NCBI GenBank assembly: GCA_034520625.1
Contig: JAXHNI010000008.1
Span: 623,574-687,573, forward strand
From: Gammaproteobacteria bacterium
Lineage (GTDB): Bacteria > Pseudomonadota > Gammaproteobacteria > Arenicellales > JAANXG01
Direction of reading: 5' to 3'
Length of the DNA stretch: 64,000 nt
This document shows, in pieces, positions 1 to 64,000 of the stretch (position 1 is its first letter; every line of letters starts with the position of its first letter). Under the pieces are notes generated by a model, which saw only the letters and a list, made by a program, of their open reading frames with translations, had not been told where the DNA came from and made no database searches. The translations under genes and the position numbers were made by a program.

Positions 1-630
1 CTCCTGCAGGGTCCGGTACAGGCCGGGCGCCACGGCACGCTCCCCGTCGTCGAGGTACTGGTTGCGGGAGCTCAGGGCCAGGCCGTCCCCGGCGCGTGCG
101 GTTTCGACCCCGTCAATTTCGACGGGCATCGCCAGGTCCGCCACCATGCGCCTGATGATGATGAGCTGCTGGTAGTCCTTGCGGCCGAACACGGCGACAT
201 CGGGACCGACGATATTGAACAGCCGGGCCACCACGGTGGTGACCCCCTGGAAGTGCGTCGGCCGGCGCTCACCGCACAGGATCTCGCCCAGCTCCGGCAC
301 CACGACCCGGGTCTGGCGGGCGGCGCCCCGGGGATAAATCGTGGCCTCTTCCGGCAGGAAAACCGCAGCCACGCCAAGCCGCTCGAGGGCCGTAAGGTCG
401 GCGTCCAGGGTTCGGGGATAGCTGCCGAAGTCCTCATTCGCCCCGAACTGCAGCGGATTGACGTAGATGCTCACCATCACCGCCCCGCAGCGCCGCGCCG
501 CGTGCTCCACCAGGGCGAGATGACCCTGGTGGAGATTGCCCATGGTCGGCACGAAGCCGATGGAACCGTGCCGGCTCCGCAGGTCACGGACACGGTCGCG
601 CACCTCGCCTACGGTTTTCAGGTGATGCAT
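1..630 (-). CDS. panC: pantoate--beta-alanine ligase (pantothenate synthetase); 3' end runs off the window
   Basis: My own reverse-strand translation from the ATG at 630-628 reads MHHLKTVGEVRDRVRDLRSRHGSIGFVPTMGNLHQGHLALVEHAARRCGAVMVSIYVNPLQFG... PTMGxLHxGH is the HIGH-type motif of PanC. A GGGGGAA SD-like stretch lies upstream. It is absent from the ORF track because there is no stop inside the window. Confidence 0.85.
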   Translation of the reverse strand, partial: MHHLKTVGEVRDRVRDLRSRHGSIGFVPTMGNLHQGHLALVEHAARRCGAVMVSIYVNPLQFGANEDFGSYPRTLDADLTALERLGVAAVFLPEEATIYPRGAARQTRVVVPELGEILCGERRPTHFQGVTTVVARLFNIVGPDVAVFGRKDYQQLIIIRRMVADLAMPVEIDGVETARAGDGLALSSRNQYLDDGERAVAPGLYRTLQE

Positions 631-662
631 CGAAATTCCCCCGCGCCGTCCATGCCGGCGGT

Positions 663-1334
663 TCAGGCGCTCGACAGGGGATTGAAATAGTGACGCCCGC
701 TGCGGGTGTCGCGAATACGCGCCAGCAGCGTGTTGAAGTCCGCCTCCACGTCCACGAAATTGATCTCCGCGGCGTTGATGATCAGCAGCGGCGTTTCCGA
801 ATAACGATGGAAAAAGCGGGTGTAGGCGTCCACCAGCTCGGCGAGATAATCGTGATCGATGGATTTTTCATACGCCACCCCCCGCTTCTCGATCCGTTCC
901 CGCAGCACCTCCACCGGCGCCTGGAGATAGATCACCAGGTCCGGAACAGGGGTCGCCGGCGCCAGATGCTCGTAGACCTGGCGGTACAGGCGGAACTCGT
1001 CGTCGTCCAGGTTCACCCGGGCGAACAAGACGTCCTTCTGCAGCAGGAAATCGGCGACCCGACCCGGCGTGAACATGTCGCCCTGACGCAGGGCCTGCAG
1101 CTGCCGGGCCCGCTGAAACAGGAAGAACAGCTGCGTTGGCAGCGCATATCGCTGCCTCGCGGCGTAGAAACGCTCCAGGAACGGGTTTTCCCCGGGCTCC
1201 TCGAGCACCAGCTCCGAGCCGAACGCCTCCGCCAGGCGTCGTGCCAGGCTGGTCTTGCCCACTCCGATGGGACCTTCCACAACGATGTAGGACGGTGATG
1301 CGTCTTGGCTTCGGTTCGGTTCCACTGGGTTCAT
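663..1334 (-). CDS. deoxynucleoside kinase family protein (dAK/dGK-like)
   Basis: C-terminal 223 aa of track ORF 663..1481. It has the P-loop VVEGPIGVGKTS, followed by ENPFLERFY and a dNK-like lid region. I place the start at the internal ATG (MNPVEPN) at 1334, because the upstream extension is Arg/Gly-rich and overlaps the yciB promoter region. Confidence 0.8.
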   Translation of the reverse strand: MNPVEPNRSQDASPSYIVVEGPIGVGKTSLARRLAEAFGSELVLEEPGENPFLERFYAARQRYALPTQLFFLFQRARQLQALRQGDMFTPGRVADFLLQKDVLFARVNLDDDEFRLYRQVYEHLAPATPVPDLVIYLQAPVEVLRERIEKRGVAYEKSIDHDYLAELVDAYTRFFHRYSETPLLIINAAEINFVDVEADFNTLLARIRDTRSGRHYFNPLSSA

Positions 1335-1479
1335 GATGGTATTATTGCCTGCCATGGATGTCACTGGCCAGCGGCCGGTGGTGGAATCCTTGCCGCGGCC
1401 GGCCCACGAGACGCATTGGTATCCAGCCGTCCTGTTGGCGTAACATGCCGCACTTTTTCCGGACCCCGGACCGCGCAAC

Positions 1480-2052
1480 ATGAAACTCGTTTTTGACCTG
1501 TTCCCCCTGATCCTGTTCTTTGCCGCTTACCGCGCCTTCGACATCTTCGTGGCCACCGGCGTCGCCATCGCGGCGGTCATCGCGCAGGTGGGTTGGCTCA
1601 AAATCAGGAACCACAGGATCGAGGCAATGCACATCATCAGCCTGGTGGTGATCGTGATTTTTGGCGGGGCCACCATCCTCACCGAGAACGAAGCCTTTAT
1701 CCGCTGGAAGCCGACGATTCTCTACTGGTGCTTCTCGGCGGTTCTGTTCGGATCCCGGTTCCTGTTCCGGAAGCCGGCGATACAATATGTCATGGGCTCC
1801 CAGTTGAGCCTCCCCGTACACGTATGGAACAGGATGAACCTGAGCTTCGCGGTGTTCACCCTGGTCATGGGCCTGCTCAATCTCTACGTGGCGTTCTACT
1901 ACGGCGCGGATCTGGCGCCCGACGTACAGCGGGACCATTGGGTCAATTTCAAGGTATTCGGGACGATGATACTGACTTTTTTGTTCGTTATCGGCCTGAT
2001 GCTTTCTTTGTCCCGGCATTTGAACATTGAGAACGACGAGGAGAAATCGTGA
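1480..2052 (+). CDS. yciB: intracellular septation protein A (YciB/IspZ family inner-membrane protein)
   Basis: 190 aa. The N-terminus [27 protein letters not shown] and five hydrophobic segments are typical of YciB. It is immediately followed by a YciI-family gene, which is the usual pairing. Confidence 0.85.
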
Positions 2053-2348
2053 TGTACTACCTGATTCTCGCCAAGGATGTACAGGATTCGCTGCCTCTCA
2101 GGAAGGGCGCCCGCACGGACCACCTGGCCCGCCTCAACGCCCTGCGCGACGAGGGCCGCCTGCTCACCGCGGGTCCCATGCCGGCGGTGGACAGCGAGGA
2201 CCCCGCCGAGGCCGGCTTTACCGGCAGCGTCATCATCGCCGAGTTCGATTCGCTGGATGACGCCAGGGCGTGGGCGGAGGCGGACCCCTATCGCGGCGCC
2301 GGGGTCTACGACTCCATCGAGGTGGTGCCCTACAAGAAGGTGTTCTAG
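2049..2348 (+). CDS. YciI family protein
   Basis: 99 aa: [29 protein letters not shown]...[23 protein letters not shown], a YciI-like fold signature. It overlaps the yciB stop (GTGATG). Confidence 0.85.
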
Positions 2349-2447
2349 CGTACCCCCGCTGATACTGTGACCTTCCAGAGTACCTCTGTGCTGTCAAGGT
2401 TCGGGGCTCTGACGCAGGCCAGCTAAAGAACCGGCACCGGGGAATGG

Positions 2448-2557
2448 GGCCAGTGGCGGGGGCTGTCCCCCAGGGCTGTCGAAAACAGGGATGTTTGAGC
2501 CAGAGCGTACACGGATGTATTCACAGCGGCCCTGGGGGACAGCCCCCGCCACTGGCC
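2448..2557. repeat. 110-bp palindromic element: perfect 29-bp inverted repeats with a 52-nt spacer
   Basis: GGCCAGTGGCGGGGGCTGTCCCCCAGGGC at 2448-2476 is the exact reverse complement of 2529-2557. Each arm also contains its own GGGGG-CTGT-CCCCC mini-hairpin. Confidence 0.85.
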
Positions 2558-2676
2558 TGCCCCTAATTTTACGGGCCGTCAAGCCGGATCAATGTCCACA
2601 GATCTCCGCATGGTGCGATATCTGTAGCGGACACGTCAGGAAATACCGCGGGAGCCCGCAACCGGACGCCGGTGAT

Positions 2677-2695
2677 ACGCCTCACCGTGAGGCGT
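2677..2695 (-). terminator. hairpin just downstream of the 2701..3186 gene (possible weak terminator)
   Basis: ACGCCTCA-CCG-TGAGGCGT forms an 8-bp stem with a 3-nt loop, 6 nt after the stop codon. No U-tract follows, so terminator function is uncertain. Confidence 0.3.
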
Positions 2696-2700
2696 CCCGC

Positions 2701-3186
2701 CTACTGTGCGGCAGTTTCGTCGTCCTTGTCATCCGACTGGAACGACTCGACAGCGCTACTATACGTGCTCTGCAGCTTGTCATAGGCCGTGATGAAGCCC
2801 TGCTTGGTGCTGTCCCAGGCCTCCGCCGATCCATGCTTCATGGCGCCGTACCACTCCGCGACCTGGTTGCGCTGCTCGCGCATGGACTTGAGCATTTCGG
2901 TGCGTTCCTCTCTGGCTTCTTCGCTCAGGGAATCCCAGTGCTCTTGCGTCCACGCCTGCATTTTCTCAAGGCGCTCGTCCATGGCATCCAGGGTTTTCCT
3001 GCCGGCTTCAACGGCCTTGTCCCGCTGCTCGGCGCTGTAGGACCCCAGGGCCTCCATGGTTTCGTTCCATTCCCTTTCCGTGGCCGGATTCGGCTTCGTG
3101 GCTTCTTCCCCGCTGTCGGACTGCACGGGGACGGCGACGATCAGAAGCACGGCAAACGAGGCCAGTGCTTGTTTCGGATATCTCAT
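2701..3186 (-). CDS. hypothetical secreted/periplasmic helical protein
   Basis: 161 aa. It has a signal-peptide-like N-terminus (MRYPKQALASFAVLLIVAVPVQS) followed by Glu/Lys/Trp-rich helical repeats. I recognise no family. Confidence 0.6.
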   Translation of the reverse strand: MRYPKQALASFAVLLIVAVPVQSDSGEEATKPNPATEREWNETMEALGSYSAEQRDKAVEAGRKTLDAMDERLEKMQAWTQEHWDSLSEEAREERTEMLKSMREQRNQVAEWYGAMKHGSAEAWDSTKQGFITAYDKLQSTYSSAVESFQSDDKDDETAAQ

Positions 3187-3268
3187 TGGTGGAATGAACC
3201 TCGGCTCGGTTGATGGATTTGATAGTATCCTGCAATGGTTTCGCCGATCCCGGGTCCGGGGCCGGCAA

Positions 3269-3550
3269 TCACCTAGCTCCCGGAACGAACCGCCTCACGA
3301 TACGGTTTACGCTGTCCCGCACGGCGGCCGTGGCGCGGTAGGCGCGCCGGAGTCCGCGAGGCTCCCGGTCCAGTTGCTCGAGCTTCCGATTGGCGGCATC
3401 CTGCTTGGCCCGCAGATCCTCGATCTGTTCCTCGATCCGCCCGGGGCATCCGGTCCGGTTTTCCCCGGCTTGCGCCCTGAGCCCGTCGATCCTGGCCTGC
3501 CATTGCTGGATCTGCCTGCGCAGCTGCTGCTGGTACGAGTGCTTCCCCAT
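3269..3550 (-). CDS. hypothetical coiled-coil protein
   Basis: Track ORF 3269..3601 trimmed to the internal ATG (MGKHSYQQQLRRQIQQWQARIDGLRAQ...). It has a heptad-like Gln/Arg/Glu pattern and a weak RBS. Confidence 0.4.
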   Translation of the reverse strand: MGKHSYQQQLRRQIQQWQARIDGLRAQAGENRTGCPGRIEEQIEDLRAKQDAANRKLEQLDREPRGLRRAYRATAAVRDSVNRIVRRFVPGAR

Positions 3551-3655
3551 GGCTTCATGCGTGCTTGAACAGGAACCATTGTGTCGCCGGCACCACCGCA
3601 TCGCTTTTACATTTGATAATCCGGCGGTTCTCCGTGCGCGTCTCCCCGGCCGGGG

Positions 3656-5056
3656 TCAGCGGGATTCGGTGGCGAGTCGGACCGATCGGCGCACGAGCCA
3701 GGTCAGCCCGGCAAGACTCACCGCGGATGCGGCCACGGCGGCCCATCCCGCCGCCTGGATACCCAGTGCGCCGGCCAGGAGAAAAAAAACGGGAATGTAG
3801 ATCAGCACGGCGCAGGCCTGTATACCCAGCACCGTGCCCTCACGTCCAAGCGCATAGCTCGCCGGACGCAGCGCCGCGCCGCCAAGCTCCAGCGCCGCGG
3901 CCGCCAGCAGCAGCGCCAGGACTGCGGCGCCGCGTCGGTACTCCGGGCCCGCCAGCAGTTCCAGCAACGGCGCACCGAGGATCAGCGCCGCCGCCACGAA
4001 GACACCACCCACTGCCAGCATGGCGGTGCTGACCTGCCGGGTCAGGCGCACGAAGCGTTGCGCGTCGCGCGTCCACAAGCGGCTCAAATCCGGGAATATG
4101 GCCTGGCGAAGCAGTGCCACCGGCTTGCCCAGCACTTCGGCCAGGTCCCGCGCCAGGCGAAAAACGCCGGCCCCGGCGGCTCCGAAATATGCGCCCACGA
4201 TCAGGGTCACGACGTGGCGGGGGAACACGTCCAGGTTGGACTGCCAATAGACGACTTTCAGAAACCGTTTCAGCCGCGGCTCGAGCTCGAACACCTGCCC
4301 CAGGCTGTGAGCGGCGATCGCCGGCATGTCCGGCCGCAGGGCCCGCCAGGCGAAACCGAGGACCACCGCATGCTCGACCAGCAGTCCCGCCGCCCAGATG
4401 ATCACGTACCAGTGTGCCGGGGCGCCGGTACCGGCCGCGAACACGACACCCATAAGGCGTACTAAGGGACCAATGGACAACAGGCCCCCGAGCAGCGCGT
4501 ACCGGTCGAGTACGCGAAGCGCCCCCCGGGCGCTGCCCGTAGCAGTCAGCGCCAACGCCGGCACGTAGCACCACGCGGCCGTTTGCAGGGCCGGATCCAG
4601 GCCGAGCAGTGGCCCCGACAACAGGTTCGCCGCGGCGCCGGCCAGGGCAGCCAGCAGCGCAGTCAGCACATCGATTCTCACGGTTCCCGCCAGGAGCCGC
4701 GGCCACGCGTCGCCGCGCCCCGGGTCGCGCCGCGCCACGCCGAAGCGAATGACCGCTTCGGCGGTCTTCACCGTACACAACTGGCGGATAACCAGCACGC
4801 TGGTGTGAACGAGGACCACCGCCCCGAAACTCTCGGCACCCAATGCCCTTGCCGTCAGCACCGTCGCCGCGAGCGTAGCCACCGCCGCACCGCCGCGGCC
4901 ACCGAGCAGCCAACCGAAATTGACCGCCACCCTGCGGCCGTTGCTCAAGACGTTTCCTGGATAATCGGGGAGAAGTCGTCGACGTCCGGCGCCATCAGCG
5001 TTCGAGCAGTTCCCGGGTTTCCCGGGGCACTGCGGTCTCTTCCAGGTAGCCGGCAT
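3656..5056 (-). CDS. MOP-superfamily polysaccharide/oligosaccharide flippase (Wzx/polysaccharide biosynthesis protein-like)
   Basis: 466-aa ORF with about 12-14 hydrophobic segments and a Wzx-like N-terminal region (VNFGWLLGGRGGAAVATLAATVLTARALGAESFGAVV...). The true start is probably downstream, for example TTG at 4948, which would remove the 62-nt overlap with the Crp/Fnr gene. Confidence 0.7.
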   Translation of the reverse strand: MPATWKRPQCPGKPGNCSNADGAGRRRLLPDYPGNVLSNGRRVAVNFGWLLGGRGGAAVATLAATVLTARALGAESFGAVVLVHTSVLVIRQLCTVKTAEAVIRFGVARRDPGRGDAWPRLLAGTVRIDVLTALLAALAGAAANLLSGPLLGLDPALQTAAWCYVPALALTATGSARGALRVLDRYALLGGLLSIGPLVRLMGVVFAAGTGAPAHWYVIIWAAGLLVEHAVVLGFAWRALRPDMPAIAAHSLGQVFELEPRLKRFLKVVYWQSNLDVFPRHVVTLIVGAYFGAAGAGVFRLARDLAEVLGKPVALLRQAIFPDLSRLWTRDAQRFVRLTRQVSTAMLAVGGVFVAAALILGAPLLELLAGPEYRRGAAVLALLLAAAALELGGAALRPASYALGREGTVLGIQACAVLIYIPVFFLLAGALGIQAAGWAAVAASAVSLAGLTWLVRRSVRLATESR

Positions 5057-5744
5057 CGAATCCCGCCCGCTGGGCCAGGCGGACGGGATCCAGCAACACT
5101 ACGCGGCCCGCATCCAGTGTCACCAGGTGCTCGCGGGTCAGCGCGCGAAAGCACCGGTTGGCATGGACATGGCTCATTCCCAGCGTATCCGACAGCAACG
5201 CCTGGGTAAGGGGGAGCAGCCCGGCATCCTCCCGGTCCACCCCCAGCTTGCGCATCCGGACGTGCAGCTCCACGAACAGGTGCGCCATGCGTTCGGCGGC
5301 CCCGCGCCGGCCGACCCGCACGATCTGCTCGTCCAGCATCCGCTCGCCCTGCCCGGCGATCCAGCTCAGCGCCAGGAGCAGACGCGGCCGGTGTGCCAGC
5401 GCATCGACGAGCTCCGTGGACGGGAACACGGCCAGCGACAGGGCCGTGATGGCTTCCACGCCGTAGTCGGACCGTTTCAGCATCACCGTGTACAGTCCCA
5501 TGATGTCACCGGGCAGCAGATAGTTGAGGATCTGCCTCCGTCCGTCGGCGAAGCTCTTGTATCGGAACGCCCAGCCGTCCAGCAGCACCCAGGTCCGGTT
5601 CATATCCTGCTCTTCCATGACAATCAGGTCCCCGGGGGATGCATCCTCGCGATGCTTCAGAAGGTCGTCCAGGGCGGCGAAGTCATCCTCATCGAGGTAG
5701 TCCAACGCGCGCAGGCGGTGGTGCAATGCGGTCGGGTGCTGCAT
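4995..5744 (-). CDS. Crp/Fnr family transcriptional regulator
   Basis: Track ORF 4995..5861 trimmed to the ATG at 5744 (MQHPTALHHRLRAL...). It has a cNMP-binding-like beta-roll (WVLLDGWAFRYKSFADGRRQILNYLLPGDIMG) and a C-terminal HTH (LTQALLSDTLGMSHVHANRCFRAL). Confidence 0.8.
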   Translation of the reverse strand: MQHPTALHHRLRALDYLDEDDFAALDDLLKHREDASPGDLIVMEEQDMNRTWVLLDGWAFRYKSFADGRRQILNYLLPGDIMGLYTVMLKRSDYGVEAITALSLAVFPSTELVDALAHRPRLLLALSWIAGQGERMLDEQIVRVGRRGAAERMAHLFVELHVRMRKLGVDREDAGLLPLTQALLSDTLGMSHVHANRCFRALTREHLVTLDAGRVVLLDPVRLAQRAGFDAGYLEETAVPRETRELLER

Positions 5745-5977
5745 TGTTGACGGGATATTGGCGTTTGTCGGGTGATGTTGCCGGGTGGCGTCGGGGCCAA
5801 TGATACCGTTCCGGTACCGACAGGCGGAAGGCGGAAGGCGGCCGATAGTGCAATGCAGCATACTATATATCTATACAAACAATATGAATCATCTATTTTG
5901 CAAATGCCCGACAATGCGTTAGTCTGCTTCCCGGACTGCCTGCATGACATAACTAGAAAGAGGTCACGACACGAACC

Positions 5978-6850
5978 ATGGCCACCCAAGCCGAACGGGA
6001 ATCGATCCGCCCCTGGCTCCTGCTGTCGCCAGCATTGATCTCCGTCACCCTGCTGCTGGTGATTCCGGTGATATTCATCGTCGTCTACTCGTTCTGGCTG
6101 CGCACCGCTGTGGGCTCGGAGCAGGTCGGCTTTTACATGGACAACTGGGTGGAGGTGCTGACCGACCCGTTCTACCGGGACATCCTGTTCAGCACCCTGC
6201 GCATCGCCGCCATCACCACCATCGTATGCGCTTTGATGGGCTACGTCCCGGCGTATTTCATCGCCCGCTCCCAGACCCGCTACAAGGCCCTGCTGCTGAT
6301 TCTGCTCATCCTGCCGTTCTGGATCAGCTACATCATCCGCACCATGTCCTGGATCAACATCCTGGGAGTGAGCGGCGCGCTGAACTCAGTGCTTCTCGGC
6401 ATCGGCGTAATCGACTCGCCCCTGCAGATGCTCTACAACGAGCCGTCCGTCATCCTCGGCCTGGTGCACTTCCTGCTACCGTTCATGATCCTGAACGTTT
6501 ATGTCAGCGTCGAAGGCATCGATGAAAACCTGACCGACGCAGCGCGCTCTCTGGGCGCCACCGCCTGGCAGTCCTTTCGCGAGGTCACCCTGCCCCTCTC
6601 GCTTCCCGGTCTGGCGGCCGGCGGGCTGCTGTGCTTCGTACTGTCCGCGGGCACCTACATCACGCCCCTGGTGCTGGGCGGGCCCCAGGACAAGATGTTT
6701 GCGAACCTGGTATTCGACGCCATCATCACCCAACTGAACTGGCCACTCGGCTCCGCCATGTCCCTGGTGCTGTTGATCGTGCTAGGTGCCCTGGTGACCG
6801 TTTACAACCGGTTCGTCGGCATTGGCCAGCTGGCCAAGAGCTTCAAATAG
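5978..6850 (+). CDS. ABC transporter permease (PotB/PotH-like)
   Basis: 290 aa with six TM segments, a PotB-like N-terminus (PWLLLSPALISVTLLLVIPV) and the EAA-loop region DENLTDAARSLGATAWQSFREVTLPL. Confidence 0.9.
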   Translation: MATQAERESIRPWLLLSPALISVTLLLVIPVIFIVVYSFWLRTAVGSEQVGFYMDNWVEVLTDPFYRDILFSTLRIAAITTIVCALMGYVPAYFIARSQTRYKALLLILLILPFWISYIIRTMSWINILGVSGALNSVLLGIGVIDSPLQMLYNEPSVILGLVHFLLPFMILNVYVSVEGIDENLTDAARSLGATAWQSFREVTLPLSLPGLAAGGLLCFVLSAGTYITPLVLGGPQDKMFANLVFDAIITQLNWPLGSAMSLVLLIVLGALVTVYNRFVGIGQLAKSFK

Positions 6851-6858
6851 GGGGGGTC

Positions 6859-7653
6859 ATGGGCTCTGTAAGCTGGAATCTGCTCCGCGCCTACACGATT
6901 TTCGTGTACCTGTTTATGTTCACGCCCATCGCGGTGGTCGTTCTGCTGGCATTCAACTCCAGCCAGTTCGGTGCCTTCCCCATGGAGGGCTTCAGCTTCC
7001 GCTGGTTCGTCGCTTTGTGGGAGAACGATGCCATCGTGCGCGCTTTTCAGGTCTCGCTGCTGCTCGGCACGCTGACGGCCCTGATCTCCACGACCCTGGG
7101 CGTGCTGGCCAGTCTGGCCCTGATTCGCTACGACTTTCCCGGCAAGCAGTCCCTCACCACCCTGCTCATCGCCCCGATTCTGGTACCGGAAGTGGTGCTG
7201 GCGGTGGCGCTGCTGCTGTTCCTGGGCTGGCTCGAACTGCACAAGAGCTTCACCATGCTGCTGCTGGGCCACGTAATCTTCACCCTGCCCTTCGTGCTCC
7301 TGGTGGTCCAGGCCCGGCTGGTGGGCATCAAGCGCGAATACGAGGAGGCCGCCCAGAGCCTCGGCGCGAACCCCTTCCAGACTTTCTTCCAGATCACGCT
7401 GCCGCTCCTGCTGCCAGCGGTGGTTGCGGGCTTCCTGTTCGCCTTCACGATTTCCTTCGACGACATCACCGGCACGCTGTTCTGGAAGCCTGGAGGCATC
7501 GAAACCGTCCCGACCCAGATATTCGCGATGCTGCGACACTCCATCAGCCCCGAGATCAACGCGCTGGGAACGGTCATGATCATCATGACCGTTGCGCTGC
7601 CGCTGCTCGGCGTCGCCATAGCGCGACGTCTGGCGTCGTCTTCATCGACATAA
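6859..7653 (+). CDS. ABC transporter permease (PotC/PotI-like)
   Basis: Track ORF 6631..7653 trimmed to the ATG at 6859 (MGSVSWNLLRAYTIFVYLFMFTPI...). The EAA loop is EYEEAAQSLGANPFQTFFQITLPL. It starts 8 nt after the preceding permease. Confidence 0.9.
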   Translation: MGSVSWNLLRAYTIFVYLFMFTPIAVVVLLAFNSSQFGAFPMEGFSFRWFVALWENDAIVRAFQVSLLLGTLTALISTTLGVLASLALIRYDFPGKQSLTTLLIAPILVPEVVLAVALLLFLGWLELHKSFTMLLLGHVIFTLPFVLLVVQARLVGIKREYEEAAQSLGANPFQTFFQITLPLLLPAVVAGFLFAFTISFDDITGTLFWKPGGIETVPTQIFAMLRHSISPEINALGTVMIIMTVALPLLGVAIARRLASSSST

Positions 7654-7698
7654 CGCAATGCAATTCAAACCGAAAAACCTCAAAGGAGGATACGCAAC

Positions 7699-8850
7699 AT
7701 GACCAACACCAAACGCTATGAACGACTGCTTGAACGCTACAGGAACGGCGACATCGACCGCCGTACTTTCCTCGGACTGCTCGGTGCCGCAGGCCTCGCC
7801 GCCGGTGTGATCGGCGGGCCCCTGCGGCCCATCAGCCGGGCGGTCGCCGCCGACGTCGAACAGATCCGTTTCGACGGCTGGGGCGGCGTGGTCTCGGAAG
7901 CATTTCGTGAGCACGCATTCGACCCCTATACCGAGGCCACCGGCATCGAAGTGGTGGACGGGACCTTCGGCGGCGCCGACGAGTATCTGGCCCGGGTGCG
8001 CTCCAGCCAGCCCGGCGAATACAACCTCGCCCACCTGTCCGGGGTATTCGACTACGAGCGTTACCACAACCTCGACTACAGCGTGGAGCTCAACGAGGAC
8101 AACATTCCGAACCTCGACAACTGCATCCCCAAGCTGGTGGACGTGTTCCGCAAGGTCACCGGCGGCACTCTTTCGGCCGTGCCCTACGACTACGGCACCA
8201 CCAACCTGGCCTACAACCGGAAGCACATCTCCGATGACGAGATCCGGGAAAAGGGCGCCAAGATCCTGATCGACGAGGCCTACAAGGGCAAGATCGGCGG
8301 CTGGGGCGAATGGAAGACCCGTATCTGGTACGGGGCCCTGCAGACCGACCAGGATCCCAACAACATCCAGGACATGGACGCCGTGTGGGATGCCATCCGC
8401 ACCCACCGCGACCTGGCCCTGAAATACTGGGGCTCCGGCGCGGAGCTGATGAGCCTGCTGGCCGAGGAAGAGATCTACGTCACCGAAGCCTGGTCCGGCC
8501 GCGTCCGCGCCCTGCAGGACCAGGGCCACGACATCGGGTACTACGACCCGCCGGGCGGCATCGCCTGGCAGGAATGCCTGTTCGTGATCAAGGGCAGCCC
8601 GCTGCCGGAGTGCGAGGAGCTTCTCAACTTCATGCTCGAGCCCGAGGTGGCAATCGCCGTGGCCGAGGGCCAGAACTATCCGCCGGCCCTGGATCCCAAC
8701 AAGGTGGACCTGGGCGACAAGGTGCCGACCCTGCCGGCGTTCGACCCGACGGGCACCCTGGAGAACCTGACGTTCTTCGACCCGGCGTACTGGAACGGCA
8801 ACGAGGCCGAATGGTCGAAGACCTTCGGCCGGGTTCAGCAGGGCTACTAG
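7699..8850 (+). CDS. ABC transporter periplasmic substrate-binding protein (PotD/PotF family) with a twin-arginine-type signal
   Basis: 383 aa. The N-terminus DIDRRTFLGLLGAAGLAAGVIG matches the RRxFL Tat motif. The remainder resembles family-1 extracellular solute-binding proteins. Confidence 0.85.
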   Translation: MTNTKRYERLLERYRNGDIDRRTFLGLLGAAGLAAGVIGGPLRPISRAVAADVEQIRFDGWGGVVSEAFREHAFDPYTEATGIEVVDGTFGGADEYLARVRSSQPGEYNLAHLSGVFDYERYHNLDYSVELNEDNIPNLDNCIPKLVDVFRKVTGGTLSAVPYDYGTTNLAYNRKHISDDEIREKGAKILIDEAYKGKIGGWGEWKTRIWYGALQTDQDPNNIQDMDAVWDAIRTHRDLALKYWGSGAELMSLLAEEEIYVTEAWSGRVRALQDQGHDIGYYDPPGGIAWQECLFVIKGSPLPECEELLNFMLEPEVAIAVAEGQNYPPALDPNKVDLGDKVPTLPAFDPTGTLENLTFFDPAYWNGNEAEWSKTFGRVQQGY

Positions 8851-8959
8851 GCCGGCAGCACGCCGGAAACCGCGGCCTCGGTGCGCTCCGCGAGGGGCGC
8901 ACCGGGGTCACTTCCGACAACATCTCACAACGTAAATACAAAGTCAGAGGTCTTCAAAC

Positions 8960-10048
8960 GTGGCGGAAAAAACGGCGGTCAAGCTAGACGGCATCGTCAA
9001 GCGGTTCGGCGGGCTCACCGCGGTCCACGAGATGAACCTGGACATCCAGGAAGGTGAATTCGTGACGTTCCTCGGACCCAGCGGGTGCGGCAAGACCACG
9101 ACGCTGCGCATGGTCGCCGGGCTGCTGGACCCGAGCGAAGGCGACATTCTGATCCACGGCAAGCGCGTCAACGACCTGCCCATACACAAGCGCAACCTGG
9201 GCCTGGTCTTCCAGAACTACGCGCTGTTTCCCCACAAGACGATTTTCGACAACATTGCATTCGGACTGAAGTATCGCGACGTGTCCCGCGACGACCTCCA
9301 GAAGCGTGTCAGCGAGGCGCTGGAGCTGGTCCAGCTGCCGCACACGGCGGACCGCTACCCGGCCCAGCTGTCCGGCGGGCAGCAGCAGCGCATCGCCCTG
9401 GCCCGCGCCATCGTGATCCGTCCCGAGGTGCTGCTGCTGGACGAGCCCCTGTCCGCCCTCGACGCCAATCTGCGGGAGGACATGCGGGTGGAGCTCAAGC
9501 GCATCCAGGACCAGCTAGGGATCACCACGATTTTCGTGACCCACGACCAGTCCGAGGCGCTGGCGATGTCCGACCGCATCGTGGTCATGAGCGAAGGCCG
9601 CGTGGAGCAGGTGGACCCGCCCCAGGTGGTCTACAGCAACCCCGCCTCCCTGTTCGTATCCCAGTTCCTGGGCAACTCGAACACGCTTTCCGGCCGCCTG
9701 GAATCGAAGAACGGAACCCATATCGTGCAGGTGGACGGCCTGGGCGCCATCCAGGTGGACGAGGCCCAGCTCAAGGAGTTCAGCGACGGCGACGCCGTGA
9801 CCCTGGTGATCCGGGCGGAGAAGCTCGCTCTCAGTGAGACCGAGAACCGGGAGGACAACGCCACCCAGCTCACCGGCCGCGTGACGGCGGTGGACTACCA
9901 GGGCACCGCGGCCCGGTATTTCATCAGTGCCGGCGGGCATTCCCTGCAGGCCTTCAACCAGATCGACCAGGAGCCCGTGAAGGAAGACACGGATATCCAT
10001 ATCCGCATCCGGGCGCGCGACTGCGTGCTGCTCGAGCCGGAGGCCTGA
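8960..10048 (+). CDS. ABC transporter ATP-binding protein (PotA-like)
   Basis: Walker A GPSGCGKTT, signature LSGGQQQR, Walker B LLLDEPLSALD, H-loop VTHDQ, and a C-terminal TOBE-like regulatory domain. Confidence 0.95.
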   Translation: MAEKTAVKLDGIVKRFGGLTAVHEMNLDIQEGEFVTFLGPSGCGKTTTLRMVAGLLDPSEGDILIHGKRVNDLPIHKRNLGLVFQNYALFPHKTIFDNIAFGLKYRDVSRDDLQKRVSEALELVQLPHTADRYPAQLSGGQQQRIALARAIVIRPEVLLLDEPLSALDANLREDMRVELKRIQDQLGITTIFVTHDQSEALAMSDRIVVMSEGRVEQVDPPQVVYSNPASLFVSQFLGNSNTLSGRLESKNGTHIVQVDGLGAIQVDEAQLKEFSDGDAVTLVIRAEKLALSETENREDNATQLTGRVTAVDYQGTAARYFISAGGHSLQAFNQIDQEPVKEDTDIHIRIRARDCVLLEPEA

Positions 10049-10084
10049 CTTGAACCGGGGCGATACCGGCGCCATACGTACCCG

Positions 10085-11440
10085 ATGACCACGAAATCCT
10101 CGCATCTTTTCTACCAGACACGCCAGCGCCGGCCCCTGATCGACCGTGCCGAAGGCATCCATATCTGGGATGTTCACGGCCAACGCTACATCGACGGTTC
10201 CAGCGGGGCGATGGTGGCCAACATCGGCCACAGCAATCCGCGCGTTCTGCAGGCCATGCGCGAGCAGATGGACAAGGCGACATTCGCTTATCGCCTGCAC
10301 TTCGAGAACGAGCCCGCCGAGGAGCTGGCCCGTGAAGTATCGGCGCTCATGCCAGAGGGCATGGACCGGGTATTCTTCGTCTCCGGCGGTTCCGAGGCGG
10401 TCGAATCCTGCATCAAGCTGGCTCGCAGCTGGGCCGTGGCGACGGGTCGAACCCAGCGTTACAAGATCATCTCCCGGTTTCCGTCCTACCACGGCAGCAC
10501 CCTCGGCGCGCTGGGGGTCACCGGCTCCACCCCGTTCACGGCGCCCTATGCGCCCATGATCGTGGAGATGCCCAAGATCCCCGCCCCCACCTGCTATCTC
10601 GACCGGGACGACCTGTCCATGCCGGAACGCGGCCTGCGGTATGCCGAAATGCTGCGAACGGAGATCCTGCGCCAGGGGCCGGAGACCGTGCTCGCTTTCA
10701 TGATGGAGCCCATCGGCGGCGCCTCCACAGGCGCCCTGGTGGCGCCGGAGAGCTACTACGAACGGATCCGGGAGATCTGCGACGAATTCGGTATTCTGCT
10801 GATCCTGGACGAGGTCATGACGGGGGCCGGACGCACCGGCCGGTTTCTGGGCGCCGAGCACTGGAACCTGCAGGCGGACATCATGTCGTTGTCCAAGGGT
10901 TTCGCCGCCGGGTACGCGCCGCTGGGGGCCATGGTAGCCCATCGCCGCATCGTGGAGCCGGTGCTCGACGCCGGCGGCTTCCCCCACGGCTACACCTACG
11001 CCGGCAATCCCCTGGCGGCGGCGGCCGGCCGCGCCGTCCTTCGGGAGATCCTCGAGCAGGACCTCATCGGCAACGCGCAAGCCATGGGCGATATCCTGAA
11101 GAAGCGGCTGGAAAGCCTGATGCACCGCTTTCCCTTCGTCGGCGACGTGCGCGGCAAGGGCCTGCTGCTGGCTTTCGAGCTGATGGACCGGCGCTCCGGG
11201 GAGCCGCTGGATCCCGCCCTCAACGCCCATTCGCGGCTGGTGGAACTGGCCTATGAGCGCGGCCTGATCATCTACTCGCGACGCACCCGGGGCGGCGCCC
11301 GGGGCGATCACTTCATGGTCTGCCCGCCGATGATCATCACCGAAGCGCAGATCGACGAGATCATGGCACTGCTCAATGACAGCCTGAGCGCGTTCGCCGC
11401 CGAGGTGTCGCTGCCGGACGAGGGCGCCCATGCCGCGTGA
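10085..11440 (+). CDS. class-III (omega/beta-amino acid type) PLP aminotransferase
   Basis: 451 aa. It shows class-III hallmarks: YIDGSSGAMVANIGH, FFVSGGSEAVE, ILLILDEVMTGAGRTG and the lysine region SLSKGFAAGYAP. Confidence 0.9.
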   Translation: MTTKSSHLFYQTRQRRPLIDRAEGIHIWDVHGQRYIDGSSGAMVANIGHSNPRVLQAMREQMDKATFAYRLHFENEPAEELAREVSALMPEGMDRVFFVSGGSEAVESCIKLARSWAVATGRTQRYKIISRFPSYHGSTLGALGVTGSTPFTAPYAPMIVEMPKIPAPTCYLDRDDLSMPERGLRYAEMLRTEILRQGPETVLAFMMEPIGGASTGALVAPESYYERIREICDEFGILLILDEVMTGAGRTGRFLGAEHWNLQADIMSLSKGFAAGYAPLGAMVAHRRIVEPVLDAGGFPHGYTYAGNPLAAAAGRAVLREILEQDLIGNAQAMGDILKKRLESLMHRFPFVGDVRGKGLLLAFELMDRRSGEPLDPALNAHSRLVELAYERGLIIYSRRTRGGARGDHFMVCPPMIITEAQIDEIMALLNDSLSAFAAEVSLPDEGAHAA

Positions 11441-12359
11441 GGTCATCATTACCTGCGCGGTGACGGGCTCCGTGCACACGCCGAGCATGAGCCCCAACCT
11501 GCCGGTCACCCCCGACGAGATCGCGGACCAGGCCATCGCCGCGGCCCGGGCCGGCGCCGCCATCCTCCATCTGCACGCCCGCGACCCGGACACCGGTCAC
11601 CCGACCCCTGACCCGGATGTATTCATGCGGTTCCTGCCGCGCATCAGGGCCGAATGCGATGCGGTGGTTAACATCACCACCGGCGGCGGCATGGGCATGA
11701 CCGTGGCGCAGCGCCTCGAAGCCGCAATGCGGGCCGAGCCGGAGATGTGCTCCCTGAACATGGGCAGCATCAATTTCGGTCTGTTCCCCGCCCTGGACAA
11801 GCCGCGGGAATGGCGCCACGAGTGGGAGCCGGAGTTTCTGGAAAACAGCCGTGACTTCGTGTTCAAGAACACCTTCAAGGACATCGAAACCGCCCTCCAG
11901 CGGCTGGGCGTCGAGCGCGGCACCCGCTTCGAGTTCGAGTGCTACGACGTGGGCCATCTGTACAACCTGGCTCACTTTCTGGAGCGCGGTCTGGTGGAGC
12001 CGCCGCTGTTCGTTCAGTTCGTCCTGGGAATCCTGGGGGGCATCGGCGCGGACACGGAGAACCTCGCGTTCATGAAGCGCACCGCCGACAAGCTGTTCGG
12101 CGACGCCTATCGTTTCTCCATCCTCGGCGCCGGCCGCCACCAGATGCCGCTGGCCGCCGCGTCGTTGTCCATGGGCGGCCACGTTCGCGTCGGGCTGGAG
12201 GACAACCTGTTCCTGGGGCCCGGTGAGCTGGCGCCCGACAACGCCGCACAGGTGGCGCGGGCGCGGCAGCTCATCGACGGGCTGTCGTTGAACGTCGCCG
12301 GCCCGGCCGCGGCCCGCGAAACTCTGGGCCTCAAGGGCGCCGACCGGGTCGCGTTTTAA
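11430..12359 (+). CDS. beta-keto acid cleavage enzyme (BKACE / 3-keto-5-aminohexanoate cleavage enzyme family, DUF849)
   Basis: 309 aa. The N-terminus MPREVIITCAVTGSVHTPSMSPNLPVTPDEIADQAIAAARAGAAILHLHARDP is the canonical BKACE TIM-barrel opening. It overlaps the aminotransferase stop by 11 nt. Confidence 0.85.
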   Translation: MPREVIITCAVTGSVHTPSMSPNLPVTPDEIADQAIAAARAGAAILHLHARDPDTGHPTPDPDVFMRFLPRIRAECDAVVNITTGGGMGMTVAQRLEAAMRAEPEMCSLNMGSINFGLFPALDKPREWRHEWEPEFLENSRDFVFKNTFKDIETALQRLGVERGTRFEFECYDVGHLYNLAHFLERGLVEPPLFVQFVLGILGGIGADTENLAFMKRTADKLFGDAYRFSILGAGRHQMPLAAASLSMGGHVRVGLEDNLFLGPGELAPDNAAQVARARQLIDGLSLNVAGPAAARETLGLKGADRVAF

Positions 12360-12367
12360 TTGTGGCC

Positions 12368-12424
12368 TGTAGGTCGGGCGCGAGCCCGACATTCAATACG
12401 AGTCGGGCTCGCGCCCGACCTACA
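12368..12424. repeat. REP-like hairpin, type 2 (perfect 23-bp inverted repeat, 11-nt loop)
   Basis: TGTAGGTCGGGCGCGAGCCCGAC at 12368-12390 is the exact reverse complement of 12402-12424. It lies between the BKACE stop and the deacetylase start. Confidence 0.85.
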
Positions 12425-12441
12425 CCATGGGTGCATGCAAC

Positions 12442-13485
12442 ATGAAGGTTTTCTATTCAGACATCCAGACCCGCCACGACCCCAAGTGCTTCCTGGTCAA
12501 CGGGCAGCAACAGCCGAACCCGGAAGTACCCGGACGGGCCGACGCCCTGGTGGCGGCGGCCCGGGAGGCGGACCATGACGTCACCGAGCCCGACGATCAC
12601 GGCCTTGGCCCGATGGCCGCCGTGCACACGCCGGAGTATCTGCAGTTCCTGAGCACCATCCACAAGCGCTGGAGCCGCATCGAGGGAGCGTCCGAGGAAG
12701 TCATTCCCAATATCCATCCCACCAACCGGGACGGCCGCTACCCCTCCTCCGCCGCCGGCCACGCCGGCTACCACATGGCGGATACCGCGTGCCCGATCTC
12801 GGCGAATTCCTGGGAATCCATTTACTGGGGCGCCAACAGCGCCGTGAGCGCGACCGACCACGTGCTGGCGACCGGCGCACCGGCCTATGCATTGTGCCGG
12901 CCTCCCGGTCACCACGCGTTCGCCGACGTGGCCGGCGGCTTCTGTTTCGTGAACAATTCCGCGGTGGCCGCCCTGCGCCTGCGCGGCGCCCACAACCGGG
13001 TCGCCATCATCGACGTGGATCTGCACCACGGCAACGGGACCCAGGGCATCTTCTACCACCGCCCGGACGTGTTCACGCTCTCCATCCACGCCGACCCCGA
13101 TCGCTTCTACCCGTTTTTCTGGGGCCACGCCGACGAGCGCGGCGCCGGACCGGGACTGGGCTACAACCTGAATCTGCCCATTCCCCGCGGCGCCGGCGAC
13201 GATGTGTTCCTGCCCACCCTGGACAAGGGACTGAAGCGCGTGAGGTCGTTCGCCCCCGGCGCCATCGTCGTGGCGCTCGGCTTGGACGCCTTCGAGGGCG
13301 ACCCGTTCGGCGGGCTCGCGGTCACTACGCCGGGCTTCGCCGAGATTGCGGAACGCGTCGGTCGATGCTGCCGGGGCCTGGGAGTACCGGCGGTCCTGGT
13401 CCAGGAAGGCGGCTACCTGTGCCCCGAGCTCGGCGACAACCTGGTCAGCTTCCTGTCGGGCTTCGAAAAAGGCCGCGATGCGTAG
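12442..13485 (+). CDS. histone-deacetylase-family amidohydrolase (acetylpolyamine amidohydrolase-like)
   Basis: Motifs CRPPGHHA, DVDLHHGNGTQ and EGGY. The N-terminus MKVFYSDIQTRHD parallels APAH (MRVIFSEDH, from memory). I prefer the ATG at 12442 over 12427, because 12427 sits directly against the REP hairpin. Confidence 0.85.
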   Translation: MKVFYSDIQTRHDPKCFLVNGQQQPNPEVPGRADALVAAAREADHDVTEPDDHGLGPMAAVHTPEYLQFLSTIHKRWSRIEGASEEVIPNIHPTNRDGRYPSSAAGHAGYHMADTACPISANSWESIYWGANSAVSATDHVLATGAPAYALCRPPGHHAFADVAGGFCFVNNSAVAALRLRGAHNRVAIIDVDLHHGNGTQGIFYHRPDVFTLSIHADPDRFYPFFWGHADERGAGPGLGYNLNLPIPRGAGDDVFLPTLDKGLKRVRSFAPGAIVVALGLDAFEGDPFGGLAVTTPGFAEIAERVGRCCRGLGVPAVLVQEGGYLCPELGDNLVSFLSGFEKGRDA

Positions 13486-13502
13486 GTCTGGTCGCTAGCC
13501 GC

Positions 13503-13706
13503 AATCGGCGAGAGGGCTCGCCTCCTACACGAGGGGGCCGTCGATCCGTAGGAGGCCAGCCCTCTGGCCGATCAGCCATGGCTGGAGGCCGTAATCGGCG
13601 AGAGGGCTCGCCTCCTACACGCGAGGGGCCGTCGACCCGTAGGAGGCCAGCCCTCTGGCCGATGAGACGTGGCTTGAAGCCGCAATCGGCCAGAGGGCCG
13701 GCCTCC
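13503..13706. repeat. BIME-like cluster of REP type-1 elements (about 5 copies in alternating orientation)
   Basis: AATCGGCGAGAGGGCTCGCCTCCTAC occurs at 13503-13528 and 13593-13618. It is paired with GTAGGAGGCCAGCCCTCTGGCCGAT at 13548-13572 and 13639-13663. A degenerate copy lies at 13684-13706. Confidence 0.85.
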
Positions 13707-13784
13707 GCGGGGGATCAATCGAGTCTGACCCCATTGATTCCATCTTCCATTGGCCCTCCTGGCGATCTCCCTCATAATTCCGGT

Positions 13785-14759
13785 ATGAAACGGGAGAATC
13801 CCGATCCCCGGATACTGGCGCTGAACTGGAACCTGCTCCGCACCTTTATGGTGATCGTCCAGGAGGGCAGCGTCACGGCGGCGGCCGCCAGGCTGAACCG
13901 CAAGCAGCCCACCATCAGCAACGCCCTCGGTCAACTGGAGAAGCAGCTCGACAAACACCTGATCGAACGCCGGCCGGGCCGGTTCCGCGTGACCAGCGCG
14001 GGCGAGCATCTGTATCGCGAATGCCTCGAGATATACGGCAATATCGCGCGCATTCCCACCCTGATCCGGGACATCGAGGACGAGGTCCGCGGCCAGATCC
14101 GCATCAGCATGGCCAGCCATGTGGTCTGCCCGCTGTTCGACTCGGTGATGAGCGAGTTCCACGGCCTGCATCCCAACGCCACCTTCCACGTCTCCATCGC
14201 CACCAGCGGCGACGTGGTGCAGCAGGTGCTGGAAAAGACCGCCAGCTTCGGCATCTGCCTGGTGCACGAGCCCCACCCCAGGCTCACCTACCAGCAGATG
14301 TACCGTGAGTACTTCGGGTTCTTCTGCGGACCGGGCCATCCCCTTTTCGGCCGCAGGGACCTGGCCATGGACGACCTGCAGAACGAATCCCTGGTTTCCT
14401 TCAATACAGACCAGCTTTCCGGACAACTGCGCCCGGTCGCGCTGCTGCGGGTACAGCAGAATGTCGGCCGACGCATCACGGCGATCTCCCCGCACCTCGA
14501 GGAAGTGCGGCGCATGATCGTCAACGGCCTGGGCATCGGCCCCCTGCCCATTCACGTCGTGCAGCGGGACGTCGAGGACGGTGTTTTGTGGCGGCTGCCG
14601 CCCTACGAGGACCCGCCCGCCATCGACATCTACCTGGTGTGGAATCCCCGCACCACCCTGAACCGCGCGGAAAACGAATTCCTCACCACCCTGCGGAACC
14701 GGATCGAGAGCACACCGGAGGAAGAGCGAAACTTCCTGCCGGGGAATGTGTCCGAGTAG
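13785..14759 (+). CDS. LysR family transcriptional regulator
   Basis: In-frame ATG at 13785 within the artefactually long track ORF 12789..14759. The wHTH reads LNWNLLRTFMVIVQEGSVTAAAARLNRKQPTISNALGQLEKQL and is followed by a LysR substrate-binding domain. Confidence 0.9.
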   Translation: MKRENPDPRILALNWNLLRTFMVIVQEGSVTAAAARLNRKQPTISNALGQLEKQLDKHLIERRPGRFRVTSAGEHLYRECLEIYGNIARIPTLIRDIEDEVRGQIRISMASHVVCPLFDSVMSEFHGLHPNATFHVSIATSGDVVQQVLEKTASFGICLVHEPHPRLTYQQMYREYFGFFCGPGHPLFGRRDLAMDDLQNESLVSFNTDQLSGQLRPVALLRVQQNVGRRITAISPHLEEVRRMIVNGLGIGPLPIHVVQRDVEDGVLWRLPPYEDPPAIDIYLVWNPRTTLNRAENEFLTTLRNRIESTPEEERNFLPGNVSE

Positions 14760-14778
14760 GCTTCGCGCCGGCGGCGCC

Positions 14779-16035
14779 ATGCAGTACCATGGCGCGCCCT
14801 CCAACCCGACCGAGACAGACGAACTGGTGGATCAATCCCGCTCACCCGCACCCGCTGAAGCACCCCGCCAGGACCTGACCGTCGACGGGACGGAAGTGAC
14901 GCTGCTTGGCACGGCCCATGTCTCGCGGCAGAGCATCGAGGACGTCAAGCAGGCCCTCGCCGACGGCGACCACGATGCAGTCGCCGTCGAGCTGTGTGAA
15001 CCGCGCTACCGGCGCCTCACCGGCACCGACGACTGGAGCCGGACCGACCTGTTCCGGATCATACGGTCCGGCCATGGCGGTCTGGTCGCGGCACAGCTTG
15101 CGTTGTCCGCCTACCAGAAGCGGCTCGCCGATCAGCTCGGTGTGGAGCCGGGCGGGGAGATGCGGGGCGCCATCGAGGCGGCAGCGGAACGGGGACTGCC
15201 GCTCTGGTTCGTTGATCGGGACATCGGCGTTACGCTCAAACGCCTGGTACGCTCGCTCCCCTGGCATCAGCGCCTGATGCTCATCAACGGGCTGCTGGCG
15301 TCGCTGTTTACCCGCGGCAGCGTGGACGAATCCGACATCGAGAGCCTGAAACACGGCGACATACTGGAAAGCACGTTCAGCGAATTCGCAGAGCACTCGC
15401 CGACCCTCTACCGCGTGCTGTTGACCGAGCGCGACCAGTACATGGCCGCGAGTCTTCGCCAGCGCATCGCCCGTGACCGGCCGCACCGGCTGCTGGTGGT
15501 GGTCGGCGCGGGGCATCTCAAGGGCCTCGCCGGGCAACTGCGGGAAAACGCGGACCCACAGGCCACACGCAGTGCCCTGGAACAGATCCCCCCGCGCAGC
15601 GCATTCAGCCGCGCGCTTCCCTGGTTGGTGGTCGGCATCATACTCGCCGGCTTCGTCATCGGGTTCCTCCGCAGCCCCGAGCTCGGCTTGCGGTTGGTGA
15701 CCGACTGGGTTGTGATCAATGGAACTCTCACCGCCGTGGGCGCCCTCATCGCCCGCGCCCACCCGGCAACTGTGGTAACGGCATTCGTCGCCGCTCCACT
15801 CACCTCGTTGAATCCGCTCATCGGAGCGGGCATGGTCACCGCCGCAGTGGAAACCTACTTCCGCAAACCCCGGATGGTGGATTTCGAGAATCTGCGCGAC
15901 CAGGTTACCCGGCTGCGTGGCTGGTACGCCAATCGCGCCACCCGGATCCTGCTGGTGTTCGTGCTCTGCACCGTAGGTTCGGTGGCGGCGACCTATATCG
16001 CGGGATTCCGGATATTCGGGAAGCTGGTCGCCTGA
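14779..16035 (+). CDS. TraB/PrgY-family protein (membrane-anchored C-terminus)
   Basis: VTLLGTAHVSRQSIEDV carries the TraB-family GTAHVS motif. VVVGAGHLKGL is present, and the C-terminus has 4-5 TM segments. The start is taken at MQYHG (14779). Confidence 0.8.
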   Translation: MQYHGAPSNPTETDELVDQSRSPAPAEAPRQDLTVDGTEVTLLGTAHVSRQSIEDVKQALADGDHDAVAVELCEPRYRRLTGTDDWSRTDLFRIIRSGHGGLVAAQLALSAYQKRLADQLGVEPGGEMRGAIEAAAERGLPLWFVDRDIGVTLKRLVRSLPWHQRLMLINGLLASLFTRGSVDESDIESLKHGDILESTFSEFAEHSPTLYRVLLTERDQYMAASLRQRIARDRPHRLLVVVGAGHLKGLAGQLRENADPQATRSALEQIPPRSAFSRALPWLVVGIILAGFVIGFLRSPELGLRLVTDWVVINGTLTAVGALIARAHPATVVTAFVAAPLTSLNPLIGAGMVTAAVETYFRKPRMVDFENLRDQVTRLRGWYANRATRILLVFVLCTVGSVAATYIAGFRIFGKLVA

Positions 16036-16114
16036 CCGGCGCGCCTCGCCTCCTGCGTCTTGGTGGGTATCCCTCCCCCGCAGGCTTGATCGGCCAGGGG
16101 GCTGGCGTCCTACG
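16036..16114. repeat. REP type-1 copies (one degenerate, one good)
   Basis: GATCGGCCAGGGGGCTGGCGTCCTACG lies at 16088-16114, and a degenerate copy CCGGCGCGCCTCGCCTCCTGCG lies at about 16036-16057. Confidence 0.7.
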
Positions 16115-16133
16115 CCGTTTTACGATCGCCGGC

Positions 16134-16727
16134 TCAGTCGATTTCCGCGTGGGTGACAACGGACCCGGCTTCTCGCAAGCGCGCGGCGAGTTGCTCGATA
16201 TCCGCATCGTCCCGGATGGCAGTGACCCGGTAGACGCCTGCGCTGCCAGGACCCTGCACGATCTCGATATGCAACTCGTTGAGGAGTCGGCGTATATCCC
16301 GTTCCGTTGCGCCCGGGTCGAATCGGACCTGTATGGTGGGTGTAGCCGTCGCCTCGCCGGCGGGCTTGTAAGTATCACCGCCCCGCCGTGCATCGATCAA
16401 CAATCCGGCCTGTACAGCGATCACCAGAACCGCCGCGGCAATCGCGGGCCGCCACCACCACCCGGCAGCGACGGCCGACCCGGACTTCCGGGATTCCTCA
16501 TCAATAGTGGATTTCAGGCGGCGCAGTCCGAACTCTCCCGGTGAGCCAAAGTCCTGGGACTTCACGGTCTCGCGCACCTGTCGCAGCATCTCGACGTCGG
16601 CGGCAGCCCGTTCGTTGTCCTGCAGGTAATCGCGCACTCTATTCGCTTCCGCGCCGGTCAGGGTATCGTTGACATACCAGGGAAGCAGCTCTTCCATATC
16701 ACGATCGTCGCTGATGTCTTCTGCCAT
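16134..16727 (-). CDS. putative anti-sigma factor (single-pass membrane protein)
   Basis: Track ORF trimmed to the ATG at 16727, which forms an ATGA overlap with the ECF sigma stop. The N-terminal anti-sigma-like helix is LLPWYVNDTLTGAEANRVRDYL, with the zf-HC2 Cys/His ligands apparently absent. It has one TM segment (WWWRPAIAAAVLVIAVQAGLLI) and a roughly 100-aa periplasmic domain. Confidence 0.65.
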   Translation of the reverse strand: MAEDISDDRDMEELLPWYVNDTLTGAEANRVRDYLQDNERAAADVEMLRQVRETVKSQDFGSPGEFGLRRLKSTIDEESRKSGSAVAAGWWWRPAIAAAVLVIAVQAGLLIDARRGGDTYKPAGEATATPTIQVRFDPGATERDIRRLLNELHIEIVQGPGSAGVYRVTAIRDDADIEQLAARLREAGSVVTHAEID

Positions 16728-17299
16728 CAAATTCGTTCTCCAGTCATCCCCATGCGCTCGAGACAGCGCTTGAGAGATATCCTTGCGTGATACATCCGCG
16801 TCTTCACCGTCCCCGCTGGACAATCGACGATTTCCGCAATCTCCCCGTAGGACAATTCCTCGAAGAACGCCAGATGAACCACCTGGCGGTGCTGGTCGGT
16901 CAATCCCTTGAGACAGGTTCGCAGGGAACGGCGATGCTGGGCGGCTGCCACGACGCGTTCTCCCGAGACTGGAGATGCATCCGGCAGCCCTTCGTCAAGC
17001 TCTTCGTGGCTGCGTTTGCCGCGACGGCGCAGAACGTCCAGCACTTTGTTGTTGGCAATCCCGAGCAGCCAGGTCCGGACTTTCGACCCCCCCTTGAAAC
17101 GGCCCGCGGTGCGCCAGACCACCAGCATTGCTTCGTTGACGATTTCCGCCGCCGCATGGGGATCATCCAGGCGAAACTGCACGAAGGCGTAAACATCTTT
17201 CTCATAGGAACGATAGAACTGTTCCATTGCGGACTCATCTCCCCCGGCAATCGCCGTGAGCAGCCGCCGCGCCGATTGCTCGTTCTCCTCCCGGGGCAT
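16727..17299 (-). CDS. ECF-type RNA polymerase sigma-70 family factor
   Basis: 190 aa starting from the ATG at 17299 within track ORF 16727..17932. Region 2 is DVYAFVQFRLDDPHAAAEIVNEAMLVVWR. Region 4 is LTDQHRQVVHLAFFEELSYGEIAEIVDCPAGTVKTRMYHARISLKRCL. Confidence 0.9.
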   Translation of the reverse strand: MPREENEQSARRLLTAIAGGDESAMEQFYRSYEKDVYAFVQFRLDDPHAAAEIVNEAMLVVWRTAGRFKGGSKVRTWLLGIANNKVLDVLRRRGKRSHEELDEGLPDASPVSGERVVAAAQHRRSLRTCLKGLTDQHRQVVHLAFFEELSYGEIAEIVDCPAGTVKTRMYHARISLKRCLERMGMTGERI

Positions 17300-19032
17300 C
17301 AGCGCGCGTTGAGCCGGCGCAGAGGTGAGGATGCCACCATGATTCCATCTTCCAACGCGCTGACCCGCATGTACACATGTCCCATGCCCGCGAGATGATC
17401 CATGACCAGGCGTGAAATTTCCGCACGGGATCGGTCCGCGGGCACCACCAGTCCCGCCGTGGGATCCCCCCGAACGAGCAGCGTTGAGTTCAGTTGCTCC
17501 CGCTCTTCCGGGTCCGGCTCCTGCTGAAGCTGGGCCGGCGTAAAAAACTCGATGAGGACGTGCGTCGCCGTGGCGGGAATATCCGACCAGGACACTTCCA
17601 GGCCCGTCTCGGTCACGCTGTTGGGCGGCGGGCTCAGCACGGACACCGGAGACGGCAACGCAGCGGCGCTCACCTGGCCCGGCGACACGCCCACGTAGTA
17701 CTGGATCTGAGTCTGGTCCGAAAGCAGCTCCGGCTCCTGAACCCGGAACCGCACGATGTGCCGCCCCGTGCCGGTCGCCGTGAAGGTACGGGAAATCTGT
17801 ACCGTGTTCTGCCCCACCACGAAGTTGGAGTACAGCTGGAGCGGCCGGAAAAAAAGCTGGTTTCCGCCGCCTTCGGCGACCTCCCAGGTACCTCGCAGCA
17901 GGCCACCGGGCCCGTCGAAGCGCAGGTCGCACACAACATGCACCGGGTCTCCCTCCTGCACGATCTTTACCCGCGAGCCGTCATGGAAACGGCATTTCAT
18001 CGCCGAGATGGAGAAATCCGCCTGGCCGGGCCCGGTCAGATTCACGGGCACCCGCGCGATGAATCGGTTGCCGAAGTCATCGCGAAGTGTACGCTCGAGG
18101 ATCAGGCCACCCCCCTGCTGCCTGGCCCGGAGCAGCTGCGACGAGGACAGCTGGATGGTTTCGTTGAAAACGGCCTGGCCGGATCGAATGCCGGAGCGGG
18201 TCAGGGGCCGATTGCCCTGCCCGATCGCCGAACCCGACCGGGTCCTGACGACATAACGGTCCGACCGCAGGGTCAGGTTCGAGCCGCTGCCTACCTGTTC
18301 CACCGTACCGGTCCAGGTCACTGGCACCGGCGTCGAGGCCCCGAGAAAAGACGCACTGCTGGTGGAACTCGAGCCATTGAACGCCACCAGCCGGGACAGG
18401 TTCAGGTCGATGACGCCGGACGCCTGGGCGGACAGCCCCAGCGCAACACTGTCGGTCTTGGGGCCGGTGGCCGAAAACTGCGCCTGCCAGGTCCGCTGGT
18501 AAACCAATCCGGACACCGCCTGGGCAGCCACGCTTTCCAGGGCACCGCGAAGCCGGGCCGGAGAATAATCCACTATGGGTATCGGGACCCGGGCATCCAG
18601 GATGACCTGTGCAATGGCGTCACCAACGGCATTCGGAATCTGCACGGATTCGGGCACCGGGACGACGCCATTACAGGGGACGCCCGTGGTGCGATTGGCA
18701 TTGTTGACAGCCAGCACAGTGCCGCCCAACCGGAACTGCCCGCTCTGGGAGGTGGCCGGGGCCTGCTCGTTGTCGCAGTCCGGCTGCCAGGTCGGCGAGA
18801 ACGACGACGGCGAAAAGCTGACGCTGGGCACCGTACCGCGGAACAGGTCCCGGAAGGTGGGGCTGGGGGGCAGGGTCGCGGGATCCGGCCGGATGGTCGG
18901 GAAATCCACGCGGGCATTGATGCTCACGGAGCCCGGAGAGACATTCAGGCCCTGTATCGCCCACACGGGCCCGGCCGCCGCCAACAACAGCCCGCCCAGC
19001 AGTTTTCCAATCCTTTCAAGGTTCATGATCAT
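17299..19032 (-). CDS. 577-aa secreted hypothetical protein
   Basis: The signal peptide is MIMNLERIGKLLGGLLLAAAGPVWA and a GGGAGA RBS is present. Its stop overlaps the sigma start (ATGA). The composition is Ser/Thr/Gly/Val-rich and beta-type. I recognise no family. The antisense ORF 17494..19257 is Arg-rich junk. Confidence 0.7.
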   Translation of the reverse strand: MIMNLERIGKLLGGLLLAAAGPVWAIQGLNVSPGSVSINARVDFPTIRPDPATLPPSPTFRDLFRGTVPSVSFSPSSFSPTWQPDCDNEQAPATSQSGQFRLGGTVLAVNNANRTTGVPCNGVVPVPESVQIPNAVGDAIAQVILDARVPIPIVDYSPARLRGALESVAAQAVSGLVYQRTWQAQFSATGPKTDSVALGLSAQASGVIDLNLSRLVAFNGSSSTSSASFLGASTPVPVTWTGTVEQVGSGSNLTLRSDRYVVRTRSGSAIGQGNRPLTRSGIRSGQAVFNETIQLSSSQLLRARQQGGGLILERTLRDDFGNRFIARVPVNLTGPGQADFSISAMKCRFHDGSRVKIVQEGDPVHVVCDLRFDGPGGLLRGTWEVAEGGGNQLFFRPLQLYSNFVVGQNTVQISRTFTATGTGRHIVRFRVQEPELLSDQTQIQYYVGVSPGQVSAAALPSPVSVLSPPPNSVTETGLEVSWSDIPATATHVLIEFFTPAQLQQEPDPEEREQLNSTLLVRGDPTAGLVVPADRSRAEISRLVMDHLAGMGHVYMRVSALEDGIMVASSPLRRLNAR

Positions 19033-19047
19033 CGCTCGAATCTCCCG

Positions 19048-21150
19048 CTAGTAATTCCGGCCCGTCGACACCGGCCAGTCCACTGTTACACCAACGAACA
19101 CCTGGGACGGCGTGCTGTCGTTCCCGGAATCCAGCCGGTCGTTGAAGTTCTGGAAATCACCTCGCAGCCAGAGCGACATGCCGGGCCGATTCTCCCGCGG
19201 CTGCACTACCTGCCAGTCAATCTCGAAACTCAAGAAGGCATTGTCGCTGGAGAATGAGTCGTCAGTGGTGCGGTCGAGGTTCATGCTGTAGTTCAGCCGC
19301 CCGGTGAGCTTCTCCGGGACAAGCACCGCGTCCAGGCTGACGCCCCACAAGCTGGTCCGGGTGATGGTGCCATCGCTCTCGAATATCCGGTTGTACTGGT
19401 ACTGCAGCCCGGCGTACAGGCGCCGGGCGATAGACAGGTTCACGCCGACATCACTGATCTCGTTGCGCAGATCCGGTGTGCGCCGGGTCAGGTCATCTTC
19501 GAAACCCAGGGTATGGCCCACATACCAGTTCCACTCCGGGTAATTGAAGCTGGCCGACACCCGGGCGGAGCGGGTCCGGCGATCAAGGGGACTGCCGCTG
19601 AAGTCCGGCGGTAACCGGGTCTGCTCCTGCCGCCCGTACTGTAACCCCGTGCTCAGCGACGGCCTGCCGTACCACGGCGTCAGCAAGTTGCCCTCGTCAT
19701 CGTATTCCGGGCGCGGCGACCAGGAGGCGTAAAACTGCACGAGGTCGGTATCCAGCCTAGGCAGATCGGGCGCCTCGTCGACGTTGTCGTGCTCTTTGCC
19801 GGCGGACAGGGACAGGTTCAACCCGCCCCAGCGAAAATCACTGTAAACCCGCCGCAGTTCCTTGTCAGAAGGCAGAAAGCCGTTGGCGATGCTCCGGAAG
19901 AACAGGCCGGTCTGCCGGTATTCCGCGCCGATTGTCAGGTCGGCCGGCGAGTCGCCGAGCATCGTACCCTGCATCGGCACCACTTCCGCGAGCAGCATCC
20001 GGGCATCGTCGTCGATCTTGTCAAGATCCCCGTTGATGCCGTCAAAGTCGTAGTCCGTCCTGGCGTATTCGCCCCGCAAACGCAGCTTGTCATCCAGCAG
20101 CCGGGACTCTGCGGAGATGCTGGCCGCGTCCCCTTCGGCAAGCACATCACGGCCGGCGAGAGACGTGCCAAAATCATCATTGCCCTTTCCGGACAGAGCC
20201 GCCGCCGATAGCGTGAGCACACGGCTATTGTCGAAGGGTCTGACCGAAGCCACGCCACCCATGACGCGGGAGCGGACCTCTTCCACGCCCAGGATGTCCC
20301 GGCGTCCGATCGTCGGCTCGGCACGCATGGCGAACGCCGTGCCCGTAGCCCGGCCGTCCACCATGGAGCGGGTCGCCGAGACGCCGCGCCGGTAGAAGTC
20401 ATCAATGATCAGGCTGTCGCTCTCCACGGCGTGGTGGCCAAGATTGATCTCGGAAACCTGGTCGCTGCGGGTAAACAGGTACTCCCCGATATCCACTTCA
20501 TCGCCGTCCCGTGGATCGTCGAGGGTGTTTCTCAGGTCAACACCGAGGCTGCTGTAGAGAAGCGATGCATCGGCTTCCACTTCCCAGTCGTCCTTTGCCA
20601 ACCGTCCCTGAATCCTCGCACTGCCGTCACCCTGGAAATCATCGTCGTCGGCGACGGCCTGCCCTGCGGTTCCACCAGCGGTTGCGCCCACACTCTGCCC
20701 GGACGACCGCACGGCTTCGTCATGCTCGACCCGGTAACCCAGCTCCACCGTGGTTCGCGCATCCAGGGACTTCTCAGCGAAGCCAGTCGGACTGCCGGTC
20801 TGCAGGGTCCACAGGCCGCGTTCGAGGATCTGGCCGTCCGGGGTATATTCCACCAGCCGGACGCGATGGGACCCGGGTTCCAGGGGCTGGGGCGGCGTCA
20901 CGACGATCACGAAACCGCCGGGTGATTCCTCGAGACGGACCACTTCACTGACTTCGATATCGTTGATTTCGAGCGCCAGCCACTGCAGGGTTTCGACGGT
21001 GACCTCGGACGGCAACTGGATGCGAATGTCCGACGTCGGCTGCCGTACCTCCTCTCCCACCTCAGCGAGTGTCGGCTGCCACTGCGCCTGGGCGCTCGCC
21101 GCGACCAGATACAGCGGCAATGCCATGGCCCCTCTGATACGACTCCACAT
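19048..21150 (-). CDS. predicted outer-membrane beta-barrel protein with an N-terminal Ig-like domain
   Basis: 700 aa with a strong RBS (GGGAGGTGGAG) and the signal peptide MWSRIRGAMALPLYLVAASAQA. The N-terminal roughly 110 aa look like a beta-sandwich. The rest shows alternating hydrophobic and polar strands (AFLSFEIDWQV, MSLWLRGDF, VFVGVTVDW) and ends in Tyr. The C-terminal OMP signature is imperfect. Confidence 0.55.
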   Translation of the reverse strand: MWSRIRGAMALPLYLVAASAQAQWQPTLAEVGEEVRQPTSDIRIQLPSEVTVETLQWLALEINDIEVSEVVRLEESPGGFVIVVTPPQPLEPGSHRVRLVEYTPDGQILERGLWTLQTGSPTGFAEKSLDARTTVELGYRVEHDEAVRSSGQSVGATAGGTAGQAVADDDDFQGDGSARIQGRLAKDDWEVEADASLLYSSLGVDLRNTLDDPRDGDEVDIGEYLFTRSDQVSEINLGHHAVESDSLIIDDFYRRGVSATRSMVDGRATGTAFAMRAEPTIGRRDILGVEEVRSRVMGGVASVRPFDNSRVLTLSAAALSGKGNDDFGTSLAGRDVLAEGDAASISAESRLLDDKLRLRGEYARTDYDFDGINGDLDKIDDDARMLLAEVVPMQGTMLGDSPADLTIGAEYRQTGLFFRSIANGFLPSDKELRRVYSDFRWGGLNLSLSAGKEHDNVDEAPDLPRLDTDLVQFYASWSPRPEYDDEGNLLTPWYGRPSLSTGLQYGRQEQTRLPPDFSGSPLDRRTRSARVSASFNYPEWNWYVGHTLGFEDDLTRRTPDLRNEISDVGVNLSIARRLYAGLQYQYNRIFESDGTITRTSLWGVSLDAVLVPEKLTGRLNYSMNLDRTTDDSFSSDNAFLSFEIDWQVVQPRENRPGMSLWLRGDFQNFNDRLDSGNDSTPSQVFVGVTVDWPVSTGRNY

Positions 21151-21338
21151 GGCTCCACCTCCCGAATACTTTATGATTGTATGGCTACTGTACCCGGATA
21201 TTGATCCGGTATCAGGTTTCGAGGCGCGACATCACTGCCGTACTCCAGGAATCTCCGGTACACACCCCTGCCAATATCGCGCTCCGCCGCTGAAGCGGCC
21301 CGGCGTTCTTCATCCGATTCCGGTTGTTCCTGCCCTGG

Positions 21339-21364
21339 GTCGTGACTTCACCCGCCGCGGTTCA
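21339..21364 (-). promoter_or_regulatory. candidate ECF-type promoter TGAACC-N15-ACGAC upstream of the barrel/secreted/sigma/anti-sigma operon
   Basis: The minus strand reads GGAACTTGAACC-GCGGCGGGTGAAGTC-ACGAC. The motif and spacing are identical to the sites at 23695-23720 and 26768-26793. It lies about 190 nt upstream of the ATG at 21150. Confidence 0.45.
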
Positions 21365-21417
21365 AGTTCCTTTCCACGGTGTCCTTGCCGCGGCTCGTCG
21401 TCCGCGAGGACGATGAC

Positions 21418-23583
21418 CTAGCGACCGAGCGGTTCGTCGGGACCCCCCTCCCCGTCACCCGGATGACCGCCGGGTCCGGCTATTTTTTCTTCCAGCTCCT
21501 TGCGGAAACGCTCCGCATCCGCTTCGCTCAGCGGCCGCTCCCCGCTTCCGATGTCCTCCGGCGACGGGTTGCCCACCAGCTGGTGCTCGGGCAGGATCAG
21601 CCGCGGTCCATCCGGGTCCGGCGTCGCGCCGTCTGGACCGGGATTCACGTAGTCATCGTTGGGGTTCTTGATACCGAAATCGATGCGCCGCCCGATCCCA
21701 ATCTCATACAGCCAGCGCGCCCAGGCAGCCTCCGCCTCCGTCGGTGCGTTGGGGTCGGGATTCCCGCTCGGGTCCAGCGGGCCCGGGCCGCGGATTCTGT
21801 GATGACTGCCCCGAACACGATCCTGGACGACCCGCCCTTCGGCATTGGTCCTGATTACGCGCCGATAATTGAGCTGGTCATTGGGTCCCCAGTTTTCCTG
21901 TCGTGTTTCGGTTGACCCATCCTTGAAGGTTGTCCGTGTCGTGTACACGGTCGTACCGTTGGCGCCCGGCTCCTCGGTGGTGGTCTTGTCAGTCACCGGG
22001 TCGGTGCTGGCCGCACCGCCCATTGCTCCCCTGGGGGAAGGGGGCGTTACCGGTGGACGCCCGGCGCTGCCGCTGCTGGCCGGCCCCGCATTGGCGGGCG
22101 GGCGCCGCGGGGTGGTCGCCTCGGGCATGAAACCCATGCCGCCGAAGATGTCATTCGCGTCGTCGCCGTTGAGCTCGTCCAGCAGCTCGAAAAACTTGTC
22201 ATCCTCTTCACGGGAGCCTCCCAGACCGGTATCCGGCATCGGGCTACTCCCATCACCGAGGCCCTCGATACCCGGCAGCGCGGCGAGGTCTGTCGCCGCG
22301 TCCTCGATCCCGCCCAGATCCTCCAGATGCGCCATCCCGCTGTCCGCAAACCTGCTTTCCGAAACCCGGTCGGCCTGCACGGCGGGCAGATCGGCGACCC
22401 GATCCTGGACCGCCGGGAGTGTCTGCCGGTCTGACGGCGAGCCGCCCGACGCCAACGCCGGCCGCTCGACATCCTCGTCGGCAATATACTGGCGCGTCCC
22501 CAGCGGGCCGTCCGGCGCATCGCCCGTCAGATCCGCCTCGGGAACTTGTACGCCGGGATTTTTATTGCGCACCGCGCTGCCGAACAGCTTGCTGAGATCG
22601 TCGCGTTCTGCGGTCTGCGGACCACCGGACACCGGCACGCAGGCCAGATTGTTGCGCTCGTTCGCCTCCGGAATCTGTCCGTCGCTGTCCGCCACCGCGC
22701 ACCAGTACAGGCCGGTGGGTCCCGCCAGGTTGCCGGGCACGTTCATTGCCATCGACAGGCGCTCGCTCTGGCCCCCCGCAGGGACCCGCATCGCCCACTG
22801 GTCCTTCTCCAACAACATCCCGCGGCCACCCATCGCCATCACCACGGTACGCGTCAGGTCCCGGTCCACCAGCGCCAACCGCACCCGGTAGCGCTCGTTC
22901 CTCGGCACCCGGGACTGCCCCCGGTTGGGAATCAACACCTCCACCATCTGGGTCTCGCCCGGGCGCAGCACCCCGGCCCGGATTTCCGCCGCCAGGTCCA
23001 CGTCCGACGCCTGGACCGGCGCCCCCGGCTCGGCGCAGCCCTTTAGAGTGAGCCGCTGCCGGTCGCCGTCCACATCGCACTGCAGCACGTAGTCCGGGCC
23101 CGGCTGCAGATGACTCAAGCGGAATCGGTATTCCCGCGCCGTGCGCGAGTACGCCTGCAGCGACTGGCGCTGGCCGCCTGCCTCCAGCCGGCAGTCCAGT
23201 CCACCGTCCCGCAGATTCTCACCGCGCACATGAATCTCCGAGCCCCGGCCCAGGCAGCCGGGAGGCTGAATGTGATCGATGCGGCCCTGGCGGGTCGGCG
23301 GCTGCTTGCCGGGACTGTCCGGCTCCGCCGGCTGGATCGGCTTGGCCGCCGGCTGGTCACAGTGCTGCTTGTACAGCTTTTCGTACTTCGGCCTGTCCTG
23401 CTTGTTGAAATTCGGGGATTTGATCAGCGCCGGGTATTGCTTGCAGAAAACATCCACCTCCTGCTGCGACAATCCACCGCCCTCCATATGACCCAGATAA
23501 TGCGCGGAAAACACAGCACCCGACGGCATCAGCCAGAATGCCAAAGCCGCACCCGCAACCCGGGAAAGTCCGATGCTTCTCAT
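21418..23583 (-). CDS. secreted CARDB-domain protein, paralog A (721 aa)
   Basis: Signal peptide MRSIGLSRVAGAALAFWLMPSGAVFSA. A CARDB-like block ends in GQIPEANERNNLACV (the E-x-N-E-x-N-N signature). The N-terminal roughly 330 aa are paralogous to the next gene. The C-terminal half is Pro/Gly/Asp-rich with no family I recognise. Confidence 0.8.
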   Translation of the reverse strand: MRSIGLSRVAGAALAFWLMPSGAVFSAHYLGHMEGGGLSQQEVDVFCKQYPALIKSPNFNKQDRPKYEKLYKQHCDQPAAKPIQPAEPDSPGKQPPTRQGRIDHIQPPGCLGRGSEIHVRGENLRDGGLDCRLEAGGQRQSLQAYSRTAREYRFRLSHLQPGPDYVLQCDVDGDRQRLTLKGCAEPGAPVQASDVDLAAEIRAGVLRPGETQMVEVLIPNRGQSRVPRNERYRVRLALVDRDLTRTVVMAMGGRGMLLEKDQWAMRVPAGGQSERLSMAMNVPGNLAGPTGLYWCAVADSDGQIPEANERNNLACVPVSGGPQTAERDDLSKLFGSAVRNKNPGVQVPEADLTGDAPDGPLGTRQYIADEDVERPALASGGSPSDRQTLPAVQDRVADLPAVQADRVSESRFADSGMAHLEDLGGIEDAATDLAALPGIEGLGDGSSPMPDTGLGGSREEDDKFFELLDELNGDDANDIFGGMGFMPEATTPRRPPANAGPASSGSAGRPPVTPPSPRGAMGGAASTDPVTDKTTTEEPGANGTTVYTTRTTFKDGSTETRQENWGPNDQLNYRRVIRTNAEGRVVQDRVRGSHHRIRGPGPLDPSGNPDPNAPTEAEAAWARWLYEIGIGRRIDFGIKNPNDDYVNPGPDGATPDPDGPRLILPEHQLVGNPSPEDIGSGERPLSEADAERFRKELEEKIAGPGGHPGDGEGGPDEPLGR

Positions 23584-23694
23584 CACCACCCTGCCCTCCC
23601 GCCGGGCCGGCCCCGGCTTCCCAACCCGGAACCCTCCGGCAAATATCGTTCAACCTCACGGCGTCCCGGCCGTTATCCAGTGGTCAATCGATAA

Positions 23695-23720
23695 GTCGTC
23701 GCGCAGCCTTTTGCGGTTCA
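23695..23720 (-). promoter_or_regulatory. candidate ECF-type promoter TGAACC-N15-ACGAC upstream of CARDB paralog A
   Basis: The minus strand reads TTTGAACC-GCAAAAGGCTGCGCG-ACGAC. It lies about 112-137 nt upstream of the ATG at 23583. Confidence 0.45.
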
Positions 23721-23772
23721 AAGTTTACAGTAAAGGTCCGGAATACCGGTTCCCGTCAATACCTGCCCGTTT

Positions 23773-26655
23773 CTAGCCGCCCCGGGATGCCGGATAATCG
23801 CGTGTTTCGCGCAGCGATCGCCGGTTGTTCGACTCATCACTCTCCAGAATCTTTCCTTGCGCATCCACCGTCACGCCGATCCAGCCACCGCGAATCACCG
23901 AAGATTCTCCTCCACCGCATTCCAGGCAGCTCCAGACCAGCTCCGGGCTGCGGCGAACCGAGGTAGTCAGTCTCAAAGAGCGGCCCGGCGCCATGCCCAC
24001 AATGGGCAGAGTTACATCAGCCACGAAGAGTTTCATTCCTGAGTACTCCTCACGCGAGAATCTTGCCATGACCTCGGTTGCCAACGATGGACTGACACCG
24101 CGATTGGCCACCGTCACATGCAGGTACTTCGGTCCCAGATCACCTTCTTCAGTGCCGTACTCCAGCTCCACGGACTCCACCACCAGGTCAGCCAGGCCGC
24201 TTTCCTCCCGAACCCGCTCGTCCTGCGCCGCTGCTTCCCGCGTACGCGCATCCGGAGCCGCACCGGACATGTCGGGCGGAAACTCCCAGGGCCGGAAACT
24301 GCTGGTTCCCGGCAGGTACTGCGGTGTCAGCACGGCATACAGCATCAGCGGCACGCTGCCGTCAGGTGCAAACTCGTCCGCGGGAATATCGGCGGAATCA
24401 CGCGCCACACACAGCAACCGCGCCGACTGGTTGCGACCGAGCGTCAGGGTCCCGGGTATCGCTCCAAGGGGGGACCGGTGACCCGACGTATTCACGCAGT
24501 CCACACCTCGGACTACGCCCCATTCATAAAGAATATCGAACGTAAGCGCAGCATCGCGGCGGTTGGCGTTGTAGTCAATGCGATACATGCCCCAGTCATC
24601 GCCGCCCCGTTCCTCGACCACCTGCAGGATCAGGTTCTCCATCTCCCGATTGTCTCCCGCGCCACCGGTCCTGCCGGCTACGACATAACCATCGCTGGAA
24701 GGCGCGCCCACGTCCCGGACAAGCACATTGTTACCGGGTCTCGGGTCACCGGCGAAAGGCGGCGCCCCGATGGTAGCCCGGAGCACAGCACGGCGGCTGG
24801 TGGGCAGCCGATAGTCGGTCCAATATGACTTGAGGCGGGTTTCGCGGAAATCGGCGATACGCACGGTATCGGACCACACCACCTCCCCTTCCTGCCCAGC
24901 TCTCGAGTTAGGCGACCCGAGCACCCGAAGCTCGAGTGGCACGGTGGCCGAGGGATCGATGTTTCCGGGAACATCGACGGCCCGGACGAGAATGAGAATC
25001 CGGCCGCGGTCCGGTCCGCGCGGCGTAGGCCGCAACTCGTAGACCTCGAGATCCATTCCCTCAACATTTGCAGTGGTGCCTTCCCAGAACACCATGGAAA
25101 CGAGTGAATTCGATGCGGCGAACCGAACCAGGCTCTCCAACCAGTCGGGCTCGCCGCCATGGTTGACTTCCACCGCATTGGTTTCACCGTCCGGATCGTC
25201 CACGACGGCTGCATCCATCGTGCCGTTGTCCACCATCACACAGCCTTTCACAAAATACGTCCGGCCGGCGACCATGGCCGATCTCCGTACTTCGTCGAGC
25301 TCGTAGGAACCTCCATGCCTTCCCGACCCCGCGAAGAATCCGTCGGGTCCGCCATCTTCCCACGACGCAGGACCGCCGGCGCAGTCATTCGGCGGAAATG
25401 GCGACCCTTCACGGAAACGCAGATGCAAGCCGGTAACGGGATGGCCCGCCACTTGCCCCGGCAAAGCGTCCCATGAGACCGTCATCGGCTCCTCCGGATC
25501 CACATCCACCGGCCGCATGCCGTAGGAGGCGTTCACTTTGAGGGTCATGTCCAGACTGGCCAGTCTTGCGCCGGCCGGCGCCGTCGTGTCTCTCAGCGCA
25601 TCGGGATCTACCTGCACGTCCACATTCGGCTTGCGAACGGCACTGCCAAACACGCCGGTCAGATCCGACCGGGCAACGATACCGTCGTCGCCTGCGGCGG
25701 CGACGCATACCAGATTATTGCCTTCGTTGACCTCCGGGATCCCATCATCGATGTCAGCAAAGGCACACCAGAACAGGGTTTTGCCTTCCGGCAGCCTTCC
25801 GGGCACGGCCATGGTCATTGAAACGCGCTCGGAGCCACCTGGTTCCGCGACCCGCGTCACCCACTGCCGCCTGTGGGCCAGGACACCACCCGACGCCGGG
25901 GACAGAACTGAGCTCATCCGCATCCCCGTCCGGCCGAGGTCACGGTCCACCAGCGCCAACACCAGGCGGTGCCGGCGGTTGCCCGCCCCGCCGCGGCCCC
26001 GGTTCGCGACCGAAATCTGAATCGTCTGGGTCTCCCCCGCCCGCAGCTGCCCAACACGTATCTCCGGCACCAGATCGATCTCTTCCGCCTGATCGGCTGT
26101 ACCCGGGCAGGCCTGCAACCGGAGTCCATTTCGATCTCCCGCCACTTCGCATGCGATCCGGTAGCCCGGGCCGGTCAGCAGTTCGTCCAGCCTGAATCTA
26201 TACTCTTGCTCCGTACGCGAGTAGGCCTGCAGGGAGAGGCGCTGGCCGTTGGACTCCAGCTGGCAGTTCAGGGCGCCGCGTCGAAGGTCCCGGCCCCGTA
26301 CCCGGATCTCCGCGCCCCGTTCAGCGCACGACGGGCCGTCAATGCGGTCGATCCGACCCGCGGCCGCTTCAGGTTTGTCAGGCAAATCCGGCTGGGCCGG
26401 CTGCGCGGGCGCAGGCTCCGGCGGCTTCAGACAGTGCTGCTTGTACAGCTCTTCGTACTTCGGCCTGTCCTGCTCGTTGAAATTCGGAGATTTGATCAGC
26501 GCCGGGTATTGTTTGCAGAAAGCATCCACCTCCTGCTGCGACAATCCGCCGCCCTCCATATGACCCAGATAATGCGCGGAAAACACAGCACCCGACGGAA
26601 CCAGCCAGAACGCCAAAGCCGCGCCCGCAACCCGGAAAAGTCCACTGCTTCTCAT
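23773..26655 (-). CDS. secreted multi-CARDB-domain protein, paralog B (960 aa)
   Basis: Track ORF 23773..26715 trimmed to the ATG at 26655, by analogy with paralog A (MRSSGLFRVAGAALAFWLVPSGAVFSA). CARDB-type signatures are IPEVNEGNNLVCV, PRPGNNVLVRDV and the C-terminal ILESDESNNRRSL. Confidence 0.8.
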   Translation of the reverse strand: MRSSGLFRVAGAALAFWLVPSGAVFSAHYLGHMEGGGLSQQEVDAFCKQYPALIKSPNFNEQDRPKYEELYKQHCLKPPEPAPAQPAQPDLPDKPEAAAGRIDRIDGPSCAERGAEIRVRGRDLRRGALNCQLESNGQRLSLQAYSRTEQEYRFRLDELLTGPGYRIACEVAGDRNGLRLQACPGTADQAEEIDLVPEIRVGQLRAGETQTIQISVANRGRGGAGNRRHRLVLALVDRDLGRTGMRMSSVLSPASGGVLAHRRQWVTRVAEPGGSERVSMTMAVPGRLPEGKTLFWCAFADIDDGIPEVNEGNNLVCVAAAGDDGIVARSDLTGVFGSAVRKPNVDVQVDPDALRDTTAPAGARLASLDMTLKVNASYGMRPVDVDPEEPMTVSWDALPGQVAGHPVTGLHLRFREGSPFPPNDCAGGPASWEDGGPDGFFAGSGRHGGSYELDEVRRSAMVAGRTYFVKGCVMVDNGTMDAAVVDDPDGETNAVEVNHGGEPDWLESLVRFAASNSLVSMVFWEGTTANVEGMDLEVYELRPTPRGPDRGRILILVRAVDVPGNIDPSATVPLELRVLGSPNSRAGQEGEVVWSDTVRIADFRETRLKSYWTDYRLPTSRRAVLRATIGAPPFAGDPRPGNNVLVRDVGAPSSDGYVVAGRTGGAGDNREMENLILQVVEERGGDDWGMYRIDYNANRRDAALTFDILYEWGVVRGVDCVNTSGHRSPLGAIPGTLTLGRNQSARLLCVARDSADIPADEFAPDGSVPLMLYAVLTPQYLPGTSSFRPWEFPPDMSGAAPDARTREAAAQDERVREESGLADLVVESVELEYGTEEGDLGPKYLHVTVANRGVSPSLATEVMARFSREEYSGMKLFVADVTLPIVGMAPGRSLRLTTSVRRSPELVWSCLECGGGESSVIRGGWIGVTVDAQGKILESDESNNRRSLRETRDYPASRGG

Positions 26656-26767
26656 TACCACCCTGCCCTCCCCCCCGGACCGGCCCGGTTTTCCCAACCC
26701 GGCGCCCTCCGGCAATTATCGATCAACCTCACGGCATCCCGGCCGTTATCCAGTAGTCAATCGATAT

Positions 26768-26793
26768 GTCGTCGTACGAGTTGTTCCGGTTCA
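26768..26793 (-). promoter_or_regulatory. candidate ECF-type promoter TGAACC-N15-ACGAC upstream of CARDB paralog B
   Basis: The minus strand reads ATTGAACC-GGAACAACTCGTACG-ACGAC. It is part of the duplicated leader shared with paralog A. Confidence 0.45.
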
Positions 26794-26933
26794 ATATTAC
26801 ACCGGTATCATCCAAGGCGCACCCGCAAGGCGCCAACGCGTCGAGAGCGCCCGGGAATGCAGTAATCCGGGAATTGGCCTGTACGCGGGCATCAACATGA
26901 GGCAATGTGGATAACCATTAACCGGCAGCGAAA

Positions 26934-27818
26934 ATGATATCCATCTGGACACGTTCGGGCTTCATGCTTGCCTGCATCGCAATACCGGCCGCGGCGACCT
27001 TCGGCCAGCAGACCATCGTTCAGCCCCTGTACCAGCTTCCGGTGGAATCGATGACTCCGCAGCATAATCCGGAGCGCGCCCCGCCGACCGACCAGCACGA
27101 ACCGGCGCAACAGGCTCCGGTTACGACCCACGGGCTCAACTTCGAGCCCGAAGCTCCGGCCGAGCCAGACAAACCCCTGAGCGGCACGACGGACACTGAT
27201 CAGAAAATCGAAACAGAGCTGCCAACCGAATCGGATCAACGGGGCAGGCCTTCACCCCGGCGGCAGCACAGCGAGCCTCCGCCCATCGACACCAACGCCG
27301 AGCTGCTGGTGCGGGCCCTGGACTGGCTGCTGGAAGAACGCGTGGAGTTGATCAACATGAGCCTGGCCGGCCCGGCCAACCGTCTGCTACAGCATGCCGT
27401 TGAAACGGCTGTCGAATCCGGCGTACTAATTGTCTCCGCAGCCGGCAACGGCAATCCCGCGTTCCCGGCCGCCTACCCGGGTGTCGTGGCGGTGACCGCG
27501 GTGGACAGCCGGGGCCGCGTCTACCGCCAGGCCAATCGTGGGGACTATGTCGATTTCGCCGCGCCCGGCGTGGATGTTTTCCTCGCCGCGCCCTACAACC
27601 GGGGCAAGTACTACTCCGGCACTTCCTTCGCCACACCGTTCGTAACTGCCGCACTGGCAGTCCTCATATCGCGCCATCCCGAGGCTGGCTCCGACGCGCT
27701 TCTCCGCCAGCTATCGAACACAGCCCGGGACCTCGGCGATCCCGGCCGGGATCCCACCTTCGGCTGGGGGCTCGTCCAGGTGCCGGCCGACTGCACCAGC
27801 CTTGCCGCGCGTGAATGA
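26934..27818 (+). CDS. secreted S8 (subtilisin)-like protein lacking recognisable Asp and His catalytic motifs
   Basis: 294 aa. It has the signal peptide MISIWTRSGFMLACIAIPAAATFG and a roughly 100-aa Pro/Glu/Gln-rich linker. It then carries S8 blocks: LINMSLAG (oxyanion Asn), VSAAGNG, AVTAVD and YYSGTSFATPFVTAALAVL (catalytic Ser). I found no D-[ST]-G or H-G-T block upstream. Confidence 0.75.
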   Translation: MISIWTRSGFMLACIAIPAAATFGQQTIVQPLYQLPVESMTPQHNPERAPPTDQHEPAQQAPVTTHGLNFEPEAPAEPDKPLSGTTDTDQKIETELPTESDQRGRPSPRRQHSEPPPIDTNAELLVRALDWLLEERVELINMSLAGPANRLLQHAVETAVESGVLIVSAAGNGNPAFPAAYPGVVAVTAVDSRGRVYRQANRGDYVDFAAPGVDVFLAAPYNRGKYYSGTSFATPFVTAALAVLISRHPEAGSDALLRQLSNTARDLGDPGRDPTFGWGLVQVPADCTSLAARE

Positions 27819-27883
27819 CCCTGTATCGAGCGCATGACGACCACAGGGGTAGAGGTCGCCCCCGGTTTACCGGCGCGAAGGTA

Positions 27884-28004
27884 GTAGGAGGCGAGCCCTC
27901 TCGCCGATCAAGGCCTTGATGCAAGCGGTAATCGGCCAGGGGGCTGGCCTCCTGGTCGCATCCCCCCACAGACCTGATCGGCTACAGGGGGCTGGACTCC
28001 TACG
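27884..28004. repeat. REP type-1 cluster (3 copies)
   Basis: GTAGGAGGCGAGCCCTCTCGCCGAT at 27884-27908, AATCGGCCAGGGGGCTGGCCTCCTGG at 27930-27956, and GATCGGCTACAGGGGGCTGGACTCCTACG at 27976-28004. Confidence 0.85.
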
Positions 28005-28005
28005 C

Positions 28006-30756
28006 CTACGCCGCCTTGCGGTCGCCCGCGGCGAGCTGGCGCAGGACGTACTGCAGGATGCCGCCGTGGTTGTAGTATTCCCACTCCTTCGGGGTGTCGA
28101 TGCGTACCCGCGCCTGGAACGTCCGCTCGCCGTCGTCGCCGCGCACCTTGACTGTGACTTCCTTGACGCCGGATTCCAGCCCCTCGATGTCGAACTCCTC
28201 CTCGCCGCTGAGCGCTTCGCGGTCGCCGCTGCTCTGGAACTGCAGCGGCAGGACCCCCATGCCGATGAGGTTGGAGCGGTGAATGCGTTCGTAGGATTCG
28301 GCGATCACGGCGCGCACGCCGAGCAGACGGGTACCCTTGGCGGCCCAGTCCCGCGAGGAGCCGGTGCCATACTCCTTGCCGGCGATCACGATCAGCGGGA
28401 CGCCGTCCTCCTGGTACTGCATGGAGGCGTCGTAGATGGGCATCTGTTCGCCATCGGGCAGATGGCGGGTCCAGCCGCCCTCCGTCCCCGGCGCCATCTC
28501 GTTGCGCAGACGGATGTTGGCGAAGGTACCGCGCATCATGACCTCGTGGTTGCCGCGCCGCGAGCCGTAGGAGTTGAACTGGCCCTGGGATACGCCGTTG
28601 TCCAGCAGGTACTTGCCCGCCGGGGAGTCCGCGGCGATGGATCCCGCCGGCGAGATATGATCGGTGGTAATGGAGTCGCCGACCTTCACCAGCACCCGGG
28701 CGCCCTTGATCTCCTCCAAGGCCGCCGGCTGCCGCGGCATGCCGTCGAAGAACGGCGGCTTGCGGATATAGGTCGAATCGTCGTCCCAGTCGAACAAGGC
28801 CCCCTCCGGGGTCTCGATTTTCCGCCAGCGCTCGTCACCCTTGAACACGTCAGCGTACTTAGATTGAAACATCTCCCGGTCGATGGTGCTGTCGACCACT
28901 TTATCGATATCCGCCTTGGCCGGCCAGATGTCCTTCATGTAGATATCGTTGCCGTCTTTATCCTGAGCAATGGGATCCCTGTAGAGGTCGATATTGGTGG
29001 TGCCGGCGATGGCATAGGCCACCACCAGCGGCGGCGAGGCCAGGAAGTTCATCTTGACGTCAGGGTGAATCCGGCCCTCGAAGTTGCGGTTGCCGGACAG
29101 CACCGAGCAGGCCACCAGCTCGCCGTCGTGGATGGCATCGCTGATCTCCTCCCGCAGGGGGCCAGAGTTGCCGATGCAGGTGGTACAGCCGTAGCCGACA
29201 ATATCGAAGCCGAGCGCCTCCAGCGGATCCAGCAAATCGGATTTTTCGAGATACTCGGTCACTACCTGAGAGCCCGGCGCCAGGGAGGTCTTGACCCAGG
29301 GCTTTACCTTGATGCCCCGGTCCATGGCGTTCTTCGCCAGCAGGCCGGCGCCCACGATGACATCGGGATTCGAAGTGTTGGTGCAGCTGGTGATCGCCGC
29401 GATGACCACGTCGCCGTCGGTCAGGGTGAAGGTCTCCCCGTCCATGGTGACCTCCCGCGCGCCATTGAGGTGCGACGCCTGGCCGTCCACGGCGGTGGAC
29501 CCGCCTTCGTCCTCGAACCGGTCCTTGTCGGCCTCCTTGCGCGCCCCGTCGCTGCGCTCGATCTGCATGTCGTGGATATGGCGGCCGATAACGTCCCGGG
29601 ATTCACTCAGGGCGATGCGATCCTGGGGCCGCTTCGGACCGGCCACGGACGGTACGACATCGCCTAGGTCCAGCTCCAGCACATCGGTGTAATTCGCTTC
29701 CACCGCGCCGGTTTCCCGGAACATGCCCTGCCGGCGGGCGTAGGCCTCCACCAGCGCGATCTGCTCTTCACTGCGCCCGGTCTGGTCCAGGTAATCCAGC
29801 GTGGCCTGGTCTACCGGGAATATGCCGACCGTGGCGCCGTACTCGGGGCACATGTTGGAGATCGTGGCCTGGTCGGCGATGGAAAGATGATCCAGGCCGT
29901 CGCCGAAAAACTCGACAAAGCTGCCCACCACACCCTTTTCGCGCAGCATCTGGACCACCGTCAGCACCAGGTCCGTGGCGGTGGCGCCTTCCGCCAGCTC
30001 ACCCACGAGCCGGAAACCGATGACCTGGGGAATGAGCATGGGTATCGGCTGGCCCAGCATGGCGGCCTCCGCCTCGATGCCGCCGACGCCCCAGCCCAGG
30101 ACGCCGACGCCGTTGATCATGGTGGTATGGGAATCCGTGCCCACCAGGGTGTCGGGGTAGGCCTGCCGGGTCCCGTCCACGGATTTGTTGAAGACCACCT
30201 GGGCCAGGTACTCGAGGTTCACCTGGTGCACGATCCCGGTGGCGGGCGGCACCACGCTGAAATTCTTGAATGCCCCCTGGCCCCAGCGCAGGAACTGGTA
30301 GCGCTCCTTGTTGCGCTTGTACTCCAGGGCCGCGTTCAGGTCGAGCGCCTTGCCGCTGCCGTAATGGTCCACCATGACCGAGTGATCGATCACCAGGTCC
30401 GCCTGGGACAGCGGATTGATCAGGTCCGGATCAGCGTCCAGTTTCTTCATCGCCTCGCGCATCGTCGCCAGGTCCACCACCGCCGGCACCCCGGTGAAGT
30501 CCTGCAGCAGCACCCGCGCCGGGGTGAAGGCAATCTCCCGGCTCGGCTCAGCCTTGGGATCCCAGCCCGCCAGGGCCTCGATGTCCTCGCGCGTCACGCT
30601 CTCCCCGTCCTCGTGCCGGAGCAGGTTCTCCAGGAGAATTTTCAGGGAGTACGGCAGCTTGTCCAGGTCAAACTGCTCGGACAGGACATCCAGGGCATGG
30701 ATTTCGTAGGACTTGCCGCCGACTTCCAGGGTAGTGCGCGCGTCGAAACTGTTCAT
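28006..30756 (-). CDS. acnA: aconitate hydratase A
   Basis: 916 aa. The N-terminus is [18 protein letters not shown]. The Fe-S cluster Cys motifs [10 protein letters not shown] and [10 protein letters not shown] are present, and the length is typical of AcnA. Confidence 0.95.
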
Positions 30757-31036
30757 CAGGTATCAGGTCTCCGTTCGTAGAATGGGCTGCAGCCGGGCCG
30801 CTGCAGAGTCCGGGGGCGCCCGGGGGGCGCGGCCCGCCCGGATTGACGTTATTCTACCAAATCCGGCGGGTTCTTTTCAGGAACCGGGCCATTGAACCCC
30901 TTTTTCGCACTCGCGGCGCCTCTCCCGAACGCCCCGTCCCGGCGGCGGCTCGAACAGCCGCGCCCGGGCCTTGTATACTCGAATCCATAAACACAAGACG
31001 GCCGGCCGCCGGCCGACACAGCAGCGAGGTCATGCC

Positions 31037-32932
31037 ATGGGAGACTACCAAGCCGTTTACGACCGCTCCATCGAGGATCCGGAAGGGTTCTGGGGAGAAG
31101 TCGCCGAAGACATTCACTGGTATCGCAAATGGGACAAGGTCCTCGACGATTCCAACGCGCCGTTCTACAAGTGGTTCACCGGCGGCGAGCTGAACACCTG
31201 CTACAACGCCGTGGACCTGCACGTGGACAACGGCCGCGGCGACCAGGCGGCGTTGATTTATGACAGCCCGGTCACCGACTCCAAGCGCACCATTACCTAC
31301 TCCGGGCTGAAGGACGAGGTGGCGGCGTTCGCCGGCGCCCTGCGGACCCAGGGCGTGGCGAAAGGCGACCGGGTGATCATCTACATGCCCATGGTCCCCG
31401 AGGCCGTGATCGCCATGCTCGCCTGCGCCCGGCTCGGCGCCGTGCATTCCGTGGTGTTCGGCGGTTTCGCGTCCAACGAGCTGGCCACCCGCATCGACGA
31501 CGCCCGGCCGAAGGTCCTGGTGTCAGCGTCCTGCGGCATCGAGCCCGGGCGGGTGGTGGAATACAAGCCGCTGCTGGACGGCGCCATAGAGAAGGCGAAG
31601 CACAAGCCGGACCGCTGCATCATACTGCAGCGCCCGCAGAAACCGGCTGCCATGGGAGACCGGGACATCGACTGGAAGCAGGCGGCGTCGGAGAGCGAGC
31701 CCGCCGAGTGCGTGGCGGTGGCCGCCACCGACCCGCTCTATGTCCTGTATACCTCCGGCACCACCGGGCAGCCCAAGGGCGTGGTCCGCGACAACGGCGG
31801 CCACGCCGTGGCCCTGAAATGGAGCATGAAGAACATCTACGACACGGACGCCGGCGACGTCTTCTGGGCCGCGTCCGACGTCGGCTGGGTGGTGGGGCAC
31901 TCGTACATCGTCTATGCGCCGCTGCTCAAGGGCTGCACGACGGTGATGTTCGAGGGCAAGCCCGTGGGCACGCCGGACGCCGGCGCTTTCTGGCGGGTCA
32001 TCGCCGAGCACGAGGTGTCGGTCATGTTCACCGCCCCCACGGCGTTCCGGGCCATCAAAAAAGAGGATCCCCGCGGCGAATACATGAAGAAGTACGACCT
32101 GTCGAAATTCAAGACCCTGTTCCTGGCCGGGGAGCGCTGCGATCCGGACACCCTGAACTGGGCGCAGGACATGCTCGAGGTGCCCGTCATCGACCACTGG
32201 TGGCAGACCGAAAGCGGCTGGCCCATCGCCGCCAACTGCATGGGCATCGAGCGCTTCGAAATCAAGCCCGGGTCGCCCACCAAGCCGGTGCCGGGCTACG
32301 ACGTGCGCATACTGGGGGAATCCGGCAAGGAAGTCGCACCGGGGGACATGGGCGCCATCACCGTCAAACTGCCGCTTCCGCCGGGCACCTTCCCCACGCT
32401 CTGGAACAACGACGAACGCTACAGGGAATCCTACATGGCCCGCTTCCCGGGCTACTATCTCACGGGCGACGCCGGGTACAAGGACGAGGACGACTACCTT
32501 TGGATCATGAGCCGCATCGACGACGTCATCAATGTCGCCGGCCACCGGTTGTCCACCGGCGCCATGGAGGAAGTGCTCGCTTCCCATCCCGATGTCGCCG
32601 AGTGCGCCGTGCTGGGGGCGGCGGACGAAATGAAAGGCCAGCTGCCGCTGGGGCTGGTGGTGCTCAAGGCCGGCGTCGAGCGCGACGACACGGAAATCGT
32701 CCGCGAGCTGGTAGCGCTGGTGCGCGAGGAGATCGGGCCCGTGGCCGCCTTCAAGCAGGCGGCCGTGGTGCAGCGGCTGCCCAAAACCCGTTCCGGCAAG
32801 GTCCTGCGCGGCACCATGCGCAAAATCGCCGACGGCCAGACCTACTCGACCCCGGCCACCATCGACGACCCGGCGATCCTGGACGAAATCGCCGATTCAC
32901 TGCGGAAACTGGGCTATCCCAAGAAGGGATAA
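31037..32932 (+). CDS. prpE: propionate--CoA ligase-like acyl-CoA synthetase
   Basis: Track ORF 30971..32932 trimmed to [23 protein letters not shown] (631 aa). The N-terminus and length parallel E. coli PrpE (from memory). The AMP-binding motif is YTSGTTGQPKGV. A separate, clearly Acs-type paralog lies at 49491..51437. Confidence 0.8.
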   Translation: MGDYQAVYDRSIEDPEGFWGEVAEDIHWYRKWDKVLDDSNAPFYKWFTGGELNTCYNAVDLHVDNGRGDQAALIYDSPVTDSKRTITYSGLKDEVAAFAGALRTQGVAKGDRVIIYMPMVPEAVIAMLACARLGAVHSVVFGGFASNELATRIDDARPKVLVSASCGIEPGRVVEYKPLLDGAIEKAKHKPDRCIILQRPQKPAAMGDRDIDWKQAASESEPAECVAVAATDPLYVLYTSGTTGQPKGVVRDNGGHAVALKWSMKNIYDTDAGDVFWAASDVGWVVGHSYIVYAPLLKGCTTVMFEGKPVGTPDAGAFWRVIAEHEVSVMFTAPTAFRAIKKEDPRGEYMKKYDLSKFKTLFLAGERCDPDTLNWAQDMLEVPVIDHWWQTESGWPIAANCMGIERFEIKPGSPTKPVPGYDVRILGESGKEVAPGDMGAITVKLPLPPGTFPTLWNNDERYRESYMARFPGYYLTGDAGYKDEDDYLWIMSRIDDVINVAGHRLSTGAMEEVLASHPDVAECAVLGAADEMKGQLPLGLVVLKAGVERDDTEIVRELVALVREEIGPVAAFKQAAVVQRLPKTRSGKVLRGTMRKIADGQTYSTPATIDDPAILDEIADSLRKLGYPKKG

Positions 32933-33254
32933 CAGAGTTCGCCGGCACCGCCGGAATGCGCTTGCCGGTCCGGTGGAAACGGAGTACTTTGCGCAACGCA
33001 TCCCACGGCTGGCGGCTTCCCCGGTTGCCGCTGACGCAACCGGGCGGGAAACGGCCGCCCGGCTCCACGGATGTAGCCCCTGATCCAGGTGGATCGTTTC
33101 CCACCCCTTCAGGAATGCGTCTCAACCTGTTGTGAGCCGTGGCGGCGCGATTCGCCGCACGTTCCCTAAGACCTGCCCGGTGAAGCCGCCCTGACCATAT
33201 CCCTGGAGGGTTTCGTCGAGCACCGGTGAGCATGACGGGGTGAGGAATCGCCCC

Positions 33255-34430
33255 TCAGCGCGGCACGGATGCCGCAAGCTGATCCAGGGCCGCCTGCACG
33301 CCACCCGGCCGGTACGGTATCCCGGACAGGGCCAGGCCCATCTCGACGCCGGACAGGGTACCGGCCAGCATCAGGTCATTGAAATGGCCGAGGTGGCCGA
33401 TGCGGAACACTTTTCCCGCCCAGCGTCCGAGGCCGGTGCCGAGGGACATATCGAAGTTGTCGAGAATGATCCGCCGCAAACCGTCGGCATCATAACCGTC
33501 GGGAACGAGCACCGCGGTCAGCACGCCGCTGTATTCAGCCGGGTTCCGGCACAGCACTTCCAAGCCCCAGGCCTCGACGGCCAGGCGTGCCGCCCGCCCG
33601 TGGCGCTCGTGGCGCGCGAATACCCGGTCGAGACCTTCCTCGTGGAGCATTTCCATAGACGCCCGCAGGCCATAGAGCAGGTTGGTGGCCGGGGTATACG
33701 GAAAGAAGCCCTTTTCGTTCGCCGCCAGCATGTCATCCCAGTGCCAGTAGGATTTCGGCAGACGTGACTGGCGACCCGCCGCCCGCGCCTTCGGCGACAC
33801 CGCGTTGAAGGACAGACCGGGCGGCAGCATCAGTCCTTTCTGCGAACCCGCGATCGCAACGTCCACGCCCCAATCGTCCATGCGAAAGTCCACCGACCCC
33901 AGGGACGAAATGGTGTCCACCATCAACAGCGCCGGGTGCGCGGCGTTGTCGATGGCACGGCGCACCGCCGGTATGCGACTCAACACGCCGGTGGAGGTTT
34001 CATTATGCACGACGCACACGGCCTTGATGCCGCGCCCGCTGTCCTCGGCGAGCCTTGCCTCGATGGCTTCGGAGTCGGCGCCGGTTCGCCAGTCCGTCGG
34101 CAGCTGCTCGGATTCGACGCCCAAACGGAGGGCAAGGCGGTGCCACAGGGTCGCGAAGTGTCCGGTATCGGCCACCAGTATCCGGTCTCCGGGGGACAGG
34201 GTATTGACCAGCGCGGCTTCCCAGGCGCCGGTGCCCGACGCCGGATAGACGATCACCGGATGCCCGGTCCGGAAGACGCCGCGCAGGCCGTTCAGCACCT
34301 CGCGGACCAGGGCGCTGAACTCCGGGCCCCGGTGGTCAATGGTGGGCCCGTCCATGGCGCGCAGCACGCGGTCCGGCACATTGGACGGACCCGGAATCTG
34401 GAGAAAATGTCGGCCGCTATGGGCGGTCAT
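33255..34430 (-). CDS. class-V aminotransferase (serine--glyoxylate / alanine--glyoxylate type)
   Basis: 391 aa. It begins [18 protein letters not shown], has the PLP-lysine region [14 protein letters not shown], and shows overall SGAT/AGXT-like organisation. Confidence 0.85.
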
Positions 34431-34434
34431 GCCC

Positions 34435-35655
34435 TCACATGAACGCCTGGATGCCTGTCTGGGACCGGCCCAGGATCAAGGCGTGGATATCGTGGGTGCC
34501 CTCGTAGGTGTTCACGGTCTCGAGATTCATCACATGCCGGATCACGTGGTACTCGTCGGCGATGCCATTGGCGCCGTGCATGTCCCGGGCGGTGCGCGCG
34601 ATGTCCAGCGCCTTGCCGCAGTTATTGCGCTTGAGCATGGAAATCGCTTCCGGGGCGGCCTCCCCGGCGTCGACCAGGCGCCCCAGCCGCAGCACGCCGC
34701 TCAAGCCGAGGGCAATTTCCGTCTGCATGTCGGCGAGCTTCTTCTGGATCAGCTGGTTCGCCGCCAGCGGCCGACCGAACTGCTTGCGGTCCAATACGTA
34801 CTGGCGCGCGGCGTGCCAGCAGAACTCGGCGGCGCCCATGACACCCCATGCGATGCCGTAGCGCGCGCGGTTCAGGCACCCGAACGGGCCCTTGAGGCCG
34901 GAGACGTTGGGAAGCAGATTCTCTTCCGGCACGAAGACGTCCTTCATCACGATCTCGCCGGTGATTGAGGCCCGCAGCGAGAATTTTCCCTCGATGGGAT
35001 TGCTGCTCAGGCCTTCCATGCCCTTTTCCAGCACGAATCCCCGTATGGTGTCGTCATCCGTTTTCGCCCACACCACGAACACGTCGGCAATCGGCGCATT
35101 GGTGATCCAGGTTTTGCTGCCGTTCAGCACGTAGCCGCCTTCCGCCGGCGCGGCCCGGGTTTTCATACCCCCGGGATCGGAGCCGTGGTCCGGTTCCGTC
35201 AGGCCGAAACAACCGATCCACTCCGCGCTCGCGAGCCTGGGCAGGTAGCGCTCACGCTGGGCTTCCGTGCCGTAGGCGTGTATCGGGTGCATCACCAGGG
35301 AAGACTGCACGCTCATCGCCGACCGGTAGCCGGAGTCCACCCGCTCCACTTCACGGGCAATGAGACCGTAGGCGACGTAGCTCGCGCCGGCACCGCCGTA
35401 CTGCTCCGGCAGCGTGGGTCCGAGGAAGCCGAGCCCGGCCATCTCGTTCATGATTTCCCGATCGAAGTGCTCGGCGCGGTTGGCTTCCAACACCCGCGGC
35501 ATCAGGCTGGACTGGCAGTATTCCCGGGCGCTGTCGCTGATCAGGCGCTCCTCATCGTTGAGCTCCTGCTGGAACAGGAGCGGATCGTCCCACTGGAACC
35601 TCGCACCCACCCCCGGCCTGGATTCGGATCGGGACGATTCGGAATTCGACGACAT
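34435..35655 (-). CDS. gcdH: glutaryl-CoA dehydrogenase
   Basis: Track ORF trimmed to MSSNSESS at 35655. [37 protein letters not shown] and the C-terminal [16 protein letters not shown] are GcdH-type acyl-CoA dehydrogenase sequence. Confidence 0.9.
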
Positions 35656-35795
35656 GACATACTCCCGGTGGAATTGATGATTAGCATACCAGCTCAGTTG
35701 CCGCCCGCTGCCGGAAACCGGCCCGGCGGCCACCGTAGTATCCGTAATCACCGCCGGGGCATCAACCGACGCGCTCCTGAATCGTTATCGCTGGC

Positions 35796-38700
35796 ATGAA
35801 CGAAAAACATCAGCAATCAAACACATCCGGCGACCGGCCCCCCAAGCCTCGCAAGCGCCGCCGCTACCCCTGGATACTTCTGGGCGTACTGGTGGTGCTG
35901 CTCGCCATGGTGGCGGCGGCACCGTCCCTGCTTTCCTCGCCCCCGCTGCGAAACGCGGTCCTGAACTGGTACAACCAGTCGATCCCGGGATCCATGAGCG
36001 TCGAAGAGCTCTCTCTGTCCTGGCTCGGGGGACAGTCCGCCCGGAACGTGGCGATCAACGATTCGCAGGGAGCAGGAATACTAAAGCTGGACGAGCTCAC
36101 CACGGACCTGTCCCTGCTCGACGCGCTGCGGCGCCGGCTCTCCCTGGGCCGGACGGTGCTGACCGGGCTGGATATCGACCTTCACATCGGCGAGGACGGC
36201 ACGGACAACCTGACCGCGGCGCTGGGTGGCGGGGAACCCGCCACCGGTGCTGCGGGCGGCGGCCCGGTGGTTCCGCTCACGGGCAACATGGCGCTCGTGG
36301 ACGGCCGGATTGCGCTGGCGGCGCCGGGGATCGACCCCGTCGCCCTGGAAAACCTGGCCGGCGATATCAGCATGGCGGACCCGGACGCCCCCATCACGAT
36401 CCGCTTCAGCGGCAACAGCCGGCAGGGGGAGCTCCAGGGCACCATCAACCTGGAAGGACAGATCAATAACCTGTTCAGCGATGGCAGGCTGACCCCCGAA
36501 ACGGCGACCGCCAGCATCGACGCCGGGATCGAGGATCTGCCCGTCGACGCCCTGGACCGGATGCTGGGGTATCGCGGAATGCTGAGCGCCGCACTGGGGG
36601 ACAGGACGAGTGTCCACATCAATGTGGACGGCGATGCGGCGCATCAGGACGTATCCATCGACGCCACGAGCCCCAACGCGCAGCTGAGGCTCTCAGGCGC
36701 TATCGCCGAGGGGCGGTTCCGGCTGCGCAAGCCTGCCTCCGCCCGGCTCTCCGTCACGCCCGGGCTCGTGGATGTGGTCGGCGGGCCGGGGCCCGGTGCA
36801 CCACCGGCCCGGCTGGCAGCGCCGGTGCCGCTGCAGCTGGAAGTCGAGAGCCTGGACCTCCCCCTGGATGACTTTTCCGCCGCGGGCGTCGCACTGAAAG
36901 CCTCGCTGTCCGCGGGCGACGTGGTGCGTCTCAGCGATATCGAGAATGTCGGGGAACTGAACATCAACGACCTGCGCCTGCAGATTGACAGCCCGGAGCT
37001 GGGCGACCAGGTGCGGCTCTCGCTGGCCGGCAAGCCGGTCTCGCGGGACGGTGCAGGCGACCTGACCGTCGACGCGAACATCCGACATCTTCTCGACGAT
37101 GCGGGCAATTTCCGGCTCGACGGGAGCACGGTCGAGGCGACATCATCCATCGCCGGCCTGCCGACAAGCCTGGTCGACAGCGCGCTCCAGCAGAACGGCC
37201 TGCTGGTCGACGCCCTGGGGGACACGTTCGGCCTGACGCTGAACGCCGACACCGATCCGGAAGGCCGCTTCAAAATAACCGGAAGCGTGGACACCGACCG
37301 ATTGCGGACCGGGACGATGGCGCTTCACCTCGACGACGGGATCGTCCTGGCACGGCCCGCCCAGCTCCAGTTTGCAGCAAGCCCGCAGCTGTGGCGGCGG
37401 CTCCTCGGCGAGGAGGCCGGCTATCAACTCTCTCAGAGCACGGAATGGACCGTCGATATCCAAACTCTGCGTATACCGGTGCCGGCGGGCGGTTCAGAGC
37501 CGTTTCAACCCGGCGCGGTACGTCTGGAGGCCTCGGCTTCTTCGCCGTCCCTGTCCCTCGTCGAGCCCGGGACATCCGGGTCCATCCGGTTGGAGAGTCC
37601 GCGCGTCGCCATTGCCGCCGGCAGCGGCCTGGGTGAGTTTGAATTCACCGCCCGCACGGACGTGGTGCAGCCGGACGGCATGCTGGAATCCCTGGATGCC
37701 TCGCCGCTCCGGGTCGGCATCGAGGGCAGGACGGGACTGAACGGGGACGCGTCCATGAAGGCAATCACCAGCGTGCTCGAGGCATCGGGGAAGGGCGTGG
37801 ACATCAGCCTGAGCACGGTCGTGGAGGAAAACCTGTCGCGATTGACGCTGACCGAACCGTCTCCGTTCACGTTGACCCTGACCCCGGCCATGGTGGCGGC
37901 GTGGCAGGACGATGCGGCACCCGCGGTGGCGCTGGAGCGGAACGCCGCGATCCGGGGCACCCTGGACCGCCTGACCCTACCGCTGTCGCCTTTTGAATTC
38001 ACCGGTCTCGATGCGAGCGGCAAGGCTGGCCTGGGCGGAGCCGGACCGGACGCCGTCGGCCTCGTTTCACCCGGCGGCGCCGTGACCCGGCTCGACGACA
38101 CCCGCGTCGCATTCGATTTCACGGGCGGGGACGGCGGCCGCAGCCAGTTCGAGCTCACCGCAGGCGTTCGATCCGATAGCGGCGAGTCGGGGAACGCCGC
38201 TGTCGAAGCATCCGCCACCAACCTGATGAATGCCGACGGCCAGCTTTCCGGCACGACGATGAGCCTCGACCTGTCCGGCACCCTGGAACAGCTTCCGGTC
38301 GCCCTCCTGGACCAGGTCCTGGCCATGGAAGAAACGGCGAGCGCAACGCTGGGGCCCACCACCGATATCGAGCTCAGCGCCCGGCTCGACGCCATGCGGG
38401 GCCCCGTCTCGCTCAGCCTGACTGCGCCGAACGCCAGCGCGGACATCAAGGCGCGGCTGGGAGACCAGGGCCTGACGCTGTCGGAACCGCTGGTAGCCCA
38501 GGTGGCGCCAACCCCGGAGTTCGGCAGCCAGGTGCTCGCGAAAGTCCACCCGATCTTCGAAACCACCCAGCGCGCCGAACGGCCCATACGCTTGGAAATA
38601 CCCGCCGAGGGTGTGCTGATTCCGGTGGAAAACTACGATTTCAGCCGTATCACCGTGCCGGTGATGACCCTGGATTTCGGGAAAATCATCCTGAAAAGCG

Positions 38701-39353
38701 GCTGGATGCTGCGCGGCATCGTGGAGCTCGGGCAGCGGTTCGGGAAGCTGGACAGCGTCGAGCGGGAAGAGCTCGAAGCCTGGTTCACTCCCGGGGTGAT
38801 GGAGGTCAGGGACGGGCGGGTCCTCTACACACGGCGGCTGGACGTGCTGCTCGCCGAGAAGCTGCACCTTGCCACCTGGGGCAGCGCCGATGTGAGCGGC
38901 GATCGCTCGGATCTCACCCTGGCATTCATGCCGGGCACCATGGAGCGGGTGTTCAGCATCACCGTCGCCGGCGACGATGCCCTGCATGTGCCGATAACGG
39001 GCCCGCTGTCCAGCCCCGGCATCGATTTCAGGAAGGCGGGCGCCGACTTGGCGCGGCTGCGGGCCCGGGAGGAAGTATCGGGGGAGAACCCGCTCGCGGG
39101 CGCCCTGCTGGGCGCAGTCACCGGCCGGGGCGGCGGCGGCGCGATCCCCCCCGCCTCGGTCACGCCCCTGCCCTGGGCCGAGCAGCTCGAGGCGCTGGAC
39201 GCCGCCGCCGAAGCGCAGCGGGAATCGGACGGGGTACAGGAACCGGCACAGCCTCGACAGGAAGCGGAGCAGCCAGCGGAAAAGAAACCCAGCACCGAGG
39301 AGCAGGTGATCAGGGGAATTATCGACATATTCGGCGGCAAGAAAGACGAATAG
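35796..39353 (+). CDS. large membrane-anchored protein, AsmA/TamB-like (function unknown)
   Basis: 1185 aa. It has a basic N-terminus, one TM segment (YPWILLGVLVVLLAMVAAAP), a long beta-rich repetitive body and an acidic tail. The AsmA-like assignment rests on architecture only. Confidence 0.5.
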   Translation: MNEKHQQSNTSGDRPPKPRKRRRYPWILLGVLVVLLAMVAAAPSLLSSPPLRNAVLNWYNQSIPGSMSVEELSLSWLGGQSARNVAINDSQGAGILKLDELTTDLSLLDALRRRLSLGRTVLTGLDIDLHIGEDGTDNLTAALGGGEPATGAAGGGPVVPLTGNMALVDGRIALAAPGIDPVALENLAGDISMADPDAPITIRFSGNSRQGELQGTINLEGQINNLFSDGRLTPETATASIDAGIEDLPVDALDRMLGYRGMLSAALGDRTSVHINVDGDAAHQDVSIDATSPNAQLRLSGAIAEGRFRLRKPASARLSVTPGLVDVVGGPGPGAPPARLAAPVPLQLEVESLDLPLDDFSAAGVALKASLSAGDVVRLSDIENVGELNINDLRLQIDSPELGDQVRLSLAGKPVSRDGAGDLTVDANIRHLLDDAGNFRLDGSTVEATSSIAGLPTSLVDSALQQNGLLVDALGDTFGLTLNADTDPEGRFKITGSVDTDRLRTGTMALHLDDGIVLARPAQLQFAASPQLWRRLLGEEAGYQLSQSTEWTVDIQTLRIPVPAGGSEPFQPGAVRLEASASSPSLSLVEPGTSGSIRLESPRVAIAAGSGLGEFEFTARTDVVQPDGMLESLDASPLRVGIEGRTGLNGDASMKAITSVLEASGKGVDISLSTVVEENLSRLTLTEPSPFTLTLTPAMVAAWQDDAAPAVALERNAAIRGTLDRLTLPLSPFEFTGLDASGKAGLGGAGPDAVGLVSPGGAVTRLDDTRVAFDFTGGDGGRSQFELTAGVRSDSGESGNAAVEASATNLMNADGQLSGTTMSLDLSGTLEQLPVALLDQVLAMEETASATLGPTTDIELSARLDAMRGPVSLSLTAPNASADIKARLGDQGLTLSEPLVAQVAPTPEFGSQVLAKVHPIFETTQRAERPIRLEIPAEGVLIPVENYDFSRITVPVMTLDFGKIILKSGWMLRGIVELGQRFGKLDSVEREELEAWFTPGVMEVRDGRVLYTRRLDVLLAEKLHLATWGSADVSGDRSDLTLAFMPGTMERVFSITVAGDDALHVPITGPLSSPGIDFRKAGADLARLRAREEVSGENPLAGALLGAVTGRGGGGAIPPASVTPLPWAEQLEALDAAAEAQRESDGVQEPAQPRQEAEQPAEKKPSTEEQVIRGIIDIFGGKKDE

Positions 39354-39493
39354 CCACAGGCCGGGGCCCTGCTCCGCCGCTTTGCGGCTGAAGAGTGCGA
39401 TCATGTGCGGCTACATCGAGGTTGCCCGCCGGGGGAATGTCCGATTAAATCCGGGTAAATCAACGACGCGCGACCGGACCGGAAACGCCAATC

Positions 39494-40030
39494 ATGCAAC
39501 GCGAGATCGTTCTGTCGGTGATCGCCGACGACCACCCGGGAATCGTACAGTCGCTGGCGGAGACCATCGCCGGCCACGGCGGCAACTGGCTCGACAGCAG
39601 CATGTCGCACCTGAGCGGCAAGTTCGCCGGTATCGTGCTGCTGGAGGTATCCGGGGAACGGGAACGGGAGCTGGAGGACGCGCTTCGATCCCTGGACCGG
39701 AGCGGCCTGCACGTCGCCTTCGAGCGGACGGCCTCTTCCGGCACGCAACCCTTTCACTACGTGATGGTCAGCATCGTCGCGAACGACCGGCCCGGAATCG
39801 TCGGGGAGATTTCCGACCTCCTCGCCAGGCACGATATCAACATCGAGTCTCTCACCACATCCGTGGCGGACACCCCCATGTCCAGCGGCCATCTGTTCAA
39901 GGCGCGGTTTCAGGCCAACCTGCCGGAAAACATGAGCTATGACGACCTGCAGCGGGTGCTCGAATCGGCGTCGGATGATCTCATGGTGGAGCTGGATGGA
40001 CACCCGTGGTCCGAGCAGCCGCCGTACTGA
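39494..40030 (+). CDS. tandem-ACT-domain protein, glycine cleavage system regulator GcvR-like
   Basis: 178 aa with two ACT-type modules (VLSVIADDHPGIVQSLAETIAGHGGN and MVSIVANDRPGIVGEISDLLARHDINI), matching GcvR architecture. Confidence 0.65.
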   Translation: MQREIVLSVIADDHPGIVQSLAETIAGHGGNWLDSSMSHLSGKFAGIVLLEVSGERERELEDALRSLDRSGLHVAFERTASSGTQPFHYVMVSIVANDRPGIVGEISDLLARHDINIESLTTSVADTPMSSGHLFKARFQANLPENMSYDDLQRVLESASDDLMVELDGHPWSEQPPY

Positions 40031-40045
40031 AGGTTCCCGGCGGCG

Positions 40046-40660
40046 TCAGGTACCCGTTCGCCCCAGCGGCAGCAGAACCAGCGGCTCGACGTCTAGGCCG
40101 AGACATCCCCTGACGGCGTCATCGTCGAACCCGCCGACGAACACACTGCCCAGCTGCAGCTCGGCGGCCTGGATCGCGATACTCTGCGCCGCGGCGCCGG
40201 CTTCCATGTAGATGTAGCGACGGCCGCGCCTGCCATCCGGTGGCTGATCGGCGAACTCCTGCTCAGTTCGCGCCACGTCGCCGGCGATGATGATCAGCGC
40301 CGCACAGAATCTCACCCAGGGTTGGTCCTCCAGTGCGGCGCGGTAAAGGGGCGGCCGCAGGTCGCCGTGGCCGACCGCTTCCAGGGCGTTGGTCCGCGGC
40401 TCGTACATGTAGAGTCCCTGTTCCATGCCGGAAACCTCGCCAGCCGCCAGGTACAGCGTCAGCGGGCTCAGGGCATGGGGCGAAGGTACGGTATGCTTGC
40501 CGGAGCTGTGGCTGATGCCCTGGCCGGCCCAGAACAACCGGGCCAGCTCCTCGAGAGTCAGGGCGCCGTCGACGTACTCGCGCACCGAACGGCGATTCAT
40601 CAATAACGCGGCGAAGCCCTCCGACGCGCCGGGCGCGGGCAACTGGATGCGGGAAGTCAA
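40046..40660 (-). CDS. SagB/ThcOx-type nitroreductase-family dehydrogenase
   Basis: This is the C-terminal part of track ORF 40046..41041. IQLPAPGASEGFAALLMNRRSVREY fits the SagB-type opening (LPxP...RRSVRxF). It also has LARLFWAGQGIS and GGFDDDAVRGCLGL. I place the start at TTG 40660, preceded by AAGG; an ATG at 40600 would cut off the LPAP block. Confidence 0.7.
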   Translation of the reverse strand: MTSRIQLPAPGASEGFAALLMNRRSVREYVDGALTLEELARLFWAGQGISHSSGKHTVPSPHALSPLTLYLAAGEVSGMEQGLYMYEPRTNALEAVGHGDLRPPLYRAALEDQPWVRFCAALIIIAGDVARTEQEFADQPPDGRRGRRYIYMEAGAAAQSIAIQAAELQLGSVFVGGFDDDAVRGCLGLDVEPLVLLPLGRTGT

Positions 40661-40689
40661 TGCTTTACCTTGAACTGAAAGCGGGTTCG

Positions 40690-40699
40690 TATTCGAATA
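40690..40699. promoter_or_regulatory. 10-bp perfect palindrome TATTCGAATA in the 70-bp divergent intergenic region
   Basis: Seen directly. It is centred between the SagB-like start (40660) and the nucleotidyltransferase start (40731), in the most AT-rich stretch of this locus. Operator function is only a guess. Confidence 0.25.
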
Positions 40700-40730
40700 T
40701 ACAGAATCAACGGAAAACACTACAACTCGT

Positions 40731-41822
40731 ATGACCACCGATAATCCGGCCGATGAACTGATACGCGCCAGCGCCTGTGTGGAGATTGACGACCGGTGTG
40801 CCGAGGCCATCCGACAAGCCTGCCGCCGGCAGCGCGACTGGAGCCGGACTATTCGCGAAGCCGAGCTGCACGGCATGGCGCCCTGGCTCCACAAGCGTAT
40901 CGGGGACGCCGACGCCGGGATACCGGAGGATATCGGCAGAAAGCTTTCCGCGCTGGCATTCCGCCATGCGGATGCAATCCGGATCAGAACCCGGGCGCTG
41001 CTTGAGATTACAGAACAGCTCCGCCTGCAGGGCATCGACATGCTGGTCCTGAAAGGCGCGGCGCTCGCCCATATCGTCTACGAACGGCCGGGGCTACGGC
41101 CCATGAGTGACATAGACGTGCTGGTGAGTCCCGACCAGCTCCACCGGGCGTCGACCATCGTGTCGGAGCTCGGCTACCAGACCGCCAGCGGTCCGCGCCC
41201 ACCCGACGACCACCATCACCTGCCGACGGTCTCACGGACCATCGACCGGCTGCTGGTCAGCATAGAGATTCACCACGACGCCCTGGCGCCGGACAACATC
41301 GGGTCGATCCGCGGGGACGCACTGACCGAGCCGGCGCGCGCATTCATCGTAAACGATGCAACGCTCCATACGCTCGGGCATATCGACATGCTGCGCCACC
41401 TGTGCCGCCACGCCCTGGAGCCTCGTGAATCGATGAAGATCGGATCGGCCCTGGACATCATGCTTTACGCCTCGCACTACGCCGGGGACATCGACTGGCC
41501 CCGGCTGAAGGGGGAATTTCCCGAGGTGATCAACATGCTGCAGCTTCTGGGCCACCTGGTGCCCCGCCCCGCGGGACTGGAGCCGTACGTTCCCGCAACG
41601 GCCCCCGCCGCACCCGGGGGCGTCGGCGTGGGGATGATCCCCCTTTCCAGGCTGCGGCACCGCAAGGACCGGACCGCGAAGCTGTTCAACCCCTCGGACT
41701 GGTGGCTGCGCGGCTTCTACAATGTCCCGCCGGGGCGCTCCCTGGCCTATACCAAGGCGGTGCGCCACCCCGCGCGGATACTGTTCTGGCTCTGGCGGCG
41801 CATGGGAAAAGCAGGCCATTGA
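40731..41822 (+). CDS. nucleotidyltransferase family protein (NTP_transf_5-like, 'uncharacterised nucleotidyltransferase')
   Basis: 363 aa. IDMLVLKGAALAHIVYERPGLRPMSDIDVLVSPDQLHRASTIVSELGY is the typical core of this family, as seen in lasso-peptide and RiPP neighbourhoods. Confidence 0.75.
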   Translation: MTTDNPADELIRASACVEIDDRCAEAIRQACRRQRDWSRTIREAELHGMAPWLHKRIGDADAGIPEDIGRKLSALAFRHADAIRIRTRALLEITEQLRLQGIDMLVLKGAALAHIVYERPGLRPMSDIDVLVSPDQLHRASTIVSELGYQTASGPRPPDDHHHLPTVSRTIDRLLVSIEIHHDALAPDNIGSIRGDALTEPARAFIVNDATLHTLGHIDMLRHLCRHALEPRESMKIGSALDIMLYASHYAGDIDWPRLKGEFPEVINMLQLLGHLVPRPAGLEPYVPATAPAAPGGVGVGMIPLSRLRHRKDRTAKLFNPSDWWLRGFYNVPPGRSLAYTKAVRHPARILFWLWRRMGKAGH

Positions 41823-41883
41823 GCTTCTGTTTACAGGGATCCTGAGGTATATTTCCCACACGTTCAAAAAACAACGGCAGGCC

Positions 41884-42162
41884 ATGAACTCCGAAGCAAT
41901 CCCACACGCCAACACCGAATTCAGTCTTGAGGAAATCGACGACGAGCTGCTGCTATACCACCCGGCCAAGACCAAGGCGGTGTATCTGAACGAAACCGCT
42001 GCCCTGGTATGGCAATTGTGCGACAGCAAGCGCTCGGTCGCCGAAATCGTCTCGCTTCTCCAGGAGAACTATCCCGAATCCGAAACCATCCAGTCGGATG
42101 TTGAACAAACTCTGCAGCAGCTCGCGGACAACGGTGCCGTCGACCTGGAAAGCGGTCAATGA
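41884..42162 (+). CDS. PqqD-family (RiPP recognition element-like) protein
   Basis: 92 aa starting from the ATG at 41884. DDELLLYHPAKTKAVYLNETAALVWQLCDSKRSVAEIVSLLQENYPE is a typical PqqD/RRE sequence. Its stop overlaps the next gene (ATGA). Confidence 0.8.
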   Translation: MNSEAIPHANTEFSLEEIDDELLLYHPAKTKAVYLNETAALVWQLCDSKRSVAEIVSLLQENYPESETIQSDVEQTLQQLADNGAVDLESGQ

Positions 42163-43010
42163 GAACCCACTACGTCTCATTCGCCGACAACTCCGTTGCC
42201 ATAAAGTACGACGAAAAGACCCACCAGTCGCTGCTGGACTATCTTTTCGGCGACCTGGAAAGCACGGAGACCACCCGACCGCTGAGCCGTATGCGGATTC
42301 TTCCGGCGGACGAAGCACACAAGACCCGCCTGGAACAGGACGGCAGCAAGCTGTACTCGGGAGACTGCCGCACCACCCTGGCGAGAACCCTGGTGGAAAA
42401 GACGCTGTACGCCCTGGTGGACAAGGACGACAGCGGACTGGCGTTCCACGCTGCGGCCGTATGCTCGGGCAATACCGGCGTGATGATCCCCGGCCACAGC
42501 GGAGCCGGCAAGAGCACCCTGGCGGTGTGGCTGGCAACCCGTGGCTTCAACTACCTTACCGACGAGCTGGTGCACATACCGCTCGGCACGAGCCGGATCG
42601 AGGCGTTTACACGGCCGATCAACCTGAAGCAGAACGGCTGCCGCATGCTCGAGGAGGAATTCGACATCCGCGATGCGGAAGACCGGATTCTGACCAACAA
42701 GCGGCTCTCGATAGTACCCCACCGGCTGCTGAACCCCCGACACCAGAAGCTGACGCCGGAGATTTCCTTCATCCTGTTTCCCAGGCTGATATCCGAAGGC
42801 GAGCATCGGCTCGAACCCCTGTCGAAAGCCCAGGCGGGGTTGAAGCTGGTGGAATGCCTGGTCAACGGCCGGAACATTCCGAATCACGGCTTCGACCAGG
42901 TCAGCCGGATCGTGCGCGACGTGCCCGCCTACGTACTTCACTACACGGGTTTCCGCACACTGCCCGGTCTGCTCCGTGAAATTCTTCCGCAGGTTTCCTC
43001 CCAGGCCTGA
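42159..43010 (+). CDS. HPr kinase/phosphorylase-related protein ('HprK-related kinase A' type)
   Basis: 283 aa. LAFHAAAVCSGNTGVMIPGHSGAGKSTLAVWL contains a P-loop in the HprK C-terminal-domain context. It is translationally coupled to the PqqD gene. Confidence 0.8.
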   Translation: MRTHYVSFADNSVAIKYDEKTHQSLLDYLFGDLESTETTRPLSRMRILPADEAHKTRLEQDGSKLYSGDCRTTLARTLVEKTLYALVDKDDSGLAFHAAAVCSGNTGVMIPGHSGAGKSTLAVWLATRGFNYLTDELVHIPLGTSRIEAFTRPINLKQNGCRMLEEEFDIRDAEDRILTNKRLSIVPHRLLNPRHQKLTPEISFILFPRLISEGEHRLEPLSKAQAGLKLVECLVNGRNIPNHGFDQVSRIVRDVPAYVLHYTGFRTLPGLLREILPQVSSQA

Positions 43011-43021
43011 CCGTTCGACCA

Positions 43022-44858
43022 TTGCCCGGCCACCGGCAATCGACAACCCGGGGTTTCCTGCTTACCCGCACCGGCGATGCCGGGCGGGTGCTGCTGCACT
43101 GCGAATCGGACATACCGGCGGCGACCGCCGGCGTAGAGACCGTGTCCTGCAAAAGCGAACGCGATCTGCTATCGCGATTCATCGAGAACGTTCAGGAACT
43201 GGACCCGGACGTCCTGATCGGCTGGAACGTCATCGACTTCGACCTGGCCGTGCTCCAGGAGCGTTGCCGCGAGCTTGGCATGACGCTCGACCTGGGCCGT
43301 GGACGCGGCACGGCACGAATCATCCGCCGGGGCGAATCCAATGCGGGCGCCGTCGCCCGGATTCCCGGCCGCGTGGTGCTGGACGGGATCGAGTGCCTGC
43401 GCGCGGCATTCTGGGTTTTCGAGAGCTATTCGCTGGAATCCGTTGCCCAGGAGCTCCTCGGGCGGGGCAAGGCCATCGCCGCCTCCGATGACAAGGCCGC
43501 CGAGATCACCCGGCTGTTCAACGAGGACCCGGCGGCGCTGGCCTGCTACAACATGGAGGACTGCCGCCTGGTGCTGGATGTTTTCGCAGCCGCCAACCTC
43601 CTGGATTTCGTAGTGGAGCGTACACGACTGACCGGTCTGGCCATGGGCAGGCAGGGCGGATCCGTGGCGGCGTTCGACTACCTCTACCTCCCCCGCCTGC
43701 ATCGCCGCGGCCGGGTGGCGCCGAGCCTCACCGCAAAAGCCTACCCGGACAGCAGCCCGGGGGGCTACGTCCTGGACTCCGTTCCGGGCATCCACGAGAA
43801 CGTCGCCCTGATGGACTTCAAGAGCCTGTACCCCAGCATCATCAGGACGTTCCGGATCGATCCGCTGGGCCTCGCCCGGCCGGGCGAAGACCCTGTTCCC
43901 GGTTTCCTGGGGGCCGCATTCTCGCGCACGGACAGCATCCTGCCGTCCATCATCGAGGAGCTATGGCAGCGCCGCGACAAGGCGAAACAGGAAGGCAATC
44001 AACCCCTCGCCCAGGCCGTCAAGATCCTGATGAATTCTTTTTACGGCGTGCTCGGCACGGACGGCTGCCGCTTCTACGACCCGAAACTGGGCAGCAGCAT
44101 CACCCGCCGCGGACAGGAGATCATACAAACCTCGCGACAATGGATCGAGGAACAGGGATTCAGGGTCATCTACGGCGACACCGATTCTCTCTTCGTCCTG
44201 CTGCACGACGACGGCGTCTCCGCCGCGGACCGGGCTCACGAGCTGGTGGCGGGATTGAACGAACGATGGTCCGAAACGATACGGCGGCAATACCGCCTGC
44301 CCAGCTACCTGGAGGTGGAACTGGAGACGGTGTTTACGAAGTTCTTCATGCCTCGGATCCGCGGCCGGGAGGCCGGCAGCAAAAAACGGTACGCCGGCCT
44401 GGCCGGAAACGACGGCCAGGCTCTGGTCATCAAGGGTCTGGAGGCGGTACGCTCGGACTGGACCGACTTGGCGAGGCACTTTCAGCGGGAGCTGCTGCAG
44501 GCGGTCTTCCGGGAACAGGACGTGGAGCCCTTGATCCGCCGGTACGTCGATCTCGTACGGTCCGCCGACGGTCGCTCGCGGCTGGTTTACCGCAAGCGCC
44601 TCAGGCGACCTGTCGATGCCTACCGCAAGAACATTCCGCCCCATGTCAGGGCCGCACGCCAGCTGGACAGTCCCGGCACCGAGGTCCGGGTACTGTATGA
44701 CCACGGCGGGGCCGCAGCCGGTGGAAAAACTTTCGGCTCCCCTGGACTTCGACCACTATGTCGATCGCCAGATCAAGCCCGTCGCCGACTCCGTCCTCCC
44801 CTTCATCGGACTGGATTTCGACGCCATTATCGGCGGCCAGAGGGATTTTTTTCAATGA
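43022..44858 (+). pseudogene. polB: DNA polymerase II (family B), decayed: in-frame N-terminal deletion plus a 1-nt frameshift
   Basis: Pol II-like blocks are present: Exo II (DVLIGWNVIDFDL), Exo III (ACYNMEDCRLV), motif A (DFKSLYPSI), motif B (KILMNSFYGVLG) and motif C (YGDTDS). The N-terminus jumps from GFLLTR (E. coli residues about 5-10) to the region just before Exo II. The C-terminus continues in another frame (track ORF 44616..44858: YCMTTAGPQP...PFIGLDFDAIIGGQRDFFQ) after an extra G in the GGG run at 44688-44690. Confidence 0.75.
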
Positions 44859-44907
44859 AGTACCCTGAGCTCATTACCATGAGCACCACCACGGCGAGCC
44901 CCGCTCA

Positions 44908-45981
44908 GTGATGCGCATCGTTCTTTTGATCCCCGTCGCCGGATTGCTGCTGCTCGCGGCGGTCTATCTGCTCACGCCGCGGGCCATACTCGACATGGAA
45001 CCGCCGGAGCGGGGATACACCGACGTCCATGCCCATATCGGGGGCATCGGCGCCGGAGGCAGCGGCGTATACGTTCATCCGGATCTCGCCGACAGCTTCA
45101 AGTTTGGTTTCTATCTTCGCTGGCTGGGCGTGAGCCGGGAGGAGCTCGACCGTCACGGCGACGCGCGGGTCGCCGAACGGTTGAACCGGGCGATCGTGGA
45201 ATCCAGGTACGTCGCACGCGCCGTCATCCCGGCGCTGGACGGCGTCGTACGCGAAGACGCCATCGACCGCGCCGCGACCCAGTTGTACATTCCGAATGAG
45301 TTCACCGCCCGGATGGCCGAACGCTACGGCAACCTGGAGTTCGGTGCCAGCGTCCACCCCGACCGCTCGGACTGGCGGCAGCGTCTGTTGGACGCCCAAC
45401 GCAGGGGGGCGGTGCTGGTAAGGTGGTTCCCTGCGGTGATGGACATCGACCCGTCCGACAGGCGCCATATTGACTATTATCGAACACTGGTTGAACTGGA
45501 TCTTCCCCTGCTGGTTCATGTCGGCCGGCAGAAGCTCTTCAGCGAAATCCGGAGCGCACTCGGCGATCCGGAAAAGCTCACTCTGCCCCTGGAGCGGGGC
45601 GTCACAGTCATCGCCACCCATCTTGGCACCACGGGCAGCTACGAAGGCGAAGCCAGCCACGAAAGGCTGCTGGGCATGCTTGCTGACCATCCGCGCCTGT
45701 ACACGGACATCGCCGGCCTGACGCAGCTCAACAGAGTCGGGTACCTCGTCAATGCCCTGGAGCGGCCCGTCGTCGCAGACCGGATGCTGTACGGATCGGG
45801 CTGGCCCCTCCAGTTCTTTCCGCTGGTGTCACCGTTGTATCACTGGCCCGACGTCGACCTGGGCACCGTCAAGACCATCCAGTTGATGGAAAACAGGCTG
45901 GACCGGGATATCGCACTGAAAAAAGCCCTCGGTGTACAGCACGGGGTATTCGAGCGTTCCGGCCGGCTGCTGACGCGCTGA
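44908..45981 (+). CDS. amidohydrolase-family metal-dependent hydrolase (membrane-anchored or secreted)
   Basis: 357 aa with an N-terminal hydrophobic segment, the DVHAHIGG HxH metal motif and a TIM-barrel amidohydrolase_2-like layout (LLVHVG, ATHLG, MLYGSGWP). Confidence 0.65.
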   Translation: MMRIVLLIPVAGLLLLAAVYLLTPRAILDMEPPERGYTDVHAHIGGIGAGGSGVYVHPDLADSFKFGFYLRWLGVSREELDRHGDARVAERLNRAIVESRYVARAVIPALDGVVREDAIDRAATQLYIPNEFTARMAERYGNLEFGASVHPDRSDWRQRLLDAQRRGAVLVRWFPAVMDIDPSDRRHIDYYRTLVELDLPLLVHVGRQKLFSEIRSALGDPEKLTLPLERGVTVIATHLGTTGSYEGEASHERLLGMLADHPRLYTDIAGLTQLNRVGYLVNALERPVVADRMLYGSGWPLQFFPLVSPLYHWPDVDLGTVKTIQLMENRLDRDIALKKALGVQHGVFERSGRLLTR

Positions 45982-46143
45982 TCCCTCCGTTCCCCCGGAA
46001 CCGGCGGTCTATTGACACCGGTAACGGCGCGCATATCTAATAGTTGATCCGATATACGACCGATGTCCGCGCGGACCCCTGATTTACCCAGCGACAAATA
46101 TTGACCTATTCAGCCGGCACTGTGCGGCGGACAAACGAAGCCC

Positions 46144-46212
46144 GTAGGAGGTCGGCCCCTGCCGATGGGCCATTGCCCGAAGCCTCAATCGGCGAGGGGG
46201 CTCGCCTCCTGC
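46144..46212. repeat. REP type-1 pair (convergent orientation)
   Basis: GTAGGAGGTCGGCCCCTGCCGAT at 46144-46166 and AATCGGCGAGGGGGCTCGCCTCCTGC at 46187-46212. Confidence 0.8.
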
Positions 46213-46283
46213 TCTTTTGGCGACCCGCGCGCATGCGTTTCCCCTTCTCCGTCTGAATCAACGGCCACCAGTATTTCCGACCT

Positions 46284-47231
46284 ATGTCTCCGAACCAGAT
46301 CGATTATCGCGACAATACCATCACTGTCGACGCCGACTATGTGCAACCGGCTACCGCCGGCTTCCACCTGATGATCGAGAACGGGCACGCCGCGTTTTTC
46401 GACACGGGCACGACCCCGTCCCTCCCAAACGCCGTCGCCGCGCTGCGGGAACGCGGTTTGTCGAACGAGGACGTCCAGTACGTGATCCCCACCCATGTGC
46501 ACCTCGACCATGCCGGCGGCGCCGGGGCGATGATGCGCGCCTTCCCCAACGCCCGCATGATCGTTCATCCGCGCGGCGCGAGGCATATGATCGATCCCGC
46601 GAAACTGTGGCAGGGAACCGTGGGCGTTTATGGCGAGGAACGCGCCGCACTGCTCTACGGGGAAGTGGTGCCGGTTCCCGAGGAGCGGATAACCATCGCC
46701 GAGGACAATGCTGAAATCGACTTCCAGGGCCGCAGCCTGTTGTTCATCGATACACCGGGACATGCACGCCACCATTTCTGCGTCGTCGACCGGGACCGCC
46801 GGGCGGTCTTCGCCGGCGATATGCTGGGGATCTCCTATCGCGTATTCGACAGCGACCGCGGGCCGTTCGTGTTTCCATCCACGACTCCCGTCCAGTTCGA
46901 GCCCGATGCGTTGCACGAATCGCTCCAGCGTATAGAAGCGCTTCAGCTCCGGTTCGCCTACATCGCGCATTTCGGGCGTATCGAGCTGAACCCGTCGATT
47001 TTCCGAGCGCTGCACGAGCGCGTCGACCGTTTCGTGGACATCGCCCTGCAGGTGGAGAACGAGCCGGCGCGCGAATCGGTATTGACCGACCGGCTGGCCA
47101 AGTACCTGTTCAGCGAGGTGAAGAGCCACGGCTCCGCCATCGCCGACGACAAGATCCGCATGAACCTGGCCATGGACGTCAAGCTGAATGCCCAGGGCAT
47201 CGATGTCTGGCTCGAGCGTCGAAAGGGCTGA
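46284..47231 (+). CDS. MBL-fold metallo-hydrolase
   Basis: 315 aa carrying the HxHxDH motif (IPTHVHLDHAGGAG) and a downstream His (DTPGHARHH). Confidence 0.85.
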   Translation: MSPNQIDYRDNTITVDADYVQPATAGFHLMIENGHAAFFDTGTTPSLPNAVAALRERGLSNEDVQYVIPTHVHLDHAGGAGAMMRAFPNARMIVHPRGARHMIDPAKLWQGTVGVYGEERAALLYGEVVPVPEERITIAEDNAEIDFQGRSLLFIDTPGHARHHFCVVDRDRRAVFAGDMLGISYRVFDSDRGPFVFPSTTPVQFEPDALHESLQRIEALQLRFAYIAHFGRIELNPSIFRALHERVDRFVDIALQVENEPARESVLTDRLAKYLFSEVKSHGSAIADDKIRMNLAMDVKLNAQGIDVWLERRKG

Positions 47232-47266
47232 CGCCCGGCAGGACCGGCCCGGCGCGGGTCAGCCGC

Positions 47267-47698
47267 TCAGAAAAGCCCGAGGCTGAGGGCGATAACCACC
47301 GCATAGCGTGCACCCTTGCCCAGACCCGTGAGCACCACGAACTGGCCGAGGGGCACCCGCATGATGCCGGCAATGAAGGTCAGCCCGTCCCCGCCCACCG
47401 GCAGCCATGCCATCAACAGGGACCACTTGCCATAGCGCAGGAACCAGGCCTGGGCCCGGTGGAGCTGGTGGGGCTTGAAGGGAAACCAGCGCCGGTCCTG
47501 GAAATGCAGCAGGAACCGCCCCAGGTACCAGTTGACCACGGCACCGAGGGTATTGCCCACGGTTGCCGCCAGGAAAACGCCGAACGGGTCGGCGCCGCGC
47601 ATGAGCAGGGCCACGAGTACCACTTCCGAGTAGAACGGCAGCAGGGTGGCAGCGACGAAGGCTGTGGCGGCGAGAAACAGATAGGATCCGGGCTCCAT
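47267..47698 (-). CDS. YqaA/DedA-related small inner-membrane protein
   Basis: 143 aa. FLAATVGNTLGAVVNWYLGR and WLPVGGDGLTFIAGIMRV are typical of the YqaA (SNARE-associated domain) family. Confidence 0.8.
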   Translation of the reverse strand: MEPGSYLFLAATAFVAATLLPFYSEVVLVALLMRGADPFGVFLAATVGNTLGAVVNWYLGRFLLHFQDRRWFPFKPHQLHRAQAWFLRYGKWSLLMAWLPVGGDGLTFIAGIMRVPLGQFVVLTGLGKGARYAVVIALSLGLF

Positions 47699-47707
47699 GG
47701 TGGGGAG

Positions 47708-48397
47708 TCAGAGGCTGATCACTTCGCCGGATGCCCGGACCGAGCCTGCAAAGGCACGGAAAAGGGCACGCTGGCCGCGTTTGTAGGGCAGGTATTCGGG
47801 ATGCCATTGCACACCGACGAGAAACCGGTGGCCCGGGTCTTCGATACCCTGGATGAACCCGTCCGAGTCCCGCGCCGATACACGAAGCCGCTCCGCCAGC
47901 TGCTCTACCGCCTGGTGGTGCAGGCTGTTCACCCGGGTGGTGCGGGTTTTCATGCATGATTCGAGGATGCTGCCGGCCACCAGGTGTGCATCCTTGATGG
48001 GAAACGCACTGTTCAGGTTCGGTGTCCGCTGCCGCAGGGGCCTTAGGTCCTGGTAGAGGGTTCCGCCCAGCACGACGTTGATGAGCTGTGCCCCGCGGCA
48101 GATGCCGAGTATCGGGACGTTGGTGTCGAGTGCCCTTTTCAGGATATCTATCTCGAAGCGGTCGCGCTCCACGTCATACTCCGCGAGTCCGTCCCCCACC
48201 GCGCCGTAGTGCGTGGGCTCGATATTGTCGCCGCCGCCGATGACAATGCCTCGTACCGGGGTCGGCGACCTGCGCCGGCCGGGGGCCAGGTAGGCGGCGC
48301 GCAAGCCGGCCAGGCGGAGCATGAATCGCGCCGCCCACCAGCTCAGCTTGAGCCGTCGGTCAGGCCCCGTGACCGCTACGTCGAACGCACGAGCCAC
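47708..48397 (-). CDS. class-I glutamine amidotransferase / peptidase C26 (gamma-glutamyl-GABA hydrolase PuuD-like)
   Basis: 229 aa with the nucleophile elbow PILGICRGAQLINVVLGGTLYQDL and the His region VGVQWHPE. Confidence 0.85.
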   Translation of the reverse strand: MARAFDVAVTGPDRRLKLSWWAARFMLRLAGLRAAYLAPGRRRSPTPVRGIVIGGGDNIEPTHYGAVGDGLAEYDVERDRFEIDILKRALDTNVPILGICRGAQLINVVLGGTLYQDLRPLRQRTPNLNSAFPIKDAHLVAGSILESCMKTRTTRVNSLHHQAVEQLAERLRVSARDSDGFIQGIEDPGHRFLVGVQWHPEYLPYKRGQRALFRAFAGSVRASGEVISL

Positions 48398-49365
48398 GAA
48401 TCACACTGCTCGATCCACCGGGTCTTGAACAGGCGGGGTCCGGCCCGATTGAGCTCCCGGCGAAAAGCCCGGCATGCCCGGGACAGCCGGTCACGGTCAT
48501 CCGCCAGGTATTCCACCTCCAGCCAGCGGCTCCAGGGCTGACGCAGGTTCCAGTCCTCCCGGTCGATATCGCAGTTGGGCAGCCGGTAGTGCAGCGCCGG
48601 GCGCGGCTTGACGCGGGGATCGTCCACGGCTTCACGGACTTTCTCCGGGGCGATATGGGCGAACAACGGCAGCATGTCCAGGCTCTTGTTGCGCGTGGGA
48701 TTCGCCTCCAGGTAGTCGTCTATCAGCTCGTCGATATCCGGCGCATAGCCGGCATCCAGAATCCGGTCGATATACAACGCGTCGAAAGTTTCGATATAGG
48801 GGGTGAACCACTTGCGGCTGGGGTCGAGCTGCTCACGATCCACCAGCCAGTCGTACAGGCAGGTATAGCTGCGCAGGTAATCCAGAATGGTCGCCGGATC
48901 CAGACCCGGCATCTCGGGATTCAGATGCAGGCCAAACGCATACCACGGGGAATGGCGAGTGCCCCGCGCACCCGCCCGCCGCAGCGCCGCAAACAGGGGC
49001 TCCAGCTCCAGAACCCGTTCCATGGGAATCGGCTCGGTGATGATCTCCCAGGGCACCACGACCTGCGCCGCGCCGGCGAGGGCATCGTCGGTCAGCCGCT
49101 CGATCTCGCTCCTGGTCCCGTCCTGCTGCGCCGTCCGCGCCAGTTCCTTCAGGTAGGCTGCATCCAGCTCCAGGATCAGATCACCCACCGTGCCGCCGGT
49201 GATCCTGTACTCGAAGCGGGTGTCGCGATGCACCGCGCCGCCCAGCTGCCCGGTGATGGTATCCAGTATCACCGGCGGGGCGAGCCCGGCGAACTCGAGC
49301 TCGACGCCGATTCGCCGCGGCCGGCCTTCGTGGTTCGTTGTCGTCGGTGGCAAAAAATCGTTCAA
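48376..49365 (-). CDS. amidoligase family protein (glutamine-synthetase-like 'Amidoligase_2')
   Basis: 329 aa. RRIGVELEFAG..., WEIITEPIP and FGLHLNPE fit my recollection of the amidoligase_2 family. It overlaps the downstream C26 gene by 22 nt. Confidence 0.7.
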   Translation of the reverse strand: MNDFLPPTTTNHEGRPRRIGVELEFAGLAPPVILDTITGQLGGAVHRDTRFEYRITGGTVGDLILELDAAYLKELARTAQQDGTRSEIERLTDDALAGAAQVVVPWEIITEPIPMERVLELEPLFAALRRAGARGTRHSPWYAFGLHLNPEMPGLDPATILDYLRSYTCLYDWLVDREQLDPSRKWFTPYIETFDALYIDRILDAGYAPDIDELIDDYLEANPTRNKSLDMLPLFAHIAPEKVREAVDDPRVKPRPALHYRLPNCDIDREDWNLRQPWSRWLEVEYLADDRDRLSRACRAFRRELNRAGPRLFKTRWIEQCDSWLVRST

Positions 49366-49490
49366 GGGACACCATCGGACGTACCGGTCCGGTCACCCGG
49401 CGCAGTGGCAGCATAAAGCGCCGCGTCCGGCCGCGGGAGTCGCGCCGGACCGGAGGTCTCCGTCCTCCCGGGCCTCCGGCGGCTTTCCGG

Positions 49491-51437
49491 CTACTTGTTT
49501 AAGCGGTTCTCGATCAGGTGATCCACCACCGTGGGGTCCGCCAGCGTACTGGTGTCACCCAGATTGTTCAGCTCGTTCTCGGCGACCTTGCGCAATATCC
49601 GGCGCATGATCTTGCCCGACCGGGTCTTCGGGAGCGCCGGCGCCCACTGCAGAAGGTTGATCTTGGCGAACGCGCCGATCTCCTTGCGTACCAGCTGGAC
49701 AAGCTCTTCCCGCAGCTCGTCGGATCCTTCCTCACCCGCCATGAGCGTCACGTATGCGTAGATGCCCTGGCCGGTAACCGGATGGGGATAGCCCACCACG
49801 GCCGCTTCTGCAACCTTCTCGTGAAGGACCAGCGCGGACTCGATTTCGGCGGTGCCCAGCCGATGCCCGGACACGTTCAACACGTCGTCCACACGCCCCG
49901 TTATCCAGTAGTAGCCGTCCTCGTCCCGACGGGCGCCGTCGCCGGTGAAGTAGTAGCCCTTGTACATCTGGAAATAGGTTTCAAAAAAGCGTTTGTGGTC
50001 GCCGTACACGGTACGCATCTGAGACGGCCACGGGAACTTGATCGCGAGGTTGCCCGCGGCCGGACTGTCCGTCAGCTCATTGCCCTGGTCATCCATCAGC
50101 ACCGGCTGGACGCCGAAGAACGGCCGGGTGGCCGACCCCGGTTTCAAGGCCGTCGCGCCGGGAACGGGTGTAATCATGTGGGCGCCGGTCTCGGTCTGCC
50201 ACCAAGTATCCACGATGGGGCAGCGCTCGTCGCCCACGACCCGGTAGTACCACTCCCAGGCCTCCGGATTGATCGGTTCGCCGACGGTGCCCAGCAGCCT
50301 GACGGATTTCCGGGAAGTTTTCTTTACCGGTTCCTCACCGGACGCCATCAGGGCGCGAATGGCCGTGGGCGCCGTATAGTAAATATTGACCTGGTGCTTG
50401 TCGCATACCTCCCAGTGGCGGGACGCCGACGGGTACGTGGGTACGCCCTCGAAGATCAGCGTGATGGCGCCGTTCGCCAGGGGACCGTAGACGATATAGG
50501 AATGTCCGGTCACCCAGCCTACGTCGGCGGTGCACCAGAACACCTCGCCATCATGATAATCGAACGTGTACTTGTGGGTCATGGCGCACTGCAGAAGGTA
50601 GCCGGCGGTGGTATGCAGGACGCCCTTGGGCTTGCCCGTGGAACCCGAGGTATAAAGAATGAACAGCGGGTCTTCGGCGTCCATCTCCTCCGCCGGACAG
50701 TCGGCGTCCGCCGAGGCCATCAGATCGTGATACCAGAAGTCGCGGCCTTCGTTCCAGGCCGCAGAGCCATCGTCGCACTGCACCACGATGGAGGTGTGCA
50801 CATTGGGACACTCCTCCAGCGCCTTGTCGGCATTGGCTTTCAACGGGGTTTTCCGCCCGCCGCGGATGCCCACGTCCGCAGTAATGACGGTCTGGCAGTC
50901 CGAATCCAGGATCCGGTCCCGCAGCGCATCCGGGGAAAAGCCGCCGAACACCACGGAATGAACGGCGCCGATGCGCGCGCAGGCGAGCATGGCGACAGCC
51001 GCCTCCGGCACCATCGGCATATAGATCGAAACCCGGTCGCCTTTGCCGACGCCCCGGGACTTCAACACGTTGGCAAACTTGCATACTTCCTGATGCAGTT
51101 CCCGGTAGGTGAGCTTTCTGTCGGTATCGGGTTCATCCCCCTCCCAGATAATCGCCGTCTGGTCGCCGCGGGAATCGAGGTGGCGATCGACACAGTTGTA
51201 GCAGACGTTCAGCTTGCCGCCTTCGAACCACTTGATATGGAGATCGTCTTCCTGGTAGCTCCAGTCCAGCACCTTGTCCCACTTCTTGTACCAATCGAGG
51301 AACTCCTCGGCCTGCTCGGCCCAGAACCCTTCGGGATCCTCGATGGAGCGCTTGTACATTCGTTCATACGCATCGGCATCGATCCATGCGTTCCGGGCAA
51401 CACTTTCAGGTACGGGATACATCTTCACTTCCGACAT
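49491..51437 (-). CDS. acs: acetyl-CoA synthetase
   Basis: 648 aa. [32 protein letters not shown] and the C-terminal [16 protein letters not shown] are classic Acs sequence. Confidence 0.95.
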
Positions 51438-51489
51438 GGCTTCCTCCTCGTCATCATTTCGACCGGCGGACTTCAGGCCGATTTCAGTT

Positions 51490-51569
51490 CAAGGGGCCGG
51501 CGTACCTGAAGCGGCCCTCGAGACGGCCCCGGGGCTGGATGATCAGTCTTCAGGTACGCCGGCCCCTTG
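51490..51569. repeat. perfect 22-bp inverted repeat with a 36-nt spacer, upstream of acs
   Basis: CAAGGGGCCGGCGTACCTGAAG at 51490-51511 is the exact reverse complement of 51548-51569. It lies 53-132 nt upstream of the acs ATG and is unrelated to the two REP families. Confidence 0.8.
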
Positions 51570-51698
51570 GAATGGCTCAAGATTCCTCGAATTTTATAGG
51601 TGGACAATTCAGTTGTCTAACCACTGGCCGGGGGGCGGCACTGAACACCTTCGAAGCCGCCGGGTCTATACTAACACCGACTTCCTCCGGGACGCGCC

Positions 51699-52124
51699 GT
51701 GAAAGACTTCAATGCACATGTACCCAGCGATATCGTGGCGGTGCTCGACGCGTCGGCGGTCCTGGAGATCACGGAGTTCCGGCTGTTCGAGCTGGCATGG
51801 CGGGAGTGGTTCGGAAGCCGCCCGGACCAGCAGCACATTGAGCGGTATTTCGCCGCCTACATGTTCGCCGACCGGGTGCCCCACTGGGTTCGCAGCTTCG
51901 CCCGGCACATACTGCAGTTGAATGCCGAGGGGCGCCTGGATCCGAAGGCTTTCGGCGTCTGGCAGCGGCTGCCCAGCAGCCGCATGCGTTTTCTCGTCAA
52001 GCTCTACTGTGCTGCATTGCTCGTACTCCTGGTGGTGTTATCCACCGCCGCCATGGACCTCGATGACCAGATAATGTCCTTCTACCGCAGCTGCTATTTC
52101 CCGCCCTGTTATACCGCAGACTGA
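51699..52124 (+). CDS. hypothetical protein with one C-terminal TM segment
   Basis: 141 aa with a GTG start. The composition is plausible and it has a TM segment (FLVKLYCAALLVLLVVLSTAAM). I recognise no family. Confidence 0.45.
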   Translation: MKDFNAHVPSDIVAVLDASAVLEITEFRLFELAWREWFGSRPDQQHIERYFAAYMFADRVPHWVRSFARHILQLNAEGRLDPKAFGVWQRLPSSRMRFLVKLYCAALLVLLVVLSTAAMDLDDQIMSFYRSCYFPPCYTAD

Positions 52125-52141
52125 ACCGTGGCCAGCGAATC

Positions 52142-52321
52142 TCAGATCAGCTCGAACACATCCACAAACAGGACCCTGAAAAAGAACAACAGGGCGATGC
52201 AGCCGAAAAGCAGACGCACCGTATCGCTGTCGCCGTTCTCATCCCGGTACGTCAGGCCGTGCCATGCGACAGCGCCCGTCACGATCAGAAACACCAGGTT
52301 CATCAGAGCCTCGTTGTCCAT
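52142..52321 (-). CDS. 59-aa small membrane protein (below the ORF-track length cutoff)
   Basis: My own translation is MDNEALMNLVFLIVTGAVAWHGLTYRDENGDSDTVRLLFGCIALLFFFRVLFVDVFELI. It has two hydrophobic segments and starts 3 nt after the TPR gene stop, in the same direction. Confidence 0.35.
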   Translation of the reverse strand: MDNEALMNLVFLIVTGAVAWHGLTYRDENGDSDTVRLLFGCIALLFFFRVLFVDVFELI

Positions 52322-52324
52322 CCG

Positions 52325-52903
52325 CTATTTCTTGTAGGTTCGCTGTTTCTCGTCCAGCTCGGGCACGCGCAGCACGCGCTGGTCCTCCGACTTTGCCAGC
52401 TCCTGCTTCAGATAGGCCAGGCGGTCCGCCACCGTGGGCGGCGGCTCGGGTTGATTGCGCAGAAAACGGATCAGCCAGTGGGGGCCTTCGGCCACCTCCT
52501 CATCGAGATCCACGGCCCTCTCGTAGTCGGCAACGGCCTGCTCATACTTTCCCATCCGGTCGAACAGGATGCCGCGATTCGCATAGGTGCCGCCAAAGTA
52601 CGGTTGCAGATCCACCGCCTGGTTGAACCAGCGCAGCGACTCGTCGTAGCGCTCGAGCTGCATCAATGTCCGGGCCTTGGCGCGTACGTAGTGCGGAGCG
52701 TCCGGTTTGGCCGCCAGGGCTTCCTCGTACTTCTCCAGGGCCCGTCGGTACCCGCCATCCTCGAAGAAAATCTCACCCTCCTGGAATGCCGTGTTGCCGG
52801 GAATTCTGTCGATCAGGAACGTGTCTGCGATGGACCAGGCGATCCAGGCCACCACCATCGCAATCGCCGTGTACTTCAGGAATCTGTAAAGTTTTTCATC
52901 CAT
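52325..52903 (-). CDS. membrane-anchored TPR-repeat protein
   Basis: Track ORF trimmed to MDEKLYRF at 52903. It has an N-terminal TM segment and three TPR-like units (YRRALEKYEEALAAKPD, YDESLRWFNQAVDLQP, YEQAVADYERAVDLD). Confidence 0.75.
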   Translation of the reverse strand: MDEKLYRFLKYTAIAMVVAWIAWSIADTFLIDRIPGNTAFQEGEIFFEDGGYRRALEKYEEALAAKPDAPHYVRAKARTLMQLERYDESLRWFNQAVDLQPYFGGTYANRGILFDRMGKYEQAVADYERAVDLDEEVAEGPHWLIRFLRNQPEPPPTVADRLAYLKQELAKSEDQRVLRVPELDEKQRTYKK

Positions 52904-53138
52904 GCGCGGGGAAACCGATGCGCGCCACATTGAAGAAGAAGGAAAACAGGAAACAGACCACCACCGCTACGAAGCGCGCCCTCTGCTTCTGCGCCGCCAG
53001 TTCGCTGGCGTCGAGCTCAGTCTTCAACTTTCTCTGTTGCCGGCGCACGCTTACTACGTAAATCAGGTTGCTGGCCGGGAGAAACAACAGCGCGGTCAGC
53101 AACAGCACCCAGAACCAGAATATTACCACGGGACTCAT
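52896..53138 (-). CDS. 80-aa two-TM membrane protein
   Basis: MSPVVIFWFWVLLLTALLFLPASNLIY...FVAVVVCFLFSFFFNV. Its stop overlaps the TPR gene start (ATGGATGA), and it lies downstream of the symporter in the same direction. Confidence 0.5.
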   Translation of the reverse strand: MSPVVIFWFWVLLLTALLFLPASNLIYVVSVRRQQRKLKTELDASELAAQKQRARFVAVVVCFLFSFFFNVARIGFPAHG

Positions 53139-53251
53139 GACGCGTTTATTGTATCAAACGTTCAGGCCTCGCCTTCGAGCCCCGAGAAAAAGGGGGAGGG
53201 TTTCCCCTCCCCCTTCGCGTCCTTCCCTGGATCACGCGATGTTTGGCGGAA

Positions 53252-55210
53252 TCAGATGTTGCCCGCTTCTTCCGCGTGATCGCCGATGTCCTCGTACAGA
53301 GCCTGCACTTCCCGCTCCGGCACGGTGGACATTTCCATCTTGTAGGCGAGGAACCACATCATGAATACGCCGAGCGCCCACCACAGCAGCTGCCACGTCC
53401 AGATGGAGGGCATGCCGAACAGCCAGGTGGTGGCGTCATTCGGGTTGCCGAAAATGGTGTTTCCGATGACGGCGCCGGGGCCGATTCCGAAGAAGAACCA
53501 CACCAGGGTGATGATCCACGCCACGGGCACCAGGCCTTTCTTGGAGTCCGGCAGTGTGGCGTGCTCCTTGAGGAAATTGTGGAACTTCATCTTGTGGTCC
53601 ATATCCGACTGGCTCTGGGTCACGGTCGATACCAGGAGTGCGATTCCCAGATTGAAGATCATGCCCCAGCCGGCCGCGTGAATGGTCCACGGCCAGCGTC
53701 CCCAGGGCATGTACTGGGAGCCGATATTCTCCGTCAGGGTCACCGCGATGATGCCCGCGGCGAGCCCCAGGGTGACGCCCTGCCGGGTCAACCAGGGGAA
53801 GTAGCACACGGCCATCAACGGCACCCACATCTGGAAGCCGTAGGCCACCGCCAGGCCGCCCAGGAGTACCAGGGCGTCGGTGGCGGTGGTGGCCACCACC
53901 AGAGCGGACAACACGATCGCCAGAACCCCTACTCTGCCCCAGAACTTCTGCTGGCCGTGGCTGGCATTCGGCAGGATGTAGTGCTTCAGCAGATCCCGAG
54001 TCAGCATACCGCCGGCCGTCGACATATAGGCGGCGCCGGTGGACTGCATTGCCGCCAGGGCGCATACCGACAACAGGCCCACGGCCCACGGTGCGGTGTC
54101 GCCCAGCAGCCAGATCAACTGCGGCACCAGGTTGCCCTGGGCTCCGGGGGAATCCATGAGATTGGACACACCCAGCGCCTGCAAACCCTGCTGCATGACC
54201 GGGTTCACCATCTCGGGATGGGCGTTCATGAACCCTTCATTGGCACCCAGCATATGGGCGCCCATGCCCTGGAATGCGGTGAACAGGAACAGGATGATGC
54301 CGATGCCGAAGCTGGACGCCCACACCTGCTGCGGCGCAAACGGCCGCGGATCAGTGTTGGAGAACGCCCACATGCTGAACGCCGGCGAGGAGTGAATACC
54401 CATCAGCGCGAACATGTAGGTCAGTATCATGATGCCGGTCCAGGCGCCCCCTGTTGCTGAAGGCCCGTTCGACACGAACTGTATGACCCCGGGTATTGCT
54501 ATGTAATGGCTGTAGCCGTCCGGTGTCCGCTTCTCGTCGAACTCCGCCAACTGGGCAAGACCGGCGTTCAGCTGGTCGAAGCCGCCGACGAACGTGATCG
54601 CAATGACGCCGAGGGCCACGATGCCGGCGGCCAGCAGAATGCACTGGAGCGTATCCACGTACGCCACCGCGCGAAGCCCGCCGGACGCCACGTAGACGAA
54701 CACCACCGCGGACAGCATCCACATACCGACGTTGACACCGAGCAGGCCGTCGGTCAGCACGTTGAACAGGAATCCCGAGGCTCGGAGCTGCAGCCCCAGA
54801 TAGGGAATCGAGAAACACAGCGCCACCAGCACCACCAGCAGGCGGATCGCATCGCCCCGGAAGTAGTGAGCCAGCATCTCTCCGGGGGTCACGAAGCCGA
54901 AGCGCTTGCCCAGCATCCATTGGCGCTTCAGGAACATGACGCCGGTGAATGGAATGGTAATGGCGTAGAACGATGCATAGGCGTACTGGAACCCGTCTAC
55001 ATAGAGAAGGCCCGGGTGACCCATGAAAGTCCAGCCGGAGAATGACGTTGCGGTTGCCGCAAGCACGAATACCCAGATCGAGAGCCTGCGCCCCGCGATG
55101 AAGTAGTCGCTCGCCGTCTTCGCCGTCATCGCGCCCCTGATACCCCAGAAGATACAGTAGGCCCAATACAGGATGACGAACATGAACAACCAGACCATTT
55201 TTGGATCCAT
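53252..55210 (-). CDS. sodium:solute symporter (SSS/SLC5) family transporter
   Basis: 652 aa with about 14 TM segments. It shows the SSS opening DYFIAGRRLSIWVFVLAATATSFSGWTFMG and the block GGLRAVAYVDTLQ. A good RBS (AAGGGGGAGAAG) is present. Confidence 0.9.
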   Translation of the reverse strand: MDPKMVWLFMFVILYWAYCIFWGIRGAMTAKTASDYFIAGRRLSIWVFVLAATATSFSGWTFMGHPGLLYVDGFQYAYASFYAITIPFTGVMFLKRQWMLGKRFGFVTPGEMLAHYFRGDAIRLLVVLVALCFSIPYLGLQLRASGFLFNVLTDGLLGVNVGMWMLSAVVFVYVASGGLRAVAYVDTLQCILLAAGIVALGVIAITFVGGFDQLNAGLAQLAEFDEKRTPDGYSHYIAIPGVIQFVSNGPSATGGAWTGIMILTYMFALMGIHSSPAFSMWAFSNTDPRPFAPQQVWASSFGIGIILFLFTAFQGMGAHMLGANEGFMNAHPEMVNPVMQQGLQALGVSNLMDSPGAQGNLVPQLIWLLGDTAPWAVGLLSVCALAAMQSTGAAYMSTAGGMLTRDLLKHYILPNASHGQQKFWGRVGVLAIVLSALVVATTATDALVLLGGLAVAYGFQMWVPLMAVCYFPWLTRQGVTLGLAAGIIAVTLTENIGSQYMPWGRWPWTIHAAGWGMIFNLGIALLVSTVTQSQSDMDHKMKFHNFLKEHATLPDSKKGLVPVAWIITLVWFFFGIGPGAVIGNTIFGNPNDATTWLFGMPSIWTWQLLWWALGVFMMWFLAYKMEMSTVPEREVQALYEDIGDHAEEAGNI

Positions 55211-55387
55211 AAAGCTTCTCCCCCTTCTTAAAGGTGCATAGCAGTCAGGTTGATTGATGGTCGGCGGACCTGGAATTCTCTGCGGCCCGCCGCGCCGTGC
55301 GCGGGGGAACGTGGAAGAGGACGAGCTTCCTCCAACGGCACCCGCACTGGTCTCAACAATCCTAAACCCAGAAACCGTTGACTTTAT

Positions 55388-55403
55388 TGCAAGCGCCGTG
55401 CCA
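55388..55403 (-). promoter_or_regulatory. sigma54 (-24/-12) promoter for the symporter operon
   Basis: The minus strand reads TGGCACGGCGCTTGCA, a full match to TGGCACG-N4-TTGCW. It lies about 180 nt upstream of the symporter ATG and about 140 nt downstream of the stop of the sigma54 enhancer-binding-protein gene. Confidence 0.7.
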
Positions 55404-55477
55404 GCTCCGGCTTTCCCGCGCCAGTCATAGGAAACAGGGAGTTACCGGGTCGCGCCGGCGATACCCGCCGGTGCAAA

Positions 55478-55529
55478 CGTTACGCAACGAAACACATGGG
55501 TGATTTCGTAACATGCTGCAATGCAGCAT
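55478..55529. promoter_or_regulatory. candidate upstream activator sites: GTTAC-N24-GTAAC dyad plus a 17-bp perfect palindrome
   Basis: cGTTAC at 55478-55483 faces GTAACa at 55508-55513, and another GTTAC lies at 55441-55445. ATGCTGCA-A-TGCAGCAT at 55513-55529 is a perfect 8-1-8 palindrome. All lie 75-140 bp upstream of the -24/-12 element. Confidence 0.35.
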
Positions 55530-55541
55530 TCATCGCCGTAG

Positions 55542-56879
55542 TCAGCGACTGTCCGAACCCTTCCGGCGCGGGATACCGAGCTTCTGGCGCCGCTCCCACA
55601 GCGTCTTGCGGCTCACGCCCAGGCGACGCGCGAGCTCCGTTTCGGTCATGTGCGGCTCGTGCTGGCGGACGAAATTACAGAAGTAGTCGTCCAGCGAATC
55701 ACTCATGTCGACTTCGGTGCCCGCTTTGGCATCAACCTTCACCGCCAGCAGACCGGGGGTGATGGTTTCACCATCGCACAGGATCACCGCACGCTCGACG
55801 GCATTCTCGAGCTCCCGCACGTTTCCCGGCCAGTGATAACTGCGAATCAAGGCCAGGGTCTGCCGGTCGAACTGAAGCGCCGGCTTGTTGAGCCGCTCGC
55901 AGGAGCGCTTCAGCAGAAAGTCGGCCAGTTTCTCGACGTCATCGCCCCGGGCCCGCAGCGGCGGCAGCTGGATTTCCATCACCCGCAGCCTGAAATACAC
56001 GTCCTCCCGGAACGCCTCAGTGCGGGTCAGATCCTCCAGGTCGCGATTGGTGGCCGCCACGACGCGTACGTTGATTTTCCGGGTGCTGTTGGATCCCACC
56101 CGGCGAACCTCTCCGTCCTGCAGCACCCGCAGCAATCCCGCCTGGGCCGTCAGGGTCAGCTCGGCGATCTCGTCGAGGAACAGCGTGCCGCCGTTTGCGG
56201 CCTCCACCAGCCCTTCACGCAGCGCCACGGCACCGGTGAACGCACCCCGCTCGTGGCCGAACAGCTCCGATTCGATCAGGTCATCGGAGATCGCACCGCA
56301 GTTCACCGCGATGATCGGCCCGTCGCTACGCGGGCTCGCTTCGTGAATCGCGCGTGCCACCAGCTCCTTGCCCGTACCCGACTCACCGAGGATCAGGACG
56401 TTGGTGTGCGTCGGCGCCACCTTGGCGATGCGACCGAAGACGTCGCGCATGACGTTGCTGTCGCCGATCATGCCGGAAACCGGATACTGCCGCCGGAGGT
56501 CGGATTTCAGGGCTTCGTTCTGCCGCTGCAGGCGGCTTTCCTTGATGATGCGATCGACCACCATCATCATTTCCTCGTGGTCGAAGGGCTTGGCGATGTA
56601 GTCCACCGCTCCTTGCCGCATGGATTCCACGGCGGACCTCACGCTGGCGTAGCTGGTCATGATCAGAACCGGGGTGCCGCCGGCCTTGGCGATCACATCC
56701 GTTCCCGGGTCGCCCGGAAGACGCAGGTCCGCGATGATCAGGTCGAACTGGGAGAGTTGATACTGTTCCGCCTCCTGGACGGACCCGGCGGTTTCGACGT
56801 CGAATCCGTGGCGGCCCAACAGGGTCGTCAGCGCCGAGCGGATCACCGCTTCATCGTCGATCACCAGTACGCTGCTCAT
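55542..56879 (-). CDS. sigma54-dependent response regulator (NtrC/CbrB-like enhancer-binding protein)
   Basis: 445 aa. It has a receiver domain (VLVIDDE...[11 protein letters not shown]), an AAA+ core ([15 protein letters not shown], plus the GAFTGA motif as GAFTGAV) and a C-terminal Fis-type HTH ([22 protein letters not shown]). Confidence 0.95.
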
Positions 56880-59845
56880 GACCGGGCCGCCGTGGACAGT
56901 CCGGATTCCGCGGAACGGGCCTCCCGAAAACGCATGCGAACCAGCGTGCCGCCGGATTCAGGACTGCTGATGTCTATGTGCCCATCGTGCTCCTTCACGA
57001 TGTTGTAGACCAGCGGCAACCCCAGGCCGGTGCCCTCGCCCGGCTCCTTGGTGGTGAAAAACGGGTCGAAGACCTTCTCGATATTGCCCGGGTCGATGCC
57101 CGATCCGAGATCCTGGACACAGATCTCCACCCATCCCGACCCGCCGCGCGTGAACACGGTAACGGGCTGCTCGTCGCCGGAGGCCTGGCAGGCATTGGTC
57201 AGCAGATTCACGAATACCTGCAGCATCTTCTGCCGAACCCCCAGTACGTAGAGGGCGGAGTCGCAGCGGTTGACGCAATCCGTGCCCCGGCCGGACCGGC
57301 TCAATCTGACCAGCTCGACCGCCTCGCCGACGCATTCGCTGATATTCACCGGCTCTTTGTTCTCCGGCTCCTGGCCGCCGTGGCTGAAACTCACCAGGGA
57401 ACGAACGATGGCGCTGATCCGCCGGGTCTGGTCGAGTATCTGGCCGACGCCACGCCTGACGCCCGGATCGTCGGTTTCATCCCGGAGGTTCTGCGCCAGG
57501 CAGGCAATCCCGGTGACCGGGTTGCCGACTTCGTGGGCAACCCCGGCCGCGAGGCGTCCCAGGGACGCGAGCCGGTCCGCGTGGGCCAGCTCCGCCTCAA
57601 GCTTGTGTTTTTCCGTGGTGTCCTCCACCAGCAGAACGGTACCGGTTGACTCCCGGACCCGTTCGGCCATCGCCACCCCCGGCACCCGACCAAGGTACGC
57701 TTTGTGCAGGTTCAACCACCGGGATTCCCCGTCCACCACGGCGTGGATCTTGGTCAGCGCCGTGGCCTCCCCCTCCAGGAACCCGTCCAGCAGATCGCAC
57801 CAGGGCTCGGGCAGCCTGCCGAGCCGGCGGCCCACGGCGTCAACCGGCGCGACGCCCGACAACGTCGACATGGCATGATTCCAGATGACGATTTCGCCCC
57901 CGGGACCCACCGAGCAGACCCCGGAGGGCAGCTTCTCCAGGACCTGGCGGTGGTAGCGCCGCAGGGAATCCAGTTCTCCCAGCAGTCCCCGCATCCGCAT
58001 CTGCGAAGTCTCCAGCCGCTCCTCGATGATCCGTATGCTGTCCGCGAACAGATTCTGGGTCTTCGAATCCATGCGAAGCTGTTGATTCACAACGCTCCGG
58101 GCCAGTTCCGGGCCGAGCAGTCCCGACAGGTTGCGTTCGATACGGTCACGCAGGCGGTGCAGGTTGGAAGGGTTGGTCTCGTCCGCCGGCAGCCCCAGGT
58201 CCTTGAGCGCCAGCTGCACTTCCTTGTGGGCCATATCATCGCCGATCAGTCGTGCCAGCTGCTCGGTGAACTCGTCGGTGGTACCGACCTCCAGCACGCC
58301 GCCCCGGGGCAGAATGGTCTCGTTGACGCATGCGCTCGCGGCGTCCGCCTCGTCGGGGGACTGCCGCGTCACCAGCGAAACCAGCACGAACAATCCGGCG
58401 TTGACCGTCAACGACCAGAAGGTCACGAAGGTCCACTTGTCCATTCCCGTGTATTCGAGCCAGGGCTGCAGCGAAATCCCTGCATTGGCGGGCGCCCCGG
58501 CATCGATCAGGGGGACAAACAACATGACGAACCAGAGCAGTGCACCGCCGGCGAGCCCGGCCAGGAAGCCGTTGCGGTTTGCGTTGTCCCAGTACAGCAC
58601 GCCGACGACCCCGGGCAGGAACTGGGCGACCGCCACAAAGGAAATGAGCCCCAGCTCCACGAGTCTCTGGTTGTGCTCCAGGGCGACATAAAACCCGTAG
58701 CCCGCCAGCACGATCACCGCGATCACAACCCGCCGGCCCCACAACAGCCAGCGATACAGGTTCAATGTGGGATCCGGAATGCTCGCGGGCAGCACGAGAT
58801 GATTCAGTGCCATGGCCGACAACGCCACGGTGGTGACGATCATCATGGCACTGGCCGCGGACACGCCGCCGAGGAGGGCGAACACGGTGAGGAGCTGGGA
58901 ACCGCTGCCCAGCGTGATCCCCAGCACGTAGTAGTCCGCATCGGCGCCCGCCGACAGGCTCTGACCGGCCCAGAGGATGAAAGGTATGGGCAGATTCAGC
59001 AGCAGCAGGAACAACGGGAACCCCCAGGCGGCAACCCGGAGGCTTCCTGGATCGATATTCTCGGTGAAAGCCATGTGGAACTGGCGCGGCAGCAGGAAGG
59101 CCGCACCGAAAGCCAGGAACAGCAGCGTAGTCCACGAGCCTTCCCGGATCGGCTGATAGAGTGATTCCAGCGCCCCGGGATTGTCCTGCAGCCATCGTTC
59201 AACACCGCTGAAGCCCCCGAGTACCCCGAACACGGCAAACAGCCCTACCGTCATCAGCGCAACGAGCTTGACCAGCGACTCGAAGGCAATCGCCACTACC
59301 AGCCCCTCGTGCTTTTCCCGGGGCGTGACGTGCCGGGCCCCGAAAAGTATCGCGAACAGTATCAACACCACGCAGAATCCGAATGCCAGAGCCTTGGGCG
59401 CCGCTTCCTGGGTCAAGACGTGAATGGACTCCGTGACAGCCCTGATCTGCAGGGCGATGTAGGGCAGCGTGCCGGCGAGCATGAACAGGGTCACCATGAT
59501 TCCCGCCGCTTGGCTGCGAAACCGGAATGCGAACAAATCTGCGAGAGACGTGAGCTGGTATTCGCGAATCAGACGCAGCAGCGGTTCCATCAGCACCGGC
59601 GTCAGTGCGAAAGCAATGGTCACGCCGAGATAGATGGTCAGGAAGGTGTAGCCCTGGCTGGCGGCGAAACCGACGCTGCCGTAATAGGTCCAGGTGGTGG
59701 CATACACGCCCAGCGACAGGACGTAGGTAAGGGGGTGGCGTGCCAGGCCCGCGGGTAGCTTGCCGTGCTCCGTCGCGTAGGCGATGAGAAAAAGCAGGCA
59801 CAAATAAAGAAATATTGCCGAGAAAAGGGCCGTCAGGCTAAACAT
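56876..59845 (-). CDS. sensor histidine kinase with an N-terminal SSS/SLC5 transporter-like domain (CbrA/CrbS-like architecture)
   Basis: 989 aa. About 13 TM segments resemble a sodium:solute symporter, followed by a PAS-like region, the HisKA H-box ([12 protein letters not shown]) and HATPase_c (N box NLLTNACQA; G boxes DLGSGI and GTGLGL). It forms an ATGA overlap with the response regulator gene. Confidence 0.9.
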
Positions 59846-60029
59846 CTTTGCGCCGGCGGCCGATCAGTGCCGCGCCCGCGATCACGGCGGCCCAGAGGAC
59901 ATAGGGGGTATACCATGGACTATTGTCCTGCGCCCATGCGAACATAACGGGCGAAGCGAACAGTACCAGGGCGACGAGCACCAGCAGCACAGTCCGCTCG
60001 ATTGTTTTATCGGGTGCCCTGTGGTCCAT
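59838..60029 (-). CDS. 63-aa two-TM membrane protein overlapping the sensor kinase start
   Basis: [63 protein letters not shown]. Its stop overlaps the kinase ATG (AAAGATGTTTAG). Its own RBS is weak. Confidence 0.5.
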   Translation of the reverse strand: MDHRAPDKTIERTVLLVLVALVLFASPVMFAWAQDNSPWYTPYVLWAAVIAGAALIGRRRKDV

Positions 60030-60246
60030 TGCATCAGAGTAGCAAAACCCGTTTCGAAACGTAACAGAATAATGGGCGCCCGTTGTCGATACATATGGCG
60101 TGCCCCGGTCAAGCTACAGTGCATGCGAGCCTGCGGCCTGGTTGAAAAGAAGGCGACCACCCCCTCCTGCCGGAAACGGTGGACGGTCCGGGATGCCTTC
60201 ATCCCGTTCAATTGAATCGGTTCTGGAGCTCCTTCGGACAACAACA

Positions 60247-60738
60247 ATGCGATACATCATCTCCCTGCTTCTGGTTCTTGCGGCGCTGTGGCTGGCGATC
60301 TCCGGCGTCTACAAGCCACCGATTCTGATCCTCGGCGCGGCGTCGGTCGCCCTGGTTGCATGGCTGAGTCTGCGGATGCATGTAGTCGGAGCCGAGCACA
60401 ACCCGGTTCTGTTTTCCTGGCGCCTGCCCCTGTACTGGGGATGGCTGGTGTGGCAGATCGTGTTGGCCAACCTGCACGTGGCGCGGCGGGTATTGAACCC
60501 GGACGGGCTGCAGCCCGCCGTCATACGGGTACCGGCGACACAGCGGACAGCCGTGGGGCGGGTAACCTATGCCAACTCGGTCACCCTGACCCCGGGAACG
60601 GTCTCCCTCGAACTGACTCCCGACACGCTGACGGTGCACGCCCTGGATGCCCATTCTGCGAACGGCCTGCGTGAAGGCGCACTGGCGCGGCGCATCAACT
60701 GGCTCGAGGGCGCGACGCACCGGGAGAAACGCTCATGA
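60247..60738 (+). CDS. mrpE: Na+/H+ antiporter (Mrp/Mnh/Pha) subunit E
   Basis: Track ORF trimmed to MRYIISLLLVLAALWLAISG at 60247. ANSVTLTPGTVSLEL is the MnhE signature block. Confidence 0.85.
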   Translation: MRYIISLLLVLAALWLAISGVYKPPILILGAASVALVAWLSLRMHVVGAEHNPVLFSWRLPLYWGWLVWQIVLANLHVARRVLNPDGLQPAVIRVPATQRTAVGRVTYANSVTLTPGTVSLELTPDTLTVHALDAHSANGLREGALARRINWLEGATHREKRS

Positions 60739-61028
60739 CGACAGTGCTGGTAATCACGGTCATGGCCGTGTTCGCCACCATGGCGATGGCCCTGGTCCGG
60801 GCGCTCAAGGGGCCGACAGTCTACGACCGAATCGTATCGGTCAACGTCTTCGGCACCAAGACGGTGCTGGTGGTGGCCCTGGTCACTTACATAACCGGCC
60901 ACGCCGATCTCATCGACGTCGCGCTGGTCTATGCCCTGATCAACTTCATCGCCGTGGTCACCGTGCTCAAGCTGGTGAAGATGCACGATCTGGCCGGAGC
61001 CGGACCCGGGGACATCACCGATGGCTGA
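60735..61028 (+). CDS. mrpF: monovalent cation/H+ antiporter subunit F
   Basis: 97 aa, 3 TM segments. LKGPTVYDRIVSVNVFGTKTV is MnhF-like. It overlaps mrpE by 4 nt. Confidence 0.85.
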   Translation: MTTVLVITVMAVFATMAMALVRALKGPTVYDRIVSVNVFGTKTVLVVALVTYITGHADLIDVALVYALINFIAVVTVLKLVKMHDLAGAGPGDITDG

Positions 61029-61374
61029 GGGGCTGCTCCAACTTTTTTCCTGGCTCTGCCTGCTGGCGGGCGGAGCGGTGGGCATTCTGGGGGGACTGGG
61101 GCTGCTCCGGTTTCCGGACTTCTATACGCGGCTGCATGCCGCGGGCATGACCGATACTCTGTGCGCGCTGCTGATCGTCACGGGCCTGGTGGTGCAGTCC
61201 GGGTTGAGCCTGTTGACGGTCAAGCTGCTGCTCATACTACTGTTCCTGCTGTTCACCGCTCCCACCGCAACCCATGCCCTGGCGCGGGCGGCCATGGTCG
61301 ACAAGGTCGAACCCAGGCGGTCCGGCGGCGGCGATGGTGACCCGGCCGGCGAGGACGCGTCATCGAATACCTGA
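61021..61374 (+). CDS. mrpG: monovalent cation/H+ antiporter subunit G
   Basis: 117 aa. GLLRFPDFYTRLHAAGMTDTL and APTATHALARAA are MnhG signature blocks. Confidence 0.85.
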   Translation: MAEGLLQLFSWLCLLAGGAVGILGGLGLLRFPDFYTRLHAAGMTDTLCALLIVTGLVVQSGLSLLTVKLLLILLFLLFTAPTATHALARAAMVDKVEPRRSGGGDGDPAGEDASSNT

Positions 61375-61391
61375 TCGACATCGGCCTGCTG

Positions 61392-61922
61392 GTGTTCCTG
61401 GTGATCGTCGCCGTCGCCATCGTGCGGGTGCGCGACCTGTTCGCCTCCGCGATGCTGTTCGCCATCTACTCGCTGCTTTCGGCGGGCCTGTTCACCGTGC
61501 TGGACGCCGGGGACGTGGCCTTGACCGAGGCCGCCGTGGGCGCCGGCATCAGCACCATCCTGATTCTGGCGGTGCTGACCCTGACCCGGCGCCATGAGCA
61601 CCCGCTGCAGAGCCACAACTCGCTGGCGCTGGCGGTGGTCCTGGTCACCGGCGCCGCGCTGATCTACGCGAGCCTGGACCTGCCTGAGTTCGGCGCCCCG
61701 GACAATCCGGCCCATATGCATGTCGCGCCTTACTACATCGAGCAGAGCTACCCCGACATGGGCGTGCCCAACATGGTGGCGGCCGTCCTGGCGAGCTACC
61801 GCTCCATCGACACCCTGGGCGAGGCCTTCGTGATCCTGACCGCCGGTCTGGGGGTCTACGCGCTGTTGTCGGTCAAGCCGCGGCGGCGCAGGCGCCGGCA
61901 TGACGAGGAGGACCAGTCGTGA
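61392..61922 (+). CDS. MnhB-related membrane protein (DUF4040-like; equivalent to the MrpA C-terminal or MrpB N-terminal module)
   Basis: 176 aa. AVGAGISTILILAVL and VAAVLASYRSIDTLGEAFVILTAG are typical of the DUF4040/MnhB-related family. The start is uncertain: GTG at 61392, or possibly further upstream. Confidence 0.75.
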   Translation: MFLVIVAVAIVRVRDLFASAMLFAIYSLLSAGLFTVLDAGDVALTEAAVGAGISTILILAVLTLTRRHEHPLQSHNSLALAVVLVTGAALIYASLDLPEFGAPDNPAHMHVAPYYIEQSYPDMGVPNMVAAVLASYRSIDTLGEAFVILTAGLGVYALLSVKPRRRRRRHDEEDQS

Positions 61923-62368
61923 GAGAGAACGGCATCCTGCGCGTCGTCGCGCGCTTCCTGATCCCCCTGATCCTGCTCTTCGGGCTGTACATCCAGTTCC
62001 ACGGCGAATACTCGCCCGGCGGCGGCTTCCAGGCCGGCGTGATGTTCGCCGCCGGCTGGATCCTGTTCGCACTGATTTACGGGCTCGACGCGGCGCTGAA
62101 GGTGGTACCGGAACGCGCCATGTACGTGCTCATGGTGCTCGGCGTGCTGCTCTACTGCACGGTCGGGCTCCTGGGCGTGATCCTGGGCGGCCGCTTCCTC
62201 GATTTCTACCCGCTCCTGCCCGGCACCCATGCCGCGCAGCAAACGGGCATCGTGACCGTGGAATTCGGCGTCGGGGTCACCGTGGCCACCGTGGTCATGC
62301 TGTTCTTCACCATGTTCGCGCGCCGCCGGCGCGAGTGGGACGATGCGCCGCCGGAGGACACGGACTGA
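61919..62368 (+). CDS. mrpB: Na+/H+ antiporter subunit B
   Basis: 149 aa. LILLFGLYIQFHGEYSPGGGFQAGVMFAAGWIL is the MnhB core motif. Confidence 0.85.
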   Translation: MRENGILRVVARFLIPLILLFGLYIQFHGEYSPGGGFQAGVMFAAGWILFALIYGLDAALKVVPERAMYVLMVLGVLLYCTVGLLGVILGGRFLDFYPLLPGTHAAQQTGIVTVEFGVGVTVATVVMLFFTMFARRRREWDDAPPEDTD

Positions 62369-62733
62369 TGGAGCTGCTGGGTTATTTCAACTACTGGGTG
62401 GTGGTCGTGCTGATGATGATCGGCTTCTATGCCGTGATCGCGCGCGGCAACATGGTCAAGAAGATCATGGGACTGAACCTGTTCCAGACCTCCGTGTTCA
62501 TCCTGTTCATCTCCGCGGGGAAAATCATCGGGGGCTCCACCCCGATCCTGCGGGACGGAGTCGAAGTGTATTCCAATCCGCTCCCCCACGTGCTCATCCT
62601 CACCGCCATCGTCGTCGGCGTGGCCACCACTGCGGTGGGCCTTGCCCTGGTGGTGCGCATCAACGAGGAGTACGGCTCCGTCCACGACGATCATATCAGC
62701 CACGAGGAAACCCTGGAGGCAGCCGAGCGCTGA
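62368..62733 (+). CDS. mrpC: cation:proton antiporter subunit C (NuoK-like)
   Basis: Starts at the ATG at 62368 (MELLGYFNYWVVVVLMMIGFYAVI...), within an artefactually extended track ORF. KKIMGLNLFQTSVFILFIS is MnhC-like. Confidence 0.9.
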   Translation: MELLGYFNYWVVVVLMMIGFYAVIARGNMVKKIMGLNLFQTSVFILFISAGKIIGGSTPILRDGVEVYSNPLPHVLILTAIVVGVATTAVGLALVVRINEEYGSVHDDHISHEETLEAAER

Positions 62734-64000
62734 TGGCCATTGCCGAGTTGATGCCCTTCTGCGTGCTGGTGCCGCTGATCGCTGCCCCGGTATGCGCGCT
62801 GCTGCCGGGCCGCGTCTGGCCCTGGGCCCTGGCCCTCGCCGCGGCCGCCGCCAGTGCCGCCATCGCCGCCCTGACACTCCCGGCGGCCATGGGCGCTCCC
62901 CTGTCCTATGCCTTCGGCAACTGGCCGCCTCCGATCGGCATCGAGTACCGCGTCGACGCCGCGAATGCTTTCGTCGCTCTACTGGTGGCCGGCATGGCGG
63001 TGGTGACGCTGCCCTGGGCGAAGACCAGCGTGGACGCCGAGGTTCCCGAGCGCCAGGGCACTTTTTACGCCCTGTTCCTGCTGGCCTTCGCCGGGCTCAT
63101 GGGCATCACCCTGACCGGCGACGCCTTCAACGTCTTCGTATTCCTCGAGATCTCGTCGCTGGCCACTTATGCCCTCATCGCCCACGGCCCGGACCGGCGC
63201 GCCCTGCTGGCCGCTTTCCGGTACCTCATTATGGGTACGGTTGGCGCGACGTTCCTGCTCATCGGCATCGGTTTTCTCTACATGATGACCGGCACTCTCA
63301 ACATGGCCGACCTGGCAGAACGCCTGCCGGCCGTACGCGAGACCAACACCGTGCGCGCCGCCCTCGCGTTCATCATCGTGGGAATGGGCCTGAAGCTCGC
63401 CCTGCTGCCGCTGCACCTGTGGCTGCCCAATGCCTATACCTACGCGCCGAACTTCATCACCGTGTTCGTGGCCGGCACTGCCACCAAAGTCGCCCTGTAC
63501 GTCATGCTGCGCTTCGTATTCACGGTGTTCGCGCCGGACTACAGCTTCGCGGTGCTGCCGCTGGCGCTGGTGCTGATGGTGCTGGCAATCGCCGGCATGT
63601 TCGCCGGCTCCTGGGTGGCCATGTTCCAGGCCAATCTCAAGCGCATGCTGGCCTACTCCTCCGTCGCCCAGGTCGGCTACATGGTGCTGGGCATCTCGCT
63701 GGTGAGCGTTACCGGCATCACCGCCGCCTTCCTTCACCTTTTCAACCACGCCCTGATGAAGGGCGCCCTGTTCATGGCGCTGGGCACCATGATCTACCGG
63801 GTCGGCTCCGCCCGCATCGAGGCCGTTCGCGGCCTGGGCCGCGTCATGCCGTGGACGCTGACCGCCTTCGCCCTGGCGGGCCTGTCCATCATCGGGGTGC
63901 CCACCACCGCCGGATTCATCAGCAAGTGGTACCTGATACTCGCCGCCATGGAGGCCGGCCACTGGTGGCTGGTCATGCTGATCGTCATTACGTCCCTGAT
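62733..64000 (+). CDS. mrpD: proton-conducting antiporter subunit D (NuoN/NuoM-like); 3' end runs off the window
   Basis: My own translation from the ATG at 62733 is MAIAELMPFCVLVPLIAAP... It continues with LHLWLPNAYTYAP, KRMLAYSSVAQVGYM and HALMKGALFMALG, which are MrpD/NuoN family blocks. There is no stop before the window end. Confidence 0.9.
   Translation, partial: MAIAELMPFCVLVPLIAAPVCALLPGRVWPWALALAAAAASAAIAALTLPAAMGAPLSYAFGNWPPPIGIEYRVDAANAFVALLVAGMAVVTLPWAKTSVDAEVPERQGTFYALFLLAFAGLMGITLTGDAFNVFVFLEISSLATYALIAHGPDRRALLAAFRYLIMGTVGATFLLIGIGFLYMMTGTLNMADLAERLPAVRETNTVRAALAFIIVGMGLKLALLPLHLWLPNAYTYAPNFITVFVAGTATKVALYVMLRFVFTVFAPDYSFAVLPLALVLMVLAIAGMFAGSWVAMFQANLKRMLAYSSVAQVGYMVLGISLVSVTGITAAFLHLFNHALMKGALFMALGTMIYRVGSARIEAVRGLGRVMPWTLTAFALAGLSIIGVPTTAGFISKWYLILAAMEAGHWWLVMLIVITSL

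Follow-up and report, generated by a model that had tools for sequence, protein, structure and literature searches.

The window analysed here, a stretch of 64,000 nucleotides, contains a run of minus-strand genes in which a 331-bp spacer separates a regulator gene from a symporter gene and holds all the parts of an enhancer-dependent promoter. The source is a MAG of an uncultured gammaproteobacterium. The symporter gene (53252–55210), the predicted target of regulation, encodes a 652-aa sodium:solute symporter of the SSF/SLC5 family (Pfam SSF, E = 4e-26). The protein scores below all NCBIfam equivalog cutoffs, which points to an uncharacterised subfamily, and family and structure searches for its substrate yielded superfamily-level matches only. 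Downstream are conserved ORFs (an 80-aa, a TPR and a 59-aa ORF) with acs further on, in a conserved gene order; because acs neighbours the symporter, the transported substrate may be a short-chain carboxylate.

Upstream of the spacer, the regulator gene (55542–56879, minus strand) encodes 445 aa comprising a REC domain, a sigma-54 AAA+ domain (Pfam Sigma54_activat, E = 1e-68) whose GAFTGA loop is seen in the alignment, and an HTH. The protein is 55% identical to CbrB of P. fildesensis over its full length, with 27 of 30 residues identical in the HTH segment, and it scores under the NCBIfam NtrC and AtoC cutoffs. Leaving its own clade aside, the best of the listed genome matches fall in Pseudomonas, at cbrB loci with crcZ next in line. 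The preceding gene (56876–59845, minus strand) codes for a kinase of 989 aa in which an SLC5-like membrane domain at the N terminus is combined with a PAS domain and a HisKA/HATPase core (Pfam PAS, HisKA and HATPase_c found); along its whole length it shares 49% identity with CbrA of P. fildesensis. The start of the kinase gene is overlapped by 8 nt by a gene for a 63-aa membrane peptide (59838–60029, minus strand) that resembles the Pseudomonas CbrX ORF (38% identity, E = 1e-10). The order dksA-gluQ-cbrX-cbrA-cbrB is common to relatives L088–L090 and Pseudomonas. Judged from these comparisons, the three genes upstream of the spacer correspond as orthologues to cbrX-cbrA-cbrB of Pseudomonas. 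Close relatives for the analyses below were gathered by single-protein queries, with the symporter as an additional query; a scan of the genome collection with the regulator alignment gave, among the matches listed, Pseudomonas-type relatives and unrelated activators, with generic activator motifs dominant.

The first-pass annotation of this DNA had reported four features in the spacer, namely a −24/−12 promoter match, a GTTAC/GTAAC dyad, a further GTTAC pentamer and a palindrome, and all four are found as described. The sigma-54 element TGGCACGGCGCTTGCA (55403–55388, minus strand) points into the symporter operon, agrees with TGGCACG-N4-TTGCW at every specified position and is the sole match to this pattern in the 64-kb window when up to one mismatch is allowed. 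Scored with a sigma-54 PWM that is approximate, its weights approximating the published consensus, the element reaches 18.6 bits, the PWM maximum; the runner-up among 128,000 positions has 13.1 bits, and none of 30 shuffles attained the same score. The bases GG..A...TTGCA are invariant in the 7 aligned orthologues, and 21 of 21 loci that carry cbrB have, at the matching distance, a GG-N10-GC site scoring 9.2 bits or more. On these grounds we regard the conserved sigma-54 promoter of the solute-symporter operon as real. Its predicted transcription start is near 55377 and, given a distance of 178 nt from the −12 C to the symporter ATG (55210), the predicted 5′ UTR (55211–55377, minus strand) would be about 167 nt long, in line with the figure of about 165 nt first estimated.

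Upstream of the promoter, a GTTAC-N24-GTAAC dyad had been proposed as an activator site, with half-sites like those of Pseudomonas CbrB but one helical turn further apart than in the Pseudomonas TGTTAC...GTAACA site with a spacer of about N14. The dyad is present (55479–55512, extending to GTTACG/CGTAAC), the Pseudomonas site as given there agrees with the published arrangement TGTTAC-N12-14-GTAACA-N15-19-GTAACA (PMC8871633), and the arithmetic of the extra turn is correct. Comparison with 21 orthologous loci indicates, however, that the pattern is better read as an array of three subsites, F1-F2-R: in relatives a third subsite sits between the two pentamers, so that the pair spaced by N24 does not represent the unit of binding, and its spacing is a by-product of the array. 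F1 (TGTTAC, 55508–55513, minus strand, centre about −133) lies 19 bp upstream of F2, has a conserved CACCC(A/G) 5 nt past it, is invariant in the 7-orthologue alignment and is present at 19–20-bp spacing in 11 loci. F2 (55493–55489, about −114) and R (GTAAC, 55479–55483, about −104) make up the core dyad GTTTC-GTTGC-GTAAC (55479–55493, minus strand, centre about −109), which has the 17-bp geometry TGTTAC-N5-GTAACA. F2 is degenerate, reading GTTTC in the window and in the four closest genomes, and the hexamers of the window are thus TGTTAC (F1), TGTTtC (F2) and GTAACg (R). Across the orthologues, the 17-bp F2/R dyad TGTTAC-N5-GTAACA is the conserved core of the array.

Shuffling gives a measure of chance for the single motifs. 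The exact GTTAC-N24-GTAAC pattern occurs in 3 of 100 shuffles, and the window holds 25 GTTAC pentamers, three of them within 72 bp here, a cluster that 8 of 200 shuffles also produce. Each motif taken singly is moderately improbable; the strong evidence lies in conservation at orthologous loci.

In orthologues 69–96% identical, F1, F2, R and the −24/−12 bases are invariant whereas the intervening sequence has diverged. GTTAC-N5-GTAAC with at most one mismatch is found at 20 of 20 symporter loci that have cbrB upstream versus 3 of 46 without it (Fisher p = 4e-14), counts that are not fully independent, as the compared loci are often related to one another. The distance from the dyad centre to −24 is 83–88 bp in 13 of 21 loci, the others being off by about 12 bp; in these 13 the centre lies at −107 to −112, within the 80–150 bp expected for activator sites. 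At the three exceptions without cbrB, too, the dyad is followed at the matching distance by a site of GG-N10-GC type, which is sigma-54-like.

Between the upstream sites and the promoter lies an IHF-like element, AAACAGGGAGTTA (55432–55444, plus strand, centre about −61), which has two mismatches to WATCAANNNNTTR and is a weak match in the window. Five orthologous loci (L081, L172, L092, L103 and L084) have IHF matches with 0–1 mismatch at the same offset, 34–36 nt after R. The element overlaps the third GTTAC pentamer (55441–55445, plus strand), which the first pass had listed with the dyad; the pentamer is there, but it is better read as part of the IHF-like motif, itself better conserved. 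An R2-type CbrB subsite (GTAAC) at this place was considered and rejected because L172 retains the IHF consensus without the pentamer. The stretch between the upstream sites and the IHF-like element also contains a GC-rich hairpin, CCGGCG-GGTAT-CGCCGG (55455–55471, minus strand), with no U-tract and a folding energy that is not significant (−12.6 kcal/mol, z = −1.0); L081 retains the stem but has another loop.

Among the closest known counterparts of this promoter are CbrB-controlled promoters in Pseudomonas, where experiments in P. putida and P. aeruginosa, on sigma-54 promoters that also involve IHF, identified TGTTAC and GTAACA as the subsites of CbrB (PMC6296734, PMC8871633). PcrcZ, PcrcY and the promoter of P. 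putida PP2810 share the hexamers of the array, and the regulators are orthologous with near-identical HTH segments. PcrcZ and the symporter promoter both lie directly downstream of cbrB on the same strand, the promoter-proximal GTAAC of Pseudomonas crcZ promoters is at −103 to −106 and R at −104, and both are GG-N10-GC promoters. For the IHF site between the upstream activating sequence (UAS) and the promoter, the counterpart here is a weakly matching candidate. Comparison with published site models gives the same hexamers but a different arrangement: the subsites run F1-N14-F2-N5-R here and F1-N12-14-R1-N15-19-R2 in Pseudomonas, and a search of the window for GTTAC followed by GTAAC at 14–17 nt found none. 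With this order and spacing, the core here is therefore a compact 17-bp inverted repeat. The product also differs, a symporter mRNA rather than the sRNA CrcZ, as does the host, which unlike those of the Pseudomonas CbrB systems lies outside the Pseudomonadaceae. Whereas Pseudomonas embeds a strong cbrB terminator in the UAS, there is none here, and a conserved palindrome lies upstream of F1.

From the motifs, which are conserved, keep a fixed spacing and go together with cbrB, and from the protein orthologies, we infer an enhancer-dependent sigma-54 promoter of the symporter that is activated by the adjacent CbrB orthologue, and we put the probability of this explanation as a whole at roughly 80%. 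That the adjacent NtrC-type regulator acts through CbrB-like half-sites had been proposed in the first pass; the proposal is supported by the orthology of the regulator to CbrB, the DNA-binding helices of the two being near-identical, and by a promoter and pentamers that are invariant in relatives, and the neighbouring regulator most likely switches on the symporter promoter. Sigma-54 RNA polymerase would occupy TGGCAC-N5-TTGCA (55403–55388) as a closed complex, making transcription RpoN-dependent. The CbrB orthologue, once phosphorylated by the transporter-kinase of CbrA type whose gene lies directly upstream, would bind a UAS at about −100 to −135 made up of TGTTtC-N5-GTAACG (F2/R) and TGTTAC (F1), and its oligomers would reach the polymerase through DNA looping, possibly helped by the IHF-like element near −61, and open the promoter at the expense of ATP. 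The transcript would start near 55377 and carry the UTR and the SSF symporter gene, with the small ORFs behind it probably included.

Control by the regulator probably extends to its own operon. A second CbrB-type dyad, TGTTAC-GTTTC-GAAACG (60051–60065, minus strand), lies 22–36 nt upstream of the cbrX ATG, where it overlaps the −35/spacer region of an extended −10-like box, TGCTACTCT (60044–60036). Apart from the core dyad it has no counterpart with up to one mismatch in the 64 kb, in which 0.35 would be expected, and its position is kept, at −36/−37 from the cbrX ATG, in six relatives. Because it overlaps the cbrX promoter, the dyad suggests autoregulation and is a candidate autoregulatory operator of the cbrX-cbrA operon. 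That acs, too, is a direct target in the window was considered and rejected, the region upstream of acs having neither a dyad nor a good sigma-54 site; in L088 and L090, where acs directly follows cbrB, no convincing sites were found either.

Three other accounts of the symporter promoter can be weighed against this evidence. The sigma-54 promoter might be real but served by another regulator at the GTTAC sites or by another enhancer-binding protein, the adjacency of cbrB being incidental. Three symporter loci do have the dyad and the GG-N10-GC-type site without an adjacent cbrB, and the subsite geometry is unlike the published Pseudomonas arrangement. However, the recognition helix is nearly the same as in CbrB, which uses TGTTAC and GTAACA as subsites; the dyad goes with the presence of cbrB and also sits in the promoter of the regulator's own operon; and dyad loci without an adjacent cbrB are what a regulon would show if its regulator were encoded elsewhere in the genome. 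We consider this account very unlikely. Lower still is the standing of the proposal that the promoter mainly yields a regulatory RNA from the leader of about 170 nt, with the symporter expressed by read-through or from another promoter. The promoter does occupy the position of the Pseudomonas crcZ promoter, and the leader is long, with a conserved motif, CAACCTGACT (55252–55243), that is present in 8 of 22 loci with cbrB. Yet the leader varies from 86 to 233 nt among orthologues and is poorly conserved in sequence, the A-rich motif clusters typical of CrcZ were not seen in it when read by eye, and a promoter and terminator scan of the spacer found no sigma-70 promoter and no terminator before the ATG. 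An Rfam search of 48000–64000 gave no match at E ≤ 1, including to CrcZ (RF01675), which scores 234–350 bits at Pseudomonas loci, and a riboswitch or CrcZ reading was dropped because no Rfam family matched in that interval. Since no terminator separates cbrB from the symporter, read-through could add to symporter expression under the favoured CbrB-activated promoter as well. That the motifs are functionless chance matches and the symporter is transcribed by cbrB read-through is barely credible, for although single motifs are just moderately improbable in 64 kb and no terminator follows cbrB, motifs and spacing are conserved over 21 loci with diverged flanks and the sigma-54 score stands above all shuffles.

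The palindrome next to the array invites more than one reading. It is perfect over 17 bp, as first noted, reads ATGCTGCA-A-TGCAGCAT (55513–55529; ATGCTGCA-T-TGCAGCAT on the minus strand), abuts F1 with its centre at about −144 and begins 12 nt past the TGA of the regulator gene (55544–55542). Six orthologous loci carry the consensus TGnTGC-N3-GCAnCA at the corresponding position. The earlier suggestion that it might be the terminator stem of the regulator gene finds no support: the hairpin has a 7-bp stem of −9.4 kcal/mol (z = −2.3) followed by GUUACGAAAU, with no U-tract, versus −29 kcal/mol and a U7 tract for the cbrB terminator of Pseudomonas, and a terminator scan of 54900–55900 found none. 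The palindrome is not a canonical intrinsic terminator.

We lean, at somewhat less than even odds, towards an accessory protein-binding dyad. The arm bases TGnTGC/GCAnCA are conserved despite diverged flanks and always abut F1, a pattern that fits sequence-specific recognition. A tentative second candidate is an RNA hairpin that would close the cbrB mRNA at its 3′ end, lending stability or acting as a weak terminator, and that would form no part of the enhancer. The position just past the stop codon and the energy of the stem are consistent with this, as is one arm position with compensated changes (C:G, A:T and G:C; one covarying pair, with 83% of cells paired), and the Pseudomonas cbrB terminator likewise overlaps CbrB sites. 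The arm conservation and constant abutment argue against the hairpin, as do the lack of a U-tract, the negative terminator scan and a covariation score that is not significant, being reached by 63 of 500 shuffles. A palindrome without function is unlikely. An NtrC-like reading, for which L092 offers TGGTGCA-T-TGCACCA, was rejected on its half-site order and spacing, which are wrong. When the window and 173 loci were searched, the consensus recurred at the orthologous position only, so nothing indicates a separate regulon motif. A near-copy at 5845–5861, between a Crp-family gene and an ABC permease, has a different dyad context (ATAGT-N12-ACTAT) and is treated as unrelated or unexplained.

Reviews describe CbrAB as unique to Pseudomonadaceae (PMC8871633). 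The searches found clear orthologues beyond that family, both in the cultured Inmirania (Chromatiales) and in uncultured Gammaproteobacteria of marine and sediment origin; these retain cbrX and, partly, the order of dksA-gluQ. As an architecture the promoter is textbook and ordinary; what is modestly new is that, outside the Pseudomonadaceae, CbrXAB appears to drive a transporter gene directly, at the position that crcZ holds in Pseudomonas. The predicted circuit is simple, with an SLC5-fused kinase that would control a stand-alone symporter of the SLC5 family and probably also the kinase's own production. Work in Pseudomonas had been unable to derive a restrictive CbrB consensus (PMC6296734), and the compact, position-conserved 17-bp dyad could serve the prediction of CbrB regulons in uncultured bacteria.

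The locus also supplies a concrete hypothesis on the origin of the crcZ promoter, in which CbrXAB is an old gammaproteobacterial transporter-kinase system and crcZ arose later at its promoter; we offer this joint reading as speculative and, taken whole, rather unlikely. The original direct output of the system may have been a sigma-54 promoter right downstream of cbrB that drove a gene for uptake or activation, such as the SSF gene here and DUF4212 plus SSF or acs elsewhere. The Pseudomonas crcZ sRNA may then have been born at a pre-existing CbrB/IHF/sigma-54 promoter, and TGTTAC-N5-GTAACA may be the ancestral CbrB operator, autoregulatory at the cbrX promoter as well.

Similar designs are known from other regulators. 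At enteric glnAp2, NtrC binds 17-bp dyads of 6-N5-6 form about 100–140 bp upstream of a sigma-54 promoter, and in autoregulation at glnL/glnAp1 it uses the same operator type over a sigma-70-type promoter of its own operon. The regulator here shares with enteric NtrC the REC-AAA+-HTH architecture, the 6-N5-6 dyads and, as a candidate, an operator over the promoter of its own operon, but the half-site is TGTTAC rather than TGCACC, and the signal would come from an SLC5-fused kinase where that of NtrC comes from NtrB/PII. Another neighbour in design uses a different type of regulator: CrbR is a LuxR-type response regulator working at sigma-70 promoters, whereas the regulator here is predicted to be a sigma-54 enhancer-binding protein at a −24/−12 promoter. 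CrbS/CrbR (MxtR/ErdR), which acts on acsA and actP, also has an SLC5-like sensor kinase, and both systems are linked to acetate-type uptake and activation genes (PMC5436829, PMC8402216). In L088 and L090, a second SLC5-like kinase with a separate REC-only protein adjoins acs.

On the minus strand of the window, a 63-aa CbrX-like open reading frame (60029–59838), a 989-aa PAS histidine kinase (59845–56876) and a 445-aa regulator with REC, sigma-54-AAA+ and HTH domains (56879–55542) precede a 652-aa SSF symporter (55210–53252), which is followed by 80-aa, TPR and 59-aa open reading frames and, further on, by an acetyl-CoA synthetase gene. A protein from a gammaproteobacterial MAG matches the regulator at 100% identity, and the regulator has hundreds of relatives at 62–70% identity in uncultured Gammaproteobacteria (Arenicellales, Chromatiales, Thiohalomonadaceae and Acidiferrobacterales), with Inmirania thermothiophila (Chromatiales) as a cultured host. 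Beyond its own clade, the best genome matches among those listed are Pseudomonas cbrB loci, in which crcZ comes next (Rfam 234–350 bits). Pairwise, the regulator is 55% identical over its full length to CbrB of Pseudomonas fildesensis, carries GAFTGA and shares 27 of 30 residues in the C-terminal HTH segment; the kinase is 49% identical end to end to CbrA, and the small open reading frame 38% identical to CbrX (E = 1e-10), of the same species. The upstream gene order (aminotransferase, DUF498, DksA, GluQ-like, small open reading frame, kinase, regulator) is kept in the more distant relatives L088–L090, and DksA and GluQ-like genes likewise lie immediately 5′ of cbrX in the Pseudomonas locus L004. 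We conclude that the cluster is an orthologous cbrX-cbrA-cbrB in a host outside Pseudomonadaceae, the family to which the literature holds CbrAB to be unique (PMC8871633).

The regulator stop (TGA, 55544–55542) and the symporter ATG (55210) are separated by 331 bp on the minus strand. In this reading direction the spacer opens with a perfect 17-bp palindrome, ATGCTGCA-T-TGCAGCAT (55529–55513), followed by GTTAC (F1, 55512–55508), GTTTC (F2, 55493–55489), GTAAC (R, 55483–55479), a further GTAAC (55445–55441) and the −24/−12 element TGGCACGGCGCTTGCA (55403–55388); on re-reading, every coordinate of the first-pass annotation proved correct. The −24/−12 consensus has a single match in the window with one mismatch permitted. 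A sigma-54 PWM with weights approximating the published consensus gives this element 18.6 bits, the maximum of that matrix; the runner-up among 128,000 window positions scores 13.1 bits, and 18.6 was reached in 0 of 30 shuffles. The exact GTTACG-N22-CGTAAC dyad arises in 3 of 100 shuffles, and a pentamer cluster comparable to the three within 72 bp here (25 GTTAC/GTAAC in the whole window) arises in 8 of 200. The individual motifs are only moderately unlikely by chance, and the comparative evidence is stronger.

For that comparison we used 21 distinct loci, including the window, that have this symporter gene after a cbrB orthologue (L104, which duplicates L103, was counted only in the dyad/Fisher tally). 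Across seven aligned loci with regulators 69–96% identical, GTTAC (F1), GTT.C (F2), GTAAC (R) and GG.A...TTGCA are invariant, and the DNA between these columns has diverged. The relatives carry an array of (CA)TGTTAC, about 13–14 nt often containing CACCC, TGTTAC, N5 and GTAACA. Seen in the relatives, the GTTAC-N24-GTAAC dyad first proposed is an array of three subsites. GTTTC takes the place of GTTAC in the middle subsite of the window and of L081, L172 and L173, its three closest relatives; it is a conserved variant, not random decay. The universal core is the inverted repeat GTTAC-N5-GTAAC, extended to the hexamers TGTTAC-N5-GTAACA over 17 bp, which is the geometry of a typical NtrC-family dimer site.

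Allowing at most one mismatch, this core dyad occurs in 20 of 20 symporter loci with cbrB upstream and in 3 of 46 orthologous loci without it (Fisher p = 4e-14), counts that overstate independence because many of the compared loci are related to each other. The three exceptions have a sigma-54-like GG-N10-GC-type site at the matching distance 3′ of the dyad, and no cbrB was found upstream in the flanking DNA examined; they resemble members of the regulon with a regulator gene located elsewhere. Downstream of the dyad, all 21 cbrB-linked loci carry a GG-N10-GC site that scores 9.2 bits or more. Thirteen loci place −24 at 83–88 bp from the dyad centre; in three the distance is 73 bp, in another three 96–98 bp, and in the remaining two 119 and 148 bp. 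The main classes lie about 12 bp, or roughly one helical turn, apart; the −12 element is 86–233 nt from the start codon. Judged by these distances, activating sequence and promoter stay together as a unit, and the leader can vary freely.

The third pentamer (55445–55441) is kept solely in the closest relatives. On the plus strand it overlaps the IHF-like AAACAGGGAGTTA (55432–55444), in which two positions deviate from the consensus WATCAANNNNTTR. The IHF consensus is perfect in L172 at the same offset, 34–36 nt after R, yet the pentamer there reads CTAAC, and L081, L092, L103 and L084 have IHF matches with one mismatch. Because the IHF motif persists without the pentamer and recurs nearly intact in four relatives, we read 55432–55444 not as a CbrB subsite but as a predicted IHF-type bend site centred near −61, of which the window has a weak version. 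A GC-rich hairpin without a U-tract, CCGGCG-GGTAT-CGCCGG (55471–55455, minus), lies between the activating sequence and this site; L081 keeps the stem with a different loop, and its folding energy is not significant.

The palindrome abuts F1, and a TGnTGC-N3-GCAnCA dyad occupies the same place in L081, L085, L092, L103, L172 and L173 and, more weakly, in L084 and L086. Its suggested role as the regulator's terminator stem is unsupported in the canonical sense: a terminator scan of the regulator–symporter spacer found no intrinsic terminator, and the RNA would form a 7-bp stem of −9.4 kcal/mol followed by GUUACGAAAU, in contrast to the Pseudomonas cbrB terminator (−29 kcal/mol with a U7 tract). 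Since the arm bases are conserved amid diverged flanks and always fused to F1, we slightly favour an accessory protein-binding part of the enhancer, possibly a co-regulator site or an extra activator-oligomer contact. Alternatively, an RNA hairpin there may stabilize the 3′ end of the cbrB message; one arm position changes in a compensated manner (C:G in the window, A:T in L081, G:C in L092 and L103), with one of seven pairs covarying and 83% of cells paired, but the covariation score is not significant (reached in 63 of 500 shuffles). Elsewhere in the window, a near-copy (5845–5861; common part TGCAATGCAGCAT) is found where a Crp/Fnr-family regulator gene (4995–5744, minus) and an ABC permease gene (5978–6850) diverge, inside a larger ATAGT-N12-ACTAT dyad adjoining an AT-rich stretch.

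Experimental work in P. putida and P. aeruginosa established F1 (TGTTAC), R1 (GTAACA) and R2 (GTAACg) as CbrB subsites of three sigma-54 promoters, those of crcZ, crcY and PP2810, where IHF lies in between (PMC6296734). The reviewed site, TGTTAC-N12-14-GTAACA-N15-19-GTAACA (PMC8871633), bears out the form given in the first-pass annotation; its remark that the half-sites here are one helical turn further apart is arithmetically right and follows from the F1-F2-R array. Both groups use identical hexamer words, have the promoter-proximal GTAAC at the same position and in the same orientation, and place the promoter directly 3′ of cbrB; the predicted product is an mRNA in the window clade and an sRNA in Pseudomonas. 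The upstream subsites differ in order and spacing: −147, −124 to −128 and −103 to −106 from the start site in three Pseudomonas loci, with R2 within the loop of the strong cbrB terminator, and about −134, −115 and −105 from the predicted start in the window clade.

This is a textbook architecture, and the original interpretation holds up with these refinements. A standard enhancer-dependent promoter best explains the data, with a probability of roughly 0.8 on sequence evidence: sigma-54 polymerase would sit at −24/−12, the phosphorylated CbrB orthologue would bind at about −100 to −135, an IHF-type bend would form near −61, and ATP-dependent opening would lead to transcription from near 55377. 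As no terminator follows cbrB, read-through may add basal symporter transcription.

A window scan for the dyad with at most one mismatch returned two matches against 0.35 expected, one being the activating sequence and the other, TGTTAC-GTTTC-GAAACG (60051–60065, minus), lying 22–36 nt 5′ of the cbrX ATG; this second dyad is independent support for GTTAC-N5-GTAAC as the regulator's recognition site. It recurs at −36/−37 from the cbrX start in L081, L084, L086, L087, L091 and the Inmirania locus L090, and at the equivalent position in L082 and L085; the Pseudomonas locus keeps the GTTAC half-site alone, at −36. After the dyad comes a conserved TGnTAnnnT box (TGCTACTCT, 60044–60036, minus), which stops 6 nt short of the ATG and resembles an extended −10 promoter of a leaderless or nearly leaderless cbrX message. 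The dyad would cover the −35/spacer region, which suggests autoregulation of cbrXAB, likely by repression, in the classic arrangement of NtrC-type proteins; the 2022 review does not describe it in Pseudomonas. An Mrp/Mnh-type multisubunit cation:proton antiporter operon (60100–60738, plus) runs divergently from cbrX throughout the window clade (L081–L087, L091), so it shares the dyad-bearing spacer and could be co-regulated.

Use of the GTTAC-type sites by a different regulator is improbable. Production of a CrcZ-like RNA has slightly poorer odds: 48000–64000 has no Rfam match, the spacer no terminator and the leader little conservation. Chance matches among the motifs are the least credible explanation.

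Relative to the literature searched, the wide spread of cbrX-cbrA-cbrB orthologues outside Pseudomonadaceae is new, as are a compact predicted 17-bp operator of conserved position and its putative double use, both at the cbrX promoter and at a sigma-54 promoter of a protein-coding gene that takes the place of crcZ. Descent of the crcZ promoter from such an ancestral mRNA promoter is a tentative idea. In an uncultured Cellvibrionaceae (L005, 7410–7800), the DNA 3′ of cbrB has a sigma-54 site together with TGTTAC/GTAACA subsites at −144, −125 and −103, and these precede an A-rich stretch of about 190 nt ending in a hairpin terminator; the Rfam CrcZ model is silent there at its gathering threshold, and the stretch looks like a CrcZ-like sRNA outside Pseudomonadaceae.

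The symporter belongs to an uncharacterized SSF subfamily, falls under all NCBIfam equivalog cutoffs, has vSGLT as its best solved-structure match (E = 4e-8) and is distantly related to the kinase's transporter domain (27% local identity). With acs nearby, and acs itself or a DUF4212+SSF pair after cbrB in other lineages (L088–L090), a short-chain carboxylate is a reasonable guess at its substrate, no more. In the otherwise variable 5′ UTR, CAACCTGACT (55243–55252, minus) is conserved 16–39 nt 5′ of the symporter start, in the same place in L081, L082, L084, L085, L172 and L173 (8 of 22 cbrB-linked loci, 2 of 48 others); it differs from the A-rich Crc/Hfq motif and may be a translational or sRNA target. 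In L088 (9728–13166) and L090 (9451–12784), acs directly follows cbrB and a second SLC5-type kinase (~915 aa), accompanied by its own small open reading frame and a REC-only protein, is convergent beside it, so that two transporter-kinase systems flank acs. In L089 (7440–7500), the DUF4212+SSF (ActP-like) operon after cbrB is preceded by four direct GTTAC repeats spaced by 9–23 bp, of which three are separated by about 10 bp, with no inverted partner and only a weak GG-N10-GC-like site: a different arrangement of the same GTTAC word.
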